A stretch of 64,000 nucleotides of DNA from Epiperipatus broadwayi (Eukaryota > Animalia > Onychophora). The notes beneath the pieces are model-generated. The model searched no databases, was not told the origin of the DNA, and saw only the letters and a list, made by a program, of their open reading frames with translations. Below, piece after piece: positions 1 to 64,000 of this stretch. The stretch covers positions 6,820,001 to 6,884,000 of the forward strand of contig JAQFVV010000008.1 in the NCBI GenBank assembly GCA_028023455.1, written 5' to 3'. The position numbers and the translations under genes were made by a program. The number at the start of each line of letters is the position of its first letter. Position 1 is the stretch's first letter.

Positions 1-1053
1 CAATAAAAATATCCATCTACATAATAAAAATACAATGCTATTTTTAAAAATACATGTAGACTATATTTTAAATCTGATTACCACTTACAGATTTAATGTT
101 TATAAATGTCAACATTATTACTTAAATATAGAATTTAAAAAAGACCAAGGAAAAATATCATTAAGTGAAGCATTCATTGATCAAGAAAAACAAAGGGATG
201 AAAATATAAATGAAACTGGGTGAAATGAGAATTGAAAGGGAGAAATATGAAATTGATCATTAATTGCCAAAATTACATAATTTTGGATGAAATCTAATAT
301 TCTGCACCAATATGAAAAGAATATTTAATAATATGAATTTGGCTTTGTAAAGAAGTTTGATGATATAATTTTTAACTTTAAATACAAAAATGCCAAGAAA
401 TCATTGAAAACTGCTCGATTGGTGAACGTTTGGAGAATTTAAATTAAAAATTAATATAAAATAATTGAATTAAGCTTTTTAGAAATGAGACAAGATTTAG
501 AGATTCTGTTTTATGATCAACATTTTATGATAAGGCTTAAGTTTTTTTTTAAAAACATAGAATTTAAAATACATTAGCAAATCTTTAATTTGGTTAGATT
601 TACAAAAAGATTATTTATTTGAAGAAAAAGTTTGAGAATTATTAGAAAAAATTTTAAATGCTGTCTTCCTAATTTTAATGATTTGAAAGTTAGATGTCTA
701 ATGTCATAATTTAGATAGAAAACTCTTATGACAAATTTCATCATAAGCTTTCATCTATAAAATTTCTTAACAAATTACTATAAATGAATAATAAAGGCCT
801 AAAATCAGGAAAGCAATTGTTATGATTTTTTTTCTCTCTCTCATTACCCATGATGTTTTTGCTCAATTTGAATCTCATTGGCTCAATATTTTTTATCTAT
901 TATTAAAAATTTGCATTTTTATTACAATTCTATCCTTTTTACATATACAACTTTTAAATATACTGTATATATATTTATTACAACAAATGAAATAGCATAG
1001 TACTTATTACATTCATATAAAAGCCATGTTTATATAAAATTATATGTCTGTAG

Positions 1054-2250
1054 TAGGGTTCGAAATTCGGTAATTTTTTACCGGTAATTAGTGATTTCTA
1101 AAAATAATAAAAATTACCATTACCGGCCTTAAAAACAAAATTCTAATTTATTTAAGTCTGACATAAAGACAATTTTCTTTTAAACATTTTATTTTTTATA
1201 AAAAGGAAAATTAATTTTAGCATCATTTTAAATTTACAAAAAGCAAACAAATTCTATTTCATCCCTGTTCTAAACCTATCTATTTAGTATTTAAGTAGAT
1301 TATAATAATCTAAGACTATATTCAAAATTGAACATGGTTAAAATATTCTCAAGATAAATCCCAACTGTTTCCTCTCCAATATTTTCAAATACATATTTGC
1401 TTTGCTAAATTGCCAAATTAAACTCCGTTTAAAATTTGCTCAAGTATGCACAGTGTGTAGGTATGTAAGTATTGTATCACTGTTATGAAGTTTCATCATG
1501 TTAATTTGAACATTTCTGTAAAGTGCCATTATCTTCTTCATTTTATCAATTATTTTTAACATTTCCCTTCATAATGTCTCAAAAAAATCATAAAAGCATT
1601 AAGAAATTGGCTAAAGAAACATACAACAGACTTTCGACCAGATGCAGAGGAAGAAATTGCTCAAGATGCAATTTCAGATATAGAATCTAAGATAAAGAAG
1701 GTGATCCAATGCTTAAAGAGACATCAAAGAGGTTTCAAAAAAGCTAAATCTTAATAAACATGTTATCTCTCATAACTTTTCTTTAACCAATGAAACGCTT
1801 TTTGAGGCTACTGAAGAGCAATCTCAGCATTTAGAAAAACTGTATCAAAGTTTAAATACTATCAGAGCAACCAGTGTTGAATCAGAAAGAGCTTTTTCAA
1901 GTGTGGGATACTTTGTTTCAAAGATAAGTCATGCTTATCACCAAAAACATTAGATAGTTTATACTTTTTAAAATCTTATTCCACTAAAAATTCTTGTGAA
2001 TAGGGTATTATGTTATTTTTTCCATAACATTAAATAACTTCTTTTTTTTTACAAAATCATTTTTTTCTTTAAAAAATGAAATTTTCCTATATTTTTTTAT
2101 TCAAGTATTTTTTTCTGTTAAATGAAGCATTTTTTATTTCTTTCATTTTTTTTTTTTAAATATCCTAATTAAAAATAAATTTGTCAGTAATTCACAAATT
2201 TTACTTTGATATTTAATGGTAATTAAAATGTCAGTAACTTTCTAACCCTA
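1054..2250 (+). mobile_element. Internally deleted hAT DNA transposon
   Basis: Ends TAGGGTTCGAAA ... TTTCTAACCCTA are imperfect TIRs; 8-bp flanks GTCTGTAG / GTCTGCAG match at 7/8. A + frame near 1830-1990 reads LYQSLNTIRATSVESERAFSSVGYFVSKI, the hAT C-terminal dimerisation motif (S-x-ER-x-FS). Confidence 0.85.
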
Positions 2251-4899
2251 GTCTGCAGACATGTGTCATAATTTGCTTATAAATTTTGCAATTTATATTT
2301 TAAAATTGGATTTAGTTTTTTTTTGTTTAAGTATTGGCTTATCATCCTATTTTATATATATAAAAAAGAAGACATTGTTTCCATTTTTTCTGGTTAGAAC
2401 AAATGTTTGTGATCAATTTTAATTTAATATATATAATTTTGTTGATTTTATAATTTAAAAAAAATTTATAAAGCTGGTGAAAATTAACGATCAAGCTAAT
2501 AAGCAAGTGTTGGCATTGAAAGGATAACGTTTACGAGCGCTTTGATGTAAAGCAAGCCTAGTAAATTTATTAAAATATAAATTTAGAAAGCATAAAACAT
2601 TGTACTAGGAATTACTTAAGCTTGTAAAATAAATGAATGAAAATTAGTAGTGTATATGTCTGTTAAAATACCATTAATAGTAACTAATTTTTGTTAAACT
2701 TTTTTTTAATGAAATAAAATTACTTCCCTATTGTTAAACTTGTTGTTTTTTATTAAAAAAAAATGGGTGCCTTATATCATTTCCTGTGAAACTTGATTGC
2801 TGGTTTACTTTTATATAATCATCATTTAGTTACTTATGGTCAGCTTTTTAATCCCTTGCTGTAATTAAACTGACATAAGTTCCTTATGTACATTTTATTT
2901 TTTTAATTGAACTTATATATATATATAAGTGTAATGTTTTGCATTTAGATCATACAACTATATGTACAATTATGTAAATAAAAAAATTTTTATAAAATTT
3001 TGGTATAATTATTTTATTCTCTAGTAAAAAAAAAAAAAGTTTACCAAGAAATATTTTTCATTTGCATTTCTGTTTCACACATAAAAATCAAAATATAGTA
3101 GTTTTTGTAATTAATGTATATTTGTTGATTACTTCTTATTCTTTGTTGTTAAAGGGTGATAGTTGTCTCAACAAATAACTATAATATTTACTAATTGCTT
3201 AAGTAAATATATGTGACTAGAATCTGGAAATTTATTTTCATATTTGAAAATAAAAAGATATAATCTCAAAAATAAATATAAAGCAATCAGGTTTAGACAC
3301 AAAAATATATATAATTTTGAAACAAACATAAAATTTGAAAAAAACAACAACTCATGAACACATATATGTATATACATATAATTCACTATTGATTGAAAAG
3401 AAATCAAAAGAGGTGCTTGCCATTGTCTGCACAATACATTAATCCACTTTAAGAAATTTTTATCGTATAGATTTCAATATTTTAGAATTAAATGTAAATC
3501 CTAATAAAAGAGATGAATAATTATTAATATAAAATATTTTAATATTCCTACAGCCTATATTAAGTTTCTAATTTGTTTATGAGATATATTAGAATTTACC
3601 TAATTATAATATTAGTAAATCTAATATACAATAAAAAAGCATTTAATTAGATTGTTGTATGTATAATTCAGTTCTTTGGATCTAATATACTTATGAAAGA
3701 TGTGAAACAATAATTAAATAAATATTAATGATAACATCAAAATTTCACATTTGAATAGTGGCATTAATTAATAAGTAATGTAAAAATATATTCAAAATTC
3801 TCGTTGCAATATTTTTAGTTCAAATGTATATGCTAATTCGGTTGGTAAAAATAAAAAAAATATTTTAGTATTAAAAAATTATAATCAAACAATAAGAAAT
3901 ATCAATATCTGTTAATTTTTCTGTCTTCATTAATTCATCATAGATATTTGGATTTGCCTTTAGATAACATAACAATTGAATTTATTTAAATATTTACTCA
4001 TTTATGTGCTTTGTATTCTAAAACATATGTACTTAAAAAAAATATTTTTTTAGAAATTCCAATTTCTTTCACTTTAATCATGAGCTGTTTATATATGTTA
4101 GAATGCTTGTACTGCTTATGAAATATTTTCACAGATGAAAGATAATTGTATATGATTTTTTTATTTGGTCTCATCTGTTAGTTAAATCCTCCTGAAAAGA
4201 TTATGTCTGCTTCATTTCTCTGTTATATATTTTGTAATTAGCTAGAAACTTTTCTAATAGTCTTAACAAAAATAATAAACTAATATTTTGATGTGATTAT
4301 AACATATCACAATTTAATAGAATTATGAAAATTTTCTTAAGTTATGTGTTTTTTATTAATCATTATTATTATTTTCAAATATTGTGTGCAGGCCACAATG
4401 AGATTTTTTTCCACATGCTATTTAATAAATTAAATGCTATTTGAAAAATTAGATGAAAAAAAAATATTTCCATAACTTTCAAGTAGTAATCTTTTGATAT
4501 AAAAAAAATGATTTAAAAGAATAAATATTAGTATAGTTTAAATAAAATGAGAGCTAATTAAATCTACTTAATTTAAGTTATTTTATCATATTGAAGTTAA
4601 ATTTTATTATTTTCAAGAGTAGCCATTGATAGTGAAAAGTTATTAAATGGATGTTGAAATACATTATCTTTTTTAAGAGTGCAAATAACACCAATACCCT
4701 TTTCTATATAAACATCTCTATATTGTTTACCTAAAAGATATTTAGGGTAATATTATATGCCAAATAGTTTGTTCTAAATTACTTTACATTCATAGTGAAA
4801 GAACTGAATTATTTGGCATCAAATGTATTTGCAATTTCACATAACTTTAAAAAATAACTATCCATGTCAGCTATTTTAACTCTTGAAACTTAAGTACTA

Positions 4900-5800
4900 T
4901 TTAATGAACAATATAATTTAATGGGACCATTTGTAATTTATCTTAAGCTATTTACATTAATTTGTTGCTGCATGTATATAATATTCTCATTATTATAATT
5001 TTGAAATTATTAATGTTTATCCTCTCAGTGAACAAGTCCTAACAAAAGTTTTCATTATCATATCAACATTAAGACATTTAATACCGATATTAGTAATCAC
5101 AAACTATCCCATAAATTTAAACTATAAAATTTGCCTATTCATGAATTATAAAATGTACGAGTAGGAAAATTTGGTCGAAAGCTAATTATATATCTAGTTA
5201 CTAATGATACTATATGAGAACAGAAAATGTAAAAAAGCTAAATTATCTTTGAAACCTGGACTATGCAGAACATAAAGCAAGAAAAATAAAAGTGTGATGG
5301 GAATGAAAATAAATATATTAATATCTTAAATATTAGTACAATTAAAAAAATGGTGGGGATTTCATTTTCATGAACTATATGGTAAGAACTATAATTCTGG
5401 GAATAATCTTGATAGTAATTTGATTTTTTTTTTTTTTTTTTAAGTGTCATAGCATCGGCCGGGACACGAACCCGCAACCTGGGCAACTGCCTGCAAGGCA
5501 GTTGCACTGACCTCTCGACCACCAATGCAAGACTAGTAATTTGATTTTGTGGACTGTTATCCAATATTATTCTAAAACAAGTCTATGCTCCATAAACTCA
5601 AGCAAATAAAGAAATTGAAGTTTTAATATGTTTGGATAGTAATTAACAGAATTTTGGAGATATATTTCTGGTGATTGATCCCTGAAGGTAAAAATTGGAT
5701 ATACTGAACAATATGGTTTTGGAAATAAAATGATTAGTGTTTTTGTGAATTGGATAATTTTTTTGTTGCTAATATATTTTTCAGGCAGCCAAAACTGCAA
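4900..5800 (-). mobile_element. Highly decayed LINE reverse transcriptase remnant (CR1/L2-like), interrupted by the SINE at 5428-5533
   Basis: ORF 5567-5800 (QFWLPEKYISNKKIIQFTKTL...) resembles the QFGFR..HST..AIIQF region of non-LTR RTs. Boundaries are approximate. Confidence 0.4.
5428..5533 (-). mobile_element. Young, very short tRNA(Gly)-derived SINE or retroposed tRNA-like RNA with poly(A) tail
   Basis: Minus strand reads GTCTT-GCATTGGTGGTCGAGAGGTCAGTGCAACTGCCTTGCAGGCAGTTGCCCAGGTTGCGGGTTCGTGTCCCGGCCGATGC-TATGACACTT-poly(A). The acceptor stem GCATTGG/CCGATGC pairs and there is a GGTTCG B box. An exact 15-bp TSD TAGTAATTTGATTTT lies at 5413-5427 and 5534-5548. Confidence 0.85.
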
Positions 5801-7318
5801 TTGCTCACATGGTCATCAAATTGGTAGAAATAGTTGTATAATTAATATCTAAAGGATGGTTTCAACTTTAATAGTCAAAATATGGTCAGGAGTAGATTGT
5901 GGAACTGATCACAAACTAATCATTTGTAAACATAAAGAGAAAGTGGATGCATTATCATACAATTATCTCATAACATGCTGAAAATAAATGTCCAAAGTGA
6001 TTTAATCAAAGATTGACAAACAAGTTTCATCATATATTTATTAATAATGTCTCTGATTTAGTTGAGCAAACTAAATTATGAAATATTCTTAACAAAATGA
6101 ATGTACTGAGATCTTATTTTCGCATGAAAAATATATAAGGTATTGGAAATAGATTATATAAAATAAAACTGAATATTATTGATTACTAATTCATACAATG
6201 AACATGTAATGAGTTAATTTACATTGGAGTGGATTTAAAATTTCATGGGGAAAACTACCATTTTAGATAATCATAAAAAGCAAAGAGGTTTTAAATCAAT
6301 ATGAAAACAAAGAGTCATGAGTTTGCATTCTTAGATCAATCATGAACAATAAAGATCCAGTAATCTAAAAAGTCATCATAAATTGACAATGGCAAAATTG
6401 CAATGAAAAGTCTGGGAAAGATCTTTAGATGTAGGAACATATTTAAAAAAAAAAAATTAGAAGTATTCAAGCTAATTGTATTTCTTATCACTTTCTGTAC
6501 ATATATTTAAAAAATGTTTTTAAACAATAGTGCTGGCAAAAAAAAAATTAAGAATATCATAGCAAGAAAAATGAATAATTGGGTAGTCAATAAGATTAAA
6601 TTTCAATTTTTGCTGGAAGCTTAAATAACTAGATTGAAATTATCTTATTGTGGTCAGAAAGAGGACATGGGAAGAATTGATTTCATTAACACATTAATAT
6701 AATCAGTTTTAAGTGTTAATTCATTTAATATCAAAAATTAATTGATAACTGTCCAAAAACGTTTAATGAAATAATTGTGTTTGTATCTTTTGGTATAAAA
6801 GATCAATATTTTGATTAGAACTAGTACTAATATTTTGTCTAGTAATAAATCAAGATTTTTAAAATAAAACAAGGATTAAGATTATTTTTTTGTTTGTTTT
6901 TTCTCTAATAGAACTTTTATAAAATAAGACAAAATATTATACATTTTAAAAAAACATTGGAAATTAAAAATGCCAAATGCTAACAAAAAAAAAAAAATTA
7001 AATGGATTGAGATACTCTAATGTGTTTATGTAGTGCATAGTTAACAAATTTTAAGTAATTTGTACACTGTATTTAAATTTGTCTCAAAATAAAAGATTGA
7101 ATATCTTACTGTTTATAAATAAGCATTTTTAGTAATGGGATTACATTTACATAAGCACTTGATATAAATAAAAATTTGACAGTTTAAAAATGTTTTCTGT
7201 TTGATTCACAGTATTTAAAATAAATCACAGAAATGAATTTATATTTATCATGGCACTGCCATCTATCAGTGTAGTTAAAAGTAACAATTTTTTCTATACA
7301 TATAAATCAACTAGAAAA

Positions 7319-7376
7319 GGTCTTGTAGCGTAGTGTTTAGCACATTCACATGCCTGCAGACTTGGTTTGAATCCAA
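7319..7376 (+). mobile_element. Old tRNA-derived SINE head
   Basis: A-box-like TAGCGTAGTGTTTAG and B-box-like GGTTTGAATCC at tRNA spacing; no intact cloverleaf. Confidence 0.45.
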
Positions 7377-7765
7377 ATAAAATTTAAAATTTTCACCTTC
7401 CAATCTTAATATTTCTCTTGCAGATAGTCATCCAACTCAGACATTCAATTGTTAGTCAGTAAATGAGAATAGCAATTCTTAGTTAGAATATAAAAAAGTA
7501 AAACTTCAGCCAATGGATATTGGATTAATGTGGTGAGCATTGTTTTCTTTTTCATTCTTTGTCAAGGTTGACTTTTTACTTATATATCAAATTAATATTG
7601 AAGATAGTTACTTACATAGACCTATCTATAGATAAATTAAATATATGATTCTAAAGATCTTAGATCTCCATTTTCAGCATTAAAGCCTCTCCAACACCTT
7701 CCTCTAACATCATCTATTATAAATAAAAGTAATCATTAGATACCAAATCATAATGTCAAACAAAT

Positions 7766-8215
7766 TCCTAGACTAGTTACTAACTATTAATCTTTATCAG
7801 CAAAAAGCATTGGATTGCAATATATATATATCAAGCAGTAGCCTTTATTTTTTTCATGCTATCCAAGCTAATGATTGTAAGCTTTCAAATATTCTATGGT
7901 TTTAAAACCAAGCAATTTATATAACTATATAAGTGTGAGAAAGATCAATAATTATAAATTTTAATGATTATTAAATGTAAGCACATTTGATTCTTTGACA
8001 AAAGAATGCTATATCAAAGTATTACACCTTACATGTTTTATTAACATTTATATTAAGATAATACTCCATATTTATCATAAGCATTAATAATCAAATCATT
8101 GTGTTAATCAAATTGCAGGCTAGTTTCTGACTATTGACCTTTATATAACACTGGACTACACATTAACAGCCAGTTTTATTTTTTTTATAATATCCAAGCT
8201 AATGATCTTTATGCA
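7766..8215 (-). repeat. Two diverged direct copies of a small unit with decayed hammerhead motifs (Penelope-associated)
   Basis: Minus 7807-7766 reads CTGATAA-AGATTAATAGTT-AGTAA-CTAGTC-TAGGA, a decayed CUGANGA...GAAA-CUAGUC. A related copy lies at ~8115-8160. Both are followed on + by ...TATCCAAGCTAATGAT. Confidence 0.4.
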
Positions 8216-8859
8216 GATGTTAAATATACTTTATTTGATATAGCTTAGATCTCTATAAGAAATAATATAATTGTTTTATAGGCTCACTCAAAAAGTAATA
8301 TTTACTGAAAATTATGAAGAAATTAGAAAGTCGAGAAGGAAAAAAAAAATAGTAATAATATCAAATATTAAGCATGGTGATTAATATCTCCTTAACTGAT
8401 CTTTTTTGGAGGACTTAGATTTTGTAATAGATTTATTTAAAAACTTTAACTTTTTTCCATATATATCAGGAAAAAAATCACATATGGAGAAGTACATTTA
8501 AATTCAAATCAATTTATTAACTATTAGAGGCAGTATTTGGGGAAAAAATATTTTACATCATCTACATAAAATTTTTTAAAAAATGAATATTTATAAATGA
8601 ATAGTGATTACATTATTTTAATGTCAATTAAATTGCATACAGCTCCCACATAAAGGTGTTATACACAAGTTTCCTCACAAAAATTGCAAAAAAAAAAATC
8701 TCTAGAATAATTTATCATTTTTATTCATTAAATAATAAATTTAAAAAATTCTATATTCTTAAATATCTCAAAAATAAAGTATTACATTAAAGGAATTTAA
8801 AATTTAGGAATTAAAAAGAAATCTGAGATGAATGTTATATTTTTACCATTGATAAATGA

Positions 8860-9374
8860 AATTATTTATTAGTATTTAATTTTCAAATTGAAAACACTTT
8901 AGAAAAAAAATTAATTAACTATGTTTTAATAATAAAACATTTTATATATACATATTAAACATTTTATTGCTTTTTATAAACAGTTCATAATATCCATTCA
9001 TTTTCTTAAAATTTATTTTCTAAATACTGTGTGCATGCATGTGTATATACAAATATATACACAAGTGAAAAAAAAAAAAAAACAAATTTTGATTTACAAA
9101 AAAAATGTCATTAATAAAATTTTTAAATAACTTCATTAAAGAATGGATATAATCATATTCATAATTTAAGCAAAAACTTGAAATAAGTAGATAAGGCTGA
9201 AATAATTTAAATATTCCTTTTTTGTAAACCAAAATTATTTTGAAATAATCATTATATATGTATGTGTGAGTGTAAAAATTTGAGAAAAATTGATGAATTG
9301 CAAAATTAAGTTAATTATTCTGTTATATTTTTTGTAAGAAAATGTGCATTTGAGAGCAAAACTGTGAAAAATGT
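8860..9374 (-). other. ATG13: Probable ATG13 3' UTR with candidate AATAAA signals
   Basis: Follows the stop codon. AATAAA occurs on minus at 9012-9017 and 8963-8968; AATAAA is common in DNA this AT-rich, so the true 3' end is unknown. Confidence 0.35.
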
Positions 9375-9587
9375 TTACATCCAACTTTCAGCATCTTGAA
9401 GGGATTCCACAAATTTGTCAAATTCCTGAAGACTAGATTCAAATACAATTAATTGATTATTTAGTTCATTAACAGTTTCTCCTAATGTTGGCTGTTCTGT
9501 AAAAGAGACAAGAGGAGGTGCTGTTTGACAGTCTCTATAAAATGTTCCCAATTCATTAGTTATATCTCCACTGGCAAATGGTGGTCT
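9375..9587 (-). CDS. ATG13: ATG13 last coding exon (C-terminal ULK1/Atg1-binding region)
   Basis: Poly-T/AG acceptor, phase 0, 213 nt: RPPFASGDITNELGTFYRDCQTAPPLVSFTEQPTLGETVNELNNQLIVFESSLQEFDKFVESLQDAESWM*. This parallels human KPAFSKDD...DLGTFYREFQNPPQL...EFDAFVETLQ. Missed by the ORF track. Confidence 0.95.
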   Translation of the reverse strand, partial: RPPFASGDITNELGTFYRDCQTAPPLVSFTEQPTLGETVNELNNQLIVFESSLQEFDKFVESLQDAESWM

Positions 9588-11058
9588 CTAAAAAAAAAAA
9601 ATCAATAATACATTTATGTACATATAGGAGATGCAAAAAAATATTGAAATGCAAAAGAGTTAACCCACTGATATGGAAGTAAAAAGTTTCATATCCACCC
9701 AATTAACTTAATGTATAATTTAGTTGAAGTAAAAAAAATTGTAACCAGATTAGTTTACAATGCTTAATTAACTCATAATATTTTGCTTTTAAAAAAATTA
9801 TGTAGCCTATGATTGCAAATTATTATAACTGGCACAAATCAAAAGCTATATTTACACTAGTACTATACATAATTTCTATTATTGTAATTACATTATAATA
9901 CAAGAAATAAATTCATAATGTATTTAAATCTAACAATCAAAGTAAAAACCTATAAACAATAAGAAATTGATTCATTCTAGGATAACAAAAACAGTATTAT
10001 TTACAAGATTATACCACATAATTTGTTATAAATCATAAAGCTACACATAAAATTTGATATAATGATAGCTTGAGATAAAACTGAGTTAGTGATAACATAA
10101 ATAAATAAAGGAGTGTCAGATAATTATTAGAAATTATTGATAACAGGCCATTCATAAGTAAAGATGGATTTTGTTATAACTATACAAATCCATATAGCAA
10201 ATGCTGTACTTTAATCTGCTTTTTTTAACATTTTGTGATGCTGTCTTAAGTTCTGCAGCAAATTTTAATCTTACCTAATTTTAGCTTTGCTTTCCACCAC
10301 ATCTATGAAAAGCAATCAACACTGTATGTCTTTAGAATGGCTTTGAGATATTATTCATACATAAATAGGATCTTTCCTACAAAAATTATAAAAGCAATGT
10401 CATATTATATATGACTTGCTTTATTGATAATTAAAAATTATGCTCAAAGTTACCATAAAATATCTTTTTATAAAGTTTATCATAATCATTCATTCATATA
10501 ATCCAAAGAAGATGCATTTTTTAATACTATTATATCCAACAATCCAAAGAGTACACCTAATGATAAGATCATAACCATCATATTTATAAAATATTATGAA
10601 ACATCTATAAATAAAGTTTTTCTGGGTGCCTTTACATTATACCAATATGCAGTTCATGTCTACTAACTTCTATAAAATGAGGATACATTTCACTTCCATA
10701 AAATAAATTGAGAAAAATAACATCTCTACAAACAACTAATTTAATTGCAATAGTTATATTATTATTATGAAATATTTTTTAATTTGTTAAATACAATAGA
10801 ACATTAAAATGTGCTCATCCTAATATCAAAATCCATCCAAGATATTTGAATAAATTCACATTCCCAAATAACTATCCAAATCAAAAGTTAAAGATTTTTC
10901 ATCCATTAATAAATAAAGCATAATATCATATTGATGTCCATATACCAACCAAGTTTTCACAAATGAAGATGGTTAACAGGGATTGTTTGTTTAGTTTTAG
11001 TTTCAATGCATTATCAGAAACCCTAATAACTCCTAAACAATTTTACCAATAGTATGGA

Positions 11059-11229
11059 TTAATACATTGTACAGGCTTGACACCTGCATTTATATATGTA
11101 ATATATACCGAATTCGAACTCAGACTTTCACATGACCCACAACTCTCAGTGCCATCTTATAAGTCTGAGTTCGAATTCTGCATATATTACTTATATAAAT
11201 GCAGGTATTAAGCCTGTACAATGTATTAA
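11059..11229. repeat. ~65-bp inverted repeat enclosing a piece of a tRNA-SINE head
   Basis: TTAATACATTGTACAGGCTT...GAATTCGAACTCAGACT is mirrored by AGTCTGAGTTCGAATTC...AAGCCTGTACAATGTATTAA. The loop matches, in reverse, the SINE head at ~11575-11610. Confidence 0.85.
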
Positions 11230-11549
11230 CGTATGTATAAATGGATTATTCTCCTATACAAGAAGGGTCAGAATGACTAAAACGTCAACTTGGGTAGGAT
11301 GACAACCTTGGCATTAGTGTGGGCTTTGAACATTCCATCATCAGATTTTCTATGAAATGGAAGGCTGAAGAGATGTGGGTTGGAGTAGTTTGAAGCATGT
11401 CCATTAAAATATGAAGATTGACTATCTTAATATAAAGCTGAGTACTGATTGTATATATGTATGGAGATGGTAATTGGACTAACTGATGAGTGCTGATTTA
11501 GCACGAAATACGAAAATTGGTGATTATTTATCTTTTCAATATTGTGTGA

Positions 11550-11631
11550 TCAGGTGGTCAGCAATATAATATAGCACTGAGAGTTGTGGATTGTGTGAAA
11601 GTCTGAGTTCAAATCCCACTATAGTATGGAT
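11550..11631 (+). mobile_element. Old tRNA-derived SINE head
   Basis: B-box-like GAGTTCAAATCC. The upstream GCACTGAGAGTTGTGGATTGTGTGAAAGTCTGAGTTC is shared with the hairpin at 11059-11229. Confidence 0.45.
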
Positions 11632-12217
11632 ATAATTTTTGATAGAATATTTTGAGAAACCAGAAAAAACTTTTGGATTGACTAGAAAAATAAAACATGA
11701 AAATATAACACATGAATGATTCTTTCAGAAAGGACTAGAAAGTTAGCAATGTGACTATTCTTAATTCATTCTTCTATTAAAAAAAGCTCAGCTACATAAA
11801 ACTATTCTGCTACAAATTCATAAAGAGATCCTAATTGTACTACTTTATTGTGAGAAATCACAAGGCAAGTTGATCAAGCACTAATGGTCATATTTAAAAT
11901 TCATACCTATTGAAGTAATATCTTTATCTTAGCTTTTTCAATATCAAACTTTTGTATGAAGCCATTGTCATTATTTATTGTTTATGATGTAATTATCATG
12001 TTTGTTTGAAAGTTCAAGATTATTATATTTTGGACTATATCCATCATCTAGTTAAACTGTTAAATATTTTCTGACAAAAATCAAATTTTATTTATATTTT
12101 TCCAAATACTTTCAAATATTAGTAAAAACACACATTAGTATAGATCATAACATTTTGAATAATATTATCCTCCTCTGGCTTGGATAGTGAAGTCTTAGAT
12201 TTGTGAATACTAAATCT

Positions 12218-15200
12218 AAGGTGATGTTCTAACCCGGTCAGCAATTTATGGCCCATGTGCCATGCTTGACATGTGGAATAATTATCAATAGCAATTAGCT
12301 GAATTGAAATAATAAAAAATATTTAAATTGAAGCTCACACATTTTGCATACGTGACTCTCATGTAAAAAATGGAGACTTATGATTCAGTGCCGGTCATGA
12401 TCCATTAAAACAAACCTCTTATAATTTATTGCACGTGTTCCCACTCTGGGTTCCACATACGTTTTGTCATCCAAATCATATATAAAGAAAAACCTATGTT
12501 TAATGCAGGTTATGATACGTTAAAATAAACCTATTATTATTAATATATTATCTCAAAATGATTAGTAAAAGACAAAGGCATGATGCTTGCTCTTTTCAAG
12601 ACTCTTGGATAAATGAATAAGGATTTGTACAGCAAAAGGATTGTGCTGTGTGCACATTATGCTGAGAAAGTGTTGTGTGTCATACCACAAGTGTACAAAG
12701 ATATTATCAAACTATAAACATCTGTTCATGTTTTAAAATGCTGAGGAGTAAAATGAAGCTATAAAAAAGGCTGTTTTTGCCATTAAGAAACAAACTAGTT
12801 ATTCTAGTCAAATAATTGAATCCACAAATAAGGCCATGAAATATAGTTATACAATTGCTCATTGTCTGGCTTCAAAAGCAAACTCTTCACAGACAGAAAT
12901 TCATCAAAGAAATGTTTTTGAGAAATCTTATTAAGCAATCAACCAAATGAACAAACAATAGTGTCTCAAATTCAAGAAATATTATCTTCTGTGAGATCAA
13001 TTCAAAATTAAATAACTGCCATGGCTGAATATGAAACAAACAGAAAACCGATTTACAAGCCATTGTATTCAGTGTTGCTATTGATGAGAGAACTGACATA
13101 AATGATGTGGCGTGCCTAGCGATGATTGCACAATATTGTGACAACAATCATATTTATGATGAATTGTATTTCTTGATTTCTCTTATTGGTACAACAGAGA
13201 CATGACATTTTCACTGCATTTTTTCAATTATTTTGAAAATCAGAAAAAAAATATTTAATATTACTACTGATGTTGGCCATACAATGGTCAGAAAGGAAAA
13301 GGGTTTTGTTAAACTTCTTGAAAATCATATTAGACATTGAATAAGTTTTAGTGGCAAAAATCTTGTCACAGTGCTTGAATTATGTAATGTCACAACTATT
13401 AAGATAAATATATTAAATTTATTAAGCGCTAGCAAATGATCTAATAATAACATGAAAGGCAAAAACCTTTGACAGAAGCGCCTTAAAAATGCTTATGTGA
13501 CAGCCAATCAGATGTAATAATGACCACATGGAACTCTCAATTCAAGAACACAAGCCAGAACTACGAGAAAAAGATGGGAACCGACCTTCTTCTCTACTTA
13601 AATTTATATATAAATAAGTCAGACTCATGCATTTCGAACTAAGAGCGTGAAGCTTAAAACACCTTCACAATTAATTCATTAAATATTACATATAAATAAC
13701 ACGAAATCTTTCAATTTACAACGAAACAATTTTCAAATCTAATGAAATGATAGTAACAAATGTAAATATATTAAATTTATTAAGCACTGGCAAATGATCT
13801 AATAATAATGTGAAAAGCTAAAATCTTCGATAGAAGCGCCTTAAAAATGCTTATGTGATAGTTCCATGTTCAGTCATTATTACATCTAATTGGCTGTCAC
13901 ATAAGCATTTTTAAGACACCTCTGTCGAAGGTTTTAACCTTTCACGTTATTATTAGATCATTTGCTAGTGCTTAATAAATTTAATATATTTATATTTGTT
14001 ACCATCATTTCATTAGATTTGAAAATTGCTTTGTTGTAAATCGAAAGCTTTCACATTGTTTATTTATATATAATATTTAATGAATTAAATGTGATGTTTT
14101 AAGCTTCACGCTCTTAGTTCAGAATGCTTGAGTCTGATTTATTTATATATAAATTTAAGTAGAAAAGAAGGTGGGTTCCCAACTTTTTCTCGTAGTTCTG
14201 GCTTGTGTTCTTGAATTGAGAGTTCCACATGCAGTCATTATTACATCTGATTGGCTGTCATACAAGCATTTTTAAGGCGCTTCTGTCGAAGGTTTTAGCC
14301 TTTCATGTTATTATTAGATCATTTGCTAGTGCTTAATAAATTTAGTATATTTATATTTGATACTATCATTTCATTAGATTTGAAAATTGCTTCGTTGTAA
14401 ATTGAAAGATTTCACATTGTTTATTTATATATAATATTTAATGAATTAAATGTGGAGGTGTTTTAAGCTTCATGCTCTTAGTTTGGAATGCTTGAGTCTG
14501 ACTTATTTATATATAAATTTAAGTAGAGAAGAAGGTGGGTTCCCATCTTTTTCTCGTAGTTCTGCCTTGTGTTCTTGAATTGAAAGTTCCATGTGCAGTC
14601 ATTATTACATCTGATTGGCTGTCACATAAGCATTTTTAAGGCGCTTCTGTCGAAGGTTTTAGCCTTTCAAGTTATTAATTATTAAGATAGTTAATTTCAT
14701 AGTTTTTCATTTTTCACTGACACACAGGCAATTTAAGTCACTTTGCAAGAAATGAACAATGCATATATGGACTTCCAGCTATATAGCAATCTTCATTGGA
14801 TTAGTCAAGGTAATATCTTGAATAGGTTTGTATCATATCTGGAAGAAATCAAGATGTTTCTTGATGAAAAAGAACATTTCCCATAAATGAATGACTAAGA
14901 CTGGTTATGCAAATGGATGTTTCTGAATGACATAATTCAACATCTAAATAACTTAATCTTGCAATTGCACGGAAAAGGTAAAACAGTACTAGAACTTTTT
15001 AAATACTGGAAAGAATTTGCATCAAAATTAGATATATTTTGAAATGATATTACCACTAACCCATTACAAGTTCTTTTCAAATATAAAGATCCATGCAAAT
15101 CAATTTAACATTAACAAAGACAAACTTCAAAAATATGTTGAAGCTCTCAGAGAAGAATTTTTCAAACAATGTGAAGATTTCCAAACACATGCACCCATAT

Positions 15201-16016
15201 TTTCTTTCCTCATCAAACCTGACTTAATTGATCTAAAGACAATCCCATTTGACTTATCTCTTTTTGAGTGAATGAACATTGATAGTTTTGAAATGGAACT
15301 CATTAAATTAATATCAGAATTGTGGAAAACTAAATTTGTAGAAAACTCTTGAAGGAAATTGTCTGGAAAAGTCAGCTATCATTCTCAATTGGATATCTTT
15401 TCCTGAACAATTTAATTCTTTGAAGAAAATTGCAAGTGATCTGCTTTCAGCATTCGGCTCAACTTACCTGTGAACAAATTTTCTCATATAAGAAAAATAT
15501 TTTGAATTCACAAAGAAGTTGTCTAACACCTGAACATTCAGAAACCTGTGCGAAATTAAAAGTGACCAACTACACACCTGATATTGAGTAATTGAGCAAA
15601 GAGATACAAAGACAAGATTCATGTTAATTTATTAATAGCTCAGATTAATAATAAAGAATGACTAATCATATTAGAATTTCTTGATTTTTTCTTACTTAAA
15701 CTATGTACTGTATTTTATATTGGAAAAAACTCATAATTTATAATTTGTAATAGTATTTTTAATAAACGTGTTAAAAATTAAAATTTAACAAAACATATTT
15801 TTCACATATAGTCCTATGTATTTTAATATATTGAATGGACCAATAATATAAGAACCGGCTATAATGGGTTTCAAAAGTATTTATCATTTTGAAGCCCATT
15901 ATAACTGGACCAATTCTGATACTATATATAATAAGATTGGTAGAATCATGTCAGTATGCGGAATCACATTGTAACATAGGTTTGGCATGACCCTATTAAA
16001 AGCTTGCAGACGCCTG
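12218..16016 (+). mobile_element. Decayed hAT transposon (SPIN/GTF2IRD2-like transposase pseudogene), split by the foldback insert
   Basis: Broken + frames from ~12558: CAVCTLC*ESVVCHTTSVQRYYQT (BED-like), SLTHRQFKS, and a C-terminus SLKKIASDLLSAFGSTYLCEQIFS...SQRSCLTPEHSETCAKLKVTNYTPDI. The right end reads CAGGCGTCTGCAA on minus; the left end is degenerate. Confidence 0.85.
13407..14679. repeat. Foldback array of a ~365-bp tandem unit: ~1.25 units forward, then ~2.2 units inverted
   Basis: The unit marker GAAGCGCCTTAAAAATGCTTATGTGA occurs forward twice and reverse-complemented three times, with the orientation switch at ~13860. TATTAAGATA flanks both ends (13397-13406, 14680-14689) and the hAT frame TTIKI|VNFI rejoins across the insert. 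Confidence 0.9.
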
Positions 16017-16739
16017 CTCTAATCAATTAAGTTATTCTGACAAAAATAACTGTTAGTTGCTATATACTTATCTATAAAGGCTCTTGATTTCTCCTTTTTT
16101 TTTTTAAAGTAAAGGTTAATAAGTAATTTCTAGATATTATGAATTATCACACTAGGATGGCTTATAAAGAGTTATTTGCCATTGTTATGTAAGCAATTAC
16201 TTATTTATTTTCTGGTTACCTAATAATCTCGTGTTTACTATCGAACATGTTTATTACTAGAGACATATATCTGCCTTTTTTTTTTTTGTAATCTTAGTGT
16301 TTTGTTTTTAGTTAGTTAATTTCATCAATATATTTCTACAGTTAGGTTCTTATTTTTTAGCATAGCCATATCTTCCAAAAATCATAACATACTGCAAGGA
16401 ATCCTAATTTCTAGAAAACCTAAACTTGAAATGCTGAAAAATAAAAACCGCACTTATGAAAGAACAAGTAAATGTGAAATTAGTTACCTCATTTTTAAAA
16501 AAATAAAGGAACACAAAACAATGATTAGAAAAAAGAGATGTATCTAAAACAGTACACCATGCCTATATCAATCAACATGTTTGATAGGGAAATTAGAAAA
16601 AAGTAAAAAAAAAAGAAAATTTAAAGCAGCTTCTCATATGACAATGACAAATGAGCTCATACATAATCTAATGTGATAATCCATAATGTTTGGAAACCAC
16701 TCGTCAATCTTATCCTTAAAAGAAGTGGAAAAATCAAGG

Positions 16740-16920
16740 GAACTCTAGTAGATAATTATATAAAATTTTTAAACCATCAAACATCATGATCACCATTCTT
16801 TATGCTTACACAAGCTGTTTTTTGAATGAGTAGGCACTAAATAGGGATTTTAAAATCTTCCTGCATCCATTGATTAATCTGGCTTGCACTGAGTGGTGCT
16901 ACTACATGGAAAGTTTTGCC
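16740..16920. repeat. Fragment of the Penelope-associated ~200-bp family, inverted relative to the copy at ~41040
   Basis: GCATCCATTGATTAATCTGGCTTGCACTGAGTGG matches, as reverse complement, 41050-41086 and the arms at 50906-51145. Confidence 0.7.
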
Positions 16921-17479
16921 TCTATAAAATTTTTATTGATTGCTGCTTTTGGGAAAAAAATCTAACTGGTTAGAGAGCCATTGGGTCCCCTCTAAATTGG
17001 ATAGTAATATCTGAAGAAGGGAAATAATAATACAGAAAAAGCAACTTCCAAATAAAAGTGATTAAAAAGCATAAAGAAATGATTAAAGGACAAAAAAAAT
17101 GATGTCTAAAGTATCAGATCATGCATGTACTAATAAACATTAATTGCATTCATTACTCTTTTCAAATTGTATTTTATATTATTATTAGCAGCTGAAAGTA
17201 TTTGAAAAAGTATAATGTTTGATGTTCAACATATATTATAAATGTAATTATCATTATCAGTAGTTATCTGCCAAAAGATCTCACTATATATCAAACTAAA
17301 TCATTTTCACCACTAAATACGGACTTAATGCTGAAAGAGTGTGATACTTCCCACAAGTTCTGCAGCATATTACAAACATTGTGTGTGTGTGTGTGTGTGT
17401 TTAAGAGCAGTGGAACACATGCATCTTACCAAACTAGATTTAATTTAAATCTTTACCTTCTATAGTTATATAATTTCTC

Positions 17480-18420
17480 ATATGACAATGACAAATGAGC
17501 TCGTACATAGTTTCTAAATTCTTGGGGTAAAAAATCAAAATTTCCAAAATTCATTTAATCCAGATTCATATATATGAAAGGGCATGTTAACCATTATATC
17601 ATGAGGCTCTGTCTTTTGCTCCTTTCCAACTAATCTTTGATAATTTCCTTGCTTTGCAAAAAATAGTCCAAGCAAATGTTCTTCCTTCTATTTCCTCAAC
17701 CAATAAACTTTTCCCTTAGTCAGTTCAACTTATATAATGCTATTCTTACTTTCTAATGTCTTTTATTCTCTTAATTATAAGACTTCCATCTTTTTGCCTC
17801 TATTTTCCTACGTTGGCACTGTTCTATATAAAGTTATGTTCCAGACAAACCATTTAATATTAATATTTTCTTTCATTTCAATAACCACAAAATAATTTTC
17901 TATCTTATTAAAAGCCTGTTTGGTCATTGTAATTATCATTAATTTCTTTATCATCATTTGCATAAACAGTTAATCAACTTCTAGATATTTAAAACAACAT
18001 ATGTAAAAGGTAAAGCAATCTTTACATAGTCCATCCAAGGCAAAGGCTTCTCTAACACTACTCTCCATAGAATCATTTTATTGTTATAAGTGCCAGCTAC
18101 ATGGGAAAAAATCCTATGTCTGCTTGAAGCTTACAAAAATATACAAGATTGTAATTGACCCAAATTTAAATTCTAGAATGCAAATTATGATAGGTAAATC
18201 CATTATATATATATATTATTTTAGTTTTGAACAAGTAAGATGCACACATTTCAAAATAAAATTTGAATATATATATGTATAGTACAATCAACCGATTAAA
18301 AGATGACTGATATAAAAAATATTTCTCTTTTTTATCAATATGGTTCATAAGAATATCATGCCCAAGTGCTTTAATTATTCTTTAGGTATTTTTCATGTTT
18401 TCTTATAAAATGAAATAATA
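17480..18420 (-). mobile_element. Decayed RTE-like LINE fragment
   Basis: Broken minus-strand frames resemble RT motifs (KLQADIGF ~ QAGFR; SVREAFAL ~ GVRQGCAL; a KVRIA-like segment). Many stops; boundaries approximate. Confidence 0.45.
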
Positions 18421-18524
18421 ATAAAAAGTGGCATAAATATAAAATTGGAAAAAAAGATTTCAAAAATAAACTTTTTTATTATTATTGACTATTATGTAAT
18501 GACAAACAGTATATTAAGAGCGTC

Positions 18525-18700
18525 ATATAGTGATTAGTGCAATAGCATGCCAAGACCATGATTAGGGATTTGAGGCTAGGCTAGATACACTTTGAAAACT
18601 TTTTCAGATCATAAGTAGGCATAGGATTGTTTTTCAGATAAACAGTTCATTACTGGCCAGTATCTGCCACTTGACTTTTCTCTCGCATTGTTTAATTCAG
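18525..18700 (+). mobile_element. Old SINE (tRNA-like head plus body)
   Basis: Degenerate A box ATATAGTGATTAG and B box GGATTTGAGGCT, followed by a more GC-rich body. Confidence 0.35.
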
Positions 18701-18759
18701 CATTGTTCCATTATATGTCATAAAACCAAGTCTTATTGTAAATATACATACATCTATAC

Positions 18760-20900
18760 CATCATTTCCAATCAATATAATAAACCCATTGTAAAATAAT
18801 AATTCCATATTTAACTCTTTTTCTTCAATCCATCATTTCAAAAAACTTCTTTATCTTGCACATCCCTTTCAAATCTTACAATCTCTTATTCACCTTTAAT
18901 CTTCTCTTCTAGCATCATACTCAGCCCAACTTCATTTCAGTCTCTTAATTCTTTCAATAATATTTAATTATTCCCTCAACTATAAATTTGGCTTTCAATC
19001 CCTCTTTATTAATTCCAATATACATCTCTCCATAATCTATTATATGCTTTATATTCTTTATATTGCTCTATTAGATATTCAAATTTCTGGCCTATAAGTA
19101 AGCATTGATAAAATACATTTATTAAAAATATCATTTTTCAAACATATCAGTATATTTCTTTTTAAAGCATACAGGTATATTTCCTTTTAATATTATTTTC
19201 TATCCAATGATCTACATCCATGTTTTTAATTCTATAAATAATTTCATAAATCATATTTCCAACTGAATTACTAAAATGACCAAGATCTTTACAACTGATA
19301 ACTTATCGTGATCAATCTTTACTTTCTACTTTTTGAAGTGCCATTGATAATTATTTTAGTTTTTTTGCTTTTTATATTTAACTCTACTTTCTTGTTTTCA
19401 TCTGATAGTTTTCTTAAGCAATTTAATGCAGTGATAAAGAGGCAAACTCAAGATTCCTACATTGATGTTCAACCTGTTACTTCTAGTACTTAAATATCAC
19501 CATTCAATTATTTTTTTATTTCGTATCTTTTGCAAAATTTGTAAAATCTGTTATAAAATATTTTGAAGAGAATTACTTCAGACATTATAAACTTGAGAGA
19601 GGTTATTAGCTTTTTAGTATAAAGGAGATAAAGATGGTTGTTGAACATGTAAGATGGAGTACTTCAAAACTTCTCAAAAACAAAGACCACAAATTAGAAA
19701 ACTAAGAATATGTAGATTACATCATTACTATCTTGTGTCTAATGATTACTCAAGCAAACAATGTGTATATCTGATGTAGATCAAATAGTATGAATTATTG
19801 CTCCTAATAACAATGATAATCTTTTTAGTGCCAATATATAGTCTTACATTTTGATAAATATTCTTTAGAATTTGATAATATTCTGAATCTGTCTTATGAT
19901 GTTTCAAAGATTTAATCACAGCTACAATATTTTTCAAAATCTACTTATTCAATGAAAAATAGCAATTCATACACATTGTCTTTGTAATCTAACATGCAAT
20001 AACTTTTTAAAATCAGCTATATTTTTTAGTTGACTTTAGTCCAAACTTCTTTGTATATGAATCATAATGATCTTATTGAAAAATTTACAGAAAACTTTTA
20101 ATTTATAGGTTTGTAATTTCTAATATCTTTTTTTTTTCACCTTTCTTATTATCAATATCATTATTATAATCTTCCAATTACCTGATACATCCTTATCATT
20201 TAGACATTCAGTATATAACTTTAGCAACAATTTCTCTAATTTTTCACCTATTTCTTTTAAATAACTATAATGATTATATCATTTCCTAAAGCTTTTTTAT
20301 ACTTCCTAGATTTAATTTCCTGTCTCATCTATTTTTAAAATGTGGCTTTTTCAGAAGGTGTTATAAATTTAATAGCTATTTTATTTATTTTTTATTCATT
20401 TTTGCTATTCAGTGTGCAATTCTTTGTAGAATTCTTCCATATTTATGTCATCCTAGTTTTGTTTCGGTTTTTAGTAATTGCACTATATTCATCTTCTATT
20501 ACTAAAACTATTTCCCTTCCAATAGGATAATATTGCATTATACTTTTAAGATTTTTGTTTTCATTTCAAGTTTACACTTCCTTATATCATCATTAAATCT
20601 TTTCTATATTATTTTGTATAATTCCATGTCATTTTCATATATTTTTATATTCATTAAATTTCTTAAATATATTTTCTGGTAAACTGCAGCTTTTTTTATC
20701 CTTGTGATTATCTGTTCTTTTGAGAATATGTCTTCTTTTTATTGATGTAACTCTGGGCCATCTTCAAAATCTACTAAAACTTTAATTCATTGAATTATTT
20801 ATGAAAATTAAGAATATCAATAGTTGATACTATCTTTCTTAAATTTACATCTTACATCACACTAATTATTTCCTGTGTTTAACCCATTAAATGCAATATA
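18760..20900 (-). mobile_element. Decayed CR1/L2-like LINE fragments
   Basis: Strong purine skew on minus. VKDLGHF near 19280 resembles the CR1/L2 VKDLG motif. No intact ORF. Confidence 0.45.
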
Positions 20901-21162
20901 ATGAAATACATATTGTTTTTCAAAATATATCCATACTTCCAAGTTCATTTCTTCTTTGGATTTTTCTCGGAAAAAAAAAATTATAATATAAGATTTTTTT
21001 TTTTTCATCTAAAATTCCACATATTTATACTGTCTTTTATTTCTGTTTCAACATCAAATTTATCACCAAATTTTTCATATTTTGGATGCTTTCCAATGCT
21101 GCTATTAAAAACTTTTATGAAAATTTTAAAATGTCATTTGTATTCAAAAAATTATATATGAT

Positions 21163-21621
21163 TATGTAATATATAAAGAGCCTGCTACTAGCTCTAAACA
21201 AGCTTAATTATTTTATTTTTTATGATAAATGCTACAAGAGAAAATACATGAAGCTTTTATCTATGATGGTCCCCATCCCCAGACCAGTTTCGAGCTTATG
21301 GCTCTCATCAGTGAGGAGCTAGGACATAAGATTCAAAATATTAACTCAAGCCAAGCATTTATCTAATTCTTAAATATTAAGAAAAAGATCCAAATCTTCA
21401 GACACCTACATGTCTTCAAATTCAGCTCTTTAACCAAAGAAACTATATGAGCCTGAACTAAATTCAGAGGTCCCATATATTAGTAGGCTTAGCAATTTAA
21501 TATAGCCAAAGCCCTAATAGCAAAATTATAATAGTAAAAATCAGTCATATATCATTTATCATAAAAAATAAAATAATTAAGCTTGTTTAGAGCTAGTAGC
21601 AGGCTCTTTATATATTACATA
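21163..21621. repeat. Penelope-associated insertion bracketed by a ~69-bp perfect inverted repeat
   Basis: Arms 21163-21231 and 21553-21621 (ATGTAATATATAAAGAGCCTGCTACTAGCTCTAAACAAGC... and its reverse complement). A second short inversion links 21528-21551 with ~21652-21675. Confidence 0.85.
21276..21317 (-). ncRNA. Minimal type I hammerhead ribozyme motif with intact core
   Basis: UCCUCA-CUGAUGA-GAGC-CAUAA-GCUC-GAAA-C-UG-GUC-UGGGGA. It has a 6-bp stem I, a full CUGANGA/GAAA core, a 4-bp stem II, a minimal stem III and a GUC triplet. Confidence 0.85.
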
Positions 21622-23050
21622 TTGGTAATACAAGCTATATAGGTCATGTGATATATGACTGATTTTTACTATTATATATGATTATATAATATATCTATTT
21701 GTCATGATGAGAACTTATTGGTATAAACTTAATTGTCTGCACTATTACTTTCTTAAGTTTAATAATATTCTACTACATCTGATATATGCAACCATCTCCA
21801 ACTATATTATTCTTTCACTTTTTATTTATAAGGAATCCTATTCTAATATTGTGCCTTTATAGTACATTATATAATTAGAAAGAGTATTTAACTCTATAGC
21901 ACAACATACCAGAGATACTAAACTTGCAAAGTAATTACTGTAATATATGTTACACCACTACAATTGAATTATTACAATTACTTGTACTATATATAAAAAA
22001 AATTGTGATAAGGTACTTAAATATGTTAGTACTTGATTTTTCTGTCAATATTAATTTAAATTTCCATCTATTGGGCTTCTAGTAAGAAACAAATCTGATT
22101 ACAGTGAATTTTTGTTTTTGGTACAGATGTTAATAATAAACAGGAAAAAAAAAGATGATGTAATGTACTGTTTGGTAATGAATTATCTCATCACCTTTAT
22201 TTTCTCACATATAAACTCCAATAATAACTCATTTAATATTAGTTCCTTCATCTTCTGAATCATACAATTTTTCTTATATTTGAAAGTGATTAAAAATCAT
22301 TTTTATATAATAATCTGAAATAGTATTTGGTGATTCTTAGGATCTTCTCTCATTGGTTGCTAACTTTATCGTGGATGCTGACTTTATAAGCCTTTGGGAT
22401 ATAAAGGCCATTACTTATTTTTGTCTAATATCAGTATTAATATATATATATAAGCAATTGCATAACACAAATATGTAATACTGCTTTAAAAAAAAAAAAA
22501 AAAAAACAATATCCAGTTAAGAATAATCAAGCATCTAAGGAGAGAGACCAATAGTTTTTCAGATTTAAATTCAGAGGTAAAATCCAGTAAACTCACCATC
22601 TATAAATGTGTATAATATTATAATAAGTTATAATAATAAAAACGTTTAGAGTAAACATTAGAAATTTGATCTGCTTGGTTCTTTAAACCCATAAATAAAA
22701 ATTAATTCACTATTTTGATTAATGTAAATTGGTGAGCAGTTTATTCAAATCTCTTTATATAAACCAAGTACACAGCAATTAAAAATGTGACTTGATTCTT
22801 TTAAAGACTCACAAAGAAATCAAAGGATCTCCTTTCAATTACTAGCAAACTTTTTTCTTTTTGCTGGCAAATATATAGTATATAAAAAAATTTCAAGTTG
22901 TGTAATCTAATAATTCTAATTAATTTTGCATTAACTTAATATGACTTATTCATGGTTAATTGAATTGTTTTTTATCATCTCTCATAATTATCTTATTATT
23001 TTCAATCACTTATTGGCAAAAAGTATTTTGAAAACAAAATTAAACTATTT

Positions 23051-26000
23051 TGTAGGTGGGCTGTCTGTGCATCTGTAAAGTGTACATAAAGTTTATTAAA
23101 TTTTTATAATTAAATACAGAATACACATGTATAATTGTCATCATTCATTAGTATTTTCCTTCTAGAAAAATTTACATACAACATGAATATGTTATTAAAA
23201 GATAATATATGCAAGTAAGCTTAAATTATGCAGAAAGGACTAATATAAAACCCTGCAATGGTCTACTCAGTGATGCAATGAATATATGTGTAGTCTTCAG
23301 CAGAATGTTAGCTGAATAATTAAGTGGTTATTATGATTATATATACAAGATATATAAATATCTATGTGTATAAGAAACCCGTAGTTAATGGTAACACACA
23401 ATTGTAAGGACTATATTAAATTATTGTGCATGTGAATAAGTAAATTCATACAACTACAGATTAAAATGGACATTAAGCAGTGAATAAACTTGTGTTAAGT
23501 TTAATTTGTCTTAGTTTATTTTAATAAAGTTATTGATGATATATGGCTGGTATTAAAAGAATACCCTCAGGATACAGCACAATGGCTCAGATACAACTTT
23601 AGCAGAACAACTTGTGCAAGAATGCAGAACCCAATATTTTGATAATTGATAAATCTGCGTAAACTTTTAAAATATTATTAAATAACAGTATCCATGAATT
23701 TGATGTGAATAATACTTTGGCTTTGAAAATATATATTGAACATGTTGAGTGATACATACTTATTAATAGAATCGAAAATGATAAAGTTAAAGTAGCTACG
23801 TTTTTGTCGTTCTCCTAGAAAGATGCATTGTAGGTGACAAAACAACTATGCGACCTCGAAATCCCCGAAGACTTTCCATATACGGAGTTAAAAGACAAGT
23901 TGAATGCCTATTTTCAACTGGCAACAACAAAATAGGTGGTATGCCTAAGATTTAGGAGTTGAAAAGTCATCTTGAGAGCATTATTAAGATCATATTGCAC
24001 TAAGAACATCCATGAAAGAATGTAATCCCAAGTTGGATGACATATAATTATTGTATGGAATGATGGATCACAACTTCAGGAAAATGTTATTAAGTGAACC
24101 AAATTTTAATACAAATATGCAATGGAAAAATGTTCAGCACAAGAAGACCCCAATAGTTGTTAATAAAACAGAAGCCAGCTGTAGGAGCTCAAATGATGTT
24201 TAATAGGTTACTACTGTAGAAAAAAAAGGCCATGTGAAAAACTACTACAAGAAAAAAACATAATATTTGTAATTTAATAAAGCATTTAGCTCACATTTGT
24301 TGAAATAAAACCAGAAGTACAAAAACTAAATCAAGTTCAAACTTTAAATCGTGGATAGGAAGTGTAAGGGAAAAAAAATGATATTAAGAAGATTAATGAT
24401 ACAGAGAATGGTCATATTCTATTGGATGTTATTATATGCAAATAAAAAACTACTACAGGAGTGGACAACCACAGAAAGACTAATCTAAAATTAATGATAA
24501 AAATAAAATAAAATTGCCTTTCAAGAAAACAGATGAGAAATTCACAGATATTAATGGGAATTCAAGAGACTTATGTGGCAAAATAACTGTATTTGTTAAA
24601 ATCAATACTAAAATAAAATTTTTAGCATTGTATATAATGAAGAGACATTTAAGTCTATTTTGGGTAGAAACTGGTTTAGAACACCAGGAATTCATGTCAA
24701 CATCAAGAGAGTACAATTGGAAGCAGAAATTCCCATGTTTGTTCAAATCAAAATCAACTGAATTAAAAACATGGATAGTTGAACTTCTGAGAAAAACCAA
24801 AGATTGAACAGAATGTTAATAATATGGTTAACAAAGACATTTTGATCCCAGTCGCAGACTCATCATGAACTACAGCTGTTGCTGTGACTATGAAGCCACA
24901 TGAGACCATTTGTCTATGTGGAGACTACTGCATTACACTTAACAGATACATCAACAAAAGAGTTTATCCTGTTCCAAGTATGTATAAAGTATTAGCATCA
25001 CTACAGAAGGTGTATGCAAAGATCAATTTAAAGTCTGCCTTCCAACAAATACCTATTTATGGATACAACTGATGAATTGTTAACTATAAGTACCAACCAG
25101 GAACTGTTTAAATGTAATAAGTTATCTTATGGGATTACTGCTGCAACTAATATATTTCAAGCTAAGATGGATAGCTAAATCCAAAGCATAGAAAGAGTTG
25201 CTCTTTACTTAAATGACATATCGATTACTACCCACACAGAGCACGAGTTGGAAATATATTTTCTAGAAGTTTATTCAAAATTTAACAAAATTGGAACAAA
25301 TATTAATACTTCAAAATGTATTTGTACTACTTCTGAGATTAAATTTCTGGAACACAACCAAAAGGAAAAATACTCCAACCCAGAAAAAGTTAAAAGTAAT
25401 AAAAAATGTCAGCAAACCTAGGAACATCAAAAATTTACAGGTATTCTTAAGTTTACTAAACTTTTTTGAGAGTTTTCTCAGATGAAAATCGCATGTTACA
25501 ACACCTTTGTATGTGAATAACAAATGTTTAGTTTTTTGGCTGTTAAAGGAATACGCCAGATTTTGATACTGCTGTACCATCCTGAATCTAATCATCTAGC
25601 CAAAAAGTTAGTTCGACCATACCAGGATATAAATGATGGGCTAATAGACGCAATGTTTTTTCAACATTTTACATCCTTGTACATCAACAAAGAAGATACC
25701 GGCAGATTTATTAATGCATCGAAAATTCACATGCACCTGTCCAAGTTATTAGTAGCTAATAATAAAATTCGTGAAAACAATTTAGATCCTGGAAATTTCG
25801 AAGTCACTAAGCAAGTTTGAATTAGAGACATTTAAAGAAAAAAATGGCTTGTATTAGCTAAATAAATAAAGAGTAATCCAGGTGGAAAATGGAAAACACT
25901 TAAGGATTCACATCAACCATTTATAATCTCTTCAAAATGAGATGTCTAAGGCAAATTAATCAGTAAAAGAGATAATTTTTATAAAGAAGAGGAATGTGCT

Positions 26001-26801
26001 GATTCAATTTCATATGCACAAAATAAGGAAACAACCTCAGATAGCCAGACAAAAAAATCACATCTCATTAAAAGAAATAATCAGATGCTCTAGCAGAACT
26101 AATGGAGGATTTTTCCTCAACAAATTAATCAAATGAAGAAAGACCTGTTGTCACTAACTAGATGTGGGGTTTGTAGAAAACTTGAATGACTAAAGGATTA
26201 TATTTGTAATTAAACCTGTGACCTATTTCTAGAGTGATGGGAAAAGAGGATCATCTATGTTAATATATATTTAAAGTATAAATAAAATTTAGTAAATTTT
26301 TGTAATTAAATACAGACAGTACATGTATAATTGTCATCTTTCATTAGTATTTTCACTTTAAAAAAATTTGAAACAAAAAATCTTTGAATGCTATTAAAAG
26401 ATAATATATGCAAATAAGCTTAGATTATGCAGGAAGGATCGATATAAAACCCTGCAATGATCTACTCAGCGTTGCACTGAAATATTGAATATATAATGTA
26501 GTCATCAGGAGAATGTTGTAATTGAATGGTTATTATGGATTCAATGTGTATACAAGATAAACAAATATCTGTGTAAAAAACCTAATACAGACTAGATTAA
26601 ATTACTGTGCATGTGAATAAGACTAAATGGATTTTAAAGATTACAAAGTAATTTTTAATTGCTACTAATTATTTTATTTATAAAGATTTATTGGCATGTG
26701 AATAAATTTGTACTAAGTTTAATTTGTCCTAACTTTATTTTAATAAAGTTATTGATGCTATCCAGCTGGCGTTGAAAGAATATATTCAGGATGCAGCAAT
26801 A
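23051..26801 (+). mobile_element. Decayed Gypsy (Ty3/Mag-like) LTR retrotransposon with both LTRs
   Basis: Diverged direct repeats at ~23051-23581 and ~26258-26801. PBS-like TGGCTCAG follows the 5' LTR; polypurine GGGAAAAGAGGA precedes the 3' LTR. Remnants include gag (KVATFL, PEDFPYTELKDKL) and pol (ICLCGDYCITLNRYINKRVYPVP, YAKINLKSAFQQIP). No TSD recognised. Confidence 0.85.
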
Positions 26802-27548
26802 TGATGACATAATATAGCCATAGCATTTCCACTTAAGTTAGTAGAATTCAATTTAATAAGCTACCATTTTACAAAAAGGACAAATATTAAATAATTAAAT
26901 CTTACGTACAATATTTGCTTTGCCATATCAATACTATTCCATATAAATTGGCATTTAAAATGTTTTTGCCCATCGTCTCAATCATAATTACCGCACTATA
27001 AAAATATCACTTAGATGTCAGCTTGATAATTAACTATAATTATTTGAAATTACCATTTCTGTTATATAATTTTAACTGCTCTTGTAAATTTTCACCTATT
27101 CAATATAATTGTTTAAATTATTTTGTAATTCACCTTTCTGTAAATATCATGTATTAACAATTATATCTTGGAAATAAAATTAGTTGAAAATAAATTTATA
27201 ATGAATTTATTTTCATATCTGTAAATTGGTCTAATTGTAAATTAAATTTGTAGTGATGTAAATATAAATATGACACACAATTCATAATAAAAGTTTAATA
27301 ACTTGAGCTTATGATCATTTAGATTTGATTCTTAAAATTTTCACTAGCACAGCCATACTTTTTATATATATGAGAGTCAACTGCACATCTAAATTAGCAA
27401 GTCTGCAAACTTTTTTTGTAATAATTTTAAACTATACCATTACTATGCATATTAATACATTTATGTGGAGAATAAATTTAGAAATATATTTGTTTAAAAT
27501 TTACAATAAAAATTAATTGATTTCATATCTAAAAGCTATTTTACTTAC

Positions 27549-27852
27549 TAATTCAATCATTACAAAATCATCAGGAGCAGATGCTACGCTACTGGAAGAT
27601 TTATGAGACTCTGTTTCACTAGTGGCATTACTATTATGATCTGTACTTTCAGAATTATTATTCTGAACCCATTGTCCTGATATTAAATTTTTATTTGAAA
27701 TAGGATTATTATCTTTATCATGTTGCAGTAAGTCAATAAAAGGTACTTCAGTCATTAATATATCAAGGCTGTTCAAATCAAGAGATCGATGAACTGCAAA
27801 AGCTCCTACTTTTTTAAATTCGGAAAAACTTATTTGGCGATCAACAGGAAAC
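27549..27852 (-). CDS. ATG13: ATG13 coding exon carrying the KVGAF motif and the LIR motif
   Basis: TTTGTAG acceptor, GTAAGT donor, 304 nt: FPVDRQISFSEFKKVGAFAVHRSLDLNSLDILMTEVPF...SAPDDFVMIEL. This parallels human RKVGAF...LDIPF and THDDFVMIDF. Phases match both neighbouring exons. Confidence 0.95.
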
Positions 27853-28127
27853 CTACAAAGAGATTATAAAATTATTAATAAAGAATATACATTTTTAAAA
27901 TGATTTAAACAACTGATTTAATTTGAAAGTAGATGCAGTTCAATTTCATTATAAATTATATTTCACTATTAATGCCTATTATTTTGACACTGATTGTCTA
28001 CTATGTATATATATATAAGAATATATGGGCAGTTGAGAATCAACAAAAATTTATAATGTTTACTGAAAATGGATTACAGGTACTTTTATTTAATCAAAAC
28101 ATATTCTTTCCATGTGTATATATATAA

Positions 28128-29140
28128 CAATAAAACTAATAAATATAACAGTAATTTACTATTACATACAGTCTTTCAATCCGCAGAAGTACTTTCGGTC
28201 AATTCCTTAACCCTCCTCAACTGCCGTTAAATTTAAAAAAAAAAAAAGAAAGCAAACATCACCAACTCAAATCCCAAATTTTAATGTTAGCAGCTTGTCT
28301 ATTAATTATATTCATTTTATTTCTATTTATTAAAATTTCTTTCTTAATTTTTCTTTTATTATGATTTCTCTCTTCATGAAAAATCTTAACAATTTCAATA
28401 TCAAACTTAAATTTATATTTACATGTCCTTTCATGATCCAAGAAAACTGAAGCAATCATTAAATCATTATTATTTTTATTTTTCACACGCTTGTATAACA
28501 ATTCATGCTTCTATAATCTTTTTTCAATACTACACCTCGATTCACCTATATATAACATACATCCACAAAAAATTTGATACACATTACTTTTCTGCTTGAC
28601 AGGTATGACATTTTTAGAATTATTCATTAATTTATTAACATTATTTGTAACACAAAATGAAACATTAAACACATACTCATATATATCCTTAAAAAATTTC
28701 ACTTGAGCATTTGAAATATATGGAATAGATATCCATTTTTACTATCAATCTTCAACTCCTTTAAATCATTATAACTCTTTTTAAATTGGCATAAAGTATT
28801 TATAAATCTGTTCAATCTTATAACCAACTTCAATCAATTTCTTGGCAAATATCTAAATATTTTTTTAATTTATCACATTGGTAAAAACATAATTTTTCAT
28901 TACAAAACAAAAAAGATCTAAAACGTATCATTTTATGCATAAGTGACACTTTTGATTTATGATTTATATCCCATTTTTTCAATGGTTATTTATTAATTTA
29001 TATCTTAACATGTTATTATCTCTTGTAATATTAAATCCAAATACTTGATAATTTTGTCCTGTTCTTTTTCAATAGACCTTTTCAAGCCATTCAAATTATT
29101 TAACTCCTCTATTAGCAAATTTATAGCATTGGCAAATCAA
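28128..29140 (-). mobile_element. Penelope-like element 3' fragment (GIY-YIG endonuclease pseudogene plus hammerhead-like motif)
   Basis: ORF fragments VYQIFCGCMLYIGESRCSIEKRL and KIFHEERNHNKRKIKKEILI fit the Penelope GIY-YIG domain. Hammerhead-like motif at 28181-28226. Confidence 0.85.
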
Positions 29141-29149
29141 AAGTACCAA

Positions 29150-29946
29150 TTATATATAAAATGGCAAGTTTTAGATCTTTTTTGTTTCATATGAAAAATT
29201 ATGTCATTACCCATGTAATAAATTAAAAAATATTGAGATATTTGCCAAGGAAGTGTTGGTTATAAGATTGAACAGATTAACAATACTTTATGTTAGTTTA
29301 AAAAGTTATAATGATTTAAAGGAGTTGAAGATTAATAGTAAAAAATGAACCTCTATTCTATATATTTCAAATAGTCAAGTGAAATTTTTTAAGGATATAT
29401 ATAAGGATGTGTCTGTTTCATTTTGTGTTACAAATAATATTAATAAATTAGAGAGTAATTCTAAAAATGTCATACCTGTCAAGCAGAAAAGTAATGTTGT
29501 GCATCAAATTGTTTGTGGATATATGTTATCGTATATAGGTGAATTGAGGTCCAGTATTGAAAAAAAATTAAAGGAGCATGAATTGTTATACAAGCGAGTG
29601 AAAAGTAAAAATAATAATGATTTAATGACAGCTATATAAACATAAATTTAAGTTTGATATTGAAAGTGTTAAGATTCTTCATGAAGAGAGAACCCATAAT
29701 AAAAGAAAAATTAAAGAAGCAATTTTAATAAATAGAAATAAAATGAATATAATTAATAGACAAGCTGCTAAAGTTAAAATTCGGGACTCATGGGATTTGA
29801 GTTGATGATGCTTGCTTCCATTTTGTTTTTGTTTTTTAAATTTAACAGCAGTTGAGGAGGGTTAAGGAATTAACTGAAAGTACTTCTGTGGAGTGAAAAA
29901 CTGTATATAATAGTTAATTACCATTATATTTATTAGTGTTATTTTT
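29150..29946 (+). mobile_element. Second, inverted Penelope-like fragment, head-to-head with the first
   Basis: ORF 29379-29639 (VHQIVCGYMLSYIGELRSSIEKKLKEH) mirrors 28511-28702. Hammerhead-like motif at 29846-29891. Confidence 0.85.
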
Positions 29947-30023
29947 ATTACAATAGATTTTTAATTAACGACTTTTTATTTGTATTATATATATAAGGAA
30001 AATGATTTAAATTTTTTTCCCTG

Positions 30024-30745
30024 CTATTTATAATTTATAGATAAATTCTGGATAATTGAAAACCATCTAATGATATCCTAAATATTTTAAAAAGAAATTT
30101 CTTTACATCAAAAAGAGATATAATGATTAATAATAGAAACAATAGAATTCACCTATATAATTCAACACAAGTGAACATTATGTAAATATATGAACATGTG
30201 AAAAGTTAAAAAACAATACACATTGTATTTAAGAATTAATTCATCACTTAATAAGAATGACTCTAAAAAATTTTATTTTGATCAGAAATAAAAGTCAGGA
30301 GTCATAAATGATGATGTGATCTTGTAAGACAGCAGTTCCCAACTTGTGGTACATGTATTCCTGGAAATACACAGTGTTTTCTCACTATTTATAATTTATA
30401 GCTAAATTCTGGATAGTTGAAATCCACCTAATGACATCCAAGATATTTTAAAAAGAAATTTGTTTACATCAAGAAAATATATAATGATTAATAAATAAAT
30501 GTAAGAAACAATAAAATTCATCGAAGTAATTTGATAAAAATCAACAGTATGTAAATATATAAACATATGAAAAGTTAAGAAACAATACACATTCTATTTA
30601 AGAATTAATTCATCACTTAAAAAGAATGATTCTAAAATTCTTTATTTTGATCAGAAATAAAACTCAGAAATCATAAATAATGATTTGATCTTATGTTTCC
30701 CAACCTGTGGTATGCATATCCCCGAAGGTACACAGTGGATCGGTT
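30024..30745 (+). repeat. Old ~360-bp tandem duplication that includes the left end of the adjacent hAT element
   Basis: CTATTTATAATTTATAG starts copies at 30024 and 30385. Both copies end in hAT left-end sequence TTCCCAAC(T/C)TGTGGTA...TACACAGTG. Confidence 0.8.
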
Positions 30746-32994
30746 GGGGGTACATGAAAATAATATTTGAATGATATTGTTTTGTGCCTCAAAATGGATA
30801 AGAGGTTGAAAACTGGAACTCTCTAAGAGAGCTGCAGTTAGTATTGAAATTCAGCCTGCTGAGTTGGCAATTGCAAGTTCTTCGAAGCAGTCTGATGATT
30901 TACAAACCCAAGGGTATCAAAGTGCAACAATTGATAGGTTTATTATTGCAAGAGATAAAGTTAACACTATTAAAAATCTCAAAACATCAGTGCTCCACTA
31001 AAGAAAAAAAAATATTCTGTTGAATATTTGGGATATGAATTTTCATTCATGGATGATGAAGACCATCTGAGACCAATCTATGTTGTTTTTGGGGAGATAT
31101 TATCTAACAGTAATATAAAACCATCTTTATTGATGCATCATTTGGAGACAAATTATCCAATTTATAAACAAAAATATGTTAGTTACTTCTAGTGACTATC
31201 AAATGACTCTAATCTAATAACTTATTTCTTAACTGAAAACAAAGTCAATGAGAAGGCAGTTGAATCATCATACAGAATAAGTTATCGTACTGCTAAAAGT
31301 GGCAAAAATAATGCAACTGCTGAAAATTTGATATTTCCTTGTATCAGAAATGCTGTTCAATATATATTCGATGAAGACTGTCTGAAAAATATTCCCATCT
31401 CAATAATACAATTTCTTCAAGAATTAAGGACATGTCTGATGACAATGAATCTATATTAACTGAAAGAATAAAACAGTAACTGAAAGAATAAAAAGAAGTC
31501 CCTTCTTTTCAATGCAAGTGGATGAAAGCACTGATATTTCCAATCTGTTAATTTTTCTTGTTTTTCCAAGATATTTAAATGATAACATACTTGAAGAAAA
31601 TCTTTTACTTTGCTATCCACTCACTGAAAGATGTAAAGGTGGGGAAATTTAATGTTATTCAGTGTTATTTCAGTAAAAAAGAAATTGATGCTGTGATGGA
31701 AAATCTATTTCTGATTGTTACACAGGTTTATGAAGTCGCATCAAAGAAATGACTCCCTACATAACTTGGAGTCATTGCTGTAATCACAGAAAAAGCCTAG
31801 CATCCAAACCCCTACAAGATTTTATTGAATGGAGTGCTCAATCAATCTGTCAAAGTTATTAATTGTATTAAAGCCAATTCAGCAAATTTCAGACTATTCA
31901 AATCTTTATGTGAAGAGATTGGACAGTGACAGTACTATATTACTTTTACATACAAAATTGAAGTGGCTTTCATGAGGAAGATTACTCACAAGATTGTTTC
32001 AATTGAGACATGAAATTCAAGTTTTTGTTTGGAGATCATTCTTTTGAGTTGAGCTTTAAGTTTCATGAAAATGAATAGCTTCAATAGCTTGCATATTACC
32101 TGATATTTTTTCAAAAATAAATGAACTAAACTTAGGAATACAGAATAATTCTATAATCATATTTACAGTATCTGACAAAACAGAGTCTATAATCAAGAAA
32201 TTGGATTTTTGGGAATCATAATATCAAAAAAAAAATTCATCTGAAATTTTTGAGACACTTCACAGTCTCTTATCTGAGAATGAGCCGAAATTGTCAAAAT
32301 TAATAAAATTATAATAGCAAATACTTAAAAGGACTTAAGATATCATTCAGATGGTATTTTGCAAAGTGAAATAGTAAAGATAATTGGGTTTTAAATCCAT
32401 TCCATGAATTATTTTTTCAACAAGCTAAAAAATTATTAGTTCTGAATAAAAAAAATTGATTAAAATTTTGAGACTGATTCTTCTTTACAATCTGATTTCA
32501 AAAAAAGAAATGTCATTGATTTCTGGGCAGCAGTGAAAAAAAGAGTACCAGAAACACAGTGATAATCCAATACATTGTTTATTACCTTTCACGAATACAG
32601 AGCTTGTCGAAAGAACATTCTCATCTTATGCATATATTAAGAATAAATGTCGCAATAAACTTGATGCAACTTCTGGTTTGAGGTTATATCTGTCTTCTTT
32701 TGAACCTGATTTTAAAAAACTAGGATCATGAAACAAACTCAAGGATTGCATTAAAATTATTAATAATCATGTTGAATAAATAAAAAATTGAAAAAAGGGT
32801 TAAATATAAAATAAATAAATGTCATTAGGTTAATTTGAGTTGTTTGATTATTTAGCTAATCTAAAAAAGTTGAAAAAAAATCTTTTTTAAGGAATGGATG
32901 GCGGTAATGAAGATAGGGGATACTAATCAATGGTTATGTGATAGGGTAAAACCTAATCAAGGAATATGGAGAAGAAAAATGTTGGGATCCACTG
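30330..32994 (+). mobile_element. Decayed hAT transposon (Charlie/Buster; ZBED5/ZBED8-like transposase pseudogene)
   Basis: Ends CAGCAGTTCCCAAC and GTTGGGATCCACTG. Broken frames from 30794: EILSNSNIKPSLLMHHLET, FSMQVDESTDISNL, CLLPFTNTELVERTFSSYAYIKNKCRNKLD. Confidence 0.85.
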
Positions 32995-33575
32995 TTTGTA
33001 AAATATAAAGGAGTTGGATTCCAAATGTAATGGAAAACATTTGTTAATATAATATGATTTATCAAAAGTACTTCATAAATCATCTTAGATAACAGACAAT
33101 ATACTAAGAATTTATTCATCAGACAATAATACCATGTCATGAAAAGATAATGATTTTCTCTTGTAGCAATAATATAAATAAACTCTCCATATAGTAGTTA
33201 CCTGTTATGTGCTAGCATGAGATGGTGATCATGTGATAAATAAACTCTAATTACAATCCAAGACATATTACAAAGACTTGGAATAAGCAGGTAAATCACC
33301 ATTTATGCATAGCATATATTTGAAGGTCTTCGTGGATATAAGATGTAAATGATACAATTTTTGCATTAGATTTTGAGTTGAAGGATTTAATTGTATTATC
33401 ATCTGGTAGCCATTAATAACTAAAGTTTATAATAGATGGTACTATATTAAAGCTAGAAATAATCTTGTTAATATATCATTACATTTTGAAAATCAGTGCT
33501 ATGTTGGTACCATCATTATTAACTTTAAAAAAAAAAACCTAATTTGAATATATGTGGATTTATGCACATATATAG

Positions 33576-34167
33576 TGTAACGATATATAAATATGTCGTT
33601 ACATTAATTTAAAATAAAAACTTAAAAGTTCGCAAATAAAAGTAAAAAACTAAACGCTAAAATTAAAATGTTTGTTAAACGTATATACATTCGCATAGAT
33701 GCCAAACTTTAAAATTTTTTTTTTTAAAAAACAAATAAATAAGTATTTGAACAATAAAAAAAAGTACAAGATTTAAAAATAAAAACAGGTATTAATTAAT
33801 TCTTGTAATCTGTAAATGGAAATGATTGTTTATAAATTGTTTGAAAAGCAAGCTAGCCTGGAGCTCTTGTATAATTAAAATGATCTGATGAAAGATAGAT
33901 AAGAAAATAAAGAGAAATTAGCTTGACCAATGGAAGCACTAAGCCTTGGCTCGGACCCTAACGAAAGTGATGGATTAGTGACGTTTTGTTGATTGAATCC
34001 GTGTGGATAATATAAAAAGGGAAATACAGTTTTTTCTGGAGTTCCAGCGTTGTGTGTTTGAGAGATGTGGTAGGACGCACATACCACACTCTCTATTTAA
34101 AAAAGAAAAATGAAAAGACTGTGATACCTTGAACCAGCTATTGCCATCTCCAGAACATTATCTTCCA
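33576..34167 (+). promoter_or_regulatory. LTR-like segment of the left arm (mirrored at 36368-36962 on minus)
   Basis: TG...CA boundaries, CCAAT near 33927, TATAAAA at 34011 and CAGT at 34027; it ends one base before the PBS-like motif. The LTR boundary is inferred from the PBS position. Confidence 0.6.
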
Positions 34168-34168
34168 A

Positions 34169-34187
34169 TGGAGGCGTCGCGGGAATT
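34169..34187 (+). other. tRNA primer-binding-site-like motif, probably tRNA-Thr (mirrored at 36348-36366)
   Basis: TGGAGGCG(T/C)CGCGGGAATT directly after ...CA-A. The right-arm copy matches 16/19 to the reverse complement of the metazoan tRNA-Thr(AGU) 3' end as recalled from memory (TGGAGGCACCGCTGGGATT). Confidence 0.7.
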
Positions 34188-37100
34188 AAAAGCAGAAACT
34201 TGGACTCTTCTACCGTGAGCTATGAACTTTACAAATTAACAACAACAAAAAAAAGTAATTAAGAACTTTCGTCATTGTTTTTTTTAAAGATTCAGCTAAT
34301 TTAAATTTTAAAATGAACTCTTATTTGATTTTCAAATTAATATTTGATTGTTTAAATTTATATAGTTAAGTTTTGCTAAAATCATTTCCATTTTATTATT
34401 TTTATTTGTAGTAATATTTATTGTAGAAGTTATTAAATGCATTACATTTAAGTTGGGTATAGACGTTGCATAGATTCGTTAGCGGTTGATTATGTTGTGG
34501 TTTTCACAGTCGATTGGAATATATAAGTCAACGATATCACTGCGGTGTCTTATGATGAACACCAAAGGGTCTCCTGTATTCCCTCAGCAATTGACGTTAT
34601 CGATTGACTTTGTATTTTGATCGGTTGTGTTTAATTTGGAATGTTTTTGACCGTGGAATCTGTGCAGCCGATCTATACTCGACATTATAAAACAAATTGT
34701 ATAAAAATAATCTGTGCGAACATATTTAAATGTTAAATTTAAGTCGGGCAAGAATGGCTATATAGTTTTGTAAAGTTATATTAAGGGAGGGTAATCTTAG
34801 GTTATTCATTTCGTAGTTGAATTGGTTCAATGGATTGGATATATTTGTGTAATTGTAGATGTAGTATGAGATCCGCTACGGGCAGGATTATATATATACG
34901 CCACACACCTTCTGTTTGCCTATGGATGGGTTTGTAAGACGGCAAAGGACAGTGAGGATCGAATCTAACCGCAAACTACGATATCTGCTCTACAAGGCGC
35001 CATCTAGGCATTTAAACCTAGAAAAATTTATAGAGTAGGCAGATACGCGCTGTTAAGATTCCACTTTATTTAAATATTCAGATCGTTAGCCCAAGTCACT
35101 AGCTCAGTGGAGTAGCAGAGAAAATAAAATATAAATTTTATATCTTAAATATAAAAGAATAAAAGCCACTGCCAGAAATTAACACATAAAAATATTTATT
35201 TACGCACATATAAAATAACATTTAAATTTTGAGGAATAAATTCAACATTTTAGATTTTTCTATTAATCTTTAGTTTTACATTTAAGTAAATTACAACCAT
35301 GAGTTTAATATTTATTTAGATAGTCGAGTATGAATAGACTACATAGATCTGCATTTGAAAAGAAAATATTCTTCCCTGATTTAACCTTAGGCAACAAATT
35401 TCGCAATCAAACCGGCGCCAATCCATCTGATACATTTATGTATTCAATGTAGCATGAAAATACGACAACACAAAATACTATCCTGTTAGGAATGTACATC
35501 TGATCAGTAAGTAGAATTAGAGAAGACATTGTCTCTCCACCAACAGGAATGTCACATCTGTTGGCAAGTAGAACAATAAACATAAAACTCCATAGGAATG
35601 GACTGCGGTCCTTTGCCGTCTTACAAACCTATCCATAGGCAAACAGAAGGTGTGTGGCGTATATATATAATCCTGCCCGTAGCGGATCTCATACTACATC
35701 TACAATTACACAAATATATCCAATCCATTGAACCAATTCAACTACGAAATGAATAACCTAAGATTACCCTCCCTTAATATAACTTTACAAAACTATATAG
35801 CCATTCACGCCCGACTTAAATTTAACATTTAAATACGTTCGCACAGATTATTTTTATACAATTTGTTTTATAATGTCGAGTATAGATCGGCTGCACAGAT
35901 TCCACGGTCAAAAACATTCCAAATTAAACACAAATAACGTCAATTGCTGAGGGAATACAGGAGACCCTTTGGTGTTAATCATAAGACACCGCAGTGATAT
36001 CGTTGACTTATATATTCCAATCGACTGTGAAAACCACAACATAATCAACCGCTAACGAATCTATGCAACGTCTATACCCAACTTAAATGTAATGCATTTA
36101 ATAACTTCTACAATAAATATTACTACAAATAAAAATAATAAAATGGAAATGATTTTAGCAAAACTTAACTATATAAATTTAAACAATCAAATATTAATTT
36201 GAAAATCAAATAAGAGTTCATTTTAAAATTTAAATTAGCTGAATCTTTAAAAAAAAACAATGACGAAAGTTCTTAATTACTTTTTTTTGTTGTTGTTAAT
36301 TTGTAAAGTTCATAGCTCACGGTAAAAGAGTCCAGGTTTCTGCTTTTAATTCCCGCGGCGCCTCCATTGGAAGATAATGTTCTGGAGATGGCAATAGCTG
36401 GTTCAAGGTATCACAGTCTTTTCATGTTTCTTTTTTAAATAGAGTGTGGTATGTGCGTCCTACCACATCTCTCAAACACACAACGCTGGAACTCCAGAAA
36501 AAACTGTATTTCCCTTTTTATATTATACACATGGATTCAATCAACAAAACGTCACTAATCCATCACTTTCGTTAGGGTCCGAGCCAAGGCTTAGTGCTTC
36601 CATTGGTCAAGCTAATTTCTCTTTATTTTCTTATCTATCTTTCATCAGATCATTTTAATTATACAAGAGCCCCAGGCTAGCTTGCTTTTCAAACAATTTA
36701 TAAACAATCATTTCCATTTACAGATTACAAGAATTAATTAATACCTGTTTTTATTTTTAAATCTTGTACTTTTTTTTATAAAAAAGTACGTTCAAATACT
36801 TATTTGTTTTTTAAAAAAAAAATTTTTAAAGTTTGGCATCTGTGCGAATGTATATACGTTTAACAAACATTTTAATTTTAGCGTTTAGTTTTTTACTTTT
36901 ATTTGCGAACTTTTAAGTTTTTATTTTAAATTAATGTAACGACATATTTATATATCGTTACAATAGATATTCTCCTTTATTATTTTACTAATGTTCGACT
37001 GATAATCAAATTGATGTTAATTAAAAAAATGTAAGCAATTGTGAACTCTTAAAAAAAAAACATAAATCAATGCAGTAACACATTGTGTGGGCTGATATTA

Positions 37101-37773
37101 ATAACAATTTAAAATACTGTATCAATTTTTTTATTTTTTAATCTTTGAATATTATATAATTAAAATGTTATTTATATGGGACAATTTTAAACAAAAAAAT
37201 TATTGAAAATATAATTTGATAACATTGCTCAAGACATTTACCATGGCAAAAAAAATAAAGGAAGGCAATAGAAAAAGGAAGAAAAAAATGAGGAAAAGAA
37301 AGAGAGCTAATTTGACTTCAAATGTTTTGCAAGTTTTTTCTTTTTTTTATGGTTGTGAACTTAACCATTTGATATAAATGTTATAAGTATATTCAAAAAT
37401 ATCCTAAAACAAATCCTTTCAACCTCAGTCTTTCAAAAAGAAAGAAATATAAAATAATTTATATTATGAAACATCACAAATAAGACTGCTATAAAAAATA
37501 AGTGGGAAATTGAACAAAAGCAAAAATTGAATTTCATAAATTGATTATCTTTTAAATAATAAATATTTTGTTATAATTGTTCAGCTAATAAAAAAATTAC
37601 TAGTAATTTAAAGAGAACAATAATAGCAGCATCATCATCTTACTTGCTTTAATTAAAATATAATAAATTTAACTTTAAATGAATCACAACTGGCAAGTCT
37701 TAATTATCTTAACACTAGTAATTGGTGTTTTTACTGCCATATGTCAAACTATAAATATTAAACTTTTACTAAC

Positions 37774-37914
37774 AGATCTTCTTTAACATGTTGTTTATCA
37801 TGATGAACGTGATTGAAGGTATGAGGTTCTGCTGCTGGTGAAGTGGAAAAAGTAGTATTGCACATATCCTGTGAATCTTCACAAGCTGCTGCAATTTCAT
37901 CCACCACACTTGTT
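37774..37914 (-). CDS. ATG13: ATG13 coding exon
   Basis: TTTTCAG acceptor, GTTAGT donor, 141 nt: TSVVDEIAAACEDSQDMCNTTFSTSPAAEPHTFNHVHHDKQHVKEDL. This parallels human VEDSQEVCTTSFSTSPP. Phases match. Missed by the ORF track. Confidence 0.92.
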
Positions 37915-38399
37915 CTGAAAATAAAGAAATAAAATATATGAAGTATTATCTATAAAAAATATTTTAATAGTTCTTAAGTTCCATGCCAAAACTATTGTAA
38001 ATTAAACTATTTAAATAAAAATTTGGGATATATACTTCCACAACACAGAAATTTTAAGTAGAATTGCAAAAAAAGAATAATTACTATTAAATGGGACTCT
38101 ATTCCTCTCTGAAGCCACAATGAAACCAAGTAGTTTCCTAATGATAACTCCATTAAGTTCTTGTCTGTGAGATATTATTACATTGTGATCATTCACATAT
38201 AAATAAATGTAAACAGCCTTCTCTCCAAACATGAATCATATATAATATTGAATTTAATGATTTAACATCTCAGTTTAAAACTAAAAAAATATTACTATCT
38301 CTTTTTAGATGCCTGATACTTCCTAAAAAAAAGATATAGGTTGCATTTTCTTGAAGGCAGGATATAAATATATATCTGTGTAAATACTCATTTTATTTT

Positions 38400-41300
38400 T
38401 AATATGACATACAAAAACAATTTTTAAGTATCATACCATGAAGACTTTACATCTTTAGACGAGATAGCAATATGTAATCAAAACAAATGATAAGATTTAA
38501 TGGTTAATGATGTACATTGCTATTTGATAATAACATTTTATTTCGCCATTTGCAATTGTAGATTAAATTCATTTGGAAAAAGAATATAAGAATTGAAAGG
38601 TTTGTTTTAATGTCAAAAAGAACATTATCAGGATTTGTGAAGTCAGAAAGAAAAGTAAAAACAACTGATCTAATCAATAGACATTACATTATTATAAAGG
38701 TATTAATAGAATGAAATTCAATATAAAAATTGAAGAACAACAAAATAACATCGGAGAGATCAACGCTATATCAGAAATAAGACCAAATGCAGATACGTTT
38801 GACTTATGTCCCAATGAAGCCTAAATTCTGATAGAGAAGTATAAAATGATTATACATATATATAGAATGCTTTTTAAAAAAACAAGCAGTAATTTAAAAT
38901 TGTTATGAACACTTTAATAATAAAAATGGAAAATGATTAAGGAATGAAAATGAAAAAATTTGAAAATAGAGCAGAAAAGACTGAGAATATAAACAAGAAA
39001 AGTAGTTGTTTGGTTTTTTTTTAAAAAATACACTGCAAAACTGGATCATATTTTGATTAAGAGAAATTGTGAATTTCAAGACTGTAATCTACCTAATGGA
39101 TCCAACACAAGTAATGCAAAATACAGAGATAAAATCTATTAAAAAAGACAATATTAATTGTTAATATTCTTAACTGTTAGAAAATTTCTAATGAATTTAA
39201 ACTAATTTTACAAATCATTTTAAACATTAAGACTTTAGAAAATGTCTCAAACTTGAACAAGATCTATAAAATGATAACTAATATTCTATTAAGAACTTTT
39301 ACACAACCAAGTAAAAAAAGCAGCCATTCACCAGTAAAATTTCAACTGAAATAAAATAACATATGAAGACAAAAATGGTAAGAAAATATTTAAAAATCCT
39401 CAATTTGCAAGAGTTAATTATCTGTGATTCTATAAATTGATGTAAAAATGAATTAAAACCTAATAAACATCATATGACTTCAGCCAACATAATGCTGAAA
39501 GGAGAAAAATTCATATTTTTACTATTCCAATTCTATTACCTATTTAAAGTAATCATTACATGCTAATACTTATTAAATCTCTATCCACTGCCATCCTATT
39601 CATATCTCTAAGTTAATTTCTGGTGTATGGTCTTTGTCAATGAAGAGTTTTTGGATATAGATCTAGTGTACCTGGATTTTCTTGGATCTAATGCATTTTT
39701 CATCCAACTGCCATTTCACATTCTTTATTGTACCAACAAGCTACCAGTCTGAAAATCAAAAACATCTTAATATCTTGAAGCTAGCCAATTTTCTTGCATA
39801 GTTCTATAGATCTAACACCAGTTTAATATCCATAAGCCAGAACTACTTTGAAGATATGGATAAGACAATACTGCATAGGAATTTAAAAAACATTATTCAG
39901 CATCAACAATTATTCAAGATAATAGTAGGTGACAAAATTGGAATAGTGTAAACATAAGTTTGCTCCTCAAAAACATTATATAAACTAAGACCACTCAAAT
40001 TAAGTTAGCCAAAAGATGAAAACATCTATAGTTATTAAAAAACTAAAGACACCAAATATATACTAACCTGATATCAAAGCTATATAATTATGCAAGTAAG
40101 CTGGTTTGGTGTTCAAATTACTAAAAAGTTTTTGTATTTTAGCTCATAGCTTGAGAGTTATATAAAAAAAGTAAAAGATATAATAAAATCCAAGTGCACT
40201 ACGTACAAATCCAAAAATTTCTCACTGATGAAGATCATATGGCAAAAACAAATCAGAAAATATGGAAAGACAATTAGCTAAGGATTTTTATAAATACTGC
40301 CATATAGCATTTATTGATTACTCAAATTTATAGTTCAGTAGGACAATGATATGAGAGGAGTGTGTTCCACCAAGAATTAGATAACATAAGGAAATATAAT
40401 TGTAAAATGTTAAGAAAAACATAAAAGTCTCAGAAATAGAAATAATGTTAGCATTGGGAAAAAAATTGTTTCAGCAATTAAAAAAAACTGGACTATTACT
40501 AAAAAGAGGATAACATCTTAAAGTATTGAGAAAATTTTGCAATACATAATAAATAAATAAAGGAGCTCATACAAATATATCATCTGTAATGTCTGTCATC
40601 TTTTAAATAAAGAAGTGAAGCCTGCAATTTATGAGGAATGAAAAGTTCCAGAAAATGATTGAATTATAATAGATATTTTAAAAGAAACAGACGTCAGATA
40701 ATTGGAAGAGTACTAAAGTGATATTGATAATTAAGATAGATGAAAATATATATATAAAATTATAAATTTAGTAACTTTCTGTAAATTCTATATACAAAAA
40801 TAATTTACTGAGATTACTAAACTAGTGAAGATTTTGAATCAAGCTGACCAAAAAAAAAATAATAATCTGGACTTAAAAATGATTCCTCACAACAAATCAG
40901 ATTTGAATATAAACAAAAATTATAAAAAGGATTATTGAATATGAGATATTATTTTGCATTGGATTTTTAGATTATGAAAAGATAATGATGATATAAACAT
41001 TTTCATTATGATTAAAGCTTTAGAACAGGAAACTCTCTCCATACAGTAGTGCCACTCAGAGCAAGCCAGAGTAATCAATGGATGCCAAAAGGCTTGTGCA
41101 TAAAATTCCTATCTAGTACTCATCCAATATCTCCAGCCTAGTTTCTAGCTTGTGGCTTTCATCAGTGAAGAGCCTTGGATCTGAGATCATTGCACCTAGA
41201 TCTTAGGACCTAATGCAACCCTCCAGCAGACACCTTTTATCTCTACTTAACTACAAAACTATGAGAATAAAATTGAAAACACAATATTTTCAATCCGGGC

Positions 41301-41950
41301 TCATTAGCTTATATAGTCATATAGGTCTGAACTCAGTTCAGTATCCATACATTGTGTCTTTGGTTATTTAATAACCATAGCCACAACTATCCTATTAGAT
41401 ACAATTGGTATCAAACCACTAAACATCACATGATCACCATTTCTTATGCTTGCTCTTATCATGTAATGATTAAAGCTTTAGAAGATCAAAATATAAACTC
41501 CATCTCTCCACAACTTTTGATAGCAAAATTTTACAAGAAGAATTTTGTGATATAGTGGAAGGCAAAAATAAAATAAATAAAAACCATTTAAGTCATTAAG
41601 ACTACATTTTTATGAAGCGATTTTGATAAAAATATCTTAATATTAAAAGAAAATATATTTATCTGCTTGACAATAAAGTTTAAAAATATTGTACCAGTAC
41701 CTTCTTAAGTGAGATATAGAAAATATCAAAAATGAAATGAAAGATAAGAGTACAAACAAGTAATACTGACATCATTGAAAGAGTTAAGAAACTAAAATGA
41801 GATTTTACTGGATTTATAACTAAAAGAGATGATAACAGTTATACAATTGAAGTCCTGAACTGGATCCCAAACAAGATTATAAAAAGCCATATGTGATACA
41901 ATTGAATAAAATAAAAAGGTTTTGTTGGAATCATGTGAAAAAAGATTGGA
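38400..41950 (+). mobile_element. Mosaic of decayed RTE-like LINE fragments with interspersed Penelope-associated pieces
   Basis: Endonuclease-like CTAKLDHILIKR at ~39030. RTE 3' region TDIIERVKKLK*DFTGFITKRDDNSYTIEVLNWIP at ~41765-41870. Decayed CTGATGAAG hammerhead core at ~40226. Confidence 0.55.
41000..41200 (-). repeat. Penelope-associated ~200-bp unit with degenerate hammerhead (41130-41171)
   Basis: CTGATGA-AAGC-CACAA-GCTA-GAAA-CTA-GGC-TGGAGA on minus; same family as the copies at 21276 and 51012. Confidence 0.75.
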
Positions 41951-42897
41951 GAAACTACATTAAATTTAATGAGACTTTTAATCCTTTATTACTGAAAATG
42001 ATAATTATAACTTTTTTAAAAAAAAAAAAGTTTCAAACTCCATTTCCAATTTACATTTGTCAAACATATATTATTTTTAAATTTTTTAAACCATATATCT
42101 AATATACACTATATTTATTTTTGATGCTATAAGAAATCAAGCCAAAGTAGAAGACAAATATACCAATTTTAATTTATAATTCATGATTATGTCATGAGAA
42201 AGCATCCCCAACAACTTTCTTATCCCCTATTTTATATTCTTTGATTCAAATTCAACTGAACAAGAGATTCATTGTTGCAATCTTTGGCATTACTGTAGAC
42301 ATCAATTAATTTATACCATCCATAAATATTTTATAAATTTCTTATTTCATTATTACCAAACATATGTGCACACACATACATGCGCACCCATAGTTAATGA
42401 CAAAAATAAAGTATTAAATTTTAAATTTATTAAGGAAAAAAAATTTAATGAAGTTAATTAAATATAGATTTACATAAATAAGCAAGTTTAAATTTAACAA
42501 TTTATCGATTTGATATACATATTAGTTGTGTACATTTTTATTTTTATAAGTATATATATATAACTGGATTAGCAATATAACTAACTCATACTAGACTCCC
42601 AAATATCAAGTCTACTATTAAAAAGAAATAAACTGATCAAATTTATATTTAATTTATGGAATTTTATTTGTTGTATCTTGATCCATAGCATTAGCTAGGA
42701 ATGCTCTACCAATATATAAATAAATCAGTCATTATTTATGTTATGGCATACATTTATATAAATTTATAGACTTATGATAATAGTGAAATCCATAATGACT
42801 AAAAAATAAAAAAGGCATTTAAAATTGTTGCAGAAATTATTTAAACTGAAAAAAAAATTTTTTTTAAATTAAAACAAATAATGGTACTTATGTTAAT

Positions 42898-43158
42898 ACG
42901 TAACATGGAGCACATATTAGACATGCCGTACCTTTTCATATTCATATCAATCTGCTAATAACTTCTTTGTAATCTTGTGATCTGACCAAAATAACGTGTA
43001 TGCGGATCTTATACATATTTTCGCAAAAAAAATTTTTTATGAAAATAACGTGTACACGGATCTTTTGTACATGATATTTTCCCAAGATTTCAAAGTTATC
43101 GGCAGATTGAATACATATGTGAAAAGGGGCAGTGTGTCTAATACGTGCTCCATGTCAC
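42898..43158. mobile_element. MITE-like element with ~80-bp imperfect inverted arms and an internal ~45-bp tandem duplication
   Basis: GTAACATGGAGCACATATTAGACA... is mirrored by ...TGTCTAATACGTGCTCCATGTCAC. AAAATAACGTGTA(T/C)(G/A)CGGATCTT occurs twice inside. Superfamily and TSD not determined. Confidence 0.6.
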
Positions 43159-43169
43159 AGGACCAAGCA

Positions 43170-43800
43170 TACAAAATGTCATAAAATCAATATGTCATAT
43201 ACGACTTATCACGGGAGAAATACAAAGAGTCTCATACTAAACATATAAAATTTGACCTAAAAAATCGATATTAAACAGTTCACTTTTTAAGAAATTAATA
43301 CGAGACATCAAGGGGCAGCATATCATATACGATGTATCGCAAGAGAAATATACATATTAAACAGTTCATTTTTAAGAAATTAATATGAGACATCACAAAA
43401 TCAATACATATGTCAAGAGGGATAGCATGTAATATACGACTTATCACAGGAGAAATATACATTTAATAACATTACTAAACATAAAAAAATTTGACCCTAA
43501 ATTAGAAAGATCCAAAAAAAGGCATGAAATATATACATTTTCACTAAATATATATGGCATTTAGATGAAAAACTACTACACATAAAATCTGATTTAAAAA
43601 AAAATCGCTAAATTACAAAGATTCCCTGATATATGATTTTAAAAAAAGGCATGAAATATATATGACATTTTCACTAAATATATACGATTTAGATAAAAAA
43701 CTACTAGACATAAAATTTGATCAAAAAATTATCAGAGATCAGATAAAGAACATGTTTTTGATATAAAAGATATGACAATTTTGCATTAACTCTCGTATGT
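43170..43800 (+). repeat. Modular imperfect tandem repeats, probably TE subterminal sequence
   Basis: ATATACGAC/TTATCAC..GAGAAATA recurs about three times. AAAAAAGGCATGAAATATATA...CATTTTCACTAAATATATA...AAAAACTACTA occurs twice. Confidence 0.6.
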
Positions 43801-46800
43801 CATAAATAGTGGATCTAGACATGTTAGCATATTAAAATTTTTATGGTGAGGTAAGCTATGTCTCCATGTAACACATGCCCTAATTCAGAGATAGTATTAA
43901 AAAAACCAGTCACCTTTTCATTACGACATTCTGTATATTATTAGGTTTTTAATTAATTCTTATTTTATAGTAGGAACATAGCAGGATTTGTTTGACCTAA
44001 TCACAATGTTACACATTTATTGTGGATGTGAAAAGGTGGAACAGGCCTAATACATGCTGTGTCACAGGACTAATATGTAAGTACCCAAATAACATAATCA
44101 TTAATAAAATATAATAAAGTATTAAAACTAATAACTTTTTTCCAAAAATACAAATATTACACAATAAAAAATATATAAAATTATTATTAATGGTGTCCAA
44201 TAGCATAGAACATATCTCATTTATGATGTATTATTTATAGTTTATATACTATCTAATGTATTGAAATTTCTTTTCATTTTTTTTTTTAAGTATTAGCCAT
44301 GTTATATCACAGTTTTCAAGTAGATTTATTTTTTTTTTTGTTGGCTTTTTATTGGTTCAACAAATGTATGTTTTAAAGATTTAGAACTTCTAGAAATTTG
44401 GCTTAGTTTCTGCTTCAAACATTTTCACAGATATCTGATAAAATTTTCCATTATAAACAGATTGACTGCTAAATGCTTGAACGAGTTGCAGCAATGCACA
44501 AAAGAGTATTTAACCATATATATTGGGAATAGCTGGATTGTTACATAAATTTGAAGAATTTCCATATTACTTTAAAAATGATCAGCTTACTCCTGTTAGA
44601 ATAAATGATACTTGAATTTAAAAATCAGCAACATGGATTTAAGTTAGCCACTGCTCTTAATTTTTTTTTGCAGTCTCATTCATTCTGAAAAGTATTTATA
44701 CTCTTTTCAAACTGATAGCACAGAACTTAAAACAAAACAACCCCCCTCTATAATTCTTTTGCTTTCAAGATTATAATTTAATCCTGTAATCTATTAATTA
44801 ATAACAATCTCATTTCTTATTATCTAATAAAAACATACTTTTCTGTGATTAAATTTAGACCTTTCCCTCTTTTTAATTTAAAAAAAATAATAATAATAAA
44901 GACACACATAAAAAAAAAAAAAAACATTTTAACTTTTATTATAAATTTAATTTTCTTTTCTAAGAAGTATAATTGATTGCAAATTTCTTTTAAGGTAACA
45001 ACATATGAAAATAGGTCTAATACTAACAAATTATTCCTATTGATATCTATTATTTTTATTTTCTTTTTTTTCTAGAGTAGTGCTATGGAGAGTTTAGGAA
45101 GATAGTTTTTTCTTAAATTGACATATTTAATTAATTTAAAAGTGAAACTAAAATTAATGCAATGATAGTTTCTTATATTCAGGAGACACTTAAGCAAATA
45201 AGTGACAAAATAATCTCTTTCTGCATCTACCTGCACATTTTTCTATATAGTCATATAACTTGCTTATGGCATTTTAACAATCAAATTTTCATTATACAGT
45301 ATTTATTAATTTTTTATTTATATATGTATGTTTTCACATATAAGATTATAGTATATATATACATTGCTTTTCACATAAAAACAAAGAGGGAAATATGGTA
45401 CTTTATAAAAACAATGACAAATTTTATTAAATGAATTATTTTTAACTATTATTTAAAATAAATATATATATACATTGGTGATACCAATTTATACTCATAT
45501 AAAAAGACTACAATAAAAAGTGAAAATAAAATTTAAAAAAGAGTAAAAGTGGAAATAAAGTAAAAGAATATTACAAAAAAAACATATACCATTTACACCT
45601 TTCTTCAACACTTTATATATATGTTAAAGTAGAAATCAATACATAGGAAAAGGCAGAAAAAGAAAAATAACTGTATATATAAATTGTTTTAATATAAACT
45701 CAGCAATTATTTCACTAAAATTGCAAATGTTATGGGAAAAAAATGATGAAATGTCCTAACAAAAGCAATTCCAACTGGATATAATATGCTATTAAATAAA
45801 AATATATGAGAAACCAATAAGATAAATATACAATTTTGCAATAACATAACATATTTGCCAAATTTGCATCAATTGTTGAAAATAATATTAATAAAAATTT
45901 GCTTTCATATTTGACATACATTATATGATATAAAAATTGAACTTAACTTTTAAAAATGTGATAAATACATTTTATCTTTTATAAAGAATAATTAATTTGT
46001 TTGTTTGCTTTTTGTTATTTAATTTTTGTCACTCGATTAACTTTTAATAATGTTTTTCTCTTTTGCAAGTTATATCCAATACAAAAAACAGACATATATT
46101 TGATGAAAATGAAGCAAAATCCATCAGATATTTAGAATTACATATAAATATTTAATTTCCAAACCAATATATTAATTAAAGAAAATTATTTTTGTTTAGC
46201 ATTCAGTAATCTATAGGACCATCAAGATGTGCAATGTAAGAATTAACTAAGATACATGTGACTACTTACTACTTACTTAGGCCTACCATTTAAAGTGATA
46301 CTTTAGATTTCAACCAATATGCTCTGTAAATGATAAATCTTGAAATCAAATTAGACCAAAAAATATATGGAGCTATAGTAACCACTAAATTTAAAGATAT
46401 TGGTAGTGTTGGTGGTGGCATTATTTTTCTGGAAAAACAATCACAGATTTATATGTCAAAAGAGCAAAGACATGGCATTCATAAAAGGAGAATTGAATAA
46501 CTTTTTATTCACACTACAGCCAAAATTATTACTCATTATTAATTATGATATGGTGTAATTCTTATTTATGCAGTTTTGTTGATCTCCAAGTCTACTAATA
46601 ACATTGTGATCAACATAAATCACAATTGCCTATAACTTGATAACTTTTAATATATGAAAAAAAATTATGAAGATAACAACTTTTCATGACTGCACAATAA
46701 AAATTAAAAAATTATAAGAATTTGGATTTTACATTATAATGTTCACATATTTAGAGAGACTTTGTTTTATGTTTCATCATTACATGGTTTTTCTCTACCT

Positions 46801-48733
46801 TTTCTCATAACTCTTGTGTTGAGGAAGAGATTTCTATTTTAGAATTAGGGGATATTGAAAAAAGATTATAGATTAAAGAGTTTTTATTATCTGCATCAGA
46901 TAATATAACCTGAGATTCAGTGGTCACATGTTACTTAATAATCCGTTGCTTTATTCTTGCTTTATAGTCAATTAAATTCTATAAACAAAACTATTACCTA
47001 TCATAAAATAAAACTAACATTGCACTTATTTGTCTAATACAAATGATCATGAATGCTCACATATATATTCTGTATAATGTTTCACTTACAAATTTAGTAT
47101 TTTAGCATTCTATATTTGAACTTAAATGTCAGCTATGACTATATCCTGTTTATATTTCTTATTTTAATGCTAATATCTATTAAAATATTAAAATTCTTAT
47201 TCTAGTATAAAATCATGTTTGACAAGATTTTACCTACAAGCTAAAAACCAATCAAAAGTAGCCAAAAAAATCCTGATTTATCTTAATTTCATCCTGTATA
47301 ATTGTAAAAATGAATACAGAAGAAGGCACTGCAAAAGTTTGTCTTTAGTATTACAATATTTTGCAAAATGACCAATATTTTGCAATATGACTGCTTAATA
47401 TTTCTGTGTTTATATCACAACTATTAATGTTAAATTTCTTTTAACCACAATATTATTGGTACTAAAACTTTGTTTTTGATATTACGTTTAGAAATCTCAA
47501 AATTTAAAGTTGTATTTTCTTCTGTTTTTCTTTACACTAAAATTAACAATATTGAATAATTTATTTCTAATTTATTTCATTAAAGTTTTATCCTACAAAA
47601 AACATTTTTGTCACAGTATTTTTTTCAAATTCAATTTATATTCTTTTCTTTTTATACTCTTTCAATATTTATTGAATCATTTTGAATTTTTAACTACAAT
47701 ATTACTATAAATTGTATTGGGTTATATTTACTAAATTCATTGACTATTATACCTATTTGGCTGACACCCTGGTTTTTATTTAAAATAACTTTTAAAACCT
47801 TCAATACTTTATCATAATCAGTTTTTGTTTTTTGTTTTTTGTGTTTAAAATTCACACTATAGTAAAAAACAACCTTCTACTTTCATCAAATAGTCAATCA
47901 TTTTAATATTTTGAAACATTTTTAAAAGAAATTTAATCAAACAGTATTACAAATAGAAGCATGTTTAGTTTTTAACATTTTTCCAAATGTCTCATGATAT
48001 TTTTTGGCTATTTATTTGTTACACCTAAAAAAAAACAGAGAAGCTTAATTGCCTGTTTCTGTAAGTTTGAGAACATTGTTTTATTACCTTTTCATCAAAT
48101 GCTTTTAAGTTACAATCTCTGTTGTTAGTTTGTTTGTAAAACACTTTTACTTAAATTGGAATAAAATTTTAAAATCAAGATTTAATATATTTATATTCAA
48201 TATAATTTGTTCAAATTTGATACATTTCATATAAATCACTAGCAATGTAATATGACACAAAAGGTAATTTTACCTAATATCTTAAAAACAGAACAGTCAA
48301 CAAATACAATTTCAAATATTTTTATATCAAATTTAAAATAAGTTATCACTTCAATAAATTTTCAATAATGCATACAAGAGGATGATATATATATATATAT
48401 TTGATTTGCTGGTTTGTTTCAATTAAATGCTTTTATTGAAATTAAAATAAAATTTTAAAATCGAAGTTTAATATTTATATTCAATATAATTTGTGAAAAT
48501 TTAATACAATTCTTATAAATTACTGATAATGTAATATGATATTAAACTATTTTATATAGGTTATCTAGTTTGTTAAATAAAGAGCAGTGAACGATGAACA
48601 AAACTGTATTATAAACAACTTGATTTAATACTTATGATTTTCCTTTCAAGCTTAAAAGTAGATTAACACCATTTAAAATTGAAATAACAACAAATCTTTC
48701 ATTATAATCTCTAATAAAAATGTGGGAAAGAGG

Positions 48734-48786
48734 CCAGAAATTAATTAAGTCAATCTCTAATAGGGATTGACTTAATTAATTTCTGG
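48734..48786. repeat. 53-bp near-perfect palindrome
   Basis: CCAGAAATTAATTAAGTCAATCTCTA-A-TAGGGATTGACTTAATTAATTTCTGG: 26-bp arms with one mismatch. Confidence 0.9.
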
Positions 48787-50905
48787 ACCTCACACACCCT
48801 TTTATTTCAAGTTAAATATAAATAATCCTTGCAAAGTAAATATAAGTATTGATTATAAAATATTTTTTTATATCTATTATTTATATTTCTAAAATTTGAT
48901 CTTTGTAAAAATTCTTCCAAAATAAGTTACATTATACAAATTTAAAAAATTGCTGATCCCAACATAACTTTGCTAAAGTATCAAAAATCTCCATGAATGG
49001 TTAAGTAACAATAGTATAGCAGAAAACTATAAGCTCATAGAAATTTTGATTATGTCAACTACTAATTGCGAATCACTATGAATATGTGATTTTATAATTA
49101 TCTGACAACATTTCACAGAGCGACAATGTTAATAACCTTAAAGATTCCAAAAAAATAATATGCCTCTTATGTTTAATATTATTGAAGTTATGATCAAACT
49201 GTTGGTTGCAACTTTTCTGATATTATTCATTAATTTGTACTGTAACTCTAAAGCTGATCTCCAAATAAAAACTCTTAAGATAAACACTGCTTTCTCTAAA
49301 TAGTGCACTAATAGCCTTTAGTCTGAATTTATATATAAACACAGAACTTGTATCTTTAACTATTAAAAGCCAGTTTTTTTTCTGTGTCATTTAAAGAACT
49401 ATGATTCTTATCAACAATGTTATTTATACTTAAACATTTTGTTTGTTTATTTATTTGGCACAAATCCAGAGTTTTCTCTAGCTTAATGTCAATTAAAATA
49501 AATATGTCTCAAAACTTTCAAAAATGTGATCTATTACAAAAAAAAATTTGCAAGTTAAAATTTTTTCTGTGATCAAGTAAGAAAAAAATTCCCATATTGT
49601 AATTATGTGCAAAATGCTTTCCAAGTCCACACCAAAATCTTAAAGAAATAAACACAATGATAGAAAAATCATAATAAAAAATTGAGTTGAAAAGTAATGT
49701 ATTAAATAATCTATATTTTAGTATAAGCTTGATATTCCATGAATTTGGGTGTAATTTAAATAATTATATCCAAAATATAAAGCATTTAAAAAGTAGCAAT
49801 TTGTTTGTCATTCAAGTAAATTTGAAAATATTTTCTGATTAAGTTGATGTAAAAGAGTTAATCTTCAATTGTCATAAAATGTTTGTTTTATTTTATGAGC
49901 AATTGTTCCACGGCAAGTTCAGGAGACATTTTAGGAGCATAAATTCTATTTTATAAATAATGTTACTGAAATTATGCCTACATAGTCTGGGTTTTCCTAT
50001 TTTAATATCGATATCCTTTTTGCTGTCACTAATAACTCAAGGATTGTTCCATATACTAAAACTTATTTAAAATATAATCCAAACATACAAAGATCAATAA
50101 TCCCTCAAATTTTTGAAAAATTGATATCCTGCTTAATTTTTTTCTCTCTCTTTTAAATTTTTATTAAAATAATACTATATCATAAATTGAAAGTTATTCT
50201 TTTATTTATTTTTAACATCTATACTAAATTTTTTGATTTACTTGTAGAAAAATAATTATACAAAATTTTATTATTCTCACTTATTTTATATGCTGTTTAA
50301 TTAGGTATTTTATTGTTCACAATGAAATATTAATATCATTAGAATTGTTTTAATTATCCATATTAATCGCTTGAGAGTTAATATTAGAATTTTTTACTGT
50401 ATGACATTCTGTTAAATTTAAATATTGATTATTATACAATAAAAAAAATCTAATAAATTTTCCAAACTTTATTTTCAGCATATCAACTAGTAAAAATGTT
50501 CATACATATTTATAAATCATACTTATTTAAATTAATATTAACTTTAATTAAATGACAGTATATTACAACTCAGCAAAATGCTAAATCCATAATAAATAAT
50601 CTTATCCTTAAGCTTAAATGTGATAATTTTAAAACCTCAATAAAAAGTTTCCAAGTTAAATAAATTCAGAATATAGCCAACATAATAAAAATTGATTCTA
50701 TCTTTAATGATTATTTAATATATACTGTACTTATTATTTTATTTGGCATATGGATTTTGTTTTTTTAATCAGCTTAACTATTAACTAAATATCATAAATG
50801 AATCCATAGAGAAACCAACCAGAAAATAGATTCATTAACAGTTTTATTAAGTTTTTCAACCTTGCCAGTGTAGACATTGATTCAACAATCATTAATTATA
50901 TAATT

Positions 50906-51145
50906 CAGGCAAAACTCTCTAAACGTATTGCCACTCAGTGCAAGCCAGAGTAATCAATAGATGCCAAAGGCTTGTGCATAAAATCCCCATCTAGTACCTA
51001 CTCATCCAATATCCCCAGATTAGTTTCTGGCTTGTGGCCTTAGTCAGTGAGGAGCCTAGATGGGGATTTTATGCACAAGCCTTCTGGCATCCATCGATTA
51101 CTCTGGCTCGCACTGAGTGGCAAAACGTATAGAGAATTTTGCCTG
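50906..51145. repeat. Hairpin of the Penelope-associated unit: ~89-bp inverted arms around a degenerate hammerhead (51012-51053, minus)
   Basis: Arms 50906-50994 and 51056-51145. The loop reads on minus CTGACTA-AGGC-CACAA-GCCA-GAAA-CTA-ATC-TGGGGA. Confidence 0.85.
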
Positions 51146-52166
51146 TTTTAATAACAGTTAAGAGCAAGCATAAGAAATGGTGATTATGTGATGTTTATTG
51201 GCTTAAATTATATAATTCATGGTTTATTTTTATTCATATCTATATAGATCAGTTAGTTTTCTCAAAATAAACAACAATTTCTTGGCAATCTGGGAACTAT
51301 ATGAACATCCACAAATCAACAGAGATGAATCATTAGATACATAATAAAAAAATGTATTATTTAAACAGCAAATATGAAAAATGAACTGAATATGCAAAAG
51401 CACAGAATATTATTTTATTATATTTTGAAAGTATATTTTATGTACTGTAAAGAATTATACATATACTTCCAATTTTAGTTAAATATAAATGCCAATGCAA
51501 TACCTAAAGTATTATATAAAAGAATGTGTAATATAGACTATTAATTTCTAAAATCTATATATATACAAATAAACACAAGTAAAATTACTGTACATACAAT
51601 AAAAAATTAACTGCATCTGAAAGTGTAAAATGTATAATAATCATGCATTTAAACTGACTTCTCATTAGCCTTGAAATCTATGTATATTTCAAACTTTCAA
51701 AACAGATTAATATGTGCTGTAAAATTTCACAATTATTATAGTTTTCATGCTTACAAAGTAAACAATAATGTTTTTCAATATATATTTTATGCATAGCTTC
51801 TATTGATTTGTTGATATAAGTAGATCCAAATCTGAGTTGCTGAGGAATTAGTGTTGATATTACTAAAATCAATTGTCTAGTGAAGATTTTCATATTTTGG
51901 CAAATGAACAAATTGTGATCAAATATAAATTTCAGAAAATACATTAGACATCTTAATGCAATTAATATTTGAAAAATGTGTAATTATTAAATAGCGAGAT
52001 AAATGCATAATCATTTAAACACAATAGTAAACAAATCATAATATTTTCCTGTAATATATACAAATTAAAATCATAATTTATTCACAATTGTTATGTTTAA
52101 AGTAATGTTTAAGTGTAAGCATTAATCTAAAAATAATAAAAATAAAAACAATGAGAAAAAACTAAC

Positions 52167-52723
52167 TTTGCAACAGCATAATATCCAATATGGCATGGTT
52201 TGGCTACTCTCCTTGGACTAAAATCTTGGCGGAAATGATCACTTTTTAACATCATAGGATAATCTTTTTCAACTTTATGAGGAGTCAACATCATGCGAGT
52301 TCGATATCTAACTTTCAAAGAAATAGTACCTGTAGGGGTGCCAACAGAACCTACTTCCACTTGCTCATATCCCTCACCCAAGTTATAAACTTGTGGTTCA
52401 CCTAAATAAATTCTATAACAAATAACATAGGTGTCACTACCCTGGCGACGAGAAAGTTTATAGGCTGGAGTAACCCTGGTAACAGCAAGTAAAGATTTTA
52501 ATAAAATACCCATCCGATTGTATACTGTATAAGTAATACGAACACTAGAATCACATTCTGACAATATGCCTAAACTCCAAGTTTCCAAAATCATCGTATC
52601 TCCTTCAACAGTTTTTAAAGAAATTTCAATACATAGAGTCTGTCCTAATGTAGGTATTTGATTTCCTAAAGCTTTTTTGGTTTCTGTAAGTACTTCTGGC
52701 ATATCCTTTATAGCAAGGTTAAA
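52167..52723 (-). CDS. ATG13: ATG13 coding exon, HORMA domain
   Basis: TTTTAG acceptor, phase 0: FNLAIKDMPEVLTETKKALGNQIP...CIEISLKTVEGD...TYTVYNRMGILLKSLLAVTRVTPAYKLSRRQG...YRIYLGE...VGSVGTPTGTISL. This closely parallels human ATG13. The GTTAGT donor at 52166 gives the phase required by the next exon. Confidence 0.97.
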
Positions 52724-52799
52724 CTAAAAAATATATATATATATACATGAATATATACATATATAAGATTAAAAATAATAAATTTAAAATAAAATTGAA

Positions 52800-55450
52800 A
52801 TAGACAACTGTGACACTATACATAAAACAATTATTTAATACATCAATCCGGCTTTCTTTCTTAATGAAACCTTTTCAAAATGTTTTGTTTTACACAATCA
52901 CGCGATGTGATACACTGTGACTTCTCCTTAAATGGAGTCAGGAATCTCTCAACAACTATGCCCAGAGAAATCTATTAGCCACTTTACTTTCCCTTTCCAT
53001 TCTCCACCTTAAGTTTTCCCATAATCTGCTCCATCCCATTTCCACAACATAATCTTTGTCAACTCTATGGCCTTTATATCTAAAACCCCCTCATCTTTTC
53101 CCAAACCCAGCATAAAAACCAATAACCCACTTTCTGTATAATTATTTTTTTCATATTTATTCTTCCATAACTTCATTATTTGTACCCTTTCTGCTTTCAA
53201 GCATTTACATTCAATTAACAAATGCCTAATATTTTCTATGCCTTCTTTACACAATTTGCAGACTAAATCACCCATATTTTTCCATTTACATGTATATTCT
53301 CTTGTTGCTAAAGATTTCATTCAAACCTTAAACAATAAACTACTTTCCTTGCTATTATCATAAATTAACTCACACCTAATAATTCCATTTACTTCTATAT
53401 ATGTTTAAACTCTTTTTACTCTCCACACTAGTTCTCCATCTCTCTAACTCCCTAGTCTTTATTAATGCATCTATTCTTTTATCCCATTCCTTACCATTAT
53501 AACCATCAACAATCCTCCTAACACAATCACCCCATCTTTTGTACAAGTATCCTGATACAAATTCTTTATCCAAATCTTTTTGCATTCCGCATTACCTTTT
53601 TCACCCATCTTGTTGCCTGCCTTTACTCGTAACCCAATTAAATACTATTTTAGCTATCTTTTATTATCCATAAACTGCAATCTACCAAACATTTTCATTT
53701 TACTGTTTGCATCTCTCATATAAAAACTTGACCATCCCATTTCTCCTTGAATTGTCTCCCTTGTTGTCCACACATCTGCATCCAATGCACGTCTTCCTAC
53801 TTCCCTTTGTACTTTTTCTAAATAATATCATATCCCTTTACTAACACATAATGCATCATTACCATATGTTAACCCTGCTACTGCAACTCCCATATAGTTC
53901 TAGCTACATCCTATTTATTATATGAAAACATTGTTAATTTCTCTATCAATCCCTTTCTTTTTTTTGCTTCATTTATCAATTTTTTTCTCCCATTCATCCA
54001 AGCAATTTTTCTGATTACTTAAGATGATTCTCAAATAACAATATCTATTCACCACACTTAACTTTATATCCCCCAATAAAAATTCTATATCTTCTCTTTC
54101 CCAGTATTAACCATCATTATATTTGATTTTTCTTGACTAAATTTAATCCTCATCTCTTTACTCACCCTTGCACATGTCCTCAGCATAACTTCCAATATCT
54201 TCTCTTCTTTCTGCACACAAAAAGACATCATCAGCAAAAAAAAAAACACTTGACAAAGTATAAACTCCCTTGCCACATATTAATGGTATCTCTATCCCCC
54301 TTCCTAATCTTTCTATTACTCTCTCCATTTCACTCAAATATAATGAAAACAAAATAAGTGACATAGGGCATCCTTGCCTTAGTCCTACCCCATTTTTAAC
54401 TTTAGCTGATTCTATATTCCCTGATATGTATAGTAAATATTTTCATATAATTTCTTAATATCCACTAAAGCTTCATCCATTCCCAAATTTGCTAAACTTA
54501 CCCATAATCTATTTCTATTTACTCTATCATATGCCTTCTCTATATCTATAAAACTCATATATAACTGTCTACCTGAATTCCTATTCATATCCTTAAGTTG
54601 TGTAACTACAAATAAACTATCTACTATATGCCTATCTAATCTAAAACCTCATTGCATTTCCCCCACTACATTATTCCCTTCTATCCATTTTGCAACTCTT
54701 CCAGCCACCATATATGTAAAAACTTTATATAAAACTGATGTTACCGCTATCAGTCTATAATTGCTTAACTTTCTATGATCCTTACCCTTTCCTTCCAATT
54801 ATCCGGAAAAACTCTCTTTTGTGCCACCTTATTAAAACAGGATAATAGCTTTACTTTTGCCCTATACCCTAAATTCATTACCATCCCTGCTATCCATCCA
54901 TAAAACCTCTTGCCTTTCCATTTTTCAATTTCTTCCCTACCTCATTCAATTCAGTTTTTGTAAACCTAATGCTCCCATTACTATATGTTTTCTATCACTC
55001 TGTCCCTCACATCTAACATCTTTTCTACATCCATTACATATGTTTAAGATTCTCTCTAAGTCTTCTCTAGAGCTCCACTCTATTCCCTCATCATCGCATA
55101 ATAATCTCTCTCTCCCCCCTTCATTTCTTCTTTTAATGTAATTCCAAAAATTTTTACTCCCATTTCTTTCACTTTTATTAATATCCTCCAACAATTTACT
55201 ATTCAATTTCATTATCTCTATAATTATCTATTTTAGCGAACTTTTTCTTTTCTAAGTACTTTTCCCATTTAGTATTAATATCTTTTTTACTTTCCTTGTT
55301 CTTAATAGCACACTTATATTTTCTGCATGCTTCTTTCCTTTCTTTTACACTTTTACTAATTCTCATTTTTTTATTACTTTTATTCTTATGAATATTCTTA
55401 CCTAAAACCCTATTTGCCACTTTTTTTATTTCATCACACCAGCAACGCCC
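52800..55450 (-). mobile_element. 5'-truncated LINE, frameshifted but relatively well preserved (RT plus C-terminal CCHC-type motif)
   Basis: Frames include NYRLIAVTSVLYKVF, MSFIDIEKAYDRV, GLRQGCPMSLILFSLY, FFADDVFL and CKLCKEGIENIRHLLIEC. These explain the ORF-track entries at 53009-55477. Confidence 0.9.
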
Positions 55451-55730
55451 CAAATGGACATTATTTACATTATACAAAAAATATAATTATTAAAATACAT
55501 ACATTAAATATAATTAATAAAATACATATATGTACATAAAAATGATTAAACTTAATTTTATATATAGAAGGCAAACATTATGGACAAATTTTAACATTGA
55601 AATTTGATCATTTAAAATATTTATATATATATTTAAACATCCATTCCACTACATATTCTTGAAATATAAGAATAATGATATCTAAAAAAGATAACTAACT
55701 CCAAGAGTATAGAAATATATACGTAAATAC

Positions 55731-57210
55731 TGTAACAGTCAGAATCGTCTATCTCGCTAACACACTGCAGAATTCAAACCCCAGACACGAAACTGAACAT
55801 TCTAGGAGGGGTTGCCTTCTAGAGATATTAAGTTCGAATCTAAAGTCCAAATTTCACAGCGCCATCTACGGGATAATGCATCTGATGCCACTACTAGTAT
55901 AACCTTTGACCGGTGCCTGGTGGTCAGGGAGAAACAAAAGACTCTATACTAAAAGAAGTTTGGGTGGCTAATTAACGTCTATGGATTTACAAAAGAAATG
56001 CAGAAAATATATATATATAGACCGAGACAGTGATAGGAATCAAATAAAATAAGAGATCAAATTTAGTTTTAAATAATTTCACACAATTTATTTATATATA
56101 TATATAATGCCACTGTCTGCTTATATGAGACAGGGACGCGTATTAAATAATTGTTGGCATTATATTTCAATAAATGACAAAAGGTTATAAAGCAAAGTGA
56201 TATATTCTATTCCTCGGGCTAATAGCATTACGATAATGTGCTTGACGAGATAGGAACATGTGCGAGGTGCTTTGAGTAATTATACAAGTTTAAGAAAATA
56301 TTTGAAAATTAAGTGTTCTAAAATATTTATTGATTTCAAGAATAGCACGGACTAAAGCTTACTAAGCAACAAAGTGGGAATGGGATCAAAGCATTTATTT
56401 GAGAATAATAATAATAGAGTTGCATTGGGAGGTCAGTATTGCTGATAATGAATTTATTAAAGTTGGAGGGTGTGACACGTTTAAGTCACGGATGCTTTGT
56501 AAAATAAATATAAAATAAAACAATATCGAATATCCGGAATGATTATGGAGGGCGTCTCGCCGCTAACCCGTAGGAAAGTATTTTGATGAACAGCCGAAAC
56601 TTAGCGACTGTGTGACGATTGCGTTTAATTCCCAGGGGTGTCATTTGGGACACCCTCTGCCTGGAAACTTGCAATAAGCGAAAAGAACGGACTTTGCCGT
56701 GTAAAGAATCCTTGGAAAAATAAAACAAAGCGGTCTCAACAACCAATTCATTTACCAGCAATACGAGACTAGTGTATATAAAAACATACTAAATGGGTTT
56801 TACTCGGATTAAGAGAAATGCCCAATCAAATTCCCCGAAATTCATTTAAAAGGGTCCGCACATTCTCGACGTCAATGATGAACTTTATCATTAAAGTAGA
56901 ACATGGTAATTAAAATAGGAAAATGCATGCTTGCGGGTTTGAAGAGTAAGTATAGATTTATATACGCAATCATGCATTTGGGGACACATTTAAATCACTG
57001 ACCTCGCACATACTCTCATGGTAGATTAAAATCAATAACATGTAGATTTTAAACTGTGATTATATTATATTAAAGAAAAGAATCGCCCTCGAACGAGTGA
57101 TTTGCAAGATAATAAAATTGGAAAATTATAAATTTAAAATATGCCTTAATAGCGGCATCTTACTTTCAATAAAGGGAATAGTTCACTCGGTCAAAGACGA
57201 TTCTGACACA
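55731..57210. mobile_element. CpG-rich putative element with TGT...ACA ends and short inverted terminal matches
   Basis: GTCAGAATCGTCT near the left end is mirrored at 57195-57207; CTTTGACCG (55904-55912) is mirrored at 57188-57196. A weak RT-like remnant GISLNPSKTHLVCF lies on minus near 56800. No TSD. Confidence 0.4.
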
Positions 57211-57402
57211 TTATCATAATAAAATAAAATAAAGCTTTATAAATAGAAAATATTAACCCAAGGATAGAGCAAAATGTTGAGTAGATTTAAACACATTAAA
57301 GAAATACATAATGAAGTTATGTGAAATATAAGGGAAACAATTTTAAATAGCTATACCATGTTAGTTAGGAATCACAAGAGCGCTTGGGTTAATTTAGGTT
57401 AC

Positions 57403-57590
57403 CTCTGGAGACACATTTGCAGGTAGATGTTCGGCAGGTTTTATAATTCAGCAGCAAAATCTGGAATGTTCATATTTTGGCAGCAGCAGCAGTTCCGGGG
57501 TCCGTGTGATAACTTCCGATGGTATGGAGCAGCGGCTGGCTATTCCGAGGGGACATAGCCATCTTAACGCCTCTACTCGGACATGTCAAG
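57403..57590 (-). promoter_or_regulatory. GC/CpG-rich exon-like island; possible non-coding first exon or promoter
   Basis: Local GC/CpG enrichment. Minus-strand donor AG|GTAACC at 57403/57402; AAGATGGC (YY1-like) at ~57558-57565; 30-aa ORF at 57562-57470. A plus-strand donor AG|GTTAGC at 57590 makes the strand uncertain. Confidence 0.4.
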
Positions 57591-58539
57591 GTTAGCAAAT
57601 TATTAGAATAGAACACAGAATGATTTCTCTTAGACACATTAGAATAAAAAACAACTAACTGGAGAACAAAAGAAAACCATTCTTTTTATAGTAGACGTTA
57701 ACAATAGAACTGCCCTGGAGCATTACAAAAATATATCGGACTTATCAGCTGTAATTAAATCTATCCTAATGTCTAAAGGAATTCAACATTAATTAATTTC
57801 TTTTGTTAATTTCGGATTACAAACTAGATTTAATTAAAATTTACTTTTACTAATTAAAGAAAACCTTAAATGGACATCTGCTGTTTTTAGATAAACTTAT
57901 ACAACATTTACTAATTAACTATTGTCCCTCATTTATTTTAACAGAAATATTTGGAATAACTTTTATTAAATTAAAGAAAATGATTTTACTTTTTAAATTG
58001 CAATATTTGAATCTATTTACTAAACGAATATTTACTAAATGAATTTTATTTTAAATCAAAATATATTACGACAGTAATATATTTGTAAATAGATTCAAAC
58101 AAAATAACTTTAACAATTTATAATTTTGATATGTTTTAAAATGCATATCATAGTGTGTGCGCCATTACGACTTATATAACTTACTTTTTAATAAATGTAA
58201 ATTATGTGAACAACTACATAATTCATAATATTTTATTTTATTTGGGAATAAGTTATATATATAATACGAGCATTGTGCTCATGGTTTAAAATTAGGCGGG
58301 ATTTTCGGTATATAAGTGTATTGCAGACACACTACGATAGATTGGGGTTCAAACTAAGGTATGAGGATAGGAAGTAGGTGAGAAAAGGTGAAACGAAGAT
58401 CTGCAAAGCAGACCTTACTGTTTCAATACCCACATACCCAATCAAAATGCATATTTTAGAAAATTTGTATCAATTCTGAAACTAATATTAATCATCAGTT
58501 ATTTTCATTTAATAGATGGTTTAGATTTGCAAGTATTTA

Positions 58540-59600
58540 TAAAGTGTGACATAACTAATAGCAAAAAAAAAATTAGATTTAGAAAAGAGTAATGAAACAA
58601 GATACAATTGGAATGGGAGAAACAATACTAAAAGAGATATAGAGAAAAAGGAAATAATATTGTATTATTCTTGAAAAGGAATTTGAAAGAGTGAATTTAA
58701 TTGCCAGATATATTAAAAAAAAAAAATACAGATAGAAAAGATATTTATTGAGAAATCTGTATATGAAACAGAAGATATATGTAAATACAAATTATCTTTT
58801 TATAGAGGATATAGATATAGAAAGAAATCTAAGGTAAAAGCGTTATTTTCTGTTTTGTTAATATATTTAGATGACGTTTTAAATGAATGATGTTTAAATA
58901 AAAATGAAATTAGAATAGGTGATTAGTGAATTAATTGTATTGAATTTGCTGATGTGAGGGTGGGCTCAATAAAATGTTCAGTGAAACTAACAAAACTTGT
59001 AAAAACGTCTGAGATGAAAATAAATGCTAATAAAAATAAAACAATAAAAATAGATAAAGAAAAGAAAGGATTAAAAATGAGCATTAGACAAAAGGTTATA
59101 AAGGAGATTAGTGCTTTTAAACATTTGATAAGATGAATACCTGAAAAAAGAAATAATGATATAGAAATTAGAGTAAAAATTGCAATCGCTTAATAAGCAG
59201 TTAATAAAAGTAGGAAATTATTCTGAGTGCCATCAAAAAAAAAATAGATTTAATAAAAAGGCTTATTAAATATTTCATTTAGAATACAACTTTATATAGA
59301 ATAGAAACATAAGCAATAAGGAAACAGAAGGCTTTAAAGATGTAGATTTGGAAAAATAAAAAAGTTATGTTAAAAAATAAAATTAGAAATAAAAAAATAT
59401 TGAAAAAATAAGAGAAAAAAAGATTATTTTTTGATGAAAATATGACGCAAAAGAGGAACTGATTGAGTGTATAATTAGAAGCTAAAGAATTTATAAAATG
59501 TGTTGATAAAACATGAGGAAAAAAATAACAAAAGATAAGAAAGACTTGGAGAATATGATCTGGTTTAGTATATGGGATCTTTTGGCAGATAAATGATGAT
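58540..59600 (+). mobile_element. Highly decayed RTE-like LINE fragment
   Basis: Purine-rich + strand with RT-like remnants (IYLDDVL, EFAD, KINANKNK, EIRVKIAIA). Confidence 0.5.
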
Positions 59601-60110
59601 GATATCTTAATGTTGCAAATATCTTAAGCTAAGCGAAGATAAGCAATAATAAATCAGCAACAATGATTAATTTGCTATCAATTGGTTATTGCATTTGATT
59701 ATGAACAGAGAATTTATCATATATATAATCATTTATAATATACTGCATTTAAATAAATATTCACTACTTACAACTTACAGATTATAACATATTCAAAATA
59801 CCATACAAACTTTGAAAATATAATGCAAATCCACTATAAATAATACTGTGACATTTATAAGTATAATCTGTTTTCAGTATTTGATAAATTTATAATAGCA
59901 TATTACTTGTAGTTATATGGTGGACAATTTCTTATCATCAAATTTTTTAAATGTTTTTATAAAAATTCAAAATACTAATTGGTATATTATTACTACAGCA
60001 AAATATATTTTGAAAAAAATAAAGTTTGAATTTTTCTAAAAACATGAAAATAATCCAATATATAACTACAAAATAAAAAGCCTTTAGTTTATCAGCCAAT
60101 AGAAAAAAAA

Positions 60111-62154
60111 GGTTCTAGTAAACTATTAACTGTGCAGCCTTTGGTGGCGCTATTTCTAGTTAAAAACAGAGCATTATAACATTACCGGGCCGCTAGATTT
60201 TTTTTATCTAATAGATCGTATTTTGACATACGGCTGTAATTTTTTTTTTTTAATATTTAATATATTGTTGTTGTTTGTTTTGGACATAATTATTTTTTTT
60301 TTAATATTTAATATATTGTTGTTGTTTGTTTTGGACATAATTATTTTTTTTTTTTGGTTTTCATTTGATAAATTTAAAACTATAATGGACAGTTTGACCT
60401 TTTTTTTTGGATCTCAAAAGTGCATAATTTTTGACATACGCCTTTATTTGGGGAGGGGGGGTTTCCATTCTAAATCTACTGTTTCTTTTTTACAGACGTC
60501 TTTTATTTTTTTGTTTTGGATTCAATACATTTCAAAGTAATAAGGGACAGTTTTAACTTTTTTTTGGAATATCTCAAATATACACAATTCGCTTTACATA
60601 CGACTTTCTTTTTTTGTTGTTGTTATTTAAAATTAGAATCGACACTTTCTTTTTGAATTATGTTAAAAATGAGGGGGTTTGCTGTTGATTGATTTAGCAA
60701 CAAAAAATTCAAACCTGTCCGACAAACTCCGCCTCAGATGTCCGTATTTGCTTATAAACGAAAAGAATTGTTTGGTATTTTATCTTACATTTATAAATAC
60801 GGGGTTTTTTTTTTTGGATGGCATGTTTTGATTTTTTTGTTTTTTAAATAATAACAAATAAAACGGGGTTTTGATTTTTTTGTTTTTTTTAATAATAATA
60901 AATAAAACGGGACTTCTTTTTTCTCTTAGATTTATAAATACGGATGTTTTTTTTTTTTTTGGCGGCGGGTTTTGATTTTTTTGCTTTTTTTAAGAATAAC
61001 AAATAAAACGTCCAAAACAAAAACCAAAAAGTCAATCACGGTATTGTTTTTTTAACACAAAAAATATGTATGTTAACCGGTTTTGTTACATTCTGTAGGA
61101 TTTATTTATTTACCTTTTTTAAGAGTCGTACAAGTTTGTTAAAGATTTTTTGTTTTCATAACAAATAAAACGTCGGATATTTTTATTCTTTTTTAACAAC
61201 AAAAATTAGTTCGGGTTCATTTTTAAAATCTACTTAAAGTGCTGTTTATTGATTTAAAACAACAACAACAAAAAACCTATTTTTGCTTCTAAACGGAACG
61301 AATAGGTATGTCAAAAGAAGAAGTATTTTTTTTAAAAAAAAAATCAATCAATCAAGAGATGTCCAACAAACTACGCCGCCCCTTTTTAACACTGTCATTC
61401 TGGGTGTTAATTACATGATTTACAGATAAAAATAATCGCAAACAAAACACAAATTTTTTCCAGAAAATAAATTTATTAACCACATATGACTGAACTAAAT
61501 CAACTGTAATGAATGGCAGGATGTTTTGGGCTTGCAAAAATGCAATTGCCTCACTTTCTCTGTTTGGGACGTCTCACAAATATAATAACGTGGTAGACAT
61601 TTTGTTCTTTTTTTCAACTCTCGTCCGAGTCATGACAGAAACGGTATTTTTCCGCAAACAACTCCAATCGTCTGCCAGAGAGCTTGAGAAATTTTATTTT
61701 GTCTTTTTTGACCCCCAAAAAAGCCAAAATTAGCCAAAAAAAATTTTTTTGACAAATATCAATAATATGCTGAAAATTACTAGTACGCAAAAATCTTTCA
61801 GTTGGGAAATACAGAAAATCATAAACATCAACAAATAAACACTTGAAAAAGATGACAATGCTCACACTCTCATCTTAAATTCTAACGAGAATACAAATTC
61901 TGTCAATATGCATAGGAATTCAACCCGCAATGAAATCAACGGCAAACTATACGATCATAGTATTGTTAGTAGACATAGTGTTATTGAACGCGGAAGAATT
62001 GGCCGCGTATTATAACCACTACATATGATCTACTCGTATATTAATGATCACTCGTATATTAGCCATAGTTTCGGCCGCGAAAGCGATATAATTCTGTGTT
62101 TTTACACAGAAACAGCGCCACCAAAGGCTGCACAGTTAATAGTTTACTAGAACC
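60111..62154 (-). mobile_element. Non-autonomous Merlin (IS1016-like) DNA transposon
   Basis: ~68-bp TIRs GGTTCTAGTAAACTATTAACTGTGCAGCCTTTGGTGGCGCT. Exactly eight A on each side (60103-60110, 62155-62162). Internal tandem repeats at 60240-60355 and 60800-61200. Remnant MSTTLLYL*DVPNRESEAIAFLQAQNILP...LSVNHVINTQN resembles Merlin N- and C-terminal motifs joined by a deletion. Confidence 0.7.
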
Positions 62155-62339
62155 AAAAAAAATTTTCACACATTTAGTTTGAATAGTTATCAACCTGAGA
62201 TAGTGAACCATTTCAAATATTTTGGTAGCTTTTTAAATAGAAAAGTGGACTAAAATCCAGTTCATTATGTGCTTCCACTGTTTTCAAATTAGGGTATTTC
62301 ATCATAATGAGATAATTACTGAAACCAAATTATCTGTAT

Positions 62340-62740
62340 GTTGAACTGTTATCTTATCTAATCTATTATATGAAAGTGAGACTTGATCCTCTCATTTAAA
62401 GAGGCTCCATAAAATTCTTGGAAGATGATAAGATTAATCAATATGTTCTTCAACTTGCTGGAAGAAATACTATAGTTCCTACTATTGTAAAGCGACATGT
62501 AAAATGAATGAAGAATGCAGATCCCACTTGCATTATAATGATTCTCAAAGATATTCTAAACAACTGCAGTATTGGTCGTTTTCTATGGAAAGATATGGCT
62601 GAAGATAGAATACAATAGAGAGTTAAACAAGTTGTTAGTCTTACAGAAAAAAAAGTTATGAAATATCAAATATACAGAATGGACCAGCATTCTTTATATA
62701 TGGATATACTTTTATTTCACAGAATGGTTTATATAACTTT
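62340..62740 (+). mobile_element. Decayed RTE-like LINE 3' fragment
   Basis: DKINQYVLQLAGRNTIVPTIVKRHVK*...IGRFLWKDMAED resembles the RTE C-terminal region (DKI.N..VL...GRP..RWKD). In-frame stops are present. Confidence 0.5.
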
Positions 62741-62995
62741 TGCAAAACTCATCTCCACTATATTATTATTTTGTCTCCCCCCCCTCATGAAATTGGATTA
62801 GCCATATTTGTTTAAAAGTGATTGCTGCTATTGCTGATGATAATGATATATAACAGCATAAATGAAGCCAATTCTCATATTATTAAAATAAAATGGAAAA
62901 AAAAAGCTTATATTTATCAGATTTTCAAATAAAATTCTTGTTAATTTATTTATCATATAATACTAAATCATCCATGCAGTTTACTACTGTTACAC

Positions 62996-63121
62996 AATGC
63001 TTTAACCACCCTCTTTTACAGTTACAGTTTTGATTGCCCCAGCAATCTTTTTCAGAACTTTTATATCTCCTAACTTGCTGAGGCAATCAAAACTGTAAAA
63101 GAGGATGGTAAATAAAGCATT
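62996..63121. repeat. Imperfect hairpin with ~45-bp arms
   Basis: CCACCCTCTTTTACAG[TTACAG]TTTTGATTGCCCCAGCAA is mirrored by TTGCTGAGGCAATCAAAACTGTAAAAGAGGATGG. Confidence 0.8.
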
Positions 63122-64000
63122 TGGCAATGCAATAAGAAAGATTAGTTATTTCAATATGCTTTCATAATTATAATTTTAGAACTGATTTCTAATGTTAAAT
63201 TTAAAAATTCAATACGAACATTAGCCATTATTCAATTTTATATTTTTTACTTTAACTGTCTTTTGTTTATAATATTTGTATTGTTTCAATGAATACATTA
63301 ATGTTAATTTATTTTCCCACTGCCTTACATTATCATCATACAAATCCATTTGGTTGTTTTTATTTTATTGAATGTTCAGTATTTAAAAAATCTTTGAAGG
63401 ACATTGTATTAATAATTATGTAGATCTTCATTTACTTTTTAAGTTATTAAATATTAGATATGTATTAAAAGTGCTAACATCCAAAGTATTTTAGTATAAT
63501 TTCTATATTAACATCCACTTCTTTCATCTTCTGCAGCCTGAATACTAAAAGAAAAACCCCAAATCTACTTTTACTACTTCATCTACCATAATATCTCTTT
63601 TAAAATATATATATATATTGTGAAGGTAGCTCAAGATCGCTCCCACAACAAACCTTAACCATCTGAAATGATAGATTGTTTATTGATGTAATTAGCATGT
63701 AAAGATCAAATATAAAAAAATAAGTTTTGCTAGAACACTTTTTTTTAAAAAAAAAAATGTTTTGATATTTTTAACAGTGTACTAACTACATATTAAGGAT
63801 TGGGAATGATGGGTAATATATAGTGAAAAACACATATATATTAGTAATAAAATTTTATTACTAAGAAAATATAAACCTTGATTAAACAAAAAAAATTGTG
63901 CATACTTATATATATATTGATAATTGTTGTACTGATTATGTTAAACATACAATGACTTAAATAAAAAATAATCATAGCAATAAAAAAAATATATCAAGTA

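Follow-up and report, generated by a model that had tools for sequence, protein, structure and literature searches.

A long non-coding palindrome with TGT/ACA ends in an ATG13 intron of Epiperipatus broadwayi, a candidate foldback-type mobile element

Analysis of a 64,000-nucleotide stretch of the Epiperipatus broadwayi genome (referred to below as the window) revealed a 3.4-kb non-coding palindrome (positions 33576-36962) located within a large intron of ATG13. Its two inverted arms, which have diverged from each other, enclose a short unique centre; the outer limits are exactly TGT and ACA, and the whole is bordered by a 4-bp direct repeat. The explanation that we prefer, and which carries about half of our confidence, is that a foldback-type mobile element, non-coding and non-autonomous and with terminal inverted repeats (TIRs) of great length, was inserted into the intron as one unit by an integrase-class DDE enzyme after fold-back. 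Its features are as follows.

33572..33575, no strand: left putative copy of the target site duplication (TSD), ATAG, read directly
33576..34950, + strand: left arm, 1375 bp, non-coding; seen in the inverted repeats I1-I5, by BLASTN and in the pairwise alignment
33576..33603, + strand: left terminal palindrome, 28 nt, near-perfect, TGTAACGA... ...TCGTTACA; from the DNA fold
33576..34167, + strand: putative LTR-like segment, 592 bp, with a TG start and a CA end, its inner edge set solely by the PBS-like motif
34169..34186, + strand: PBS-like 18-mer of the left arm, TGG followed by a G+C-rich run
34951..35607, no strand: centre (spacer), unique, 657 bp, non-coding
35608..36962, - strand: right arm, 1355 bp, reverse complement of the left arm; from the same alignments
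36349..36366, - strand: PBS-like 18-mer of the right arm, one base different from the left copy
36935..36962, - strand: right terminal palindrome, 28 nt, at the right end of the element; read from the sequence
36963..36966, no strand: right putative TSD copy, ATAG, read directly

The inverted arms were recovered as five collinear inverted-repeat blocks (I1-I5) and share 96.0% identity over 1385 columns, gaps included (BLASTN), which confirms the near-identical arms around a 657-bp spacer reported in a preliminary description of this DNA. In the pairwise alignment (1381 columns) they differ by 23 substitutions (12 transitions and 11 transversions) and by four gap runs of 5, 2, 1 and 24 columns. 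The arms share one internal end point, which makes one duplication-inversion more likely than two insertions. The centre has no match in the arms, in its own reverse complement or elsewhere in the window, and its interpretation as a decayed continuation of the palindrome was rejected on these grounds. Likewise, the arms matched no other sequence in the window, where the element is present as a single copy. The only subrepeats are AT-rich tandem stretches of 42 nt with low scores, two of them per element and neither substantial, and patches within the arms are richer in G+C and CpG than the 25% G+C background.

The element begins with TGTAACG... and finishes with ...CGTTACA. The inverted repeat halts exactly at these limits, and in the whole window these two heptamers are confined to the two element ends. 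Direct reading of the sequence verified both the TGT/ACA ends and the exact ATAG duplication noted earlier; given the base composition of this window, a 4-bp flank match has a chance of ~0.009. The inferred 6-bp target, T-ATAG-A within ATATATAGATAT, is AT-rich and is not RTATAY. Because the surrounding DNA is (TA)n-like, the repeat finder prolonged the inverted repeat by 8 bp on the flanking side, where only 6 of the 8 positions match. At its outer end each arm opens with a 28-nt, near-perfect palindrome that folds into a stem of 12 bp (DNA fold energy of -7 kcal/mol, z = -4.15, with 0 of 200 shuffles equally stable); this end-specific structure, not noted in the preliminary description, is absent elsewhere in the window.

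The earlier statement that no coding ORF is present also held. The longest ORF in the element is of 70 aa and those of the centre do not exceed 58 aa; Pfam gave no match for any ORF of at least 35 aa in the arms or the centre, the homology search with the 70-aa arm ORF yielded no homologue, and exact sequence look-up of the element ORFs (70, 70 and 58 aa) returned no record. Across positions 33300-37200 no Rfam family, including the hammerhead ribozyme, was detected at E values up to 1. Neither the arm nor the centre matched plasmid and phage collections, the terminal 28-mer had 0 matches in viral contigs, and a 25-mer comprising the putative LTR end and the PBS-like motif had 0 matches in metagenomes. 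No integrase or transposase gene, the H2C2 and DDE type included, was found in the window, and the literature search retrieved nothing pertinent on described palindromic elements of the "inverted-LTR" kind.

In the mechanism that we propose, one end of a progenitor element would have been duplicated by fold-back, so that the same TGTAA... end came to lie on either side of a short unique centre. Both ends could then have been joined, at a staggered cut of 4 bp in AT-rich target DNA, by a trans-acting DDE enzyme of the retroviral-integrase class, which would account for the ATAG duplication; this enzyme may have been a transposase of the Ginger2/TDD type or an LTR-retrotransposon integrase. Entry as a single unit, as originally suggested, is the most likely course in view of the exact TGT/ACA limits, the 4-bp direct duplication and the common internal stop, and from these observations we also infer the class of the enzyme and the fold-back origin. 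Several observations count against this explanation, namely (i) the single visible copy, with no relative recovered from the collections searched, (ii) the 1.36-kb length of the arms, far above that of Ginger2 TIRs, (iii) the non-RTATAY target, (iv) the lack of a transposase in the window, (v) the absence of a clean TSD from the second palindrome described below, and (vi) the PBS-like motif.

A second long non-coding palindrome (~28115-29952), with TGTA ends, is located in the same intron, 4 kb from the element, and is the older of the two. Its ORFs had no Pfam match and no homologue. Both palindromes contain the 11-mer TTACA/ATAGAT (element end/flank), which is restricted to these two places in the window; among random 24-nt windows, ~0.05% have 11 nt or more in common with the boundary windows of the main element. 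The kinship of the two rests on this post-hoc match, because the second palindrome has no clean TSD (its left flank reads CATG). Judged from sequence, the shared TGTA ends and 11-mer suggest that a class of foldback-type elements may be present in this genome. Several other TIR-bounded, MITE-like elements were observed in the window, and cut-and-paste elements therefore appear to be common in the genome. As for the host gene, the ATG13 exon displays only 58-69% identity to its best matches (centipede, clam, horseshoe crab, scorpion, beetles and water bug), and neither its ORF nor a LINE ORF gave a record on exact sequence look-up.

The 18-mer TGGAGGCG(T/C)CGCGGGAAT, which begins one base after a CA, is unusual for so AT-rich a window and is left unexplained by a plain DNA-transposon origin: 18-mers that start with TGG and have 12 or more G+C number only 11 on the two strands of the whole window, and 2 of these 11 are the PBS-like motif. 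Searches for a tRNA gene with a complementary 3' end used patterns that combined the motif with the required T-stem pairing. The first pattern, which fixed the base opposite tRNA position 61, was too strict, and it was the sole version applied to the prokaryotic genomes. No such gene was found in prokaryotic genomes (596 Gb), IMG/VR or metagenomes (animal tRNAs lay outside this search); the 11 + 1 + 7 + 1 pattern matches are all attributable to chance, with 0 overlapping an ARAGORN tRNA. The 3 matches of the 18-mer itself in viral contigs were chance occurrences in G+C-rich phage DNA, 0 of them in a tRNA, and as a literature string the motif matched only unrelated primers. A D-arm-like stretch adjoining the motif was rejected, as no tRNA-like Rfam match near the motif was detected at relaxed thresholds. 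Position 16 of the 18-mer would need U at tRNA position 61. This position is near-invariantly C in tRNAs, and the pairing is limited to at most 15 nt because of the conflict.

The preliminary description had read each arm, from the outside inwards, as an LTR, a PBS and a leader. Such a palindrome would consist of the 5' part of a Gypsy- or BEL-type element, generated as a fold-back cDNA or by fold-back of a provirus end at the DNA level, and accepted by an integrase or spread later by cut-and-paste. The outer TGT/ACA ends with the 4-bp TSD agree with this, as do the rare G+C-rich 18-mer, kept in both arms 592 bp from the end, and the G+C- and CpG-richer patches; moreover, the TIRs of Ginger elements have been proposed to stem from LTRs in opposite orientation (PMC2836005). 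The analysis did not support this structure. Apart from the lack of a tRNA partner in the genomes and contigs searched and the restricted pairing, the inner (U5) end of the putative LTR, ...TTCCA, keeps the CA and is not the inverted complement of the outer TGTAA, the sole proper inverted partner of which lies 21-28 nt from each outer end. The ~780 bp beyond the motif contain no gag-like ORF and gave no Pfam match; no direct or solo LTR copy of 33576-34167 and no polypurine tract (PPT) or remnant of gag/pol, RT or integrase was found in the window, and there were 0 direct-repeat families in 32000-38500. Nor is there a 3' LTR with an adjoining PPT, both ends of the element being the same end. 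The LTR boundary is also circular, since it is defined by the PBS-like motif itself. We therefore regard the derivation from an LTR element as unlikely, although with an appreciable chance of being correct. Its fullest form, in which the arms are a genuine U3-R-U5-PBS-leader, DNA with two U3 ends was inserted by an integrase and may now spread by cut-and-paste as an LTR-to-Ginger intermediate, and the second palindrome is an older product of the same process, has a small chance in our estimation; the present evidence falls short of establishing such an intermediate.

Alternatively, one ordinary insertion, or two nearby insertions in opposite orientation, might have been reshaped in place by inverted duplication or deletion, the ATAG match being fortuitous. 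In AT-rich DNA a 4-bp match has a chance of ~1% per fixed boundary, and more when the boundaries are free; the (TA)n-like neighbourhood, the run of the inverted repeat into the flanks and the other palindromic structures nearby point in the same direction. However, fold-back in place would pull in flanking DNA, whereas the symmetry ends at TGT/ACA; internal truncation at the same base is not expected of two independent insertions, and neither arm has a match elsewhere in the window, which leaves this scenario only a slim chance. Chimeric fold-back reads (resulting from a missed adapter or an amplification chimera) are known to yield palindromes, and one could have entered the contig. Artefacts of this type are typically near-perfect, have no centre or an adapter-sized one, and involve the flanks, whereas here the arms differ by substitutions and indel runs, one of them of 24 columns, 657 bp of unique sequence separates them, and specific termini with a TSD are embedded in 64 kb of otherwise continuous unique sequence; an artefact is thus highly improbable. 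Penelope-like elements can occur with inverted terminal copies, and the palindrome might accordingly represent head-to-head 5'-truncated copies of a target-primed retroelement with inverted pseudo-LTRs, the outer ends of which would be 3' ends. Short outward-pointing ORFs in both arms of the second palindrome would fit this picture. Against it, the element displays no RT or GIY-YIG signal, and such retroelements are not characterised by TGT/ACA ends and an exact TSD of 4 bp; the interpretation was rejected for the main element, which has no hammerhead match, and for the second palindrome, the ORFs of which have no Pfam match or homologue, and as a general origin it is hardly credible. Given the prior expectations and the failure of the LTR tests, the progenitor favoured within the foldback explanation is a plain DNA transposon rather than the 5' end of an LTR element, and the TGTNR termini, the 4-bp TSD and the AT-rich target equally fit a non-autonomous Ginger2/TDD-type transposon.

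If the palindrome is a plain non-autonomous transposon with long TIRs, it adds one more uncharacterised repeat family to an AT-rich invertebrate genome and is of local interest for annotation; with its 1.36-kb arms in an ATG13 intron, such a palindrome might also give rise to hairpin RNA and make the site prone to breakage. Its importance would be greater if the arms were the genuine 5' end of an LTR element: they would then document the insertion in vivo, by an integrase, of DNA with two identical U3 ends, and would give the proposed connection between Gypsy-type LTR elements and Ginger DNA transposons a concrete intermediate (PMC2836005).

Among known systems, the Ginger2/TDD superfamily, described by Bao, Kapitonov and Jurka in 2010, has been recorded in aphid, hydra, sea anemone, nematode, snail and lancelet; its signature of TGTNR termini, 4-bp TSDs and AT-rich targets is common to Gypsy-type integrases, its TIRs are of 50-180 bp, and its preferred 6-bp target is RTATAY (PMC2836005). 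Ginger-class MITEs have been recorded in insects (PMC5199201). The present element resembles this superfamily in its termini (TGTAA), TSD length, AT-rich target and possession of TIRs, and differs from it in the ~1.36-kb arms with a 28-nt terminal palindrome, in the target T-ATAG-A and in the lack of a transposase in the window. With Gypsy and BEL LTR retrotransposons it shares the TG...CA ends, the 4-bp TSD (within their range of 4-6 bp) and a TGG-led, G+C-rich 18-mer at the place where a PBS would be expected. In contrast to these, its repeats are inverted, no PPT, gag/pol or tRNA partner was found, and the inner "LTR" end is unmirrored; furthermore, reverse transcription is unable to make two U3 ends.

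The DIRS-like tyrosine-recombinase retroelements are similar in having inverted terminal repeats ("LTRs"). DIRS elements insert without a TSD, encode gag, RT and YR and contain an internal complementary region, whereas the element described here has a TSD and none of these components. It likewise differs from Penelope-like elements with inverted pseudo-LTRs, as it contains neither a hammerhead ribozyme nor an ORF with RT and GIY-YIG. As regards the foldback-type transposons, Drosophila FB has arms composed of tandem subrepeats and 9-bp TSDs, and Galileo belongs to the P superfamily and has 7-bp TSDs; the palindrome in the ATG13 intron, in contrast, is free of substantial subrepeats and combines a 4-bp TSD with TGT/ACA ends. 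What it has in common with both FB and Galileo is the overall plan, in which long inverted arms enclose a short centre that is non-coding, together with the lack of coding capacity and the presumed mobilisation in trans.

The palindromic structure at 33576-36962, read in the preliminary description as an 'inverted-LTR' element, proved to be real. Joining of five collinear inverted-repeat blocks yielded two arms that face each other across a centre unique within the window:

33576-34950: left arm of the main element
34951-35607: centre (657 bp)
35608-36962: right arm of the main element

The arms are 96.0% identical over 1385 columns, gaps included (BLASTN); in the 1381 columns of the pairwise alignment, 12 transitions and 11 transversions make up the 23 substitutions, and the gaps fall into four runs, of 5, 2, 1 and 24 columns. 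No match to the centre was found in the arms, in its own reverse complement or elsewhere in the window, and the arms showed no substantial tandem subrepeats. TGTAACG... and ...CGTTACA mark the left and right limits of the symmetry, and both heptamers are absent from the rest of the 64 kb. The reported TGT/ACA ends and exact duplication were read on both sides, the four bases directly outside the element being ATAG in each case (chance of a 4-bp flank match approximately 0.009, given a window composition of A 0.38 and T 0.36). Such ends, combined with a 4-bp duplication, are characteristic of retroviral-integrase-class DDE enzymes. Each arm additionally carries, at its outer end, 28 nt that read as an almost perfect palindrome and fold into a 12-bp stem (-7 kcal/mol, z = -4.15; none of 200 shuffled sequences was as stable), a feature absent from the preliminary description.

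We think that the main element entered its site as one unit, since both arms end at an identical internal base, and such a shared limit would not result from two independent insertions. If the palindrome had instead arisen by fold-back in place, flanking DNA would have been carried into it, whereas true symmetry halts at TGT/ACA; of the 8 extra bases appended by the repeat finder only six match, and these reflect the (TA)n-like target, ATAT-ATAG-ATAT. An assembly artefact is also unlikely, as the arms differ by the 23 substitutions and the 24-column indel, a unique 657-bp centre lies between them, and unique DNA continues on both flanks.

The element had been described as lacking an ORF, and the longest one detected (70 aa) had no homologue among 5.8 billion proteins. 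No ORF of at least 35 aa in the arms or centre matched Pfam, no Rfam family matched the element at E up to 1, and no gag-like ORF was present in the 780 bp inward of the putative primer binding site (PBS) or in the whole centre. The interpretation of each arm as LTR, PBS and leader was supported by none of the tests run. The PBS-like motif, TGGAGGCG(T/C)CGCGGGAAT, is located at 34169-34186 and 36349-36366, one base after a CA, and is unusual for this window: TGG-led 18-mers with at least 12 G+C number 11 on both strands, including the two copies of the motif. Nevertheless, the '592-bp LTR' (33576-34167) has no independent inner boundary, its limit being set by the motif itself, and the putative U5 end, ...TTCCA, is not the mirror of the outer TGTAA; the sole proper partner motif of the outer end is found 21-28 nt inside each terminus.

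A tRNA partner was sought with tRNA-gene patterns (complement of the discriminator, acceptor strand and T-stem, with T-stem pairing required) derived from the window's own motif, base-pairing logic and textbook T-loop invariants. The first pattern, the sole version applied to prokaryotic genomes, fixed the base opposite position 61 and was too strict. Across 596 Gb of prokaryotic genomes 11 sequences fitted; IMG/VR contributed 1 + 1 and the metagenome collection a further 7, approximately the numbers expected by chance. None overlapped an ARAGORN tRNA, which is a weak negative because animal tRNAs are hardly represented in these collections. Position 61 of tRNAs is almost always C61, whereas motif position 16 would need U61, so that pairing could extend over at most 15 nt. 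The search of the window for a direct LTR, a solo LTR, or remnants of RT or integrase revealed only a LINE fragment with a zf-RVT match, which is unrelated. We regard an LTR 5' end as an improbable progenitor, and an LTR-to-DNA-transposon intermediate as slightly more doubtful still.

The window is gene-poor (25% G+C), and its sole clear gene is ATG13, localized by tblastn with ATG13 proteins:

52723-52196, minus strand: ATG13 exon
27842-27534, minus strand: ATG13 exon
9587-9381, minus strand: ATG13 exon

These three exons span >43 kb, the introns between them being very large and filled with repeats, and their positions place the main element within an intron of approximately 24 kb. A 191-aa ORF (52127-52702) matches Pfam PF10033. 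The best ATG13 matches (centipede, clam, horseshoe crab, scorpion, beetles and water bug) are only 58-69% identical; thus, the protein collections contain no close relative of the host, which was taken to be a protostome, probably an arthropod.

Several other repeats were identified. A decayed non-LTR retrotransposon remnant (53009-55477, minus strand) is found a short distance upstream of the large ATG13 exon. Its 103-aa ORF matches zf-RVT below threshold (E = 9e-5, 53009-53320) and is adjoined by 88- and 92-aa ORFs; GC skew is strongly negative (-0.43 to -0.48) over 52-56 kb. A complex repeat at 13401-14677 comprises a self-complementary stretch of approximately 960 bp (89% against its own reverse complement), overlapped by a 361-bp tandem unit (2.3 copies, 92% matches). 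A direct-repeat pair (71% identity) occupies 23076-23579 and 26272-26798. The tRNA-Ala(TGC)-like sequence at 5451-5528 (minus strand, ARAGORN), directly followed by a poly(A) run, had no Rfam tRNA match at gathering score; it resembles a tRNA-derived SINE more than a tRNA gene. A 2044-bp element (60111-62154) has 68-nt terminal inverted repeats (GGTTCTAG...) and eight A on each flank, which could be the 8-bp TSD of a hAT-like non-autonomous element, although the flank is of low complexity. Shorter MITE-like elements, palindromic or bounded by TIRs, were also detected; their termini bear no relation to TGT/ACA:

21163-21621: MITE-like element
11059-11229: MITE-like element
42900-43158: MITE-like element
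50901-51150: MITE-like element
41020-41175: copy related to 50901-51150
16822-16945: copy related to 50901-51150

Cut-and-paste derivatives are frequent in this genome.

The same ATG13 intron carries another palindrome, approximately 4 kb from the main element:

~28115-29952: second palindrome, non-coding (arms ~830 bp, centre 175 bp)

Its arms match at ~84% (BLASTN), with a mean column identity of 90% in the alignment, and its ends are TGTAT.../...TTACA. The right flank, ATAGAT, is identical for both palindromes, and the 11-mer TTACAATAGAT is confined within the window to their two right boundaries, where it straddles the element end and the flank; at least 11 nt shared with the main-element boundary windows were found in ~0.05% of random 24-nt windows, in what was a post hoc comparison. 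The left flank is CATG, and the second palindrome therefore has no clean TSD. Even so, the second palindrome points to palindromes with long arms and TGTA ends as a type of element that recurs in this genome and may favour ATAG targets; a transposon class accounts for this more readily than a single aberrant cDNA. A GIY-YIG-like reading of the outward ORFs of the second palindrome (80 and 86 aa) was dropped, as they had no Pfam match and no homologue. Directly to its right is a direct-repeat pair (30024-30376 and 30385-30737, 81% identity).

The main element may have originated when one end of a progenitor was duplicated by fold-back, giving DNA with two identical ends; the 1-3 nt at most of possible pairing at the centre/right-arm junction are compatible with, though not diagnostic of, template switching or end joining. 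Given the TGT/ACA ends and the 4-bp TSD, an integrase-class DDE enzyme acting in trans would then have inserted this DNA by linking its two ends to a 4-bp staggered cut within ATAT-ATAG-ATAT. The arms have subsequently diverged, by approximately 1.7% in substitutions, with indels in addition.

Ginger-class MITEs have been catalogued in insects (PMC5199201). Ginger1 targets CCGG/CCGT, which excludes this identity for the main element. According to Bao, Kapitonov and Jurka (PMC2836005), Ginger2/TDD transposons (known from aphid, hydra, sea anemone, nematode, snail and lancelet) carry TGTNR termini, 4-bp TSDs and TIRs of 50-180 bp, and favour the AT-rich target RTATAY. The main element resembles Ginger2/TDD in its termini and TSD, but its target, T-ATAG-A, departs from the exact RTATAY motif, and described TIRs are only about a tenth as long as its arms. 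Other superfamilies include familiar foldback-type elements, which are long-armed, non-coding and derived from a single transposon end (FB, Galileo). Membership of the FB or Galileo families is ruled out by the lack of substantial tandem subrepeats in the arms and the different TSD length. On present evidence, the main element is an uncharacterised non-autonomous, long-TIR, integrase-type element, which is a known kind, and a DNA transposon is its preferred progenitor, a reading to which, insertion as one unit included, we give roughly an even chance.
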